54,034 bases of DNA, taken from assembly GCA_934122215.1 (NCBI GenBank), contig CAKOWF010000002.1:1-54034 (forward strand), read 5' to 3'. A program made the translations under genes and the position numbers. Shown one piece after another: positions 1 to 54,034 of the stretch. The notes below the pieces were generated by a model. The model was not told the origin of the DNA, made no database searches, and worked only from the letters and a program-made list of their open reading frames with translations. How positions within the stretch are numbered: the stretch's first letter is position 1; each line of letters begins with the position of its first letter. Origin of the DNA: an uncultured Bacilli bacterium (lineage in GTDB: Bacteria; Bacillota_I; Bacilli_A; RF39; UBA660).

Positions 1-299
1 ATATAGTAATAATGAAACAGATAAGCAAAGATAATAAATATTAAAAATTTAATCATATATTTTTGATTAAATTTTTTATTGTCTAGTAAATTTTCATGAA
101 TTAATTCTTCTTTATTATTTAAAAATATTTCTTCTATTCTGTCTACCCTACACTTTTCTGATAATAAAATTGCTTCTACTTTATCAATCGCTTTAGTTAA
201 ATCATCATTAACAACAACATAATTATACTTTGTTACTTCATTAATCTCTTGATAAGCGATTTTAAATCTGGAAATAATTTTTTCTTTACTATCGTTCCC
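1..299 (-). pseudogene. gmk: 3' portion of guanylate kinase displaced into another frame, open to the window edge
   Basis: The minus-strand frame opening right after TAG TAG (300-305) reads GNDSKEKIISRFKIAYQEINEVTKYNYVVVNDDLTKAIDKVEAILLSEKCRVDRIEE. This is the conserved Gmk C-terminus (RGxDS...YxYvvvNDDl). It has no start codon, so it is absent from the ORF track. Confidence 0.7.
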
Positions 300-727
300 C
301 TACTAATTAATCTTTGTTTTAATTCTTTCATAGATGGTGGCATAATAAAGATAAATAAAGCCTCAGGTACCAAATTTTTAATTTGCAAGGCCCCTTTAAT
401 TTCAATAATTAAAATAACATCAATACCTTTATTTAAATAATCTTCAATTTTATTTTTAGGTGTTCCATAATAATTTCCATTATATTCTGCATATTCCAAG
501 AAATCATCCTTTTTAATGTGGTCTTCAAACTGCTCTTTAGAAACAAAAAAATATTCTTTTCCATTTTCTTCAGTACCTCTAGGGCTTCTAGAAGTCATAG
601 AAATAGAAACCCAAGCATTGATATTATTTCTTTTAATAACTTCATTTAAAATGTTATCTTTACCTGCTCCACTAGGCCCACTTATAACAGTTAAAATCCC
701 CTTTTGTTTTTGTTTAATAATTTCCAT
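233..727 (-). CDS. gmk: guanylate kinase (about 140 N-terminal codons authentic; the last ~23 codons are out-of-frame read-through)
   Basis: P-loop ISGPSGAGKD and SRSPRGTEENGKEYFFVS are present. The GMP-binding and LID parts are intact up to ...QRLISRG, then the sequence turns nonsensical (IVKKKLFPDLKS...). Confidence 0.85.
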   Translation of the reverse strand: MEIIKQKQKGILTVISGPSGAGKDNILNEVIKRNNINAWVSISMTSRSPRGTEENGKEYFFVSKEQFEDHIKKDDFLEYAEYNGNYYGTPKNKIEDYLNKGIDVILIIEIKGALQIKNLVPEALFIFIMPPSMKELKQRLISRGTIVKKKLFPDLKSLIKRLMK

Positions 728-812
728 AATATCCCTCTTTTTAATATCCTATTATGAAAAAAATTAAGTACAATATCAATAATAAAATTAAATTAAAGAA
801 TCAATAATTACC

Positions 813-841
813 TTGCTTAAAAACAATAATTATTATAAAAT
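813..841 (+). promoter_or_regulatory. candidate sigma-A promoter for tilS-ftsH
   Basis: TTGCTT (813-818), 17-nt spacer, TAAAAT (836-841). RBS GAGGTG at 849-854 precedes the ATG at 860. Confidence 0.35.
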
Positions 842-859
842 ATATACTGAGGTGTAAAT

Positions 860-2188
860 ATGGATAAGGCATATGAATTTTTAATGAATGAAATACATAT
901 AAAATATGGAGATTCAGTAGTATTAGGAGTAAGTGGAGGACCAGATTCGATGGCTTTACTACACTTAATGATTAGAATAAAAAAAGCAATAGACATAGAA
1001 GTAATTTGTGTACATGTAAATCATAATACAGGTCGTCCAGGTCAAGCAGAAGAGCAAGAAGCAGTAAAGAAATATTGTAAAAATAATAATATTGTGTTTG
1101 AAGGTATGACAATTGAAGATTATGGAGATGATAATTTTCATAATGAAGCAAGAAGTAAAAGATATCATTATTTTGAAAAGATAGTTAGAAAGTATAATGC
1201 CAAATACTTATTAACTGCTCATCATGGAGATGATTTAATTGAAACAATATTAATGCGTATAGTAAGAGGATCAACGTTAAGAGGATATAGTGGTTTTTCA
1301 AAAATAGTAAAAATGGATGGATATACCATACTAAGACCATTAATAAATACAACAAAAGAAGAAATAATTGAATATGACAAAAAAAATAAAATACCATATG
1401 CATTAGATTCATCTAATTCAAAGGATGTATATACAAGAAATAGATTTAGAAAATATATTGTTCCAGAATTTAAAAAAGAAGATAAAAACGTTCATAATAA
1501 ATTTTATAAATTTAGTAAAACATTACTAGAATACAATAATTATATTGATAAACAAGTAGAAAAAATTATTCCAAAGGTTCTTCCACAAAATATATTAAAT
1601 ATAGAAGAATTTAATAAATTAGAAAAAGTTATTCAAATGAAAGTAATATATTATTTTTTAGAAAAAACATATCAAGATGATTTAATGTTAATAACAGATC
1701 ACCATGCTGAACTTTTATATGCATTGATTGTTTCTAAAAAACCAAATGCTTATATATATTTACCAAATAACTTAAAAGCAGTAAAAAGTTATAATAATTT
1801 AACATTTATACAAGAAGAGATAAATAATAATGAGTATGAAATAGAAATAATTAAATACGTTAATCTGCCAAATGGCAAAAATATAGAAGTAGTTTCTTCT
1901 AGTAAAGAAAATAGTAATAACATATGTCGCTTATCAAGTGAAGATATAAGTTTTCCATTACGTGTAAGAACTAGAATGGAAGGGGATAAAATTAATATAA
2001 AAGGAATGTTAGGAAGTAAAAAAATTAGTGATATATTTATAGATGAAAAAATTCCAACTCATGAAAGAGATATATGGCCTATAGTAGTAGATTCAAATAA
2101 CGTAGTTGTTTGGATACCAGGTTTAAAAAAATCAAAATTTGACAAATCAAAAGAAGAAAAGTATGATATAATACTAAAGTACTATTAA
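860..2188 (+). CDS. tilS: tRNA(Ile)-lysidine synthase
   Basis: PP-loop VLGVSGGPDSMALL; 442 aa; lies immediately upstream of ftsH, as is typical. Confidence 0.9.
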   Translation: MDKAYEFLMNEIHIKYGDSVVLGVSGGPDSMALLHLMIRIKKAIDIEVICVHVNHNTGRPGQAEEQEAVKKYCKNNNIVFEGMTIEDYGDDNFHNEARSKRYHYFEKIVRKYNAKYLLTAHHGDDLIETILMRIVRGSTLRGYSGFSKIVKMDGYTILRPLINTTKEEIIEYDKKNKIPYALDSSNSKDVYTRNRFRKYIVPEFKKEDKNVHNKFYKFSKTLLEYNNYIDKQVEKIIPKVLPQNILNIEEFNKLEKVIQMKVIYYFLEKTYQDDLMLITDHHAELLYALIVSKKPNAYIYLPNNLKAVKSYNNLTFIQEEINNNEYEIEIIKYVNLPNGKNIEVVSSSKENSNNICRLSSEDISFPLRVRTRMEGDKINIKGMLGSKKISDIFIDEKIPTHERDIWPIVVDSNNVVVWIPGLKKSKFDKSKEEKYDIILKYY

Positions 2189-2201
2189 GGAGGAATATAC
2201 T

Positions 2202-4193
2202 ATGAATAAAAAAGTAGTTAAAAAAGGAATAGTTCCATATTTAACAATGTTTATATTTATGGCAATAATACTATTTGCTTTAAACATAGGTGGAACTAAA
2301 GTAAATGAACTAAGTTATGATGAATTTTTAAATTCAATGAATAGTTCAAATATTGAAGAAATAAATATAACACCATATACAAATGCTAATGTATATCAAA
2401 TAAAAGGTAAAATGAAAGATTATGGTAAAAATGAAATATTTACTGTAACAGCACCATTAGCAGAAGAAGTAATGGCCCAAATATTAAATGGTCAAAGTAC
2501 TTATAATTTTAAAGTTAATGCATCAACAGATCCAGCATCATCAACTTTCTTGTTATTTGTAATAAATGTATTACCATTAATAATATTAGTAGGATTAGGA
2601 TTTTTCTTTATATCTAGACAAATGGGAACTGCAAATAAATCAATGGATTTTGGAAAAAGTAGAGCTCGTTTAAATGAAGATACAAAAAAAGTTACATTTA
2701 AAGATGTAGCAGGTTTAACAGAAGAAAAAGAAGAAGTACAAGAATTAATTGATTTCTTAAAGAATCCTAAAAAATTTACAAAATTAGGAGCTCGTATACC
2801 AAAGGGTGTACTTTTACAAGGTCCTCCAGGAACAGGTAAAACTTTACTAGCAAGAGCAGTAGCTGGAGAAGCAAATGTGCCTTTCTATTATATAAGTGGT
2901 TCTGACTTTGTAGAATTATTTGTTGGAGTAGGAGCAAGCCGTGTTAGAGATATGTTTAAACAAGCAAAACATAATGCACCTTGTTTAATATTTATTGATG
3001 AAATAGATGCTGTTGGGCGTCAACGTGGAGCCGGTTTAGGTGGTGGACATGATGAAAGAGAACAAACATTAAATCAATTATTAACTGAAATGGATGGTTT
3101 TGGAGCAAATGAAGGTATCATTATAATTGCTGCAACAAATAGACCAGATGTTTTAGATCCAGCACTTTTAAGACCAGGAAGATTTGATAGACAAGTAACT
3201 GTAGATCTTCCAGATGTTAAAGGTAGAGAAGAAATTTTAGCCGTTCATGCTAGAAATAAAATATTTTCTAAAGGTGTAAAGCTAGAAAATATAGCTAAAA
3301 GAACAGTAGGATTATCTGGAGCAGATCTTGAAAATTTATTAAATGAAGCAGCTTTACTTGCAGTAAGACGTGGTAAAAATATGATTACAATGTCTGAAAT
3401 AGATGAAGCACATGATAGAGTATTAATGGGTCCAGCTAAAGTTAGTCATAAATATACTGAACATGAAAAGAAAGTAGTAGCTTTCCATGAAGCAGGTCAT
3501 GCCGTAATGGGACTTAAATTAGATGGAGCAAATGAAGTACAAAAAATTACTATAATTCCTCGTGGAGCCGCAGGTGGTTACAATTTAATGCTTCCAAAAG
3601 AAGAAACTTATTTAGCTACAAAAAATGAATTATTACAAAGAATTAGTGGACTTTTAGGTGGTCGTGTAGCTGAAGAAGAAGTATTTAAAGAAATTACTAC
3701 AGGAGCACATAATGATTTTGAAAAAGCAACTAAAATAGCACGTGCTATGGTAACAGAATATGGTATGAGTGATTTAGGTCCAATGCAATATGAACAACAA
3801 GAAGGTAGTGTTTTCTTAGGTAGAGATTACAATAAGAGTCGTAATTTTTCAGGTCAAGTAGCTTTTGAAATTGATCAAGAACAAAGAAAAATTATAAATG
3901 AATGCTATGAAATAACTAAAAAAACAATTCATGAAAATAGAGATTTATTAAATTTAATCGCAAATGCATTACTAGAACATGAAACAATTACTAAAGAGCA
4001 AATAGAATATTTAGTGGAACATGGTGTAATGCCAGATGAAGATAATGAGATTGATAATAGTGATTTTAAAGAAGCTAGTTTATCAGATTTAACTTTAGTA
4101 GAATTAAAAGAATTAGCTAAAGAAAAAGGAATTAAAAATTATTCAAAAATGAATAAAGAAGAATTAATAAAAGAATTAGAAGATAAAATCTAA
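2202..4193 (+). CDS. ftsH: ATP-dependent zinc metalloprotease FtsH
   Basis: Two N-terminal TM segments, Walker A GPPGTGKT, Walker B LIFIDEID and zinc site HEAGH. An extra C-terminal helix-rich tail is present (see findings). Confidence 0.97.
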
Positions 4194-4202
4194 TTCTTTT
4201 TT
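4164..4202. repeat. left copy of a 39-nt direct repeat (last 10 ftsH codons, stop and terminator)
   Basis: TTAATAAAAGAATTAGAAGATAAAATCTAATTCTTTTTT is 37/39 identical to 9499-9537. Confidence 0.85.
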
Positions 4203-4203
4203 T
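4172..4203 (+). terminator. rho-independent terminator of ftsH
   Basis: AGAATTAG (4172-4179) pairs with CTAATTCT (4190-4197) around a 10-nt loop, followed by T7. The stop codon lies in the 3' arm. Confidence 0.55.
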
Positions 4204-4381
4204 ATGGTTATTTTATGAAATTAATATGCAATTAATAACATATAAAAGTCATGTAAATTTTGATATTACTTGAAAATGTATTTTTTTTATATAAAATATA
4301 GTATATAATATTCATAAAAGTAGTGATACAATCAAGTATTATAAAAAATTTATGCAAGAAAAAATTAATAGGAGATATAAG

Positions 4382-4543
4382 ATGAATAATGATATAAAGA
4401 ATTTTGATAATGCAACCATAAAAAATGATAAACAAATTTCAACCAAAACAAATTTTAATAAAAATGTTGCTGAAAAAATAAAATACGAGTATTTAAAAGA
4501 ATTAAATCAAAAATTAACCTTATTAAAGAAAATAATAAACTAA
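4382..4543 (+). CDS. small hypothetical protein (53 aa; 63 aa if started at 4352)
   Basis: ATG at 4382 is preceded by AGGAGA. The product is Lys/Asn-rich with a helical C-terminus (KIKYEYLKELNQKLTLLKKIIN). It ends 42 nt upstream of the giant ORF. Confidence 0.4.
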   Translation: MNNDIKNFDNATIKNDKQISTKTNFNKNVAEKIKYEYLKELNQKLTLLKKIIN

Positions 4544-4585
4544 CAGCAAACAATCAAGAAAATCGAATTATAAGGATGTGAAAAT

Positions 4586-7500
4586 ATGGATTCTAATGAT
4601 ATTAAATATTATATAGATAACCGTCTAAAAATAGCAGAAGAACTCAATAAATTTTTAGAAACTTTACCAGAAGAAACCTTGAATAACTTAGAAAAAGCAT
4701 TAAGCAACAATAATATAGAGCAATATTATAATATAATTGTTAATATTGATCCAAATTTTGTTGATAAAAATAGAATAACAGTATTTTCAATTAAATTACT
4801 ATTTTTTTTAGAATATTCAAGTGAAACAAAAAAATTATACACAGAAAAAGAATATTTTAAATTGTTAACTAATATTATAGATATTTATGGTGAAAATATA
4901 ACTGAAATAATTGATTGTAAATATTTTAACATTAATGATTTAGATTTATTAAATAGTAACTTTTCTAAATATTCAAAGGTTTACAAATCAATTCTTAAAG
5001 ATAAGTTATCAAAATATATAGATTTTGATAATAGCATAGAATTTTTAAAAACAGTTAATCATAATGCGATTACTGAAGATTTGATAATTGAACAATTATC
5101 AAATTATAACTTCATAATTAATTCAAGTGTAAGAAAACTCTTAAAAATTTTACCTAATTCAATTTTAGAAGATGGAAAAATTTCAAAAATTATAATAAAA
5201 AAATTAAATTATAAAATAAATGATTGTCAAGAATTACTTAATTATTTGCCAGAAAGTGCCTATGAAGATGTTGATTTCTTAAATGAAATTTTGAATGTAG
5301 ATTCATCTTTATTTGTTGAATTTTATTTTGAACATATTCCAAAAAAAATTAAAGACATTCAGTTTTGGGAAAAAGTTTGCAAAAAATATCCATTCATTAA
5401 AATAATTAATAATATACCGAATGAAAAAATAAACTCAGACATTTCACAACAACAATATAATGAATGGAAGGAAAATTTGGTAATTGAATCTATTTTAAAT
5501 GTTCCGAAGGATGCTTTTATATCTTTTTTTAAAAAATTAGATAATTCTAAGAAAACTGTAAATTTGTGTGAACAAGTTGTTCAATACATTAAATTTAAAG
5601 ATAAGAATGATATAGAAATTTTTCTAAATTCAATACCAGAAGAATCTAGAACACAAAAAATATATGAAATATTACTTTCAAAATCAAGTTGTATTTTGAA
5701 AGATATACCTTTACAGTCGTTTATACCAGATATATCACAAAAACAATATGATAAATGGTTGGAAAATTTAATATTAGTTGCTATTGCCAATAGTAATAAT
5801 CTAAGCGAAATATATTATAGTATTCCAAATATAAAAATTAATGAAAGAATTTGGAATAAATTAATGGATAAGTATGTAAAAAGAGACAACTATAATAATA
5901 CTTATGTATTAAATGAAGAAGATAAGAATATACTATCTTTAAAAAATGTTGAATTTGAAAATATAACTCCTCAAATGATTGAAAGAGCCATGAAACAAAT
6001 TGGGAAATTTGAAGTTATAAATGCACCATGTATTAATAGAAATATTGAAAATTTACATGGTACATCTAAGGAAAAATATTTAAAGTGGCAAAATTCTTTT
6101 TCAAAAGAACAAAAAGAAGACTATCAAAAATGGTATGAAAAAATATGGATTGAATCAATACCAGGTTTAGGATATCAAAACGTATATAATAAAGTTCCAA
6201 AAGAAGCTCTTACATTTCAATTAAAAAAAGCATGTATAGATTATGGTGATTATATTTCTATAGAAAGAATGCCAATTCCCGAAACGTCAGAAGAATTGAT
6301 GGAATATCAACAATTAATAATTTATGCATTAAATAAATTTGAAAGTATATTCTCTTCCAATAGTTCTCATCCTATATTTAACTTTGACATATTAAAAAAT
6401 ATATCAACTAAATATATTAATGAAGAAATTATAAATAGAGCCATTCAAATTAGTCCAATATATTTAAAATATGCTGATTTACAAAGTGATAACTTTGACG
6501 AACTGCTTGATATTGCTTATAAAAAGAAATTAATAAATATTGGAAGAAATAGGTTAACAACCAAAGAAAAGAATATTATAAAAAAATTTTTTATTAATAA
6601 TGATAATTTGTTTAGCACCTTGGAATTGGAAATTTTAGATTCAAAAATAGTTGATTGTATTGGTGAATTTAGTTTAGAAAGTATAGTAAGATATCCTAAT
6701 ATTGAAGAATTAATTTTGAAATTATCAAATGATTTGAATGTTTTAAAAACTTTTGAATTTTGTTTAAATAATTTAAAAGAAGATCAAATTTTTCTCGCTC
6801 CACTTATTGAAAAAATAATAAAATCAATTAGATTTAATCCTTCTATCTGTGAATTTATTTCCACAAAGATCGATAACAACATTCCGTTTAGTGATTATGA
6901 AAAAGCAATTATCCCTTATTTGGCATTAAATTTTAAAGAATGTCATAAAATTACTAATTATGATGAAATAATTAATTATGTTAAAAGAAAAAATGCTGAA
7001 TTAGAAAATATTATGTTAGATTCAAATTCTACACTATTAGAAATAAAAAATGCCTATTTAGAAAGAACGATTGGTTTAAATTATGAATCTGTTATAAATT
7101 TAATAACAATATATGGAAATGATCCAGAATCATTACTTCAAAACTACATAAATATTATTCCAACAGATTATGAAAAACTTAGTGAAAAAGAAGCAATTGA
7201 AATTATTATAAAATTGAAAAAATTTATTGAAATAAAAGATATTGATGCTATAAAAATGGATATTTTAAGATTCATCGCCTTAGAAAAAAATAATAATATA
7301 GAACAATCATACATTAGATATCAAAAAGCTACTGTATTAGAAAATTTCTTAAGAAGAGCTTATGGACGTGATATTATAAAATCCTTGTCAGAAAATGTAG
7401 ATTACTTACAAGAAGAATTAGAATTTAATGGTGAAAAATATGTAGTAAGAAAAATTTATGGTAATTTTAATAAAATGGTTAGTTTATTAGATGCATATAG

Positions 7501-9478
7501 AAAATCTTCAGCTACAGAAGGTGATATGTATGATAGATGGAATACTAATAAAATGGCAAAAAATCATGCTTTATGTTTTAGTTTGATAAATCAATCTAAC
7601 CCTGGCACTGCTGGTATTAATGGTAAAAATGGTATTATTATCTCCTTTAATGGTTTTATTCCTGATTCTGTATTAGCAGCAGCGCCTTATGATTTAAATA
7701 CTTTTAATAGCCAGAATACAATAGAAATTGGAAGACAAACTCGTTTTTTCACTGCTAAAAATATGCCTAATTATACAAGAGGAAATTATTCTGAATATGA
7801 TATAGAAATCCAAGATGTTTCATCAAATAAATATAAAAAAATTCAACCTTCATCAATTATATGTTTTGAAGAAGTAGATGAGGATAGCATCAGAGCTGCT
7901 ATAGAACTAGGAAAAAAAATAGGACATCAGGTTCCTATTGAGCTTATTGATAGGAGAAAATTAGCAAAAGAAGAAATGAAATATATTATGAATGCATTTA
8001 CTAGTTTTAAAAATAGTAAAAATATTGATTCTACTTTAGTTGGAGAAATTATTACAAGATTTAATAATGTTAGAAATGCGCATAGATATTCAAGTTTATC
8101 TAATGAGTTGATAGGGGAAACCCCAAATTTTGAAAATGAAGATGCCTTATTTAATAAAAAACATTTAAATGAAATTTTGAAAGAATGTATTAATTTAGTA
8201 GGAGAAAAAATTCGCGATGGACAAGTTCAAGCTGGTTTAAATGCACTAAAAGATATTAAAAATTATATTTTAGAGGAAAGGCAACACTCATTTTTAATGC
8301 CAACTATGTATGAAAAACAAGATATAACAGGAATTGATACAGATATAGATTATGCAATAAATGAATTACAAAGAATTTATGGTCAACCAATTATTAAGCC
8401 ATTATTAGAAAATTACTCAATAGAAACTTTATTAAAATTAAATAGTCATGAATTTGAATCTATAACATTTAATATTGAGAAAGGACTAAGTGATTTTCCA
8501 TCTGAACAATTAACACCAACACAAATACTGCAATGTATTGATATATCACAATTACAAAAAGATATATTTGAAATACATGAAGAAGGATTTTATCAAGAAA
8601 ATCAAATATATGATGAGGAACATATTTCGCGAGTTATCTTATATAGTGAGGTAATTTCAAAAATGGAAGGATATGATGATAAAACAAGAAAACTTTTAGT
8701 AGATGTAGCAAAATATTATTCATGTGGAAGACAGTTGGATGTTGCAGAAAATCATGAAAAATATAGTGCCAAATTGGCTGGTAAAGTATTATCAAAAAAA
8801 TATTCACAGGAAGAAATAAAAATTATTCAAGCTGCAATTGAATTACAAAATTTTAAACCGACAAAGTTAAATTCATTAGAAAAATTTGAAGATGAAAGAA
8901 AAATAAAAAATATGGAAATTTGTAATAAATATAAATTAAATCAAGAACAACAGATTATTGCAAATAAAATAGCTAATTGTATTAGTGATGCTGTTATTTT
9001 AGATCAAACACGATTTGTAGATAAGGTATATTCATCACCGGAAAGCAGTTTCCTTGGCGATAATAGTTTATTAAAATCATCAACAGCTAAAAAAATGGTC
9101 AAATTTAGTTATTCTATGCAAGATTGCTTAGCCCAACAAAAATTGGAAAAATTATCGAATATTGTTAAAATTGATTTTAATGACTTTTATGTAAATTCTT
9201 CAGTTATGGAAATTTTCTTTACTGAAATATTTAATGGTAATTCATATCTTACTAAAGATAAAAAAATCATTGAATCACCAATTGTAAAACTTGAATATTT
9301 AAAAAATAAATTTCCAGAAATAATAAAATTTAATTTAGGCTCATCTGATGATTTAAGTTTAACTAAAGAACAAATAAATTCAATACAAAATTATATATTA
9401 CATAGTAATAGATTATCAAATCATTTACAAACTCGCGATCAGGAAGAAAATATAATAAGTAATGGAATGAGTATTTAA
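4586..9478 (+). CDS. very large (1630 aa) cytoplasmic protein of unknown function
   Basis: Uninterrupted 4.9-kb ORF in a genome where random ORFs are short. No signal peptide, TM segment or P-loop. Contains internal sequence repeats. I recognise no family. Confidence 0.85.
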   Translation: MDSNDIKYYIDNRLKIAEELNKFLETLPEETLNNLEKALSNNNIEQYYNIIVNIDPNFVDKNRITVFSIKLLFFLEYSSETKKLYTEKEYFKLLTNIIDIYGENITEIIDCKYFNINDLDLLNSNFSKYSKVYKSILKDKLSKYIDFDNSIEFLKTVNHNAITEDLIIEQLSNYNFIINSSVRKLLKILPNSILEDGKISKIIIKKLNYKINDCQELLNYLPESAYEDVDFLNEILNVDSSLFVEFYFEHIPKKIKDIQFWEKVCKKYPFIKIINNIPNEKINSDISQQQYNEWKENLVIESILNVPKDAFISFFKKLDNSKKTVNLCEQVVQYIKFKDKNDIEIFLNSIPEESRTQKIYEILLSKSSCILKDIPLQSFIPDISQKQYDKWLENLILVAIANSNNLSEIYYSIPNIKINERIWNKLMDKYVKRDNYNNTYVLNEEDKNILSLKNVEFENITPQMIERAMKQIGKFEVINAPCINRNIENLHGTSKEKYLKWQNSFSKEQKEDYQKWYEKIWIESIPGLGYQNVYNKVPKEALTFQLKKACIDYGDYISIERMPIPETSEELMEYQQLIIYALNKFESIFSSNSSHPIFNFDILKNISTKYINEEIINRAIQISPIYLKYADLQSDNFDELLDIAYKKKLINIGRNRLTTKEKNIIKKFFINNDNLFSTLELEILDSKIVDCIGEFSLESIVRYPNIEELILKLSNDLNVLKTFEFCLNNLKEDQIFLAPLIEKIIKSIRFNPSICEFISTKIDNNIPFSDYEKAIIPYLALNFKECHKITNYDEIINYVKRKNAELENIMLDSNSTLLEIKNAYLERTIGLNYESVINLITIYGNDPESLLQNYINIIPTDYEKLSEKEAIEIIIKLKKFIEIKDIDAIKMDILRFIALEKNNNIEQSYIRYQKATVLENFLRRAYGRDIIKSLSENVDYLQEELEFNGEKYVVRKIYGNFNKMVSLLDAYRKSSATEGDMYDRWNTNKMAKNHALCFSLINQSNPGTAGINGKNGIIISFNGFIPDSVLAAAPYDLNTFNSQNTIEIGRQTRFFTAKNMPNYTRGNYSEYDIEIQDVSSNKYKKIQPSSIICFEEVDEDSIRAAIELGKKIGHQVPIELIDRRKLAKEEMKYIMNAFTSFKNSKNIDSTLVGEIITRFNNVRNAHRYSSLSNELIGETPNFENEDALFNKKHLNEILKECINLVGEKIRDGQVQAGLNALKDIKNYILEERQHSFLMPTMYEKQDITGIDTDIDYAINELQRIYGQPIIKPLLENYSIETLLKLNSHEFESITFNIEKGLSDFPSEQLTPTQILQCIDISQLQKDIFEIHEEGFYQENQIYDEEHISRVILYSEVISKMEGYDDKTRKLLVDVAKYYSCGRQLDVAENHEKYSAKLAGKVLSKKYSQEEIKIIQAAIELQNFKPTKLNSLEKFEDERKIKNMEICNKYKLNQEQQIIANKIANCISDAVILDQTRFVDKVYSSPESSFLGDNSLLKSSTAKKMVKFSYSMQDCLAQQKLEKLSNIVKIDFNDFYVNSSVMEIFFTEIFNGNSYLTKDKKIIESPIVKLEYLKNKFPEIIKFNLGSSDDLSLTKEQINSIQNYILHSNRLSNHLQTRDQEENIISNGMSI

Positions 9479-9498
9479 TTATGAATGTATGGATAGTA

Positions 9499-9537
9499 TT
9501 AATAAAAGAGTTAGAAGATAAAAACTAATTCTTTTTT
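9499..9537. repeat. right copy of the 39-nt direct repeat
   Basis: TTAATAAAAGAGTTAGAAGATAAAAACTAATTCTTTTTT still reads LIKELEDKN-stop in frame. Confidence 0.85.
9507..9537 (+). terminator. rho-independent terminator (duplicate of the ftsH terminator)
   Basis: AGAGTTAG pairs with CTAATTCT (one G-U pair) around a 10-nt loop, followed by T6. Confidence 0.45.
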
Positions 9538-9585
9538 CTTGTAAAATTTATATCTTTTTGCTATACTTTTTTTGGAAGTGATTAA

Positions 9586-10422
9586 ATGGAATATTCACCA
9601 AAAAAAATGAATGATATACTAGAACAAAATAATTTTAATTTCAAAAAAAAGTTTGGTCAAAATTTTATAGTAGATGAAAATATTATTAATAGTATTGTAA
9701 CAAAATCATTAATAGATAAAGAAACATTAGTAATAGAAATAGGACCAGGAGCTGGCTCTTTAACAGCTAAACTAGCAGAATCATCAAAACAAGTATTATG
9801 TTATGAAATAGATACAACTTTAAAAGAAATACTAAATGAAAATTTAAAACAATATAATAATGTAGATATAATATATCAGGACTTCTTAGAAGCAGATGTT
9901 ATAAATGATATAAAAAAATATAATTACAATAAATTATATATAGTTGCTAATTTACCATATTATATAACAACACCTATTATAATAAATGTTATAGAAAAAA
10001 AATTAAATGTTGATAAAATGGTAGTAATGGTTCAAAAAGAAGTTGGTGATCGTTTTAAAGCAAATGTTGGTACAAAAGATTACAACTCTTTATCAATATA
10101 TTTGAACTATTATTTTAATGTAAAAAAATTAATGGATATAAGTAGAAATATCTTTATACCAAAACCAAATGTAGATAGTATAGTAGTAGAATTTACAAAA
10201 AAAGAAAATAACTATAACTTAAAAAATGAAGAAATATTTTTTAAATTAATTCGAGATAGTTTTACACAAAAAAGAAAAACAATAAGAAACAATTTAAAAA
10301 ATTATGATTTAAATAAAATAGAAAAAATATTAAAAAAACATAATCAAGATTTAAATACAAGAGCTGAACAAATAACAATAGAAACATTTGTTGAAATAGC
10401 AAATAATTTGACAACTATTTAA
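9586..10422 (+). CDS. rsmA: 16S rRNA (adenine1518/adenine1519-N6)-dimethyltransferase
   Basis: KKKFGQNFIVD, SAM motif EIGPGAGSLT and NLPYYITTPII. Confidence 0.93.
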   Translation: MEYSPKKMNDILEQNNFNFKKKFGQNFIVDENIINSIVTKSLIDKETLVIEIGPGAGSLTAKLAESSKQVLCYEIDTTLKEILNENLKQYNNVDIIYQDFLEADVINDIKKYNYNKLYIVANLPYYITTPIIINVIEKKLNVDKMVVMVQKEVGDRFKANVGTKDYNSLSIYLNYYFNVKKLMDISRNIFIPKPNVDSIVVEFTKKENNYNLKNEEIFFKLIRDSFTQKRKTIRNNLKNYDLNKIEKILKKHNQDLNTRAEQITIETFVEIANNLTTI

Positions 10423-10461
10423 AAAAGTACTATAATACCGGGCATTAAAGGGGGAAAATAT

Positions 10462-11160
10462 ATGAAACCAATTATAGGTATAGTAGAATGGCCGTATTTA
10501 GATAAAGATAATGACTATATATATGAGGTATTAACTCCAATAATAGAATGGGTTATTAGAAGTGGAGGAAGACCATTAGGAATATTTCCAAGTAATATAG
10601 AATCATTTGTTGATAAAAGACTAAGTGAAATAACACCAATATCAGAAATAGAACATCAAGATTTGATAGAATCAATTAAATTATGTGATGCTATAATAAA
10701 ACCTGGGGCAACAAAAATATATGAACATGAAAGAAAAATATATGAATATTGCTATAAAGAAAATATACCATATTTAGGAATATGTGCTGGAATGCAAATG
10801 ATGGCAGCATATAAAAGTAATATTCAAAATGAAAAGAATAATAGTGATGTAATACATAATTCTAAAGAAATATATAGTCACAAAGTTTTAATTCAAGAAT
10901 TAACTTTATTAAAAAAATTATTAAATAAAGAAGAAATAATGGTAAATAGTCACCATAATTATCATATTGCTAGTAGCGGATGTCACAATATAAGTGCACT
11001 TGCATTAGATAATGTCATAGAAGCAATTGAAACTCCATCACATGATTTTCATATAGGAGTACAATGGCATCCAGAATTATTACCAAAAGAAGATGAGAAT
11101 AGCCAAATAATATTTGGAGAATTAATAGAGAGTGCAAAAACATATCATAAAAAGAAATAA
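10462..11160 (+). CDS. class I glutamine amidotransferase / peptidase C26 family hydrolase
   Basis: Nucleophile elbow LGICAGMQ and the His/Glu pair in VQWHPE. Confidence 0.75.
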   Translation: MKPIIGIVEWPYLDKDNDYIYEVLTPIIEWVIRSGGRPLGIFPSNIESFVDKRLSEITPISEIEHQDLIESIKLCDAIIKPGATKIYEHERKIYEYCYKENIPYLGICAGMQMMAAYKSNIQNEKNNSDVIHNSKEIYSHKVLIQELTLLKKLLNKEEIMVNSHHNYHIASSGCHNISALALDNVIEAIETPSHDFHIGVQWHPELLPKEDENSQIIFGELIESAKTYHKKK

Positions 11161-11166
11161 ATGAAG

Positions 11167-11191
11167 TAGGGGATAAAGAACCCCTATTTTT
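11167..11191 (+). terminator. rho-independent terminator
   Basis: TAGGGG, 8-nt loop, CCCCTA, then TTTTT. Confidence 0.7.
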
Positions 11192-11230
11192 ATTTTAAAA
11201 TAAAAAAATCAAAAAAAGTCTAAAAAAGTG

Positions 11231-11259
11231 TTGATTTTCATATAATTTTTATGTATAAT
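11231..11259 (+). promoter_or_regulatory. sigma-A promoter of the S10 operon
   Basis: TTGATT (11231-11236), 17-nt spacer, TATAAT (11254-11259). Confidence 0.55.
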
Positions 11260-11391
11260 GTTGAATGTGTGGCATGCGAAGATGTGTGAGGTTGCTGATA
11301 CACCAGGTTAAGTTGATAAATAATTTAAAATGATATATCAGGTTTTTACACGGAGCAAGTCTATACTCGATATAGGCGAAGGGAGGACAAT
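11260..11391 (+). promoter_or_regulatory. ~130-nt 5' leader of the S10 operon, possibly structured or autoregulatory
   Basis: Locally GC-enriched leader containing a direct repeat, TGATACACCAGGTT (11296-11309) and TGATATATCAGGTT (11331-11344). Confidence 0.3.
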
Positions 11392-11700
11392 ATGGCAAAA
11401 ACTAAAGTTAGTATCAGATTAAAATCTTTTGAACACAAAAGTTTGGATAATGCTTGTGCTAAAATAGTTGAAATTGTTAAAAGAACAGGTGGAGTTGTAA
11501 GTGGACCAATCCCACTACCAACTGAAATTGAAAAAATAACAATTTTAAGAGCAGTACACAAATATAAAGATTCAAGAGAACAATTTGAAAAAAGAACACA
11601 CAAAAGACTTATTGTTATCAATGATCCAAGCAAGGAAACAATCGATGCGTTAACACGTTTAGAAATTCCAAGTGGTGTTGATATTCAAATTAAGTTATAA
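11392..11700 (+). CDS. rpsJ: 30S ribosomal protein S10
   Basis: 102 aa, conserved S10 sequence; first gene of the operon. Confidence 0.98.
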
Positions 11701-11718
11701 AAATAAGGAGGAAATAAT

Positions 11719-12450
11719 ATGAAAGGAATCTTAGGTCGTAAATTAGGAATGACTCAAGTATTTACAAAATCTGGTAAATTAATTCCTGTAACTGTTATTG
11801 AAGTAGAACCAAATGTTGTAACACAAATTAAAACTATGGAAAATGATGGTTACGAAGCAATTCAATTAGGTTTTGATACTAAAAGAGAAAAGTTAGCGAC
11901 AAAAGCGAGCGTAGGAATTACGAAAAAAGCAAACACTGCACCTAAGCGCTTCTTTAAAGAAATTAGAGGGGTAGACATCAATGCATATACATTAGGTCAA
12001 GAAATCTCTGCAGATATCTTTACTGAAGGTGAAGTTGTTGATGTTACAGGAACTAGTAAAGGTAAAGGGTTCCAAGGGGTTATTAAACGTCATAACCAAT
12101 CAAGAGGACCTATGGGACATGGTTCACATTATCATAGAGGACCAGGTTCAATGGGAACTATGAGACCAATGCGTGTTTTCAAAGGTAAAAAATTACCAGG
12201 ACATATGGGAACTTTAACAGTAACAATTCAAAATCTTGAAATTGTTTCAGTTGATGTTGAAAATAATATAATCTTAGTAAAAGGTAATGTACCAGGAGCT
12301 AAAAATTCATTAGTTACAATTAAAACAGCTGTTAAAAATCCAGGAAAAGTAAATGAATCAGAAGAATTAAATAGCTATGTTGAAGAAACACCAGTAGAAA
12401 CTGCAAATGAAACTACTGAAGAACCAGTAGAAGAAACTGTTTCAGAATAG
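11719..12450 (+). CDS. rplC: 50S ribosomal protein L3
   Basis: [16 protein letters not shown]-terminus; 243 aa including an acidic C-terminal tail. Confidence 0.97.
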
Positions 12451-12460
12451 GAGGTACAAT

Positions 12461-13084
12461 ATGAAAAAATTAAATATTGTTAATCTTAAAGGCGAAAAAG
12501 TAAAAGATATCGCTTTAAATGAAGAAGTATTTGGAATAGTTCCAAATGATGCAGTTTTATATGATGCTATCAAATTAGCTAGAAATTCTGAAAGACAAGG
12601 TACTCATGAAACAAAAACACGTAGTGAAGTAAGTGGTGGAGGAAGAAAACCATGGAGACAAAAAGGAACAGGACGTGCTAGACAAGGATCTATTCGTGCT
12701 GCTCAATGGTATCATGGTGGAGTAGTATTCGGACCACATATGAGAAGTTATGCTAAAAAGATGAATAGAAAAGAAAGACGTTTAGCTTTAAAATCTGCAT
12801 TAGCATACAAAGCAATTAATAGTGAATTAATTGTTGTAGATTCATTCAAATTAGAAAGTTCAAAAACAAAAGAACTAAAAAATATTTTAAAATCATTAGA
12901 AGCAACTAAAAATGTATTAATAGTTGTAAATGAATTAGATGAAAACATTATATTAGCAACACGTAATTTAGAATATGTAAATTTATTACAAGCTAATGAA
13001 GTTAATGTTTTAGACATAATTGCAGCAGATAAAATGATTATAGAAGAATCAGCTGTAAAAACTATCGAGGAGGTGCTTAAATAA
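12461..13084 (+). CDS. rplD: 50S ribosomal protein L4
   Basis: [19 protein letters not shown] motif; operon order. Confidence 0.97.
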
Positions 13085-13362
13085 TGAATAATTATAGAGA
13101 TATAATCAAAGCGCCAATTATTACAGAAAAAAGTTCAGCATTAGCAGCTAATAATGTTATAACATTTAGTGTTGATGTTAGAGCAAATAAAACACAAATA
13201 AAACAAGCTATTGAATCAATATTCAATGTAAAAGTTGAAAGTGTTAATACAGTAAATGTAAGACCTAAGAAAAAAAGAGTTGGACGTTATACTGGAAAAA
13301 CTAATAAAGTAAAAAAAGCAATTGTTAAATTAAAAGAAGGAAGTTCAATAGAACTTAACTAA
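13084..13362 (+). CDS. rplW: 50S ribosomal protein L23
   Basis: [10 protein letters not shown] motif; operon order. Confidence 0.97.
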
Positions 13363-13380
13363 TCCTAAAGGAGGTATATA

Positions 13381-14211
13381 ATGGCTATTAAAAATTATAA
13401 ACCAATGACTAATGGTACTCGTGGAATGTCAAAATTAGTAAATGAAGAAATTACAACAAGTACTCCAGAAAAATCATTAGTAGTAACATTAAAGAAAAAT
13501 GGTGGTCGTAATAATCAAGGTCGTATAACTGTTAGACACCAAGGTGGTGGAGCTAAAAGAAAATATCGTGTAATTGATTTTAAAAGAGATAAATACGATG
13601 TTATTGGAACAGTAGCAACTATTGAATACGATCCAAATAGAAGTGCAAACATTGCTTTAATTAATTATATGGATGGTGAAAAAAGATACATCATCGCTCC
13701 AAAAGGATTAAAAGTTGGAGATAAAATAGTAAGTGGAGAAAATTCAGATATTAAAGTTGGTAACGCATTACCAATCGGAAATATTCCAGAAGGTACATTA
13801 GTACATAATATTGAATTAAATCCAGGAAAAGGAGCAAGTCTAGTACGTAGTGCTGGATCAAGTGCTCAAATACTAGGACGCGAAGGAAAATACACATTAA
13901 TTCGTTTAACTAGTGGAGAAGTTAGAAAAGTGCTTAATGTATGTTATGCTACTATCGGTGAAGTAGGAAATGCCGATCATGAATTAGTTCATATTGGTAA
14001 AGCTGGACGTAAGAGACATATGGGTATTCGCCCAACAGTTCGTGGTTCTGTTATGAACCCTAACGATCACCCACATGGTGGTGGTGAAGGTAGAGCTCCA
14101 ATTGGACGTAAAGGACCAGTTACTCCATGGGGTAAACCAGCATTAGGATACAAAACACGTAAAAATAAAAAATCAACTGACAAATTAATTGTTCGTCGTC
14201 GTAAAAAATAG
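13381..14211 (+). CDS. rplB: 50S ribosomal protein L2
   Basis: [17 protein letters not shown] and [12 protein letters not shown] motifs. Confidence 0.98.
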
Positions 14212-14227
14212 TGAAAGGATGGTATAG

Positions 14228-14500
14228 ATGGCTAGAAGTTTAAAAAAAGGACCTTTTGTTGACAAAAGTCTTATGACAAAGGTTGAAAAATTAAATGAAT
14301 CTGGAAAAAAAGAAGTAATTAAAACTTGGTCTCGCCGTTCAACAATATTCCCAGAATTTATTGGTCATACTTTCGGAGTTCATAATGGAAAAGAATTTAT
14401 TCCAGTATATGTAACAGAAGATATGGTTGGACATAAATTAGGTGAATTTGCACTAACACGTAAATGTGGTGGACATGGCGAAAACAAAGATAAGAAATAG
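14228..14500 (+). CDS. rpsS: 30S ribosomal protein S19
   Basis: [13 protein letters not shown]-terminus. Confidence 0.98.
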
Positions 14501-14521
14501 TGATCAGGAAGGAGGACTAAA

Positions 14522-14857
14522 ATGGAAGTAAAAGCGATAGCAAAAGGTGTAAGAATTGCTCCTCGTAAATGCCGTTTAGTTATAGATTTAGTACGTGGAA
14601 AAAGCGTAGTAGAAGCTGATATTATATTAGGTAATATAAATAAAGAATCTGCAAGATTAAGTAGAAAAGTACTTACATCTGCAGTAGCAAATGCTTGCAA
14701 TAACTTTGGTTTAGATAAAGAAAAATTATATGTTAAAGAAGCATATGTTAATGAAGGTCAAACAATGAAAAGAATGAAATTTGGTTCACGTGGACACGTA
14801 GATCCAATTAAGAAGAGAACAAGTCATATAACAATCGTTGTTAGTGACAATAGATAG
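14522..14857 (+). CDS. rplV: 50S ribosomal protein L22
   Basis: [18 protein letters not shown] motif. Confidence 0.97.
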
Positions 14858-14868
14858 GAGGTAAACTG

Positions 14869-15546
14869 ATGGGTCAAAAAGTTAGTCCAATAGGACTTAG
14901 AGTTGGAATCAATAAAACTTGGGAATCAAAATGGTACGCAGGTAATAAAGATTTTGCAAAATTTTTAAATAATGATGTTAAAATTCGTAGATTTTTAGAG
15001 AAAAAACTAAAAGACGCAGCAGTTTCATGTATTCTTATTGAAAGAAATGCTAATAAAACAGATGTTATTATTAGTACAGCAAAACCAGGTGTTATAATTG
15101 GACACAATGGTGAAGACATAGAAAAACTTAAAAATGAAGTTGCAAAATTAGTTAATGAAAATATACAAATTTCAATTAAAGAAGTTAAAAATCCAGATAT
15201 TGATGCAGCATTAGTTGCAGAAAATATTGCTCACCAAATAGAAAATAGAGTATCATTCAGAATTGCACAAAAAAGAGCAATCAGAAATGCTATGAAGGCT
15301 GGAGCAAAAGGAATTAAAACTTCAGTATCAGGTCGTTTAGGTGGCGCTGATATGGCTAGAACAGAAGGATATACAGAAGGAAATATTCCTTTACATACTT
15401 TAAGAGCAGATATAGATTATGCTAATAAAGAAGCTGATACTACTTATGGTAAAATCGGCGTAAAAGTATGGATTTATAAAGGTGAAATCCTTGCCTCAAA
15501 AGAAAAGGGAGGTAATACTAATGGCGTTAATACCAAAAAGAACTAA
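14869..15546 (+). CDS. rpsC: 30S ribosomal protein S3
   Basis: [14 protein letters not shown]-terminus and a KH domain. Confidence 0.98.
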
Positions 15547-15949
15547 ATATAGAAGACCTCATAGATTAAGATATGATGGTGTAGCAAAAGGTAATACTGA
15601 ATTACATTTTGGTGAATATGGATTAATGGCAATGGAAGGTGCTTGGATAACTCAACAACAAATCGAAGCAGCTCGTGTTGCAATGACAAGATATATGAAA
15701 CGTGGTGGTAAAGTATGGATTAATATATTCCCACACTTATCACTAACTAAAATACCTTTGGAAACTCGTATGGGTAAAGGTAAAGGACAACCAGAAGTAT
15801 GGGTAGCAGTAGTAAAAAAAGGAAAAATTATGTTTGAAATAGGAGAAGTTAGTGAAGATGTAGCACGTGAAGCATTAAGACTTGCTATGCATAAACTTCC
15901 TATCAAATGTAAATTTGTAAAGAAAGATGGTGAAACTAATGAAGAATAG
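15521..15949 (+). CDS. rplP: 50S ribosomal protein L16
   Basis: ATG at 15521 follows GGGAGG and gives [12 protein letters not shown]. The track ORF's GTG at 15482 lies inside rpsC. Confidence 0.95.
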
Positions 15950-16142
15950 TGAAATCAGAGCTTTAACAAACGAAGAAATAGTTAAAAAAATTGCTGAATG
16001 TAAAGAAGAACTATTCAATTTACGTTTCAGTCAAGCCACAGGTAATTTAGAAAAACCAGCACGTATTAATGAACTTAGAAAATTAGTTGCCCGTATGAAA
16101 ACAATTTTACGTGAACGTGAATTAGAAGTTAAGGAGGGTTAA
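15939..16142 (+). CDS. rpmC: 50S ribosomal protein L29
   Basis: [15 protein letters not shown]-terminus; alternative start at 15927. Confidence 0.9.
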
Positions 16143-16145
16143 TTA

Positions 16146-16400
16146 ATGGAAAATAAAAGAGAATTAGTTGGAAAAGTTGTAAGTGATAAAACTGATAAAA
16201 CTATTACAGTTTTAGTAGAAACTTATAAAAATGATCCACTTTATAAAAAACGTGTAAAATATTCTAAAAAATTTGCTGCTCATGATGAAAAGAACGAAGC
16301 AAAAATTGGCGATATAGTACGTATCGTTGAAACTAGACCATTATCTAGAACAAAACGTTTTCGTTTAGTAGAAATTGTAGAAAAAGCAATTATTTTATAA
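16146..16400 (+). CDS. rpsQ: 30S ribosomal protein S17
   Basis: [16 protein letters not shown] motif. Confidence 0.97.
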
Positions 16401-16425
16401 TTGAAACTGGAAGGAGGATCAATAT

Positions 16426-16794
16426 ATGATTCAACAAGAAAGCCGTTTAAAAGTAGCTGACAATTCAGGTGCACGTGAAGTTAGTGTTATTCGTGTACTT
16501 GGTGGAAGTAAAGTAAAAACTGGTAATATTGGTGATATAGTTGTTGCAACTGTAAAAAAAGCAACTCCTAACGGTACAGTAAAAAAAGGAAAAGTTGTAA
16601 AAGCTGTAGTTGTTAGAAGCAAATTTGGTCTAAGAAGAGAAGACGGATCTTATATTAAGTTCGATGATAATGCATGCGTAATTATTAAAGATGATAAGAG
16701 TCCAGTTGGAACTCGTGTATTTGGACCAGTAGCACGTGAATTACGTGACCATGATTTTATGAAAATTGTATCACTTGCTAAAGAAGTATTATAA
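16426..16794 (+). CDS. rplN: 50S ribosomal protein L14
   Basis: [17 protein letters not shown]-terminus. Confidence 0.98.
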
Positions 16795-16815
16795 TTTTCA
16801 GGAAGGAGAGACAGT

Positions 16816-17124
16816 ATGAACTTTAAGACTGGAGATAAAGTTGTTGTTATTACTGGTAAAGATAAAGGAAAAGAAGGAACAATTACAAAAACTTTAAGAG
16901 CTGAAAATAAAGTTATCGTTGAAGGTATAAATGTAGTTAAAAAACATGTAAAACCTCAAGGTAATCAACCTGGAAGCATCGTAGAAGTAGAAGCTCCAAT
17001 TCATGCTTCAAATGTAATGATAATCGATCCTAAAACAAAAAAAGGTACCAGAATAGGACATGAAATAGATAAAAAAGGTAAAAAAATTAGAGTAAGTAAA
17101 AAATCTAATTCAAACCTTGATTAA
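16816..17124 (+). CDS. rplX: 50S ribosomal protein L24
   Basis: KOW motif [16 protein letters not shown]. Confidence 0.97.
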
Positions 17125-17144
17125 TTGGAAGGAGGGTATTGTTT

Positions 17145-17684
17145 ATGAACCGCCTAAAAGAAAAATATATAAATGAAATCGTACCAAGTTTAAAAGAAGA
17201 ATTTAAATATGCTAATGTCAATCAAGTTCCAGCATTATCTAAAATCGTAGTTAATATTGGTTGTGGAGATGCTACTACAAATAGTAAGCTATTAGAAGCA
17301 GCTATGAAAGATTTAGAGTTAATTACTGGACAAAAACCAGTTGCTACAAAAGCAAAAAAAGCAATTGCCGGATTTAAAATAAGAGAAGGTCAAGCAATTG
17401 GTTGTAAAGTAACATTACGTGGAGAAAATATGTATAACTTCTTAGATAAATTAATAAGTATTACATTACCACGTGTAAGAGATTTTAGAGGAATATCTCC
17501 AAAAGCTTTTGATGGAAGAGGAAACTATACTTTAGGACTTACAGAACAATTAATATTCTCAGAAATAGAATATGATAATGTTGTAAAAGTTAGAGGTATG
17601 GATATTGTATTCGTTACTACAGCTAAAACAAATGATGAAGCATTATCTCTTTTAAAAGGATTCGGTATGCCATTTAAAAAATAA
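17145..17684 (+). CDS. rplE: 50S ribosomal protein L5
   Basis: ATG at 17145 (MNRLKEKY) follows GGAGGG; the track ORF starts two codons earlier. Confidence 0.96.
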
Positions 17685-17703
17685 TGGATATTAGGAGGAT
17701 ATT

Positions 17704-17889
17704 ATGGCTAAAAAAAGTATGATTGTAAAACAATCAAGAAAACCAAAATTTAAAGTACGTGAATATACTCGTTGTGAAAGATGCGGTAGACCTCACGCAG
17801 TACTTAAAAAATATGGAATTTGTCGTATATGCTTTAGAGAATTAGCATATCAAGGACAAATACCAGGTGTAAAAAAATCTAGTTGGTAA
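17704..17889 (+). CDS. rpsN: 30S ribosomal protein S14, zinc-binding type Z (61 aa)
   Basis: CERCGR...CRICFRE zinc-ribbon cysteine pairs. Confidence 0.97.
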
Positions 17890-17908
17890 TTAGAGAAGGA
17901 GGGATTGT

Positions 17909-18301
17909 ATGACAGATCCAATTGCAGACATGTTAACACGTATTCGTAACGCTAACGTAATGCGATATAAAGAAGTTGAAGTACCCGCTTCAAAAATTAA
18001 AGTAGAAATTGCTAGAATCTTAAAAGAAGAAGGATTCATTAGTGACTACAAAATTAAGAAAAATAATGTACAAAATATTATTTCACTTAATTTAAAATAT
18101 GGACAAAATAAAGAACGTGTAATTACTGGATTAAAAAGAATTTCAAAACCAGGATTACGTGTATATGTATCAGTAGATAAACTTCCAAGAGTTTTAAATG
18201 GACTTGGAATAGCTATCATTTCAACATCAAAGGGATTAATGACTGATAAAGAAGCAAGAAAAGAATCTCTTGGTGGAGAAGTATTAGCATGTATTTGGTA
18301 G
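17909..18301 (+). CDS. rpsH: 30S ribosomal protein S8
   Basis: [16 protein letters not shown]-terminus. Confidence 0.98.
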
Positions 18302-18317
18302 AAAGAGAGGACATTTT

Positions 18318-18848
18318 ATGAGTCGTATTGGTAATAGAGTATTAGTTTTACCAGCAAACGTAACATTAACTGTTGATGGTAATGTTGTTACAGTAAAAGG
18401 TCCAAAAGGAGAACTTTCTACTGAAATAAACAAAAACATTACAGTAACTGTAAAAGATAATGAAGTAATCGTTGAAAGAAAAAGCGATGATTTCAAAAAC
18501 TTTCATGGTACAGCAAATGCTAATATCAAAAATATGATTATTGGTGTAACTGAAGGATATTCAAAAAATCTTGAAGCAGTAGGTGTTGGTTACCGTTTCA
18601 ATGTTAGTGGAAATAAAATAACTGTAAACACTGGTAAATCTCATTCAGATATAGTTGAAATACCTGCAGGAATCACTGTAGAAGGTATTAGTAATACTGA
18701 AATAGCAATCAAAGGTATTGATAAATGCCAAGTTGGAGAATTTGCTGCTAATATAAGAAAACTTAGAAAACCAGAACCTTACAAAGGAAAAGGTATTCGT
18801 TATAAAGATGAATACATTCAACGTAAGGAAGGTAAAAAAGCAGCTTAA
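18318..18848 (+). CDS. rplF: 50S ribosomal protein L6
   Basis: MSRIGNRVL N-terminus; operon order. Confidence 0.97.
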   Translation: MSRIGNRVLVLPANVTLTVDGNVVTVKGPKGELSTEINKNITVTVKDNEVIVERKSDDFKNFHGTANANIKNMIIGVTEGYSKNLEAVGVGYRFNVSGNKITVNTGKSHSDIVEIPAGITVEGISNTEIAIKGIDKCQVGEFAANIRKLRKPEPYKGKGIRYKDEYIQRKEGKKAA

Positions 18849-18876
18849 TTAAATTTAAGTAAAGGAGAGTAATACT

Positions 18877-19239
18877 ATGGTTAATAAAGTAGCTCGTAAT
18901 GAAGTACGTTTAGCTAGACATGCTCGTGTAAGAAATAAAATTTCTGGAACAGCAACAACACCTAGACTAAATGTATTCAAATCAAATAGTAATATTTTTG
19001 CTCAAATAATCGATGATGAAAAAGGTGTTACTTTAGTAAGTGCTTCTTCAATCGATAAAGAATTAAAATTAGCTAACGGTAGCAATGTTGAAGCTGCTAC
19101 AAAAGTTGGAGAATTATTAGCAAAAAGAGCTAAAAAAGCAAAAATAGAAAAAGTAATCTTTGATAGAGGTGGATACCTATATCATGGACGTGTTAAAGCT
19201 TTAGCTGAAGCAGCACGTGAAAATGGATTAGAATTCTAA
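18877..19239 (+). CDS. rplR: 50S ribosomal protein L18
   Basis: [18 protein letters not shown] and [17 protein letters not shown] motifs. Confidence 0.97.
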
Positions 19240-19253
19240 AAGGAGGGTAACCA

Positions 19254-19760
19254 ATGGAAAAAACAAAAAGAGAACCACGCCCAAAACAATATGAAGAACA
19301 AGTAATCAATATTGGAAGAGTAACAAAAGTTACAAAAGGTGGTCGTCATTTCCGTTTCTCAGCAACTGTTGTTGTAGGTGATAGAAAAGGTAAAGTTGGA
19401 TTAGGTACTGGAAAAGCAAATGAAGTACCAGATGCAATTAAAAAAGCTTCACAAGCAGCAACTAAAAATGTTGTAAAAATTTCATTAGTTGATGAAAGAA
19501 CAATTCCACATGAAGCAATTGGTGTAAGAGGAGCAAGTAAAGTTATGTTAAGACCTGCTGCTGAAGGTACTGGAGTTAAAGCTGGAGGACCTGTAAGAGC
19601 AGTATTAGAACTTGCTGGTGTTAAAGATATTTTATCTAAATCATTAGGATCAAATACAAAAATTAATATGGCATATGCAACACTTGAAGCATTAAAATCT
19701 CAAAGAACAATCGAAGAAGTTGCAAAACTTCGTGGTAAGAAAGTTGAGGAAATAAGATAA
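19254..19760 (+). CDS. rpsE: 30S ribosomal protein S5
   Basis: [20 protein letters not shown] motif. Confidence 0.97.
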
Positions 19761-20203
19761 TGAAATTACATACTATGTATGCACAAGAAGGTGCTACAAA
19801 AACTCGTAAAAGAGTTGGACGTGGTACTGGTAGTGGACTAGGAAAAACAAGTGGAAAAGGACATAAAGGACAAAATGCAAGAAGTGGTGGAGGAGTAAGA
19901 CCTGGATTCGAAGGTGGACAACTTCCATTATTCAGAAGACTTCCAAAAAGAGGTTTCACAAATGCAATGTTCAAAACTACATATGCAGTATTAAACTTAG
20001 ATGATTTAAATAAATTTGAAGAAAACACAGAAATTACACCAGAATTATTAAAAGAAATGGGAATTTTAAAAAATCAATTAAATGGAGTTAAAATTTTAGG
20101 AAATGGAACTTTAGAAAAAAAATTAACTGTAAAAGCAAATCAATTTTCTAAAAAAGCAAAAGAAGAAATAGAAAAACTAGGTGGAAAAGCAGAGGTGATT
20201 TAA
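19760..20203 (+). CDS. rplO: 50S ribosomal protein L15
   Basis: [21 protein letters not shown] motif. The start overlaps the rpsE stop by 1 nt. Confidence 0.97.
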
Positions 20204-20204
20204 A

Positions 20205-21473
20205 ATGTTTGCAGAATTCAAGCAAATATTTAGTCCCAAAAATAAAGATTTAAGAAAGAGAATATTATTCACATTTCTTGCTTTATTTATTTTTAAGCTT
20301 GGAACAACTATAATAGTACCAGGAATCGATGCTGATAGTTTAGGAACAAATAGTTTAGGATTTTTAGATTTAATGAATGTAATGGGTGGAGGAGCACTTG
20401 AGAAATTTTCAATATTTGCTCTAGGTGTTGCACCATACATTACAGCATCAATTATTATGCAATTATTACAAGCAGATATAGTTCCATATTTTGCAGAATT
20501 ATCTAAGCAAGGTGGAACAGGAAGAGCAAAATTAAATAAAATTACAAGATATTTAGGTATAGCTTTAGCATTTATACAAGGTTATATATTCTCATTTGCA
20601 TTTGTACCAAATGGTACACCAGTAGAATATTTAACTTTCGCACTTATTCTAACAGCTGGAACATCATTACTACTATGGATTGGTGATCAAATAACAGCTA
20701 AAGGAATAGGTAATGGTATATCATTATTGATTATGGCTGGTATAATAGCTACATTACCTAACATGTTTTACCAAGCATGGACTGGATTAGTAGATTTTAC
20801 TACTACACAGACTATGTTATTTGGAATTACAAAGTTTGCTATATTTATAATTGTATATATATTAATTATTGTTGGAGTTGTATATATTGAATGTTCTGAA
20901 AGAAGAATACCAATTCAATATGCTAACAAATCAACAATGGTACAATCTAAAAATTATATTCCATTCAAATTAAATTCAGCAGGAGTTATGCCAGTTATAT
21001 TTGCCTCAATTGTTGTATCAATACCAAATATAGTTGCAGCAATAACTAAAAATGAACAAATTAAATTATTTATAGATAAATACTTATCTTATTATTCATC
21101 AATAACTGGATTTATATTATATGTTGTTTGTATATTTGTATTTGCTTACTTTTATACATTCTTCCAATTAAAACCTAAAGAACTTGCTGAAGATATAAAT
21201 AAAAATGGTGGATTTATACCGGGAGTAAGACCTGGTGATGAAACCGTAGATTATATTAGCAAAGTGTTAAAAAGAATAACTACAATAGGAGCATTAAGTT
21301 TAACTATTCTAGCAGCAATACCAATACTTTGTGGATTTATTCCAAATTTACCTTCTAGTATTAGACTTGGAGGAACAAGTTTATTAATAGTTGTTGGTGT
21401 AGCGCTTGAAACTTATAAACAATTATCTAGCGAACTTGTAACACGTAATTATACAAGAGGTAGAAGAAGATAA
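20205..21473 (+). CDS. secY: preprotein translocase subunit SecY
   Basis: 10-TM protein with the LGVAPYITASIIMQLL motif; operon position. Confidence 0.97.
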   Translation: MFAEFKQIFSPKNKDLRKRILFTFLALFIFKLGTTIIVPGIDADSLGTNSLGFLDLMNVMGGGALEKFSIFALGVAPYITASIIMQLLQADIVPYFAELSKQGGTGRAKLNKITRYLGIALAFIQGYIFSFAFVPNGTPVEYLTFALILTAGTSLLLWIGDQITAKGIGNGISLLIMAGIIATLPNMFYQAWTGLVDFTTTQTMLFGITKFAIFIIVYILIIVGVVYIECSERRIPIQYANKSTMVQSKNYIPFKLNSAGVMPVIFASIVVSIPNIVAAITKNEQIKLFIDKYLSYYSSITGFILYVVCIFVFAYFYTFFQLKPKELAEDINKNGGFIPGVRPGDETVDYISKVLKRITTIGALSLTILAAIPILCGFIPNLPSSIRLGGTSLLIVVGVALETYKQLSSELVTRNYTRGRRR

Positions 21474-22105
21474 TGAGGATAGTATTTATTGCCCCACCTG
21501 CAGCAGGTAAAGGTACACAATCTAATTTATTGAGTAATGAATTAAATATTGAACACATATCAACAGGAGATCTATTAAGGGAAGAAATAAAAAATGGTAA
21601 TAAAGAATTACAATCAATTATTGAATCAGGAAATTTAGTAAATGATGAAATGATATTATCAATACTATCTAAAAAAATTAGTAACTTAGATAGTTATATT
21701 CTTGATGGCTTTCCAAGAACAATAAATCAAGCTGTTTCATTAGATGACCTATTAAAATCTGAAAATGAACAAATAGATTATGTTATATATTTATCATTAG
21801 ATAAAGAAACGGCAAAAAAGCGCATTTTAGGTAGAGTATCATGTCCAAAATGTGGTAGTGTTTATAACACGATGATTGATGGCATGAATTCAAAAATTTC
21901 GATGGTATGTGACAATTGTAATTCACAACTTACAAAGAGAATTGATGATACAGAAGAAACTTTAAATAAAAGGTATGATACCTATATTAAAGAAACAGAA
22001 CCATTAATTCAATATTATAAAGATAAAGGAGTTTTATATCAAATAGATAGTTCTAGAGATACTATAACTGTTTATAATGATATAAAAAATTTGATTAATG
22101 ATTAG
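21473..22105 (+). CDS. adk: adenylate kinase (zinc-lid type)
   Basis: AGKGTQ P-loop, STGDLLR, GFPRT, and lid CPKCG...CDNC. Confidence 0.95.
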   Translation: MRIVFIAPPAAGKGTQSNLLSNELNIEHISTGDLLREEIKNGNKELQSIIESGNLVNDEMILSILSKKISNLDSYILDGFPRTINQAVSLDDLLKSENEQIDYVIYLSLDKETAKKRILGRVSCPKCGSVYNTMIDGMNSKISMVCDNCNSQLTKRIDDTEETLNKRYDTYIKETEPLIQYYKDKGVLYQIDSSRDTITVYNDIKNLIND

Positions 22106-22844
22106 TATTAAATCTGAACGTGAAATAAATTTAATGCGTGAAGCAGGTAGAATTGTAGGAGATACACATCATTACTTAGAAAAATTTTTAAAACCAGGAA
22201 TAACTACTATAGAACTAGATAAATTAGCTAATGATTTTATTCTTAGCCAAGGAGCAACTCCTTCTTTCAAAAACCTATATGGATTTCCAGGAACAATATG
22301 TATATCAATAAATGATGAAGTTGTTCATGGAATTCCAGGTAAAAGAAAGTTAAAAGATGGTGATATTATTAAACTAGACATTGGTGCTTGTTATAAAGGA
22401 TATCATGGAGATTCAGCTTGGAGTTATGTAGTAGGAAAACCAAGTAAAGAAATTGATTATTTAATGAAACATACAGAAGAAGCTTTATTTGCAGGTTTAA
22501 ACCAAATAAAAGCTGGGGTTCATTTAGGCGATGTTGGGAATGCTATTGAAGAAGTAGCAAATAAATATAATTTAGGAGTAGTCCAAGAATTAGTTGGACA
22601 TGGAATTGGTACTAAGGTTCATGAAGAACCAGATGTTCCAAATTATGGTAAAAAAAATACTGGACCTATCTTAAAAGAGGGAATGACTATTGCGGTAGAA
22701 CCAATGTTAAACTTAGGTACAAGAGATGTATCAATGTTAGATGATGATTGGACAATAGTAACTGATGATGGACTTCCTTCGGCACATTTTGAGCATACAG
22801 TATTAGTAAAAAAAGATGGGTATGAAATTTTAACAAGGAGGTAA
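22098..22844 (+). CDS. map: type I methionine aminopeptidase
   Basis: Metal ligands in DIIKLDIG, GHGIG and AVEPM contexts. Confidence 0.95.
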   Translation: MISIKSEREINLMREAGRIVGDTHHYLEKFLKPGITTIELDKLANDFILSQGATPSFKNLYGFPGTICISINDEVVHGIPGKRKLKDGDIIKLDIGACYKGYHGDSAWSYVVGKPSKEIDYLMKHTEEALFAGLNQIKAGVHLGDVGNAIEEVANKYNLGVVQELVGHGIGTKVHEEPDVPNYGKKNTGPILKEGMTIAVEPMLNLGTRDVSMLDDDWTIVTDDGLPSAHFEHTVLVKKDGYEILTRR

Positions 22845-22848
22845 TTAA

Positions 22849-23109
22849 ATGCCAAAGAAAAATGTTAATAAAAAACCAATTGAAAATGAAACTGTAAGTA
22901 AAAAATCAGCAATTGAAGTAGAGGGAAAAGTATTAGATGTTTTACCTGGAGGACAATTCAGAGTAGAACTATCAAATAAACATACTGTAGTGGCTCACGT
23001 TTCTGGTAAAATCCGAATGAACTATATTCGCATTTTACCGGGTGATACAGTAGTTTTAGAATTATCAGAATATGATTTAACACGTGGGCGTATAACCTAT
23101 AGAAAATAG
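22849..23109 (+). CDS. infA: translation initiation factor IF-1 (with a ~14-aa N-terminal extension)
   Basis: [20 protein letters not shown]...[11 protein letters not shown]...LTRGRITYR. Confidence 0.95.
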
Positions 23110-23120
23110 GAGGGTAGAAT

Positions 23121-23234
23121 ATGAAAGTTAAACCATCAGTAAAACCAATCTGTCCAGATTGTAAAATAATTAAAAGAAAAGGATCTTTAAGAGTTATCTG
23201 TAAAAATCCAAAACATAAACAAAGACAAGGTTAA
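23121..23234 (+). CDS. rpmJ: 50S ribosomal protein L36 (37 aa; below the ORF-track size cut-off)
   Basis: ATG at 23121 follows GGAGGG. Translation [37 protein letters not shown]. Confidence 0.93.
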
Positions 23235-23247
23235 TAGGAGGTGTTTT

Positions 23248-23613
23248 ATGGCACGTATTAAAGGTGTAGATATACCAGATAATAAAAGAATCGAAATCGC
23301 ATTAACTTATATTTATGGAATTGGTAGAAGTTTATCAAACCAAATATTAAATGATGCTGGTGTAGATATCAATAAAAGAGCAAAAGATTTATCAAATGAT
23401 GAATTAAATCAAATTCGTAACGAAATTGATAAATACACAATCGAAGGTGATTTAAGACGTGAAGTAAATATGAATATTAAAACTAAAATGGAAATTAATT
23501 CATATGAAGGAACTCGTCATAAAAAAGGATTACCAGTAAGAGGTCAAAGAACAAATAGAAACGCAAGAACTCGTAAAGGTAAAGGTAAAACAGTAGCTAA
23601 TAAGAAAAAATAA
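23248..23613 (+). CDS. rpsM: 30S ribosomal protein S13
   Basis: [11 protein letters not shown]-terminus. Confidence 0.98.
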
Positions 23614-23638
23614 TAAACTGTAAAAGGAGGTTATATAT

Positions 23639-24022
23639 ATGGCTTATAAACCAAGAAAACGTAAAGTTAAGAAAAATGTACCAGAAGGTAGAGCATATAT
23701 TCGTTCAACTTTCAATAACACTATAGTAACACTTAGTGATAAAGAAGGTAATGCACTTAGTTGGGCATCTGCTGGAACATTAGGTTTTAAAGGAAGTAAA
23801 AAATCAACTCCATTTGCTGCAGGTATGTCAGCTGAAGCTGCAGGACGTGCTGCATATGATATGGGAATGAGAAAAGTAGAAGTTTTCGTTAACGGATTAG
23901 GTTCTGGACGTGAAACAGCAATTCGTTCATTACAAACAGCTGGTCTAGAAATTTTATCAATCACTGATGTAACACCTGTACCACATAATGGATGTCGTCC
24001 ACCAAAACGTCCTCGTGGATAA
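23639..24022 (+). CDS. rpsK: 30S ribosomal protein S11
   Basis: [12 protein letters not shown] and [11 protein letters not shown] motifs. Confidence 0.98.
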
Positions 24023-24041
24023 TAGAAAAGGAGTGATTAAA

Positions 24042-24992
24042 TTGTTAAACTTTGAAAAACCAATATATAAAATAACAGATTATATAGAAAATAATAATTA
24101 TGGAAAATTTGAAATTGAACCTTTAGAAAGAGGTTTTGGTATTACTTTAGGTAATGCACTTAGAAGAGTAATGTTATCAAGTATGCCAGGTAGTGCAATA
24201 GTAGCTGTAAAAATTGAAGGAGTAATGCATGAATTCCAAACTATGGAAGGTGTAGTAGAAGATGTAACATCTATCGTCCTAAATTTAAAAAGTGTTGTTG
24301 TTAAAAAGAACTCTGAAGGCATTTCACGTGCTCATATTTCAGTTTCAGAAGAAAGAACAGTAACAGCAGCAGATATTGAATCAGATGATGATATTGAAAT
24401 CATTAATCCAGATCAAGTTATTGCAACTTTAGCTAAAGGTGGAAAATTAGAAATGGAACTAATAATTTCTAATGGTAGAGGATATGTACCTTCTACAGAA
24501 AATAAATCATTTGTAGAAGAAGAAAAAATTGGATTTATTCCAATAGATGCACTATATTCTCCAGTTGAAAGAGTTAGTTATGATATTGAAAGTGCTCGTG
24601 TAGGACAAGATGCAAATTATGATAAATTAATTATGTGTGTAACTACAAATGGATCACTTCGTCCAGAAGAAGCAATGGCACTTGGAGCTAAAATATTAAT
24701 TGAACATTTAAATATTTTAACTGATTTAAGTGAAATAGCAGATACTACTGGAGTTATGAATGCAAAACAAGAAGATTCTAAACTTAAAAAATTAGAAACA
24801 TCAATAGATGATTTAGATTTCTCTGTTAGAGCTTATAATTGTTTAAAAAGAGCCGGTATTAATACTTTAGGCGATTTAACAGAAAAAACTGAATTAGAAA
24901 TGATGAAAATACGTAATTTAGGTAAAAAATCTTTAAAAGAAGTAATAGATAAAATTAAAGATATGGGACTTAAATTCCGTGAAGAAGATTAG
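24042..24992 (+). CDS. rpoA: DNA-directed RNA polymerase subunit alpha
   Basis: TTG at 24042 follows AAAGGAG and lies downstream of the rpsK stop, giving LLNFEKP...[15 protein letters not shown]. The track start at 23988 overlaps rpsK. Confidence 0.95.
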
Positions 24993-25006
24993 AACGGAGG
25001 ATTAAT

Positions 25007-25363
25007 ATGGCTTATAGAAAGTTAGGTAGAACTTGCAAACATAGAAGAAGTATGTTAGCAAATTTAACTAAAGACTTAATTATGAATGAACGTATTGAAA
25101 CTACTGAAACTAGAGCTAAAGAAGTAAGAAAATTTGTTGATAAAATGATTACTTATGGTAAAGATGGTTCATTAGTTTCAAGAAGAAAAGCTTTAGCGTT
25201 TATGCAAAATGATACAGAAGCAACTAAAAAAGTATTTGACGATTTAGCTAAACGTTATGCTACTCGTAATGGTGGATATACAAGAATAATTAAACTATCT
25301 GAGAGAAGAGGAGACGACGCTTTAATGGTAGTTTTAGAATTAGTTGAAGGAGATGCTAAATAA
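25007..25363 (+). CDS. rplQ: 50S ribosomal protein L17
   Basis: [21 protein letters not shown]-terminus. Confidence 0.97.
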
Positions 25364-25375
25364 GCATCTTTTTTA
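25351..25375 (+). terminator. rho-independent terminator ending the alpha operon
   Basis: AGATGCT, loop AAATA, AGCATCT, then T6. The rplQ stop codon lies at the loop/3' arm junction. Confidence 0.65.
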
Positions 25376-25427
25376 ATTAATTAATAAAAATATTTAAAAT
25401 TATGATATAATTAATGTGGTGTTGTAT

Positions 25428-26321
25428 ATGGAAATAAACTATTCTAATAATTCATTTAAAAGTAAAATTATAAAAATATTAATTAGATTGTCCGGTTTTA
25501 AAAAAAATACCAGTTCAATAACTAATACACAAAAACATATATCAAAATGTATAAATAAGAAAATAAATAAGAAATTTTTTAGAAAAATGACTAAATTAAG
25601 TTATAATGGATATACATTTTATACTTGGAATGGAAATGTAGAAAATAGTAGAGATTCATTTTTACTATATATACATGGTGGTTCTTTTATAGATAAGCCA
25701 TTAAACATTCAATTAAATTTTGTTAAAAAAGTCGCAAAAAAATTAAATTCAACCTTGATAGTTCCATTATATAAAACAATTCCTACAGGAAATTCTCAGA
25801 AATTATTAGAAGAAATGAAAGTCATATATCAAATGTTATTAAAACAACATAATAAAATTTATTTAATAGGGGACTCAGCTGGAGGCGGAGCAGCATTATC
25901 CTTAAATTTAGTATTAAAAGAAGAAAAGATTAGTAAACCTAGCGGTACTATTATGTTAAGTCCATGGTTAGATTTATCATTATCAAATCCGAAGATAGTT
26001 GAAAAAAAGGATATTGTATGTTCTATACCAGGAAATAAATATTGTGGTAAAATATGGGCTGATGAATATGATATTAAGGATTATAAGGTAAGTCCTATTT
26101 ATGGCAATTTTGATAATTTAAATAAAGTTTTTATCTCATGTGGTGGTAATGAAATATGTCAACCAGATTGTATAAAACTTGTTGAAAAGTTAAAAACAAT
26201 GAAAATAAATTATAAATTTGTTCAATTTGAAAATCAATTTCATAATTTTGAACTTTATCCAATTATCGAATCTAAAATATTAATAGATGAAATATATAAA
26301 TATATTGTAGGGGGATGTTAG
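25428..26321 (+). CDS. alpha/beta hydrolase fold-3 esterase/lipase (HSL-like)
   Basis: Oxyanion motif YIHGGSF, nucleophile elbow GDSAGG, C-terminal His in QFHNF. Alternative GTG start at 25416. Confidence 0.75.
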   Translation: MEINYSNNSFKSKIIKILIRLSGFKKNTSSITNTQKHISKCINKKINKKFFRKMTKLSYNGYTFYTWNGNVENSRDSFLLYIHGGSFIDKPLNIQLNFVKKVAKKLNSTLIVPLYKTIPTGNSQKLLEEMKVIYQMLLKQHNKIYLIGDSAGGGAALSLNLVLKEEKISKPSGTIMLSPWLDLSLSNPKIVEKKDIVCSIPGNKYCGKIWADEYDIKDYKVSPIYGNFDNLNKVFISCGGNEICQPDCIKLVEKLKTMKINYKFVQFENQFHNFELYPIIESKILIDEIYKYIVGGC

Positions 26322-26322
26322 T

Positions 26323-27264
26323 ATGCTACAAAAATTTTTATCAATAAAAGAATTAGAATTATTATCTACTGAAGAAAAAGAAAAATATTATCAAATGGTT
26401 AGGGAATATTGTAATTTGATTAAAGTTAATATAGAATCAAAAAAGATTAGTAAAAAAATTATTTCTTTATTAGCGCCTCACCTAAGAAAATATAAACTAG
26501 AAATATATGGCGATGAAAATATTCCAAAAGAAGATTCAGCAGTTTTTATATGTAACCATTCAAATTCACATGATTTTTTTACATCACAAGAAGTATTTAA
26601 TCAATTGAATAGAAACGTTACTCCATTTGGTGCATCTGATTGCTTGAACTTTCTAAGTTTGCAAATGTTTAAATTAGGTGATGTAACTTTAATTGACAGA
26701 GATGATAGAGAATCATCATTAAATGGATTGATGAATTTCACAAAAAAAGTTATTGAAGGTGAGGATGGAATAATTTTTGGAGAAGGTACTTGGAATTTAC
26801 ACCCTATTAAACCTATGCAAAGCATAAAAGTAGGTGGTACCCAATCAGCAATCATAGCAGATAAGGTAGTTATTCCAACTATATTTGAATATGTTGAAGT
26901 CCCTGATATAGTATCAAAAGAAAATGAAATATATTCTAGATGTATAGTTGAATTTGGAAAACCAATAATTGTTAAATCTGAAGATAATATTATAGAAAAA
27001 ACAAAATTAATTCAATTTACATTAGAAGAAATGCGAAAGAATTTATGGAAAAAATTAGGTATAAAAAGAGAATCATTAGATGATATAAATAAGCAAGTAT
27101 ACTTAAATCATACATATATGAAAAAATTTAAAGGATTAGGTTTTGAATACGATTCAGATCACGAATTTCAATATTTGTTAAAAGATAAACAAGGTAATTA
27201 TGAAAATGAATATACATTAAATGAAAATAATGAATTTGTACCAGGAATAACACACAAAAAATAA
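26323..27264 (+). CDS. PlsC/LPLAT-family acyltransferase
   Basis: HX4D motif NHSNSHD and FGEGTW (the FPEGTR equivalent). Confidence 0.7.
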   Translation: MLQKFLSIKELELLSTEEKEKYYQMVREYCNLIKVNIESKKISKKIISLLAPHLRKYKLEIYGDENIPKEDSAVFICNHSNSHDFFTSQEVFNQLNRNVTPFGASDCLNFLSLQMFKLGDVTLIDRDDRESSLNGLMNFTKKVIEGEDGIIFGEGTWNLHPIKPMQSIKVGGTQSAIIADKVVIPTIFEYVEVPDIVSKENEIYSRCIVEFGKPIIVKSEDNIIEKTKLIQFTLEEMRKNLWKKLGIKRESLDDINKQVYLNHTYMKKFKGLGFEYDSDHEFQYLLKDKQGNYENEYTLNENNEFVPGITHKK

Positions 27265-27281
27265 TATTTTTTGTGTTTTTT
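27252..27281 (+). terminator. AT-rich rho-independent terminator
   Basis: 11-bp stem ACACAAAAAAT/ATTTTTTGTGT, 3-nt loop, then T5. Confidence 0.5.
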
Positions 27282-27287
27282 GTTGTG

Positions 27288-27316
27288 TTTACAAGCAAAT
27301 TTAATTTTGATATAAT
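27288..27316 (+). promoter_or_regulatory. candidate sigma-A promoter with extended -10
   Basis: TTTACA, 17-nt spacer, TATAAT, preceded by TGA. Confidence 0.45.
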
Positions 27317-27334
27317 TATAATTGGTGATGTAGA

Positions 27335-29143
27335 ATGTCAAATCAATACTTTTCAATTTGTGGATTACTATGTATTATTTTACTTATGGTTGTATTTTTC
27401 TGTAAGAAAAAAATTAACTCTATTGAAACAAAGATTTATGGAATAATGCTTATTTGCAGTTGTATTGATGTGCTATTGGTAATATTGGAAGTTTCATTTG
27501 GCTATATGAATTTAGCCAGTATTCCATATGATTTATTAAAACTTTTAAATAAAATAGATATGATTTATTATGTTTTATGGCCAACATTATTATTTTTATA
27601 TATGTATTATATTACTTACAAAAATGAACAAAAATATATGCAGTTTCGTAATTTTTGCTTTATTTTAGATGCCATATTTATTATTATAGAATTTCTTTTA
27701 CCAATAAATATTATTAATAATAATGGAGAAATGGGAGTAGATGGTATGGCAACAAATTTCGTATTATTAATTGCAACTATATATTTTATTGCAATACTTG
27801 TTGTTATATTAAGAAATTTTAAGTCTATTAAATTAAAAAAATGTATTCCATATATTACTTTAATTATTTTTATGGTATTAGCAATCTATTTAAGAAACCT
27901 TTCACCAACATTAATTGTAATTCCTGCAATAATGGTATATATTGATATGATTATGTATTTTACAATAGAAAATCCAGATTTAAAGTTGTTAAATGAATTT
28001 TATAGAGTAAGAAAAAAAGAAGAAAATAATAATGATGCCAAAAATGAATTTTTAGCTAATATATCAAAAGATATTAAAACACCTATTGCCAATATTAAAG
28101 CAATATCTAGTGAAGCTCTAAATAGTAATGATCCAGAGATATTAAAAAATGAAATAAGAAAAATTCAAAGTTCAACTAGTACCTTAAGTCAATTAGTTAG
28201 TAACATATTAGACATTAGTGATATAGAAAAGCAAAAATTAGGCATTAAAATGAATAAATATCAGGTATATAACATGTTTAATGTTATAAGTAAATCATTT
28301 GAAAAAACTGTAGATAGTAATATTGAATATCGTTTTAACTATGATAAAAGTATTCCAGATTTTTTATATGGTGATTCAATTAGAATTAAACAAATAGTCA
28401 ATATAATATTAGAAAATTCAAGAGAATATACAGAAAAAGGTTTTATAGAATTAAGGGTCAATTCTATCATTAAAAATGATATTTGTAGATTAATAATAAC
28501 AATAGAAGATTCTGGAATAGGAATATCAAGTGATAAATTAGATCATTTATTTGATAAAGAAAAAATATATAGTGATAAAACTTTAAAAATAATAGACGAT
28601 AATAAAAATAACTTAGGAATAGCTAAATCAATTATAGATTTAATGAATGGTAGTATAACAGTTAATAGTGAATTAGGGATAGGAACAAAAATCACTATAG
28701 CAATAGACCAGATAATTAATAAAGAAAATAAAACAAATATTGAAGAAACTGTAGATCAATATGAAAAAATGCTTTTAAAAAAGAAAAAAGTATTATTAGT
28801 AATTAGTTCACCAGAATTAAGTAAGAAAATTAATTCTTATTTAAAAAAATCATCTTATGACATTATTGAAGTAATAGGTGGTCAACCATGTTTAGAAAAA
28901 CTTCGAAATAAAGAAAAATATAACATAATATTAATAGAAGAAAATTTACAAAAATTAAGCAGTGAAGATACATTAATAAAAATAAAAGATACTCCTGGTT
29001 ATAAAATACCTGTTGTACTTATATCAAATAACAAAGGATTTGGTATGAAAGAAATGTATCAAGAAAAAGGATATAAAGATGTAATTTTTATGCCAATTAA
29101 AAAGAATGAATTACTTGAAATTATAAAAAACAATCTTGATTAA
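27335..29143 (+). CDS. 7-TM histidine-kinase-like protein with a C-terminal receiver-like domain; canonical phospho-sites are substituted
   Basis: Seven hydrophobic segments. H-box-like NEFLANISKDIKTP has Lys where His is expected. HATPase N-box ENSREYT and G1 DSGIGI are present. The REC-like tail has SS and E in place of DD and D. Confidence 0.8.
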   Translation: MSNQYFSICGLLCIILLMVVFFCKKKINSIETKIYGIMLICSCIDVLLVILEVSFGYMNLASIPYDLLKLLNKIDMIYYVLWPTLLFLYMYYITYKNEQKYMQFRNFCFILDAIFIIIEFLLPINIINNNGEMGVDGMATNFVLLIATIYFIAILVVILRNFKSIKLKKCIPYITLIIFMVLAIYLRNLSPTLIVIPAIMVYIDMIMYFTIENPDLKLLNEFYRVRKKEENNNDAKNEFLANISKDIKTPIANIKAISSEALNSNDPEILKNEIRKIQSSTSTLSQLVSNILDISDIEKQKLGIKMNKYQVYNMFNVISKSFEKTVDSNIEYRFNYDKSIPDFLYGDSIRIKQIVNIILENSREYTEKGFIELRVNSIIKNDICRLIITIEDSGIGISSDKLDHLFDKEKIYSDKTLKIIDDNKNNLGIAKSIIDLMNGSITVNSELGIGTKITIAIDQIINKENKTNIEETVDQYEKMLLKKKKVLLVISSPELSKKINSYLKKSSYDIIEVIGGQPCLEKLRNKEKYNIILIEENLQKLSSEDTLIKIKDTPGYKIPVVLISNNKGFGMKEMYQEKGYKDVIFMPIKKNELLEIIKNNLD

Positions 29144-29162
29144 ATTCAAGATTGTTTTATTT
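29129..29162 (+). terminator. rho-independent terminator
   Basis: 11-bp stem AACAATCTTGA/TCAAGATTGTT, 6-nt loop containing the stop codon, T-rich tail. Confidence 0.6.
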
Positions 29163-29189
29163 GACAAGTAAATTAACTTATGTTAGAAT
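29161..29189 (+). promoter_or_regulatory. sigma-A promoter
   Basis: TTGACA (29161-29166), 17-nt spacer, TAGAAT (29184-29189). Confidence 0.5.
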
Positions 29190-29217
29190 ATCATTTACAT
29201 CAAAAGGGGGAGAAAAT

Positions 29218-30612
29218 ATGGAAGAAGAATTAAATATATCTTCATTATTAGAATTGTTTAAAAAATGGTTTTTGTTAATTTTGCTATTTACTTTAATAGG
29301 TTTAGGTTCAGCAATATTTTATGGCTACTCATCACCTATTATATATGAAAGTACGACAACTTTATATGTAGAACCACAAGTAAATTCTAGTATAGTAGAC
29401 TATGAGGGAATATTAACTAATAGTAAAATGATAAAAACTTACAAACAAATTATTAAGAGTAGAAAAATAGTAAATAAAGTAATTGACAATTTAAAATTAG
29501 ATATAACTTATGATAAATTAATTGATATGATGACAATCTCTGCAGTATCCGACACTGAAATGTTATCAATAAATATTAAAAGCGAATATTATCAACAGGC
29601 TACAATTATAGCAAATGAGTTAGCTAATGTTTTCATTGATCAAATGAAAATTGATATGGGTATAGAAAATATAGTGGTAATTGATCCAGCTATAGATAAT
29701 TTAACACCAGTAGAACCAAATATGATGAAGTTATCATTATTAGGACTACTAGCAGGAATTATGTTTGGATGTGCCTTTGCTTTTATATTAGAAACAATGG
29801 ATAATAAAGTAAAAAATCATGATGATGTAAAAAAATATCTAAAAATTAAAACTATAGGTATGATACCAAATTACAATGTGGTAAATGATCAAAAGAAAAA
29901 AATAAATACAATTAGTAAAAATACAAATATTAAAATATTAGATGAACCTAATAATATAGCTTCAGAGTCAATTAGAATGTTAAGAACAAATTTAAATTTT
30001 ATGGATTTAAAAGTAATAAATGCTGTTTCAACTGTACCAAGTGAAGGTAAGACAGAGGTATTAACAAATTTAGCATTATCATTCGCATTATTAGAAAAAA
30101 GGGTAATATTAGTTGACTGTGATTTAAGAAAACCAAAAGTACATAAAAATTTTGGATTATGTAGAGGTATAGGTGTTAGCGATATTGTAATATCAAAAAA
30201 TAAATTAAACTATAAAGAAGCAATTCAAACATATACAGATAAAAAAAGTAATATATCAATAGATGTGTTAGCAGCAGGTTCTAAAGTGTCAAATCCATCA
30301 GAATTAATAAATTCAAAAAGTTTCTCAAATTTAATTCAAAATTTAAAAGAAGAATATGATCTAGTACTAATAGATTGTCCACCTATATCATCAATGACTG
30401 ATGGTATGTTAGTTTCATATTTAAGTGATGGTACAATATATGTAATTGAATCAGAGCGAACAGATTATCAAGTAATCAAAAGTTGTTTAGAAGAATTAAA
30501 ATCAAATAAGGCTTTCATATTAGGTGCAGTATTAACAAAAGTTAACATAAAAAATCAAAAAAAACTATATGGCTATAAATACGATTATTATTATGCAAGT
30601 TATGATAAATAA
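29218..30612 (+). CDS. fused Wzz-type chain-length-regulator domain and BY-family protein tyrosine kinase
   Basis: ATG at 29218 follows GGGGGAG. Two TM segments flank a ~150-aa loop. Walker A PSEGKT, Walker A' VILVDCDLRKP, Walker B LVLIDCPP, and C-terminal Tyr cluster YGYKYDYYYASYDK. Confidence 0.85.
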   Translation: MEEELNISSLLELFKKWFLLILLFTLIGLGSAIFYGYSSPIIYESTTTLYVEPQVNSSIVDYEGILTNSKMIKTYKQIIKSRKIVNKVIDNLKLDITYDKLIDMMTISAVSDTEMLSINIKSEYYQQATIIANELANVFIDQMKIDMGIENIVVIDPAIDNLTPVEPNMMKLSLLGLLAGIMFGCAFAFILETMDNKVKNHDDVKKYLKIKTIGMIPNYNVVNDQKKKINTISKNTNIKILDEPNNIASESIRMLRTNLNFMDLKVINAVSTVPSEGKTEVLTNLALSFALLEKRVILVDCDLRKPKVHKNFGLCRGIGVSDIVISKNKLNYKEAIQTYTDKKSNISIDVLAAGSKVSNPSELINSKSFSNLIQNLKEEYDLVLIDCPPISSMTDGMLVSYLSDGTIYVIESERTDYQVIKSCLEELKSNKAFILGAVLTKVNIKNQKKLYGYKYDYYYASYDK

Positions 30613-31318
30613 TATAGTAGATATACATTCACATATTATATTCGGTGTAGATGATGGTGCCGAAACTATAGAAGATAGTATTAAAACACTAGAATTATTA
30701 GAAAAATTAAATATAAAAAAAGTAATATGTACTCCACATTTATGCCAAGGTAATATTGACCATATAAAAAAGATAAAAGAAAATTATTTAAAAATTAGGG
30801 ATATAGCCAAACAAAAAAATATTGATTTATATTTGGGGTCAGAAATATTAATAACACCAGAAACTTCAAATTTATTATTAAAAAAAAGATTAAGATCTTT
30901 AAATGGAAACAAATATGTATTAGTTGAATTCAAAAGAAATGAAAATATGGAAGAAGATAAAGCAATATCATTATTAGAAGAAATAATAGATGTTGGATAC
31001 AAACCTATATTAGCGCATCCGGAGTTATATATAAATTATAGGAATATAAAATTTATCAAAAAATTAAAAGAAATAGGCATATTATTACAATTAGATGCAA
31101 GTAGTATTTTAAGAAAAAAAACATCAAGAAAAATATATAAATATAGTAAGAAATTATTAAAACTTCATCTAATAGATATTATTGCTAGTGATAATCATTC
31201 CAATAGCAAAAGAAATTATTTAGTAATGAAAGAAGCATATAAAGTTATAAACAAAAAATATGGAAGAGAATATGCTAAAATATTATTTAGTACTAATCCA
31301 TATGAAGTGTTAAACTAA
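30602..31318 (+). CDS. PHP-family protein-tyrosine phosphatase (CpsB/YwqE type)
   Basis: DIHSHIIFGVDDGA, CTPH, LAHPE and ASDNH metal-binding motifs. The start overlaps the kinase stop. Confidence 0.85.
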   Translation: MINNIVDIHSHIIFGVDDGAETIEDSIKTLELLEKLNIKKVICTPHLCQGNIDHIKKIKENYLKIRDIAKQKNIDLYLGSEILITPETSNLLLKKRLRSLNGNKYVLVEFKRNENMEEDKAISLLEEIIDVGYKPILAHPELYINYRNIKFIKKLKEIGILLQLDASSILRKKTSRKIYKYSKKLLKLHLIDIIASDNHSNSKRNYLVMKEAYKVINKKYGREYAKILFSTNPYEVLN

Positions 31319-31329
31319 TGCTTCTTTTA

Positions 31330-31358
31330 TTGATTTTATTAAATTAATATTATATAAT
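31330..31358 (+). promoter_or_regulatory. sigma-A promoter
   Basis: TTGATT, 17-nt spacer, TATAAT. Confidence 0.5.
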
Positions 31359-31380
31359 CAGTAATAGGATAGGTGTTAAA

Positions 31381-31992
31381 ATGAAAAAAGGATTTACATT
31401 AATAGAATTAATAGCTACTCTAGTTATATTATCAATAGTAGCAATAATAGTTGTACCAAACATAGATAAGAATTTTAAAAAAATGGTAAAAGGTGTAACA
31501 GATGTTCAAAAAGAGGCAATCATAGAAGCTTCAAAAAATTGGGCAAATGACAACATAAATAGTATGCCAAGTGTAAATGATGGAGTTGTATACGTATATT
31601 TAAAAGAATTAAAAGATGGTGGATATCTATCAGAAAATGTATATAAAAATACAGATTTAACAGAATATAATGACAACATTTTTATAGAAATAACTTGCAA
31701 AGTAATAGAATCAGATCAAAATAATAATAATAACTATAAATATAATTATAATTTATATGACACAAATGAAAAATTATTAATTTTTTTAGCAACCAAATAT
31801 GCAAAAAATAATACTATTTCTAGTACAACAGTTTTATCAGTTCCAACATTATTACAATATTTACCAAATGAATTAGTTGATTTAAAAGTAGAAAATAAAT
31901 TAAAAAGTATAGAAGAGACAGGTTTAATTAGTAATTCAACAGTAACTATAGAAAATAAAAATGGAATCTATAACTATATTGTTCAACAATAA
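31381..31992 (+). CDS. type IV pilin-like / pseudopilin protein
   Basis: Class III signal MKKG|FTLIELIATLVILSIVAIIVV (prepilin cleavage/methylation motif with Glu+5); 203 aa. Confidence 0.75.
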   Translation: MKKGFTLIELIATLVILSIVAIIVVPNIDKNFKKMVKGVTDVQKEAIIEASKNWANDNINSMPSVNDGVVYVYLKELKDGGYLSENVYKNTDLTEYNDNIFIEITCKVIESDQNNNNNYKYNYNLYDTNEKLLIFLATKYAKNNTISSTTVLSVPTLLQYLPNELVDLKVENKLKSIEETGLISNSTVTIENKNGIYNYIVQQ

Positions 31993-32002
31993 AAAGATAT
32001 AG

Positions 32003-32797
32003 CTAACCTAATGCTACATCTAAAATCATCATTATAGAAAAACCAATTAATGTAAAAAGGGCCATAATTTCCTTTTTTTTATTTGATTGACTCTCAGGTA
32101 TTAATTCTTGTACAACAACGTATATCATTGCCCCAGCAGCAAATGCTAACAAAAATGGTAATAATAAACGAATTTTTGTTACAAGTAAGGCACCAATAAC
32201 AGCAGATATAGGTTCAACTATTCCACTCAATTGTCCAAAAAAGAATGCTTTTTTTCTACTCATACCTTCTCTTCTAAGTGGTACACTAACAGCTGTTCCT
32301 TCCGGGAAATTTTGTAAACCAATTCCTAGAGCTAATATTAATGAACTTGCAATCGTTGCCCCTTCAAGTCCATAATTTAATGATCCAAATGCTACACCAA
32401 TAGCTAATCCCTCAGGAATATTATGTAAAGTTATAGAGAATATAAGCATTAGACATCTTTTAAAACCATCTCGTTTCTTCAAAAAATTATTATCAAAATG
32501 GTTGAATAATTTATCTCCAATAAATAATAATATACCACCACATAAAAATCCTATAGAAGCAATAATCCACGAACACATATTTAAATTGTTAGCCATTTCT
32601 ATACTTGGTTCTAAAAGCGACCAAAAAGAGGCAGCAATCATTACACCAGCAGCAAACCCTAACATTGCATCCATAATATTTTTATTTGGCTTTTTAAATA
32701 TAAAAACAATAGCAGCACCAATTGCAGTAATACCCCATGTAAATATAGTAGCAAGCAATGCCTGAGTAACATGATTTAAATTATAAAAAAATTCCAT
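32003..32797 (-). CDS. zupT: ZIP-family zinc transporter
   Basis: 8-TM protein with HNIPEGLAIG and QNFPEGTAVS motifs. Confidence 0.88.
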   Translation of the reverse strand: MEFFYNLNHVTQALLATIFTWGITAIGAAIVFIFKKPNKNIMDAMLGFAAGVMIAASFWSLLEPSIEMANNLNMCSWIIASIGFLCGGILLFIGDKLFNHFDNNFLKKRDGFKRCLMLIFSITLHNIPEGLAIGVAFGSLNYGLEGATIASSLILALGIGLQNFPEGTAVSVPLRREGMSRKKAFFFGQLSGIVEPISAVIGALLVTKIRLLLPFLLAFAAGAMIYVVVQELIPESQSNKKKEIMALFTLIGFSIMMILDVALG

Positions 32798-33005
32798 TTA
32801 ATCCCTCCAGCACTATCATGATATGTAATAATCATATTATGGTATAGGCAATTATGTAATTATGCAAAAATATAGTATAATATATTAGGTAGTATGAAAA
32901 ACAAAATAATAGTTAATACAAAAATATTAAATTAATTATTGAAAATTATGTTACAATATAAAATAATGTCATTAGGCATATATAAATAATTAATAGGAGG
33001 GAAAT

Positions 33006-33908
33006 ATGTCATTTACTAGTGTTGTAAAAAATGAAGTAAGCAAATTACAGAACCAAGATATAGAATATATATCTGAGTTATCTGCTATTTTAAGAAATAT
33101 TGGAATAATAAGTAATACAATAAAGATAACAAGTGAAAATGCTAGTGTAACTAGAAGAATATTTAGTTTGATAAAAGATAAATATAATGTTGTTCCAAAT
33201 ATAACAGTAAGACGTGGTTTCAATTTTAATAAAAATTATATCTATATTTTGGAAATAACAAATAAAATAAAAGAAATAACTAATGATTTATCACTTGATA
33301 CTAGTATACCAAAACAATATATTTACGATGATTTAGAATTAATTAAAGCATATTTAAGAGGAGTATTTTTAAGTGTAGGTTCTATAAATGATCCAAAAAA
33401 ATCACGATATCATTTAGAATTTTTGGTTAATGATTTGGAATATGCTAACTTTGTATCAAAACTTTTAAATATGTTTGATTTAAATAGTAAAGTAATTAAA
33501 AGAGAAACTAAATATATGATATATATAAAAGAAGCCGAAAAAATAGGAGATTTTTTAAAAATAATTCAAGCAACAGAGGCACTATTTTATTACGAGGATA
33601 TAAGAATATATAGAGATCATAAAAATATGACAAACAGATTAAATAATTGTGAACAAGCAAATGTAGATAAAACAATAATAACGGCTAATAATCAAGTAAA
33701 AGAAATAGAAAAAATAATGGATTCTGGAGGATTAGATTTATTAGATTTAAAAACAAAAGAAGCAGCAATATATAGATTAAAATATAAAGAAGCATCATTA
33801 TTAGAACTTAGTGAAATTATTAGTATAGAAACTGGTAATAAAATAACTAAATCAGGACTACATCATAGATTTAAAAAAATAAGTGATTTAGCTAGTAAAA
33901 TAAAATAG
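33006..33908 (+). CDS. whiA: DNA-binding protein WhiA
   Basis: MSFTSVVKNEV N-terminus, degenerate LAGLIDADG-like core (YLRGVFLSVGSINDP) and a C-terminal HTH. Confidence 0.9.
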   Translation: MSFTSVVKNEVSKLQNQDIEYISELSAILRNIGIISNTIKITSENASVTRRIFSLIKDKYNVVPNITVRRGFNFNKNYIYILEITNKIKEITNDLSLDTSIPKQYIYDDLELIKAYLRGVFLSVGSINDPKKSRYHLEFLVNDLEYANFVSKLLNMFDLNSKVIKRETKYMIYIKEAEKIGDFLKIIQATEALFYYEDIRIYRDHKNMTNRLNNCEQANVDKTIITANNQVKEIEKIMDSGGLDLLDLKTKEAAIYRLKYKEASLLELSEIISIETGNKITKSGLHHRFKKISDLASKIK

Positions 33909-34054
33909 CTTGTATCATATATGATGAATTACAAAATTATATAATATGTAAAAATATAAAGCTACAAATTTATACAAAAGTAAGATTAAAAATATTACAA
34001 AATGAAAAGACATAACAAAAAAAATATAGTATAATAATAAATACAGGTGATAAT

Positions 34055-34495
34055 ATGAAAGTAATTTTTATAAAAGATTTAAAAGGTCAAGGAAAAAAAG
34101 ATGAAATAAAAGAAGTAAAAGATGGATATGCTCAAAACTTCTTAATTAAAAATGGATATGCCATTAAAGCATCAGATAGTAATATGATAAAATTTCAAAA
34201 ACAAAAAACAATAGAAAAATTAGAAGAAAATCTTTTGGTAAGAGAAATGGAAGATTTAAAGAAAAAATTAGAAAAAGAAAATTTTGAAATAAAAGTAAAA
34301 ACTGGTAAACAAGATATGATGTTTGGAGCAGTATCAATAAAACAAATAAAAGAATTATTGATAGAAAAGGGTTATAAAATAGATAAAACAAAAATAAACA
34401 TTGATCATCAAATAACAAGTTTAGGTGTACACAATGTAAATATAGAATTACACAAAAACGTAGTAGCAACAATAAAAATAAAAGTAACAAAGTAG
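34055..34495 (+). CDS. rplI: 50S ribosomal protein L9
   Basis: [32 protein letters not shown]-terminus. Confidence 0.95.
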
Positions 34496-34503
34496 GTGAA
34501 AAT

Positions 34504-35850
34504 ATGGCAGAAAAAATAATACCACATAATATAGAAGCAGAACAATCAGTAATAGGGGCAATGTTTTTAACAAAATATGCTCAGGAAAGAGCAATAGAAA
34601 CATTGACAAGTGATCAGTTTTATTTGGATGCCCATGGTAAAATTTTTAATGCCATTAAATTTTTATCAGAAAATGGTAAACCAATAGACATCACAACTAT
34701 ATCAAATGAATTAGAAACAAGAAAAGAATTAAAACAAATAGGTGGAATGGACTATCTACTTAAAATAGCAGATATAGTACCATTAGCAACCAACATAGAT
34801 GAGTATATTAAAATAGTAGAAGAAAAAGCAATATTAAGAAGATTAATAGATGCCAATATAAAGATAGAAACAGAATGTTATGAGTCAACTGATTCAGTAA
34901 GTGATATTTTAGATAAAGCAGAAAGTACAATTTTAAATGTAGTAAAAACAAGAAAAGGTTCAGAATTTAGAACTATTCAAGATGTATTATTCAAAACTCA
35001 AGCTAACTTAGAAGAATTATCAAAAAACCGAGGCGAAATAACTGGACTTAGAACTGGATTTAATGAATTAGATAGAATAACTTCAGGTCTTCATGAAAAT
35101 GAACTTATAATTATAGCGGCTCGTCCTGGTATGGGTAAAACAGCTTTTGCTTTAAATTTAGCAGTAAATGCTGCTACACTAAATGGATCAACAGTAGCTT
35201 TATTTAATATGGAAATGGGTGCAGAACAATTAGCGACTCGTATGCTATCAAGTGTTGGACAAATAGATAATAATAGATTAAGAAGCGGTAATTTAGAACA
35301 TAAAGATTGGAAACGAGTTAATGAAGCAATAAGTAGATTAGCAGATACTAATATTTTTATGGATGATACCCCAGGTATGACTATAGGAGAAATAAGAGCT
35401 AAATGTAGAAGATTAGCAAGTAGTGAAAAAGGATTAGGAATAATAATAATCGACTATTTGCAATTAATTACAGGTTCTACAAAAGGAACAAACAGACAAC
35501 AAGAAATAGCAGAAATATCTCGTTCGCTAAAAACAATGGCAATGGAATTAAATGTACCAGTTATTGCTTTAGCCCAATTATCTCGTAGTGTAGAACAAAG
35601 AGATGATAAAAGGCCTATTTTAAGTGATTTAAGAGAATCAGGTTCTATTGAACAAGATGCCGATATAGTGGCATTCCTTTATAGAGAAGATTATTATACA
35701 AAACAAGTTTCAATAGACGAACATACAAGTAAGAGTACATTAATAATTGCTAAACATCGTAATGGTATTACAAAAGATATTGATTTAATATTCAAACTAA
35801 ATACAAGTACATTTTTAGATTATCAAAATGAAGAAACAGTAGGTGAGTAA
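34504..35850 (+). CDS. dnaB: replicative DNA helicase
   Basis: PHNIEAEQSVIGAM, Walker A ARPGMGKT, IIIDYLQL and LSDLRESGSIEQDAD motifs. Confidence 0.96.
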   Translation: MAEKIIPHNIEAEQSVIGAMFLTKYAQERAIETLTSDQFYLDAHGKIFNAIKFLSENGKPIDITTISNELETRKELKQIGGMDYLLKIADIVPLATNIDEYIKIVEEKAILRRLIDANIKIETECYESTDSVSDILDKAESTILNVVKTRKGSEFRTIQDVLFKTQANLEELSKNRGEITGLRTGFNELDRITSGLHENELIIIAARPGMGKTAFALNLAVNAATLNGSTVALFNMEMGAEQLATRMLSSVGQIDNNRLRSGNLEHKDWKRVNEAISRLADTNIFMDDTPGMTIGEIRAKCRRLASSEKGLGIIIIDYLQLITGSTKGTNRQQEIAEISRSLKTMAMELNVPVIALAQLSRSVEQRDDKRPILSDLRESGSIEQDADIVAFLYREDYYTKQVSIDEHTSKSTLIIAKHRNGITKDIDLIFKLNTSTFLDYQNEETVGE

Positions 35851-35851
35851 T

Positions 35852-37306
35852 TTGAAAAGAAAGTCCATTATAATACTAATAATAAGTAGTATATTAATAG
35901 TTTTCTTTGGATTTCAATACAATAGAGGTATTAAAGCATATACTTTATATAAAGTATATTTAGGTGATGAAGTAATTGGAACAATAAATTCAAAGGAAAA
36001 ATTAGAAGAATATATTGATGAACAAAATACAAAGTATAAAGAAGAATATAATGTTGATAAAGTATATTCACCAAAAGGATTAGAGATAAAAAAAGTATCA
36101 ACTTATTCCACAAATATTGATACAATTGAAGATGTTTATAAAAAAATATTGCAAAGAGAACCTTTTACAATAAGTGGTTACGAATTTAATATAAAATCAG
36201 ATGATAAAACAATAACTATATATACTCTAAAAGAAGAAACATTTAAAAATGCAATTAACAATATTATTGAAACTTTAGTTGGAAAAGAAGACTATGAAAA
36301 ATATAAAAATAAAACTCAAGCACAAATAACAACAACAGGTAGTATTATAGAAGATGTATATGTAGAAGAAAATATAACTGTAAAACAAACAAATATATCA
36401 GTTTCAGAAGATATTTATTTAAATGAAGCAGATTTATCAAAATATTTATTATTTGGCACTACTGAGGCACAAAAAACATATACAGTAAAAGTCGGTGATA
36501 CAATAGAAGAAGTGGCTTTTAACAATAAAATAAGTGTAGAAGAATTTTTAATTTCAAATCCTACATTTACTAGTAGTAAAAATTTATTGTTTCCAGGTCA
36601 AATAGTAACAATAGGAATAACTAATCCTCAATTATCTGTAGTAGTAGAAGAATATGTAGTAGAAGATAAAGAAATAAAATATCAAACAGAATATCAATAT
36701 GATCCAGATAAAAATAAATATTATGAAGAAAAATTACAAAATGGTGTTAATGGTTTAGAAAGAGTAAGCCAAAGAACAAAAACTGTAAATGGAATAATGG
36801 AAGCAGTAGAATCAATATCCAAAGAAGAGTTACAGCCTGCTATAAATCAAATTATATTGAAAGGTCAAAAAGAAGTAACTGGAGTAGGAGATACTAAAAA
36901 CTGGTTGTGGCCAACAAATAGTGGATGGACAATTACATCAGGTTGGACATACCGTATTAATCCGATATCAAATCAACGTGAAATTCACCAAGCAATAGAT
37001 ATAGCTGGAACAGGTTATGGATCACCAATATATGCCGTAACAAATGGTGTTGTATCTGAGGTTTCATCAAGAACACAAGATGGTAAGTATGTATGTATTA
37101 ATCATAACAATGGATATTATACATGTTATGCGCATATGTCAAAACAAAATGTAAAAGTTGGAGAAATTGTAGAACGTGGAGCAATAATTGGATTTATGGG
37201 ACATACTGGTTGGGCAACAGGTACACATGTACACTTTGAAGTATGGATTAACGGTAAGCCTTGGATGGGTGGAAAACGTATTAATCCTTGGACAATGTAT
37301 CGATGA
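35852..37306 (+). CDS. membrane-anchored LysM / M23 metallopeptidase
   Basis: TTG at 35852 follows AGGTGAG (alternative GTG at 35843). LysM segment YTVKVGDTIEEVAF. M23 motifs HQAIDIAG and THVHFEV. Confidence 0.8.
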   Translation: MKRKSIIILIISSILIVFFGFQYNRGIKAYTLYKVYLGDEVIGTINSKEKLEEYIDEQNTKYKEEYNVDKVYSPKGLEIKKVSTYSTNIDTIEDVYKKILQREPFTISGYEFNIKSDDKTITIYTLKEETFKNAINNIIETLVGKEDYEKYKNKTQAQITTTGSIIEDVYVEENITVKQTNISVSEDIYLNEADLSKYLLFGTTEAQKTYTVKVGDTIEEVAFNNKISVEEFLISNPTFTSSKNLLFPGQIVTIGITNPQLSVVVEEYVVEDKEIKYQTEYQYDPDKNKYYEEKLQNGVNGLERVSQRTKTVNGIMEAVESISKEELQPAINQIILKGQKEVTGVGDTKNWLWPTNSGWTITSGWTYRINPISNQREIHQAIDIAGTGYGSPIYAVTNGVVSEVSSRTQDGKYVCINHNNGYYTCYAHMSKQNVKVGEIVERGAIIGFMGHTGWATGTHVHFEVWINGKPWMGGKRINPWTMYR

Positions 37307-38067
37307 AAACTTGTATTTTAGCTACTGGAAGTAAAGGCAATAGTACATATATTGCCTCTTCTAATACTAATATTTTAATAGATTTAGGAACAACCAGTTT
37401 ATATGTTGAAAAACAATTAAAAAATGCCAATATAGATCCAAAATTAATAGAAGCTATAGTTTTAACACATACTCATATAGACCATGTTAATGGAATAAGA
37501 GTATTTATGAAAAAATATCATCCAACTTTATATTTAACAGAAAAAATGTATAAAGAATTAAATAGAGAATTTGAAATAGAAAAATATAAAATAATAGATG
37601 GTGATTTTGATATTAATGATATTCATTTTAGAGTGTTTAAAACATCTCATGATTCACCAGATTCAAATGGATATGTGATAGAAAATAATAATAGAAGTAT
37701 AGTTTATATAACAGATACAGGATATATTAATCAAAAAAATCATGCATTGCTAAAAAATAGAAACTTATACATAATGGAAAGTAATCATGATATTAAAATG
37801 TTGATGGATGGAAAATATCCATACCATTTGAAACAAAGAATATTAGGAGATAAAGGGCATTTATCAAATAAAGATTCAGCCTTCTATTTATCAAAATTTA
37901 TTGGAAAAGATACTAAAACGATAGTATTGATTCACTTAAGTCATGATAATAATAATCCAGATATTGCTTTAGATACCTTAAAAGAAGAGTTAAAAAATAA
38001 TAATATTAATTTTTCCAATATACTAATATCAAGTCAAACAGAAAGAACAGATGTTATAGAAGTATGA
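37303..38067 (+). CDS. yycJ: MBL-fold hydrolase, YycJ/WalJ-like
   Basis: ATGA overlap with the upstream stop. ILATGSKGNSTY and HTHIDH motifs. Confidence 0.7.
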   Translation: MKTCILATGSKGNSTYIASSNTNILIDLGTTSLYVEKQLKNANIDPKLIEAIVLTHTHIDHVNGIRVFMKKYHPTLYLTEKMYKELNREFEIEKYKIIDGDFDINDIHFRVFKTSHDSPDSNGYVIENNNRSIVYITDTGYINQKNHALLKNRNLYIMESNHDIKMLMDGKYPYHLKQRILGDKGHLSNKDSAFYLSKFIGKDTKTIVLIHLSHDNNNPDIALDTLKEELKNNNINFSNILISSQTERTDVIEV

Positions 38068-38510
38068 TTAAAGTAATATGCGTTGGTAAAATAAAAGAAG
38101 ATTACTTAAAAAAAGGTATTGAAGAATACAAAAAAAGAATATCCAAATACTCTAAAATAGAAATAATCGAATTAATAGATGAATCAAATGGTAATATTTT
38201 AGAAAAAGAGCGAGATAAAATATTAAAATATATCAATGATAAAGATTATATAATTACCCTAGAAATAGATGGTAATAATGTAGATTCTGTAGAATTATCA
38301 AAAAAAATAGAAAATATATATTTAAATTATTCAAATATTACTTTTATAATAGGTGGTTCATATGGATTACATGATGATATAAAAAGTAAAAGTAATTATG
38401 CTCTGTCATTTTCAAAACTAACTTTTCCACATCAATTATTTAGAATGATGTTATTAGAACAAATATATAGGTCATTTAAAATTAGTCATAATGAAACATA
38501 TCATAAATAA
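38064..38510 (+). CDS. rlmH: 23S rRNA (pseudouridine1915-N3)-methyltransferase
   Basis: SPOUT fold, 148 aa, ICVGKIKEDYLKKGIEEY and IIGGSYGL motifs. Confidence 0.92.
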   Translation: MIKVICVGKIKEDYLKKGIEEYKKRISKYSKIEIIELIDESNGNILEKERDKILKYINDKDYIITLEIDGNNVDSVELSKKIENIYLNYSNITFIIGGSYGLHDDIKSKSNYALSFSKLTFPHQLFRMMLLEQIYRSFKISHNETYHK

Positions 38511-38542
38511 TGCACAATAAATAAAAGATATTGTGTATTTTT
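38511..38542 (+). terminator. rho-independent terminator
   Basis: 9-bp stem TGCACAATA/TATTGTGTA, 9-nt loop, T5. Confidence 0.6.
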
Positions 38543-38609
38543 ACTATTCAAAAATAAAAATGAATAAAAAATCAATAAATCATCATTATTACTATAGGAG
38601 ATGATTTAA

Positions 38610-39122
38610 TTGAAAAAAATCATAATAATATTAATACCAATTTTATTATTTATAGTAAAAGTAAATGCCAATAAAATACCAAATGATGCAATTAGAATAA
38701 GGGTAGTTGCTAATTCAGATTCAGAATATGACCAACAAATAAAATATAAAGTAAGCGATTATCTAAAATCAGAAATGTATATGTTATTAAAAGATACAAA
38801 AACAAAAGAAGAAGCAGATAAAATAATAGAAAAAAATATAAACAAAATAGATAATAATATATATACAATATTAAAAAAAGAAAATTACAATCTAGGATAT
38901 ACTATAAATTATGGAAAAAATTATTTTCCAGAAAAAAAATACAAAGGTATGACCTATGAAGAAGGATATTATGACTCTTTACTTGTTACATTAGGTAAAG
39001 GAGAAGGAGAAAATTGGTGGTGTGTTTTATTTCCACCATTATGCTTGATAGAAGCAGAAGAAAGTACAGAAGTAGAATATAATTTTTTCTTATTTGATAT
39101 TGTAAAAAATTTATTTAATTAG
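38610..39122 (+). CDS. spoIIR: stage II sporulation protein R
   Basis: Signal/TM segment, IRIRVVANSDSEYDQQIKYKV and NWWCVLFPPLC motifs. Confidence 0.8.
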   Translation: MKKIIIILIPILLFIVKVNANKIPNDAIRIRVVANSDSEYDQQIKYKVSDYLKSEMYMLLKDTKTKEEADKIIEKNINKIDNNIYTILKKENYNLGYTINYGKNYFPEKKYKGMTYEEGYYDSLLVTLGKGEGENWWCVLFPPLCLIEAEESTEVEYNFFLFDIVKNLFN

Positions 39123-39167
39123 TAATAAAATATAAACCTCTTAATAATATAGATTAGGAGGTTTTTT

Positions 39168-39695
39168 ATGTCAATATTAGTGATTTTTATAATAGCAGTA
39201 AGTCTTAGTATGGATGCCTTCTCATTATCACTAGCATATGGTACATTAAATATTGAAAAAGAAAAAAGAATAATATTATCAACAATAGTTGGTATATACC
39301 ATTTTGTAATGCCAATAATTGGAATGTATGTAGGAAGAACTATACTTTTTTTATTACCAGTTAAACCAACTACAGTAGTATTTATTGTATTACTTGTAAT
39401 TGGAATTCAAATGATTATCGAAACACAAAAAGAAAGTAGAATAAATGTATTAAATATAGGTGAATTATTACTTTTTGGACTAGCTGTTTCAATAGATAGT
39501 TTTTCAATAGGAATAGGATTAAATGCTATATATGATAAACCAATAATAGCAGCAATTATATTCTCAATTATTAGCTATATTTTTACATATTTAGGACTTT
39601 TCCTAGGTACAAAGATAAATGATAAAATAGGTAAATATTCAACAATAATAGGTGGAATTGTATTAATAATAATAGGTATTTTATATCTATTTTAA
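39168..39695 (+). CDS. MntP/YtaF-family (DUF204) membrane protein
   Basis: Duplicated SMDAFSLS / SIDSFSIG motifs; 6 TM segments. Confidence 0.7.
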   Translation: MSILVIFIIAVSLSMDAFSLSLAYGTLNIEKEKRIILSTIVGIYHFVMPIIGMYVGRTILFLLPVKPTTVVFIVLLVIGIQMIIETQKESRINVLNIGELLLFGLAVSIDSFSIGIGLNAIYDKPIIAAIIFSIISYIFTYLGLFLGTKINDKIGKYSTIIGGIVLIIIGILYLF

Positions 39696-39779
39696 TATAT
39701 TTGCCTTTTTCAAAAAAAAATAATATAATAATGTTATGACAATAGTTTAGAATAAACATATACTAAAGTAGGAGGAATC

Positions 39780-41033
39780 ATGAAACAACTAAAAATAAAA
39801 GGAAACAGAATTTTATCAGGAACAATAGAGATAAGTGGGGCAAAAAATAGTGCAGTTGCATTGATTCCAGCTTCAATATTATCAGACGGAGTTGTAAAAA
39901 TAGATAACGTTCCAAATATTTCTGATATTGATGCATTAAATGAAATATTGGAATATTTAGGAGCAAAAGTAAAAAGATTAGGAAAAGAAATAGAAATAAA
40001 TTCTAAAGATATTCAAAATAAAGAAATACCAGAAGAAATATCAAAAAAATTAAGAGCATCATACTATTTTATGTCAGCACTTTTGGGAAAATATAAAAAA
40101 GTAGAAATGTACTTTCCAGGAGGATGTTCAATAGGGGCACGACCAATAGATCAAACTTTAAAAGCTTTTGAATCTCTAGGAGCTAAAGTAGTAGAAAAAA
40201 ATAATAAATATACAATAACAGCAGAAGAATTAATAGGGACAGATATATCATTAGATATGCCAAGTGTAGGGGCAACAATAAATGCCATGTTAGTATCTAC
40301 TAAAGCTAAAGGGATAACAAAAATATATAATGCAGCAAAAGAACCAGAAATAGTAAGTGTAGCTACTTTTTTAAATAATATGGGAGCAAAAATAAAAGGT
40401 GCTGGAACAAGTACAATAATAATAGAAGGAGTAAACACTTTAAATGGAGCATTTACAGAAGTAATTCCAGATAGAATAGAAGCTGGTACATACATAATAG
40501 CAGGAGCTTTATTAGGAGATAATTTAAAAATAAGTAATATTATTCCAAAACATGTAGAATCATTAACAGAAAAGTTAAAAGAAATGGGTGTACCACTTGT
40601 AATAAAAGAAGACTCAATTATAGTAAGCAAAGCAAATAATTTAAAACCAGTAAAAGTAAAAACACTAGGTTATCCAGGATTTCCAACAGATTTACAACAA
40701 CCATTAACTACTTTATTAACACAAGCTAATGGAACATCTGTGTTAGAAGAAACAATATATGAAAATAGATTTAAAAATGTAGAATATTTAAATAAAATGG
40801 GAGCTGACATAGAAATTATTGGTCAAAAGATAAAAGTTAAAGGTCCAACTAAACTAAATGGTACTAATGTCGAAGCAACAGATTTAAGAGCAGGAGCTTG
40901 TATGGTACTAGCAGCTCTTATAGCAGATAATACAACTTATATTAATTCTATAGAGCATGTACTTAGGGGATATGAAAATATAATAGAAAAATTATCAAAT
41001 GTTGGAGCTAAAATAGAATTAATTGACAACTAA
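39780..41033 (+). CDS. murA: UDP-N-acetylglucosamine 1-carboxyvinyltransferase
   Basis: ISGAKNSAV motif and active-site Cys in PGGCSIGARPID; 417 aa. Confidence 0.96.
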   Translation: MKQLKIKGNRILSGTIEISGAKNSAVALIPASILSDGVVKIDNVPNISDIDALNEILEYLGAKVKRLGKEIEINSKDIQNKEIPEEISKKLRASYYFMSALLGKYKKVEMYFPGGCSIGARPIDQTLKAFESLGAKVVEKNNKYTITAEELIGTDISLDMPSVGATINAMLVSTKAKGITKIYNAAKEPEIVSVATFLNNMGAKIKGAGTSTIIIEGVNTLNGAFTEVIPDRIEAGTYIIAGALLGDNLKISNIIPKHVESLTEKLKEMGVPLVIKEDSIIVSKANNLKPVKVKTLGYPGFPTDLQQPLTTLLTQANGTSVLEETIYENRFKNVEYLNKMGADIEIIGQKIKVKGPTKLNGTNVEATDLRAGACMVLAALIADNTTYINSIEHVLRGYENIIEKLSNVGAKIELIDN

Positions 41034-41044
41034 TAAATATAATT

Positions 41045-41070
41045 AAAGTAGAATAAAATCTACTTTTTTT
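41045..41070 (+). terminator. rho-independent terminator
   Basis: AAAGTAGA, 6-nt loop, TCTACTTT, then T-run. Confidence 0.6.
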
Positions 41071-41080
41071 GAGGTGAAAA

Positions 41081-41689
41081 ATGAAAAAAATTATATTTAT
41101 AATTACTTGTTTAATATTAGTATTAGTTATTTTTAAATTACAAAATAAAGATATATATTATTTAAATTTAAATTCAATATCAAATAATGATTATAGTATT
41201 TACTATAAAGATAATATAAAAAATTTAAAATACTATAATAACAATTTTAATATAGAAGAATATAGAATAACAGATTTAATAAGAGATATAAAAGACAATA
41301 AAGAGATTACTATAAATAATAAAAAACAAACAATAGAAAATTCAATAATAAAAGCTGACATAATTACTATTTGGATTGGTATGAATGAAATAAAATATAA
41401 AATAAATTCAAATAAATCTGAATTATATAATTATGCAGATCAAATACTAATAGATATGGAAGAACTCTTTATATTACTTAGAAAATATTCAAAAGAAGAA
41501 ATAATTTTTTTAAACTTTTATAATCCATCTAATAATAATGATGAAGTAATAATTTATTTAAATAAAAAATTAGAAACAATAGCTAGTGAATATAATATTA
41601 AGATACTAGATATATCAAAAATAATAAAAAATAATCCAACTGATAATAATTATAAAACAATATCAAATATGTTAAAAAATAATTTCTAA
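41081..41689 (+). CDS. membrane-anchored hypothetical protein, weakly SGNH/GDSL-like
   Basis: N-terminal TM segment. The IWIGMNE block resembles SGNH block III. No clear GDS nucleophile or DxxH. Confidence 0.35.
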   Translation: MKKIIFIITCLILVLVIFKLQNKDIYYLNLNSISNNDYSIYYKDNIKNLKYYNNNFNIEEYRITDLIRDIKDNKEITINNKKQTIENSIIKADIITIWIGMNEIKYKINSNKSELYNYADQILIDMEELFILLRKYSKEEIIFLNFYNPSNNNDEVIIYLNKKLETIASEYNIKILDISKIIKNNPTDNNYKTISNMLKNNF

Positions 41690-41728
41690 AAATATAACTT
41701 GTACATATATTTTAATATAGGTGATAAT

Positions 41729-44323
41729 GTGAAAAATGGATTAACAAAAGAAGAAGTAATAAAGAATAGGGAACAATATGGTAGTAATGCATTAGAAAAT
41801 ATAGATAAAATAAGTTTTTTAAAAAAATTACTAGAATCACTCGGAGATCCAATAATTAGAATATTAATAATAGCTTTGGGAATCAAAATGGTATTTTTAA
41901 TAAAAGACTTTGATTGGTATGAAACAGTAGGTATTGTAATAGCTATTTTTATAGCTTCCTTTATATCAACAATATCAGAATATGGAAGTGAGCAAGCTTT
42001 TCAAAAATTACAAATGGAAGCTTCCAAAATAAAGTGCAAAGTTAAAAGAAATAAAATAGTAGAAGAAATATCAATAAAAGATGTAGTAGTAAATGATATT
42101 GTAGTATTAGAAACAGGAGATAAAATACCAGCAGATGGATATCTAATTGAAGGAGAAATAACAGTAGATGAATCATCACTAACTGGTGAAACAAAAGAAG
42201 TAAGAAAATTATCATCAACTACTAGACTAGAAAAAAATAGACTATATAGAGGTAGTGTTGTATATTCAAAATCAGGTTTAATGTTAGTAACAGAAGTAGG
42301 AAATAATACCTTATATGGTAAATTGGCTAAAGAGGTATCAGAAAAATCACCTGATAGTCCACTTAAAATAAGACTAAGACATTTAGCCAAAATAATAAGC
42401 AATATAGGATATGTTGGAGCATTTTTAGTATCAGTTTCATATCTTTTTTCTGCAATAGTTTTAAAAAATAATTTTGATATAAATTTAATAAAAGAAACAG
42501 TAACTAATATTCCATTAATGATAGGATATATTTTATATGCTTTAACTTTATCAGTAACAATAATAGTAGTAGCAGTACCAGAAGGACTACCTATGATGAT
42601 CACTTTAGTACTTTCTTCAAACATGAAAAGGATGTTAAAAAATAATGTATTAGTTAGAAAATTAGTAGGTATAGAAACAGCAGGTAGTTTAAATATTCTA
42701 TTTACTGATAAAACAGGTACACTAACAAAAGGTAAACTAGAAGTATCATGTTTTGTAGATGCTGAGTTAAATGAATATAATAGTATATTAGATTTAAAAA
42801 AGTATAACAATTTAAGTAATATAGTTTTAAAATCAATATATTATAATACATCAAGTACCTTTTCTAATGGTTATATAACAGGTGGTAATAGTACAGATAA
42901 ATCAATACTAAAATTTATTCAAAAAAATCCAGAATTAAATTATGAAATAGTAAAAACAGAACCATTTTCAAGTAAAAATAAATATTCAAAATCAGTTATA
43001 AAAAAAGATAATCAATATGAATATTTAATAAAAGGTGCATATGAAAAAATATTACCTAAATGTAATAAATATTATACAAAAGGTGGTAATAAATTAAGTA
43101 TAAATAAAAATAAAATAGAAAATTATTTAAAAAGTATTACTAATAAAGGTATAAGAGTAATAGTATTAGCTACTGCAGGCAATGATAAATTTGATGACTT
43201 AACACTAGTAGGTATTATATGTATAAAAGATGAAATAAGAAATGAAGCCGTAGATGCTATAAAAATGATTAATGAAGCTCATATTCAAACTGTAATGATA
43301 ACAGGAGATAATAAAGAAACAGCGCTAAATATAGCTAAAGAAGTAGGTTTATACAAAGATAATGATGTTATATTAACTAGTGATGAATTAAATAATTTAT
43401 CCGATATAGAAATTAAAAATATATTACCAAAGTTAAAAGTAGTAGCTAGAGCTTTACCACAAGACAAAAGTAGACTAGTTAAAATAGCTTCATCTTTAGG
43501 ATTAGTAGTAGGTATGACAGGGGATGGAGTAAATGATGCCCCAGCACTTAAAAAGGCGGATATAGGCTTTGCTATGGGTTCAGGGACAGAGGTTGCTAAA
43601 GAAGCAAGTGATATCGTTATTTTAGATGATAATATTAAGTCTATAGCAGCGGCTATTTTATATGGTAGAACTATATTTAAAAGTATTAGAAAATTTATTA
43701 TATTTCAATTAACTGTTAATATATGTGCTGTAACTTTATCTATTATAGGACCTTTTATAGGTGTTGATACTCCAGTTACAGTTATTCAAATGTTATGGGT
43801 AAATATGGTGATGGATACTTTAGCCGGAATAGCATTCTCTTATGAACCACCATTATTAGAATATATGAAAGAATTTCCTAAAAAGAAAAATGAGCCTATA
43901 TTAAATAAATATATGATTCATGAAATATTATTTACAGGTGCTTATTCTTCAATACTTTGTATATTTTTTTTAAAGAGTAGTTTTATTCATCAATTATTTA
44001 GAAATGGTGTTAATGATGAATATTTTATGACAGCATTCTTTGGCCTATTTATATTTATATCTATTTTTAATGCTTTTAATGCTAGAACAGTTAGAATTAA
44101 TTTATTAGCTAATATTATTAAAAATAAAGTATTTTTATTTACTATATTATTTATAACTATAGTTCAATTAGTTTTAATTTATTTTGGTGGTGAATTATTT
44201 AGAACAGCAGGTCTTACTATTAGTGAATTAGAAATAATGATTTTGATAGCTGCTACTGTAATACCTGTTGATTGGCTAAGAAAAACTACATTAAGACATA
44301 GAGGAATAATAGGCGGAGTTTAA
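41729..44323 (+). CDS. P-type Ca2+-transporting ATPase
   Basis: DKTGTLT, TGDN, GDGVNDAPALKKADIG and PEGLP (TM4) motifs. Probable GTG start at 41729 after AGGTGA; the track's TTG start is at 41699. Confidence 0.9.
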   Translation: MKNGLTKEEVIKNREQYGSNALENIDKISFLKKLLESLGDPIIRILIIALGIKMVFLIKDFDWYETVGIVIAIFIASFISTISEYGSEQAFQKLQMEASKIKCKVKRNKIVEEISIKDVVVNDIVVLETGDKIPADGYLIEGEITVDESSLTGETKEVRKLSSTTRLEKNRLYRGSVVYSKSGLMLVTEVGNNTLYGKLAKEVSEKSPDSPLKIRLRHLAKIISNIGYVGAFLVSVSYLFSAIVLKNNFDINLIKETVTNIPLMIGYILYALTLSVTIIVVAVPEGLPMMITLVLSSNMKRMLKNNVLVRKLVGIETAGSLNILFTDKTGTLTKGKLEVSCFVDAELNEYNSILDLKKYNNLSNIVLKSIYYNTSSTFSNGYITGGNSTDKSILKFIQKNPELNYEIVKTEPFSSKNKYSKSVIKKDNQYEYLIKGAYEKILPKCNKYYTKGGNKLSINKNKIENYLKSITNKGIRVIVLATAGNDKFDDLTLVGIICIKDEIRNEAVDAIKMINEAHIQTVMITGDNKETALNIAKEVGLYKDNDVILTSDELNNLSDIEIKNILPKLKVVARALPQDKSRLVKIASSLGLVVGMTGDGVNDAPALKKADIGFAMGSGTEVAKEASDIVILDDNIKSIAAAILYGRTIFKSIRKFIIFQLTVNICAVTLSIIGPFIGVDTPVTVIQMLWVNMVMDTLAGIAFSYEPPLLEYMKEFPKKKNEPILNKYMIHEILFTGAYSSILCIFFLKSSFIHQLFRNGVNDEYFMTAFFGLFIFISIFNAFNARTVRINLLANIIKNKVFLFTILFITIVQLVLIYFGGELFRTAGLTISELEIMILIAATVIPVDWLRKTTLRHRGIIGGV

Positions 44324-44340
44324 TAAATGTCGGTAATGAT

Positions 44341-44369
44341 TTGAAATATATATTATTTTATTATATAAT
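44341..44369 (+). promoter_or_regulatory. sigma-A promoter
   Basis: TTGAAA, 17-nt spacer, TATAAT. Confidence 0.5.
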
Positions 44370-44384
44370 GTATTTGGTGATATT

Positions 44385-44927
44385 ATGATTTACTTATATA
44401 AAGATTTAACTACGTTAGGTAAAAATGATTTTAATATTAAAAAAATGGTGGAAAGAGAAGAATTATATATGATAAAAAAGGGTATTTATAGTACTACTAA
44501 AGACTATAATTATTTAGAGTTAATAGCTAAAAAACATCCAAATGTCATATTTACACTTTATACAGCTTGTCATTGTTATGGTTTAATTAAGGATAATATA
44601 GTTCCATACACTATAGTAACTAAACAAAAAGATAGAAAAATATTAGATGAAAATGTTAAGCAAATATTTATGACAGATTCTTTATATTCTATAGGTATGA
44701 ATAAAGTTAAATATTTGGGCTTTGATATTAAAATATATAATTTAGAGAGATTATTAATAGAAGTGCTTAGAAATAAAAAGAATATTGATTTTGAATTATA
44801 TAAAGAAATAATTAATGGTTATAAAAAAATAAGTAAATTATTAAATAGAAGTAAAATAGATGAGTATATTTCTTATTTTAAAGATCCAAAAATTATTTAT
44901 CGATTAGAAAATGATTTGTTTAATTAG
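44385..44927 (+). CDS. AbiEi-family (type IV toxin-antitoxin antitoxin-like) protein
   Basis: N-terminal pattern LTTLGKNDFNIKKMVEREELYMIKKGIYS, followed by HPNVIFTLYTACHCYGL. This matches my memory of AbiEi N-terminal domains; no search was run. Confidence 0.5.
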   Translation: MIYLYKDLTTLGKNDFNIKKMVEREELYMIKKGIYSTTKDYNYLELIAKKHPNVIFTLYTACHCYGLIKDNIVPYTIVTKQKDRKILDENVKQIFMTDSLYSIGMNKVKYLGFDIKIYNLERLLIEVLRNKKNIDFELYKEIINGYKKISKLLNRSKIDEYISYFKDPKIIYRLENDLFN

Positions 44928-44955
44928 ATAGTTACAAAATATAACTATCTTTTTT
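44926..44955 (+). terminator. rho-independent terminator
   Basis: 9-bp stem AGATAGTTA/TAACTATCT, 7-nt loop, T5. Confidence 0.65.
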
Positions 44956-44985
44956 CCATATTTTTCCAAAAAACGACAAATTTTA

Positions 44986-45014
44986 TTGAAAGAAGAAGTA
45001 AATTGTGCTAGTAT
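44986..45014 (+). promoter_or_regulatory. candidate sigma-A promoter (extended -10)
   Basis: TTGAAA, 17-nt spacer, TAGTAT, preceded by TGC. Confidence 0.45.
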
Positions 45015-45054
45015 TAAAAAGTAGTGGTAACTAATAGTAAACTGGGTGATATAT

Positions 45055-45771
45055 GTGTTTGAATTTATTGTTTGTGATGACCAAGTAATGTTTTCAAAGG
45101 GTATTGTCAAGTTAATTGACAGTATTTTTATGAAAAATTCTTTTGATTATACTATTAAATCATTTTCTAATTATGATGATAACTTTGAAGAAATAATTAA
45201 AAGAAAAGGTTCAAAGATATATATTTTAGATATAGAATTAAACAATGGTATATCAGGTATTGATATAGCAAGAAAAATCAGAGAGTATGATTGGAACAGT
45301 ACAATTATTATGCTAACATCACATAGTGAGATGGGATATGATGTTTTAAAAGCTCAAATAATGGTTCTGGATTTTATATCTAAATTTGAAGATTATAAAT
45401 TAAGACTTACTCAATTGATAGAAAAAATTATAGAAAAAGAAAATATAAAAGGAGTAATTCATTATACAAATAAAGGATATAGTTATCGAATAGATATATC
45501 AAATATTTTATATATAGTAAAAGAACCACTAGGAAGAAAGTGTAAGGTTGTTACTATTAATGGAGAATATGATATTACTTGTACATTAAGTGAAATAATG
45601 ACTAGATTAGATGAAAATTTTTATTTAACGCATAGAAGTTGTATAGTTAATACAGCACATATTGAACATGTTGATTGGACCAATGGGATTATTATTTTTG
45701 ATAAGGGTCAAGAAATCAATTTGTTGTCAAGAGAGAGGAAAAAGGGATTGAAAAATTATGTTAATGTTTAG
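45055..45771 (+). CDS. agrA: LytTR-family response regulator (AgrA-like)
   Basis: The receiver has Asp in IYILDIEL. C-terminal LytTR domain (FYLTHRSCIVN). GTG at 45055 follows GGGTGA; the track start is 45046. Confidence 0.85.
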   Translation: MFEFIVCDDQVMFSKGIVKLIDSIFMKNSFDYTIKSFSNYDDNFEEIIKRKGSKIYILDIELNNGISGIDIARKIREYDWNSTIIMLTSHSEMGYDVLKAQIMVLDFISKFEDYKLRLTQLIEKIIEKENIKGVIHYTNKGYSYRIDISNILYIVKEPLGRKCKVVTINGEYDITCTLSEIMTRLDENFYLTHRSCIVNTAHIEHVDWTNGIIIFDKGQEINLLSRERKKGLKNYVNV

Positions 45772-47068
45772 TATGTACATTGTTGGGGTAGTATATAATT
45801 TGCTGTACTGTTATTTGTTTTGTAAGTATGTATTAAAAGAAAAATTTAGAGTAAATAAAAGAATGGTAGTAATTAGTTGTATATTTTCTATATTTTTATG
45901 CTTAAATTTTTATTATAACAAAACACCACTTAAACCTTTTGTTTCACATATAATATTTTTTGCTGCTATAAAAATATCATATAATGATACATTAATTAAG
46001 TCTTTAATTGGATTACTGATTTCATTTATAATTGTATCTATCAGTGAACTTATTTTTAGTTTATTGTTTGTTAATTTAATTGGAATAAAATTAGATTTCT
46101 TAAATACTACGGCATCTGGTTTTATATTTGGAAATTTTCAAATAATTGTTATAGGAATTATTATGTGTAATATTAGAAAAATAAAAAACGTATTTTATAA
46201 TATAATAATTAATACAGGAAAAGATAATGGTTATAGCTTATTATTTTTTGTAATATTAAGTTTATCAATTGTAACATTTATTTTATATGAAAATATGAAT
46301 AGTAGTAATTCAATTACATATATAATTTTAATAAATCTATTTTTTATAAGTGTATATGTATTTATGATAGGTTTCTTTGTTCAAAAGTCAAATAATAACA
46401 AATTAACTAATAAATACGATCAATTAATTGATTATTCAAAAACTTATGAACAAGAACTAGTTAAGAGAAGTAAAAAACAACATGAATATAAAAATCAACT
46501 AGTAATTATTAAAAGTATGATTGAAGATAATGATGCTGATGTAATCGATTATATAAATGGCATATTACATGACAATGATAAAAATAAAGATACAAAGTGG
46601 TTGACTAGATTAACTAATATACCTTTAGGTGGTTTAAAAGGATTAATATATTATAAAATTAATGAAATGATTTCAAAAGGTATTGATGTAAATTTGGAAG
46701 TTGCTGAATCTTTAAATAAAAAGTCATTGTGGAAAAATTATTCAGAAAATTCTCATGATATAAGTAAAATCATAGGTGTATATATTGATAATGCTATAGA
46801 AGCTGCTAGTTTATCTACAAGCAAAGAAGTAGAAATACAATTTTATTTAGAAAATAATAATATTGTATTATGCTTGGGTAATACTTTTGTTGGAAATATT
46901 GATTTATCAAAGATAGATGCTGAAGGGTATAGTACTAAAGGTAATAATAGAGGTTATGGATTACCATTAGCTAAAGATTTATTAACAAAGCATAGTGACA
47001 TATTAGAAAGTGAAAGAACTATAATACATAATTATTATGTACAAAATTTAATGATAAAAATAAAATAA
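45758..47068 (+). CDS. agrC: AgrC-like sensor histidine kinase (HPK10 type)
   Basis: 6-7 TM segments, H-box KQHEYKNQL, N-box YIDNAIEA, G-box NRGYGL. Confidence 0.8.
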   Translation: MLMFSMYIVGVVYNLLYCYLFCKYVLKEKFRVNKRMVVISCIFSIFLCLNFYYNKTPLKPFVSHIIFFAAIKISYNDTLIKSLIGLLISFIIVSISELIFSLLFVNLIGIKLDFLNTTASGFIFGNFQIIVIGIIMCNIRKIKNVFYNIIINTGKDNGYSLLFFVILSLSIVTFILYENMNSSNSITYIILINLFFISVYVFMIGFFVQKSNNNKLTNKYDQLIDYSKTYEQELVKRSKKQHEYKNQLVIIKSMIEDNDADVIDYINGILHDNDKNKDTKWLTRLTNIPLGGLKGLIYYKINEMISKGIDVNLEVAESLNKKSLWKNYSENSHDISKIIGVYIDNAIEAASLSTSKEVEIQFYLENNNIVLCLGNTFVGNIDLSKIDAEGYSTKGNNRGYGLPLAKDLLTKHSDILESERTIIHNYYVQNLMIKIK

Positions 47069-47088
47069 AAATGGTACAAACCATTTTT
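47067..47088. terminator. bidirectional terminator between convergent agrC and agrD
   Basis: 9-bp stem AAAAATGGT/ACCATTTTT, loop ACAA, with an A-run upstream and a T-run downstream. Confidence 0.6.
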
Positions 47089-47108
47089 ATTTTATATAGA
47101 AGAACATG

Positions 47109-47234
47109 TTATTTTTCAATTATGCTTTTTGGACATTCTGGTTCATCAATAAAGAATGCTATGCAACCATTAGCTCCTAAAGTACTAACTGCCCCACCTA
47201 GAAGTCCTAAAACTGATGCAAATAATTTTAACAT
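47109..47234 (-). CDS. agrD: autoinducing peptide precursor AgrD (41 aa; not in the ORF track)
   Basis: AGGAGGTGGAGAA then ATG. Translation MLKLFASVLGLLGGAVSTLGANGCIAFFIDEPECPKSIIEK: amphipathic leader, Cys-containing core, conserved acidic DEPExPK tail. Lies 23 nt downstream of agrB. Confidence 0.8.
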   Translation of the reverse strand: MLKLFASVLGLLGGAVSTLGANGCIAFFIDEPECPKSIIEK

Positions 47235-47257
47235 TTCTCCACCTCCTTTATATATAT

Positions 47258-47866
47258 CTAAACATTACTGTTTAAACCATAGTTTTTATAATTTTTATAA
47301 GGAAGATTAAATATCTTATAAGTTAATGGATTAATTAATATAACCTCTGTAAAAATACCAAATAATATTAAATTAGTAATAGTATTAGTAGTAAAGAAAG
47401 AAATAATCAATAAAATTAAAGTATTAATACTAGTTATTACTTTATATATAATCCTTTTTTTTCTATTAATTAAAGGCCTTTTATATGTATCAGAAGGTGC
47501 ATATAAAATTATAAGAATAAACAATATAAGACTTATAATGATATGTAATGACAATGGAATGAATAATAATTTAGAAATATATGGAAAAATAACAAACATA
47601 ATTGTAGAAGAAATCCAACAATCAATACTTCTTTTCGCATGTATTCCAAAACCTGTCAATCTTAATATGTTAAATGTAATCAACATAATAAGCATTTCAT
47701 TAAATAAGTTTAATATAATACACAATATAGAAATAACAATTAACTTAGTCATAGATAAATAAATACCTTCTAGACCATATCTAATTTCTTCAAGTTGTGT
47801 ATCACTATAATCAGGATAGTATTTTTTAATACTATTCATAGAAAAATTTAAACATATATTTTTCAT
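47258..47866 (-). CDS. agrB: AgrB, AgrD-processing membrane endopeptidase
   Basis: ILRLTGFGIHAKRSIDCWISS (His/Cys catalytic context) and LYAPSDTYKRPL motifs; multi-TM. Confidence 0.88.
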   Translation of the reverse strand: MKNICLNFSMNSIKKYYPDYSDTQLEEIRYGLEGIYLSMTKLIVISILCIILNLFNEMLIMLITFNILRLTGFGIHAKRSIDCWISSTIMFVIFPYISKLLFIPLSLHIIISLILFILIILYAPSDTYKRPLINRKKRIIYKVITSINTLILLIISFFTTNTITNLILFGIFTEVILINPLTYKIFNLPYKNYKNYGLNSNV

Positions 47867-47985
47867 TTAATTCTCCTTTACATCTCTAGAATACATCAAA
47901 AAAAATGATAAAAATAAATCATCATTTTGAATGTAAATAAGAACGTTTAAGATATAAAAAAAAATACATAAATTAATCATTAAAT

Positions 47986-48015
47986 ACCGTTTATGTACAA
48001 AAACATACAGTTCAT
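47986..48015 (+). promoter_or_regulatory. candidate LytTR operator (9-12-9 direct repeat)
   Basis: ACCGTTTAT (47986-47994), 12-nt spacer, ACAGTTCAT (48007-48015); 7/9 identical. A -10-like TATGAT at 48044-48049 starts 28 nt downstream. Confidence 0.4.
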
Positions 48016-48085
48016 CACCATTTTAATAAATAATATGTCAAAATATGATATCTTTAAAATGTTCGCTAGTAGAAGGAGGCAGTAT

Positions 48086-48301
48086 ATGTTTGAAGGAAAA
48101 GTAATATGGTTTAATAACGAAAAAGGATATGGATTTATCCAATTTGAAGATAAAGAAGTATTTGTTCATTATAGCAGTATTTTAGATGATAATTATAAAA
48201 CTTTAATAAAAGACGAAAAAGTTACTTTTGATTTAAGACAAACAGAAAAAGGTCTTAGAGCAGTAAATGTAAAAAGCTTAAGCAAAATAGAAAGTAAGTG
48301 A
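48086..48301 (+). CDS. cold-shock domain protein
   Basis: ATG at 48086 follows AGGAGG. RNP1-like KGYGFI and RNP2-like VFVHY. The track ORF from 47993 adds a spurious N-terminus. Confidence 0.9.
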   Translation: MFEGKVIWFNNEKGYGFIQFEDKEVFVHYSSILDDNYKTLIKDEKVTFDLRQTEKGLRAVNVKSLSKIESK

Positions 48302-48305
48302 AATA

Positions 48306-49046
48306 ATGATTAATTTTATTATATATGAAGATGAAGAAAGAATGAGAAAAATATATAAAGAAGTAATCAACAAATTTTTTTATAATAACAATCAAAGTTA
48401 TAAAATAACAGAATTAGCAAGTTATGAAGAATATCAAAAAAATAAAATATCAGAAATAGAAGGAAAGAAAATATTTCTATTAGATATAGATGTTCCAGGA
48501 AAAACAGGATTAGAACTAGCACGTGAAATTAGAGAATCAAAAGATTGGCATAGTCAATTAATAGTAATAACAGCGAATGAAGATTTAAAAGAAGAAAGTT
48601 TAACTGGAAAAATGTTAATGCTAGATTTTATATCTAAGTGTGATGATATAAAAATTAAATTAAAAGAAACTATTATTCTAGCATTTAATATATTAAATTC
48701 AAGTAAATCAATACAAATAAAACAAAAAGGTGAAATATATCAAATAAATTATGAATCGATTCTATATATTGAAAAAAATTTAAATGATAATTATATTACA
48801 ATAGTAACAAAAAATGACAAAATAATATTTAAATGTAGTATTAATCATGCTGCTGATTATTTAAATAATGATCCTAGATTTATGAAAACACATAGAAGCT
48901 GTATTGTGAACTTATTAAATATAGAAAAATATGATTACGTTTCAAATATAATAAAATTTAACAACAAAACATCAATAGATTATATATCCAGAGAAAAGAA
49001 AAAAGAATTAAAAGAAAGACTATTAAATTACCAATTAAATAACTAA
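48306..49046 (+). CDS. orphan LytTR-family response regulator
   Basis: The receiver has Asp in IFLLDIDVPG. C-terminal LytTR (FMKTHRSCIVN). The start lies 4 nt after the csp stop. Confidence 0.85.
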   Translation: MINFIIYEDEERMRKIYKEVINKFFYNNNQSYKITELASYEEYQKNKISEIEGKKIFLLDIDVPGKTGLELAREIRESKDWHSQLIVITANEDLKEESLTGKMLMLDFISKCDDIKIKLKETIILAFNILNSSKSIQIKQKGEIYQINYESILYIEKNLNDNYITIVTKNDKIIFKCSINHAADYLNNDPRFMKTHRSCIVNLLNIEKYDYVSNIIKFNNKTSIDYISREKKKELKERLLNYQLNN

Positions 49047-49170
49047 TACCAAAAAACACCAATTATAAACAATTTATCATTTTTTTTAAAAACAAATAGA
49101 TATTTATGCTAGTATAATAGTGCGCAAGTTTTGATATATCGATTTGTGATTTAGAAAGTGAGGTGCTAGT

Positions 49171-49383
49171 GTGATAGGTAAGGTTAAATGGTTTAATAAT
49201 GAAAAAGGGTTTGGATTTATTGAGTATAATGATAAAGAAGATATTTTTGTTCATTATTCATCTATAAGAACTGAGGGCTATAAAACTTTAGTAGAAGGTC
49301 AAAAAATTCAATTTGACTTAGTAAAAACTGATAAAGGTTTACAAGCAAAAAATGTAATAGAACTAGAAACTACTTTAATTTAG
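49171..49383 (+). CDS. cold-shock protein
   Basis: GTG start. [15 protein letters not shown] and IFVHYSSI motifs. Confidence 0.92.
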
Positions 49384-49403
49384 ATTGAAGTAGTTTTATT
49401 TTT
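49367..49403 (+). terminator. rho-independent terminator
   Basis: 9-bp stem AAACTACTT/AAGTAGTTT, 12-nt loop, T-rich tail. Confidence 0.6.
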
Positions 49404-49430
49404 ATGATAGAATATAATTGAGGAGATGAT

Positions 49431-49955
49431 ATGATGTTATTAAACATTCGTGGTGATAAGATAGAGGTCACTGATTCAATCAAAAACTATATTGAGGAAA
49501 AATTAAAGAGATTGGATAAGTACTTTGAAAATCCTGAAGATTTAAAAGCAAACATCGTTGTAAGAACTAGAGGAATTGATCAAATAATAGAGGTTACAAT
49601 TCCAATTAAAAAAGCTATATTAAGAGCAGAAGAAACAAATAAGGATTTGTATGCAGCTATTGATAAAGTAACTGATAAACTAGAAAGATCAATAAGAAAA
49701 AATAAAACTAAGATTAAAAGAAGAAAAGTAGAAAATATGGATGTATTCTTAGATTTTGAGGTAGAAGAGGAAGAAGAACAAAAAATAGTCAAAAGAAAAC
49801 AAATTAATAATAAACCAATGAGTGAAGAAGAAGCAATACTTCAAATGGATTTGTTAGATCATGATTTCTTCATATTCCAAAATACTGAAACTAATAATAT
49901 GTCAGTAATTTATAAAAGAAAAGATAATTCATACGGTATTATAGAAATTATATAA
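49431..49955 (+). CDS. hpf: ribosome hibernation promoting factor (long form)
   Basis: IRGDKIEVTDSIKNYIEEKLKRLDKYF N-terminal domain plus a C-terminal dimerisation domain (KPMSEEEAILQMDLLDHDFFIFQN). Confidence 0.92.
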   Translation: MMLLNIRGDKIEVTDSIKNYIEEKLKRLDKYFENPEDLKANIVVRTRGIDQIIEVTIPIKKAILRAEETNKDLYAAIDKVTDKLERSIRKNKTKIKRRKVENMDVFLDFEVEEEEEQKIVKRKQINNKPMSEEEAILQMDLLDHDFFIFQNTETNNMSVIYKRKDNSYGIIEII

Positions 49956-49975
49956 GAGCTTAGGCTCTTTTTGTT
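49954..49975 (+). terminator. short rho-independent terminator
   Basis: AAGAGC, loop TTAG, GCTCTT, then T-run. Confidence 0.5.
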
Positions 49976-50060
49976 TTCAAAAAGTTTACATAGGATATCT
50001 TTACAATATTCACAAATTCATTTATAATGAATTGTAGAAAGTTATTTGTGGGGTGTTATT

Positions 50061-51884
50061 ATGGAAAATATAAAAGAAGAAATAAATGAGTTAAAAGAAT
50101 ATAAAGAAAAGCTAAGTAAATTAAGTGAAGAAGAGGAAGTAAAAAGAAATATATATTTAAAAAAAATTCAAACAGGAGAAATTCAAGGGCCTCCGATTGG
50201 GAAATTAAGTTTAGATAAAAATTGGTTAAAAAAATATACTGACAAAGAATTATCTATAAAAATTCCACATATGAAAATATATGATTATATGATGAAAGAT
50301 AATTTAAATCATTTTAATGATAAGGCAATAGTATATTTTGGAAAATCTATAACATATAAAAATTTGGATAAAAAAATAAATGCATTTGCTAGAAGTTTAA
50401 AACAGGATGGAATAAAAAAAGGTGATATTATAACAGTATGCATGCCAAATACACCAGAAGCTATAATAGCATTCTATGCAATAAATAAAATAGGTGCGAT
50501 AGCAAACATGATTCATCCATTATCAGGCCAACAAGAAATAAAAAATTATTTAAGAGAAGTAAATTCTAAAATGATAATAACAATTGATAGTTCATACAAT
50601 AAAATAACAAATATAGCAGATGAAACAAATTTACAGAAAATCGTATTAGTGTCACCTGCAGATTCAATGCCAATATGGACTAAAATGGCATATAAATTTT
50701 CACAAAGGAAAAATAAATTAACACGTGATATAAGAGCAATTAGTTGGGACAACTTTATTAAAAATGGATCAAATTATAATAAAGAAATAGAAGAAGAATA
50801 TGAAAAAAACAGAACAGCTGTAATTTTACATACTGGTGGAACAACAGGAATACCAAAAGGGGTAGAGTTAACAGATGATAATTTTAATTCTATGGTAGAA
50901 CAATTTCTTCAAACAGCTAATAATTTTGAAAGAAATGATAGAATGCTGACTATAATGCCGGTATTTCATGGATTTGGGTTATGCAGTTCAGTACATTTAC
51001 CTCTTTCAGCAGGTGTAATGATTAATTTAATTCCTAAATTAAATTCAAAAAAATTAGATAAACTAATAACAAAATACAAACCAAATCATATAATAGGGGT
51101 TCCTACATTATTTAAAGGAATAATCAACAATAAAAAATTAAAAAAAGTTGACTTATCATTTTTAAAATATGTAGTATCAGGTGGAGATTTAGTGAAAGAT
51201 TCATTAGAAAATGATATAAATGATTTTTTAAAAGAACATAATTCGAGTGCCAAACTAAGTAAAGGATATGGTCTATCAGAAGCAGTAGCAGGAGCTACAT
51301 TTGCATATAATGGCTATAATAATCCAACATCAGTAGGTATACCAATGGTCGCTACAAACTTGAAAATAGTAAAATCTGGAACAAATATAGAAGTAGAAAA
51401 TGGCGAAATAGGTGAAATTTGTTTATACGGGCCATCAATTATGAAAGGTTATTATCATAATGAAACTGAAACAAATTCATCTATAAAAAACGGATGGCTT
51501 CATACAGGCGATTTGGGATATTATGAAAATGATTCATTATATTTTGCGCAAAGAAAAGGAAATATGATTATTTCCAGTGGAGTCAATGTATATCCTTCGA
51601 ATATTGAAGAAGTTATTGAAAAGCATGATAGTGTATCTGCATGTGCAGTAATTGGAATATATCATCCATATAAAATACAAGTTCCGAAGGCTTATATTGT
51701 ACTAAAAGAAGGTTATGAATTAACAGATGAACTAAAAAAAGAAATAGAAAATTTATGCAAAAAAAATTTAAATGTATATTCGGTTCCATATAGATATGAG
51801 TTTAGGGATAAACTACCACAAACTTTATTAGGAAAGATAAATAAAAAAGAATTAGAACAAGGAGAAAAATCTAAAACAAGATAG
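50061..51884 (+). CDS. AMP-dependent synthetase/ligase (long-chain fatty-acid-CoA ligase-like)
   Basis: AMP-binding motif LHTGGTTGIPKGVELT, GYGLSE and TGDLGY motifs. ATG at 50061; the track's TTG start is at 50046. Confidence 0.85.
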   Translation: MENIKEEINELKEYKEKLSKLSEEEEVKRNIYLKKIQTGEIQGPPIGKLSLDKNWLKKYTDKELSIKIPHMKIYDYMMKDNLNHFNDKAIVYFGKSITYKNLDKKINAFARSLKQDGIKKGDIITVCMPNTPEAIIAFYAINKIGAIANMIHPLSGQQEIKNYLREVNSKMIITIDSSYNKITNIADETNLQKIVLVSPADSMPIWTKMAYKFSQRKNKLTRDIRAISWDNFIKNGSNYNKEIEEEYEKNRTAVILHTGGTTGIPKGVELTDDNFNSMVEQFLQTANNFERNDRMLTIMPVFHGFGLCSSVHLPLSAGVMINLIPKLNSKKLDKLITKYKPNHIIGVPTLFKGIINNKKLKKVDLSFLKYVVSGGDLVKDSLENDINDFLKEHNSSAKLSKGYGLSEAVAGATFAYNGYNNPTSVGIPMVATNLKIVKSGTNIEVENGEIGEICLYGPSIMKGYYHNETETNSSIKNGWLHTGDLGYYENDSLYFAQRKGNMIISSGVNVYPSNIEEVIEKHDSVSACAVIGIYHPYKIQVPKAYIVLKEGYELTDELKKEIENLCKKNLNVYSVPYRYEFRDKLPQTLLGKINKKELEQGEKSKTR

Positions 51885-51893
51885 GAGGATAAT

Positions 51894-52472
51894 ATGAACA
51901 TTGGAATAGATGTAGATGGAGTATTAACAGATATATATAATTATCAAATAGAAAAAGGACAACAATATTTTAATAAGATGAAAGAAAAAAACACTTTATC
52001 TATAGCAGAAATGTTTGATGTAACTAGTGAAGAGGAAAAGAAATTTTGGACAAAGTATATATGGGAATATTGTTTAAAAGTAAAAGCGAGAGAAGGCGCT
52101 AGTGAGGCTTTACAAAAGTTAAAAGATGAAGGAAATAAAATTTATATTATAACAAGTAGGGTACATACTACTAAAAAGAATATACTAGGATTAATTTTTA
52201 GAAAAATGCTAATTTCATGGTTAAAAGATAATAAAATTCCATACGATGGGATAATATACTGTGATGATAAAAAAAGTGATTTAGAAAAATATTTATCTTG
52301 TAAAAAACTTGGAATTGATTATATGATAGAAGATGATATAGCTAATATAAATTCAATAAAAACAGTGTCAAAGGCAATTTGTTTTAATCAACCATATAAT
52401 AATAATTTAAATGATTCTACAGTAGAGAAAATAAATGACTTTCAGGAATTAAATCAAAAAATAAGGAGATAA
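51894..52472 (+). CDS. HAD-superfamily hydrolase (5'(3')-deoxyribonucleotidase-like)
   Basis: DxDxV motif IGIDVDGVLTD, motif II IITSR and acidic motif IEDD. Confidence 0.6.
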   Translation: MNIGIDVDGVLTDIYNYQIEKGQQYFNKMKEKNTLSIAEMFDVTSEEEKKFWTKYIWEYCLKVKAREGASEALQKLKDEGNKIYIITSRVHTTKKNILGLIFRKMLISWLKDNKIPYDGIIYCDDKKSDLEKYLSCKKLGIDYMIEDDIANINSIKTVSKAICFNQPYNNNLNDSTVEKINDFQELNQKIRR

Positions 52473-52475
52473 TGT

Positions 52476-53240
52476 ATGAAAAAAGATTTTAATTATAAAT
52501 TGGTTAGAACTGTTGCTGTTCCAACATTTAAATTGTGCTTAAAACCAACAATAATAAATGCAGAAAATATACCAGAAACAGGTCCTGTATTATTATGTGG
52601 CAATCATTTACATGTGTGGGACCAATTTCCTGTAATATGTGCAACAAAAAGAGTAACACATTGGATGGCAAAAAAAGAATATTTTGATGGTAAATTGGGA
52701 CCATTTTTTAAAGCAACCGGTGCAATACCTGTAGATAGATTTGGCGATCCTCATGCATCAACGGAAATTGCTATCGAATATTTAAAAAATGGTGAAGTTG
52801 TTGGAATATTTCCAGAAGGTACAAGAAATCAATACGAAGTAGCTAAAATTGAATTACAAAAATTAGAACATGAATTAGAAAGCAAAGAAAAATCAAATAA
52901 AACATCTATAAATGAATTAAGTAAATTAAAAGAAAAAATACAAAATGCACAAAATAATATAATAATTGCAAAAGAAACAGTAAAGAAAAAAGGAAATGAG
53001 GTAATAGAAAATGAAGAATTATTACCTTTCAAATTTGGAGCAGTATCTATGGCACAAAAAACAAACGCTACAATAGTGCCATTTGCAGTAACAGGCGATT
53101 ATGAAATAGGAAATGATAATTTGACTGTTAGGTTTGGAGAACCCTTTAAGGTTGGGAATATGACTTTAGAGGAAGCAAATGAGCAGTTAAGAAGTAAAAT
53201 ATTAGAGCTGGTAAGAGAAAATAGAGCAAAGAAATTGTAA
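52476..53240 (+). CDS. PlsC/LPLAT-family acyltransferase with an internal coiled-coil insertion
   Basis: HX4D motif CGNHLHVWD, FPEGTRN, LPFKFGA and IVPFAV motifs. Confidence 0.8.
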   Translation: MKKDFNYKLVRTVAVPTFKLCLKPTIINAENIPETGPVLLCGNHLHVWDQFPVICATKRVTHWMAKKEYFDGKLGPFFKATGAIPVDRFGDPHASTEIAIEYLKNGEVVGIFPEGTRNQYEVAKIELQKLEHELESKEKSNKTSINELSKLKEKIQNAQNNIIIAKETVKKKGNEVIENEELLPFKFGAVSMAQKTNATIVPFAVTGDYEIGNDNLTVRFGEPFKVGNMTLEEANEQLRSKILELVRENRAKKL

Positions 53241-53252
53241 AGAGGTGAAAAA

Positions 53253-54034
53253 ATGTTAAGTAGTATATATTTTCAATCCCTTAGTTTAATATATATTATT
53301 TTATTGATTATTATATATTTTACAAAGAAACATTTGTCATCAATAGAAAACACTATTTTTTCTATTTTGATTGTAATAAATTGTATAGGATTAATTCTTG
53401 ATATAGCGAGTATTTTTACAATAATAAATATGGATTCATTACCACTTATTAATGTTATTATAACAAAATTATATCTAATATATTTATTAACATGGATATC
53501 ATTATTGACACTTTATATTTATACAATTTCATTTAAGGATAATGGTAATAATAAAAGTTTTAATAATAAATTTAAAATAGTTTTAAAATTTGAAATAATT
53601 ATGTATATTATATCCGTAATAATAGTTTTTGCTTTGCCTCTTTACTATTTTTATCAAGATAACATTATATATTCATATGGGCCAAGTTCAATCTTTTTAT
53701 ATGTAATCAGTAGTCTATATATTTTATCATGGATTTATTGCATGATAAAAAATTTTAAGAATATTAAAAACAAAAAATATTTACCTATGTTTGCATATAT
53801 GACTATTGGCATAGTTGTAATTATTATTCAGGGATCAAATCCATCAATATTACTAATGACATCGATGGAATCATTTATAGTATTTTTAATGTATTTCACA
53901 ATAGAAAATCCAGACTTACAAATGTTAAAAGAATTTCATAAAGCAAGAGAATTAGCTGAAGAATCAAATAAAGAAAAAACAGAATTTCTATTCAATATAT
54001 CAAATCAAATAAAAACACCAATAAATAAAATAAT
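53253..54034 (+). CDS. 7-TM histidine-kinase-like protein, paralog of 27335-29143 (3' end outside the window)
   Basis: ATG at 53253 follows GAGGTG and the frame stays open to the window end. It shares MYFTIENPDL(K/Q)(L/M)L and an H-box-like TEFLFNISNQIKTP that has Asn where His is expected. Confidence 0.75.
   Translation, partial: MLSSIYFQSLSLIYIILLIIIYFTKKHLSSIENTIFSILIVINCIGLILDIASIFTIINMDSLPLINVIITKLYLIYLLTWISLLTLYIYTISFKDNGNNKSFNNKFKIVLKFEIIMYIISVIIVFALPLYYFYQDNIIYSYGPSSIFLYVISSLYILSWIYCMIKNFKNIKNKKYLPMFAYMTIGIVVIIIQGSNPSILLMTSMESFIVFLMYFTIENPDLQMLKEFHKARELAEESNKEKTEFLFNISNQIKTPINKI

Follow-up and report, generated by a model that had tools for sequence, protein, structure and literature searches.

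We found that a gene in the window, the 54,034-nt stretch of DNA from an uncultured Bacilli bacterium that was analyzed here, encodes a hybrid histidine-kinase homolog in which the two phosphorelay residues, His and Asp, are missing, and that this gene is retained by purifying selection and is not a pseudogene. Alignments, substitution rates and gene neighborhoods establish, at the level of sequence, the predicted catalytic death of the protein, the selection acting on it, its membership in a clade of similarly dead proteins, the mosaic structure of its gene and the lost linkage to an Hpt gene. We consider it probable, at roughly 60%, that the protein is a histidine pseudokinase which, as described for RocA, DivL and PsmA, signals through contacts with other proteins. 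The gene and its domains are:

27335..29143, plus strand: coding sequence of a 602-aa His-less, Asp-less 7TM hybrid histidine-kinase homolog, predicted to be a pseudokinase (ORF, Pfam, dN/dS of 0.13 against the L004 ortholog)
27335..27979, plus strand: 7TM sensor domain, residues 1-215 (AlphaFold TM-only model, pLDDT 87, pTM 0.85)
27953..27979, plus strand: MYFTIENPD junction motif, residues 207-215, which links TM7 to DHp helix 1 (conserved columns)
28037..28234, plus strand: DHp (HisKA) domain, residues 235-300, with K245 in the phospho-His column (Pfam, HK853 alignment)
28235..28714, plus strand: CA (HATPase_c) domain, residues 301-460, with N361 and G1 kept, E364, and DNKNNL at G2
28781..29140, plus strand: Asp-less pseudo-receiver, residues 483-602, with I490-S491 in the DD columns, E535 in the D column, S564 in the T column and M586 in the K column

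The product has the domain order 7TM-HisKA-HATPase-REC, and Pfam recognizes HisKA at residues 235-299 (E 2.5e-11), HATPase_c at residues 346-458 (E 4.6e-15) and Response_reg at residues 486-598, the last with 30.6 bits against a cut-off of 30.2. The model of the kinase core is HK853-like, with the DHp and CA folds both present. No Pfam family, the 7TMR-DISM_7TM and periplasmic DISMED2 domains of RetS-type sensors included, matched residues 1-215 at E values up to 1; AlphaFold places seven TM helices there (residues 5-23, 30-57, 65-95, 98-121, 138-160, 167-189 and 196-210) and a 12-residue extracytoplasmic beta-hairpin at residues 125-136. Homology of this domain to GPCRs was considered and rejected, the Foldseek matches being weak (E >= 2.5e-3, TM-score 0.55-0.66) and taken as common topology. 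With its 7TM N-terminal domain, MYFTIENPD motif, DHp, CA and REC, the protein belongs to an unnamed hybrid-kinase family that is defined in the present analysis, and a literature search found no description of this 7TM/MYFTIENPD family. The phospho-accepting His is absent in 21 of its 137 representatives (50% clustering) and in 33/233 genome-locus members; alignments thus indicate that about 15% of this large family of uncultured gut Bacilli is without His. An intact G2 box was found in none of the 33 His-less genome-locus members, and it is absent also in 19/21 His-less representatives.

Alignment to HK853 places ISKDIKTP of the protein opposite ISHELRTP, with K245 (AAA, 28067-28069) in the phospho-His column, in agreement with the first-pass annotation, which had put a Lys at this position and had noted that residues ~225-300 contain no His. 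The sole His in the entire protein is H404, the DHp domain is without an acceptor His, and the profile alignment that had been proposed as a check finds no His and no Asp of the protein in the catalytic columns. Moreover, among proteins with 94% identity in the cytoplasmic part, the His column holds K in some and N in others. The ATP-binding boxes had been described as keeping the N-box and G1 with a degraded G2. This is correct for the N-box Asn (N361), for G1 (D392, G394, G396) and for G2, where GTGLGL is replaced by D422-N-K424-N-N426-L with all three glycines gone, but the N-box Lys is also lost, its place being taken by E364, a position that is E, D or T within the pseudo clade. In place of the normal lid stands a conserved clade-specific motif, HLFDKEKIYSDE..IDD.KNNLG, and AlphaFold models the ATP lid (residues 408-425) with a pLDDT < 50. 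Classification as a functional hybrid kinase fails on the His, on complete ATP boxes, on the receiver residues and, within the 54-kb window, on an Hpt partner.

The state of these boxes bears on whether the protein might still be an enzyme or a nucleotide switch, with a CA domain that binds ATP or ADP (or hydrolyzes ATP) and gates conformation, or that phosphorylates a non-His acceptor elsewhere. Such a role would fit the retention of the Mg-binding N-box Asn and of the adenine-binding Asp and glycines of G1 (DxGxG), here and in 20/21 His-less representatives, as well as the finding that, within the pseudo clade, conservation is highest in CA. We nevertheless regard it as rather doubtful, given that G2 is without its three glycines and the N-box without its phosphate-contacting Lys, that position 364 varies in the clade, that the lid is replaced by another conserved motif modeled with low confidence, and that the DHp offers no acceptor His.

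In the receiver-like domain, E535 (GAA, 28937-28939) lies opposite D53 of RR468, that is, in the phospho-Asp column, where the first-pass annotation had seen it. The acidic pair had been reported as replaced by SS (28805-28810); the pair is indeed absent, but its columns are I490-S491 (28802-28807), neither of them acidic, and not S491-S492. The conserved Lys, which was thought to be kept, is lost: its column, always followed by Pro, holds M586 (ATG, 29090-29092), and K589 of FMPIKK stands three residues later. With S564 in the T column, T/S is the sole surviving receiver active-site position. The D column holds E in 62/89 members of the pseudo clade and D in 27/89, where D is paired with other disabling changes, and D, E, T, K or N in the wider His-less relatives. 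Judging from these alignments, the His and phospho-Asp columns look unconstrained and not tuned.

It had been proposed that E535 mimics phospho-Asp and locks the protein constitutively “on.” Glu is the commonest D-column residue in the clade as well as in Asp-less receivers generally (PMC12632262, citing Maule et al. 2015). A phosphomimic is, however, thought to act via the conserved T and K (PMC12632262), and in this protein M586, I490 and S491 occupy the positions of the phosphoryl-holding residues, so that both the K and the metal-binding pair are lost, while more than a quarter of the clade (the 27 proteins above) and some of the wider relatives carry D. The phosphomimic hypothesis has also been disproved for some pseudo-receivers (reviewed in PMC12632262), and we consider such a lock unlikely.

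The dead pattern is common to 89/120 best homologs, all of them full-length, and one more match is a His-less fragment. The loss is not due to chance, because G2 (183/186), D (178/178) and K (174/175) are invariant or nearly so in canonical family members, yet the protein and its relatives are without all of them. Canonical H and D in close orthologs had been named as the sign of recent decay; instead, orthologs and paralogs are dead too, and since they share the loss down to about 45% identity, the test that was to reveal recent decay fails. The same alignments and shared loss bear out the earlier view of a pseudokinase and pseudo-receiver on a 7TM module. Against an 80% identical ortholog, dN/dS is 0.10 in the TM part, 0.11 in DHp, 0.16 in CA and 0.11 in REC, compared with 0.14 in the neighboring acyltransferase. 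In this branch, where relay His and Asp are both dead, the cytoplasmic module shows stronger conservation than its counterpart in live relatives (column conservation in the pseudo clade versus canonical members: CA, 0.78 vs 0.71; REC, 0.72 vs 0.70). A recently decayed kinase gene without function might be argued for from the eight or more catalytic residues lost and from the within-species differences (10 non-synonymous vs 3 synonymous, numbers too small for interpretation, though they lend the pseudokinase reading no support). This reading, which the data on selection and conservation refute, appears virtually untenable: dN/dS is low in all domains, no full-length homolog has a disrupted reading frame, the dead pattern spans subclades that are 45-54% identical to each other, and new clade-specific motifs are conserved.

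The genetic context of the family also separates dead from live members. An Hpt gene lies downstream of 78/156 canonical members versus 0/20 His-less ones (p = 4e-6), and no Hpt-receiver homolog was found within the 54-kb window. An upstream acyl-enzyme gene is present in 23/26 His-less and in 101/167 canonical members. A link to peptide quorum sensing, considered on account of a C39 exporter and small ORFs beside P0101, was rejected, the exporter being downstream in only 2/156 canonical loci. That the protein is specialized as a phosphatase of a response regulator or an Hpt protein, or as a sink for its phosphate, seems very unlikely: D246 and T249 agree with the phosphatase motif of HisKA kinases (E/DxxT/N), but the motif is variable in the clade (Q, D, E, N or S at His+1; T, E, N, V, A, Q or I at His+4), the receiver is predicted to be unable to take phosphate, and no Hpt or regulator gene is linked.

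Upstream of and into the pseudokinase gene, the window has a composite structure:

25398..27984, plus strand: 2.6-kb block of abhydrolase, acyltransferase and 7TM sensor (blastn)
25428..26321, plus strand: Abhydrolase_3 esterase/lipase-type gene, cassette gene 1 (Pfam; gene order the same at the canonical loci L007 and L209)
26323..27264, plus strand: PlsC-type acyltransferase gene, cassette gene 2 (Pfam; blastp 78% identical to the L007 copy)

By blastn, the block is 75% identical in nucleotides to the canonical-kinase locus L007 and is not homologous to L221, the locus of the positional ortholog. L221, which has a different sensor, is matched by the flanks and by the dead DHp-CA-REC module. 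The nucleotide breakpoints lie at ~25376-25398 and 27953-27984; at the latter, L221 homology begins at 27953 and L007 homology stops at 27984, so that the right-hand recombination breakpoint falls in the MYFTIENPD motif, which is near-invariant across the family. Compared with canonical kinases, the TM part of the protein is 55-80% identical and the cytoplasmic part 26-42%, and the reverse applies to pseudo paralogs. The dead module (80-94% identical) was found on at least four other sensors. Taken together, the alignments establish the gene as a mosaic, its sensor evidently swapped in, with the two lipid-enzyme genes, from a true-kinase lineage. Such a cassette swap implies that the 7TM sensor moves with acyl-activating and acyl-transfer genes whether the output is live or dead, and this co-travel of sensor and enzymes provides a lead on the ligand of an uncharacterized sensor family. 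A bolder reading, possible but speculative, is that the 7TM sensor and the acyl-lipid enzyme genes form a mobile unit which recombination at the 27-nt junction attaches to a live or a dead core, the dead version acting as a decoy or modulator that would read the same membrane-lipid signal as its live twin and tune the phosphorelay without phosphate. If true, this would be a modular system of live/dead sensor pairs, undescribed for two-component signaling.

The window ends within a further member of the family:

53253..54032, plus strand: second His-less paralog with N in the His column, FLFNISNQIKTP, cut by the window end

The first 260 aa of this paralog are identical to P0070 and P0086. It is preceded by an AMP-binding gene (50046-51884), an NT5C/HAD gene (51894-52472) and an acyltransferase gene (52476-53240), with gaps of 3-12 nt in this run of genes. 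The two pairs of acyltransferase and pseudo-HK in the window do not represent one duplicated cassette, as the two acyltransferases share only 25% identity across 110 aa.

Downstream of the pseudokinase gene lie:

29127..29158, plus strand: 13-bp hairpin across the stop codon, then a weak T-run, terminator-like (dG -15.2 kcal/mol, z -4.8)
29218..30612, plus strand: Wzz/GNVR + BY-kinase (P-loop tyrosine kinase) fusion gene (Pfam; own promoter-like site and RBS)
30569..31318, plus strand: CpsB/CapC-type phosphotyrosine phosphatase gene (Pfam, E 5e-54)

None of 200 shuffles folds as well as the stop-codon hairpin. The folding of an AT-rich hairpin between the acyltransferase and pseudo-HK genes is not significant (z -0.16), and we therefore do not claim that the gene is monocistronic. 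Given that the pseudo-HK precedes the Wzz/BY-kinase and CpsB genes in three species (window, L004 and L221), the protein might control this adjacent capsule-type module by direct contact. This we judge improbable: in L221 about 3 kb with four other genes separates the pseudo-HK from the module, in the window the significant hairpin and a separate promoter-like site stand between the genes, and wzz or cpsB is downstream in only 2/20 His-less loci. The link to the BY-kinase therefore looks positional and limited to this lineage.

The protein combines an HK fold without a usable His, kept by purifying selection, with a receiver fold without phospho-Asp, and thus resembles both described histidine pseudokinases and Asp-less receivers. 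RocA of Streptococcus pyogenes, also a Firmicute protein, is a membrane pseudokinase that binds the true sensor kinase CovS in the membrane, kinase activity not being needed (PMC7028121). Compared by layout alone, RocA (TM sensor 1-219, DHp 238-303, predicted His 246, CA without kinase residues) almost superposes on our protein (TM 1-215, DHp 235-300, column 245), although RocA keeps a dispensable His, has six predicted TM helices and has no receiver. PsmA of Streptomyces, which contacts DivIVA and acts by protein contact (PMC12963549), is likewise a hybrid-kinase homolog without the H-box His, with a column residue variable among orthologs, degenerate ATP motifs and no Hpt partner. PsmA, however, resides in the cytoplasm, contains PAS domains and a long disordered linker, and retains the receiver Asp, whereas the present protein is a 7TM membrane protein in which the Asp too is gone, while G1 and the N-box Asn remain. 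DivL of Caulobacter, in which Tyr replaces His and the HK fold is repurposed to sense the state of a partner (PMC4211667), is among the structural matches of our model but differs in its PAS sensors, the absence of a receiver, and its phylum and network. In RetS/GacS of Pseudomonas, a 7TM hybrid sensor regulates through a heteromer with a true kinase and not by its own phosphorelay (PMC12148439). The kinase core of RetS came up as a match in both sequence and structure; unlike our protein, RetS retains the His and Asp residues and senses through a 7TMR-DISM sensor that includes a periplasmic domain. The Asp-less receivers FrzS, CikA-PsR and ShkA-PsR share a receiver fold without phospho-Asp and other active-site residues (PMC12632262), and FrzS is a sequence match; unlike these, our pseudo-receiver is joined to a kinase core, and this core too is dead.

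Based on these comparisons, we propose the following model of a pseudokinase signaling by contacts. The protein has the full 7TM hybrid-kinase fold and would neither autophosphorylate nor take phosphate on its receiver. True kinases of the family probably signal via the downstream Hpt-receiver protein, a partner that the dead members would have dropped, whereas their sensor and the acyl-lipid enzyme genes next to it were kept. Sensor and two enzyme genes presumably arrived as a single block, joined at the junction motif to a resident dead DHp-CA-REC. From the gene neighborhood, the 7TM domain may still report a signal that concerns the membrane or its lipids and is connected with the neighboring enzymes, and the dead module may relay the state of the sensor through protein contacts. 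The likeliest route would be binding and modulation of true paralogous kinases or of another partner, as in RocA-CovS and RetS-GacS, with two candidate contact surfaces, the lid motif that is conserved in the clade and, on the pseudo-receiver, the alpha4-beta5 face.

To our knowledge, histidine pseudokinases are known from few cases only, namely DivL, RocA, PsmA and ChrS variants. The present finding adds a large natural clade, a part of a widespread 7TM hybrid-kinase family from uncultured Bacilli of human and animal guts, and its matched live/dead pairs should be useful for studying pseudokinase signaling. One named member of the clade is publicly annotated as “hybrid sensor histidine kinase/response regulator,” and two-component counts for such genomes are therefore probably inflated.

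The candidate pseudokinase is encoded by a genuine ORF, as its translation confirms, in which Pfam recognizes three domains and has no model for the 7TM sensor:

27335-29143 (+), ORF of 602 aa
residues 235-299, HisKA (E 2.5e-11)
residues 346-458, HATPase_c (E 4.6e-15)
residues 486-598, Response_reg (30.6 bits, barely over the 30.2 cut-off)

The top NCBIfam matches were LuxQ, TorS, ArcB and BarA-type hybrid kinases, all partial and far under the cut-offs. We assigned the columns of the DHp and CA domains by residue-level alignment to HK853 (2c2a), and those of the receiver (REC) by alignment to RR468 (3dge_C). ISKDIKTP aligns with ISHELRTP of HK853, so that K245 (AAA, 28067-28069) occupies the phospho-His column, and the DHp domain lacks an alternative acceptor, since the only His of the whole protein, H404, lies in the CA domain. 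There, the N-box Asn (N361) and G1 (D392-x-G394-x-G396) are kept, the N-box Lys column holds E364, and all three G2 glycines are lost, GTGLGL being replaced by D422-N-K424-N-N426-L; these are the residues on which a rival reading, a nucleotide switch, bears. In the receiver, E535 (GAA, 28937-28939) replaces D53 of RR468, I490-S491 the acidic DD pair, S564 T83, and M586-P587 K105-P106. A first-pass annotation, made from the sequence alone, had thus correctly placed K245 and E535 and recognized the surviving N-box and G1 as well as the degraded G2. It was also right that the acidic pair is absent, though its placement was one residue off, and wrong that the catalytic Lys is kept, because K589 sits three residues beyond that column. 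Glu is the commonest Asp replacement in Asp-less receivers (reviewed in PMC12632262), which is where a second rival, a phosphomimic lock, enters. With these residues, the protein is incapable of His-Asp phosphorelay.

The full-length AlphaFold model (pLDDT 78) displays seven TM helices, the last of which runs almost directly into DHp helix 1, followed by a core resembling HK853, WalK, DivL and RetS, with a low-confidence lid (408-425). Modeled alone, the sensor gives a confident fold (pLDDT 87, pTM 0.85) with one short outside beta-hairpin, and among PDB structures it comes closest to the 7TM bundles of GPCRs (class C, class B and adhesion; TM-score 0.55-0.66, E >= 2.5e-3); we set homology to GPCRs aside, reading the resemblance as topology only. 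The PDB structure comparison returned no bacterial sensor match.

Simple decay of a former kinase is another rival, and we weighed it against the best 120 homologs. Thirty are canonical, with SHEIRTP, GTGLGL, DD, D, T and KP, while 90 are His-less, with K or N in the His column; 89 of the latter are full-length, all of them also without the G2 glycines and with degenerate receiver sites, and one is a truncated fragment. The His-less homologs fall into subclades of 45-54% mutual identity. A fully syntenic ortholog, 80% identical, comes from a different species (L004, a MAG of an uncultured gut "Bacillales" bacterium), and dN/dS between the two is 0.10 in the TM region, 0.11 in DHp, 0.16 in CA and 0.11 in the receiver, compared with 0.14 for the adjoining acyltransferase; within the species, the ratio is based on 13 differences. 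The protein is under selection. In a non-redundant set, column conservation in pseudo and canonical members, respectively, is 0.78 and 0.71 for CA, 0.72 and 0.70 for REC, and 0.48 and 0.73 for TM, much lower in the pseudo members. Conserved motifs peculiar to the pseudo clade are HLFDKEKIYSDE.LK.IDDTKNNLG at the former ATP lid, FG.KEMYQEKGFKDV on receiver alpha4-beta5, GGQ.CLE, EKLSSEDTL and GYKIPV. The E/DxxT/N motif of HisKA phosphatases, on which a phosphatase reading bears, is not conserved across the pseudo clade in the column comparison. These comparisons indicate that the protein belongs to a conserved clade and is not a decayed gene, and we consider it very likely (probability about 0.9) to be a selected, phosphotransfer-dead pseudokinase.

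A profile run against 1.84 billion cluster representatives placed this clade within a larger family; both of our censuses are samples, with counts among the matches listed. Among the best 150 matches, 137 have the 7TM domain, and His is kept in 116 and missing in 21 (15%), which carry Q, N, S, Y or K instead. G2 is missing in 19 of the 21, N-box Asn and G1 are retained in 20, the receiver site is still intact in nine, and Asp is lost in eight. Twenty of the 21 measure 590-625 aa and one 761 aa, whereas nearly half of the canonical representatives span 650-1038 aa and carry extra domains. About 300 genome and metagenome loci yielded at least 233 unique members, of which 200 have the His and 33 lack it; the canonical ones keep G2 (183/186), D (178/178) and K (174/175), and an intact G2 occurs in none of the 33 His-less members. 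The hosts are uncultured gut Bacilli from humans, rabbits, ruminants and chickens, variously labeled Tenericutes, Mycoplasmatota or Erysipelotrichaceae, and include Clostridium sp. CAG:451, Coprobacillus sp. CAG:605 and Candidatus Faecenecus.

Histidine pseudokinases already form a recognized class, exemplified by RocA, PsmA and DivL (PMC7028121, PMC12963549, PMC4211667). RocA, which acts on CovS, has nearly the same domain layout as our protein (PMC7028121), and in PsmA, a hybrid-kinase homolog, the His is missing and the residue in its column varies (PMC12963549); DivL (PMC4211667) and RetS/GacS (PMC12148439) are comparable systems. Our literature searches found no published description of the present family, defined by its 7TM domain and by MYFTIENPD, the motif joining TM7 to DHp helix 1. 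What is new is this family itself, with a sensor absent from Pfam, the loss of His together with G2, DD, D and K, how large and conserved the dead clade is, and the swapping of sensor-plus-enzyme cassettes between live cores and dead ones.

This exchange is visible in the mosaic identity of the protein, which matches canonical kinases at 55-80% in the TM region (80% for P0057) and 26-42% in DHp/CA/REC, and other pseudo clades at 25-35% and 38-88%. At the DNA level, 22001-25375 matches L221, the corresponding chromosomal position of a related species (rpoA-rplQ ... Wzz/BY-kinase-CpsB-pilin-ZIP-WhiA), at 92%, and the match resumes at 84% from 27953, where the MYFTIENPD codons begin; the intervening 2.6 kb has no match in L221, which has in its place a gene for a 217-aa protein, one for an AMP-binding enzyme and a 7TM sensor unlike this one. 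Conversely, L007 matches 25398-27984 with 75% identity, and its copies of the abhydrolase (60% aa) and the acyltransferase (78% aa) lie upstream of the canonical kinase P0057. The abhydrolase-acyltransferase-sensor block therefore came from a true-kinase lineage, and replaced an AMP-binding gene and a sensor X ahead of the resident dead module, with its right-hand breakpoint within the conserved junction. Such shuffling recurs in the family: the cytoplasmic parts of P0022 and P0023 are 94% identical and their TM regions ~27% (His column N in one and K in the other), and the same dead cytoplasmic module is found on at least four other sensors.

The gene neighborhood also separates the two kinds. 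An Hpt(-REC) gene lies downstream of 78 of 156 canonical members (e.g., P0101, followed by a 257-aa Hpt+REC protein) versus none of the 20 His-less members (Fisher p = 4e-6), and no Hpt-REC homolog was found in the 54-kb window; the clade has lost its Hpt linkage. Acyl enzyme genes (AMP-binding, PlsC-type acyltransferase or abhydrolase) precede 101/167 canonical and 23/26 His-less members, and the sensor is inherited jointly with acyl-lipid enzyme genes. At the locus (L209, 8742-11200) where P0101 and its Hpt-REC partner lie, there follow an ABC exporter of the C39-peptidase type and three ORFs of only 58, 44 and 50 aa, which look like a bacteriocin or peptide-pheromone module; such an exporter is rare downstream of canonical members (2/156 loci).

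We propose that the compact 7TM domain would sense a membrane or lipid-related state tied to the neighboring enzymes, and that the dead DHp-CA-REC module would pass it on via protein contacts. The most likely target would be a true paralogous kinase, multi-paralog genomes and tandem arrays being common among the family's genome and metagenome loci, or another partner reached via the clade-specific lid and receiver surfaces. Function being read here, for an uncultured organism, from sequence and context throughout, the specific mechanism of modulation within a heteromer is put forward only tentatively. Among the loci listed, one (L029, JAZQQJ010000028.1, ~3511-6800) has a dead and a live member side by side, a receiver-less His-less one directly 5′ of a canonical one on the same strand.

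Control of the BY-kinase is a further rival, which concerns the genes that follow. A significant hairpin (dG -15.2 kcal/mol, z -4.8) overlaps the pseudokinase stop codon, and the Wzz/BY-kinase gene is preceded by its own promoter-like site and RBS. The segment 29218-31992 comprises a Wzz/GNVR + BY-kinase fusion and a CpsB phosphatase gene, overlapping by 44 nt, and then a type IV pilin-like (N_methyl) gene; no capsule-locus glycosyltransferase or polymerase genes were found near it. In an otherwise near-identical contig (L002, ENA ERZ28614571), syntenic with 26323-31318, the pseudokinase is intact and the gene calls split each of the acyltransferase, Wzz/BY-kinase and CpsB genes in two, which could reflect assembly error or strain-level gene loss.

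The window holds a second His-less paralog:

53253-54032 (+), N in the His column, cut by the window end

The two are 34% identical across the TM region, and one 54-kb stretch hence carries two dead kinases with different sensors. Closely upstream of the second (50046-53240) lie genes for an AMP-binding enzyme, an NT5C/HAD-type protein and a PlsC-type acyltransferase, separated by gaps of 3-12 nt. Compared with L219, from a sister lineage, 46245-54034 shows 94.8% nucleotide identity up to ~50503, beyond which it drops sharply within the 5′ end of the AMP-binding gene (protein identity 65%, then 30-45%); the downstream paralog of L219 is only ~80% identical, and that locus lacks the NT5C and acyltransferase genes. 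The second locus is thus a divergent allele between close lineages, probably through recombination.

Elsewhere, a 1630-aa ORF (4586-9478, +) between FtsH-like and ksgA-like genes has no Pfam match at E <= 0.001, and 45046-49046 is an agr-like quorum-sensing locus:

45046-45771, LytTR response regulator
45758-47068, AgrC-like GHKL kinase
47258-47866 (-), AgrB
between AgrB and the next regulator, cold-shock-domain gene
48306-49046, second LytTR regulator
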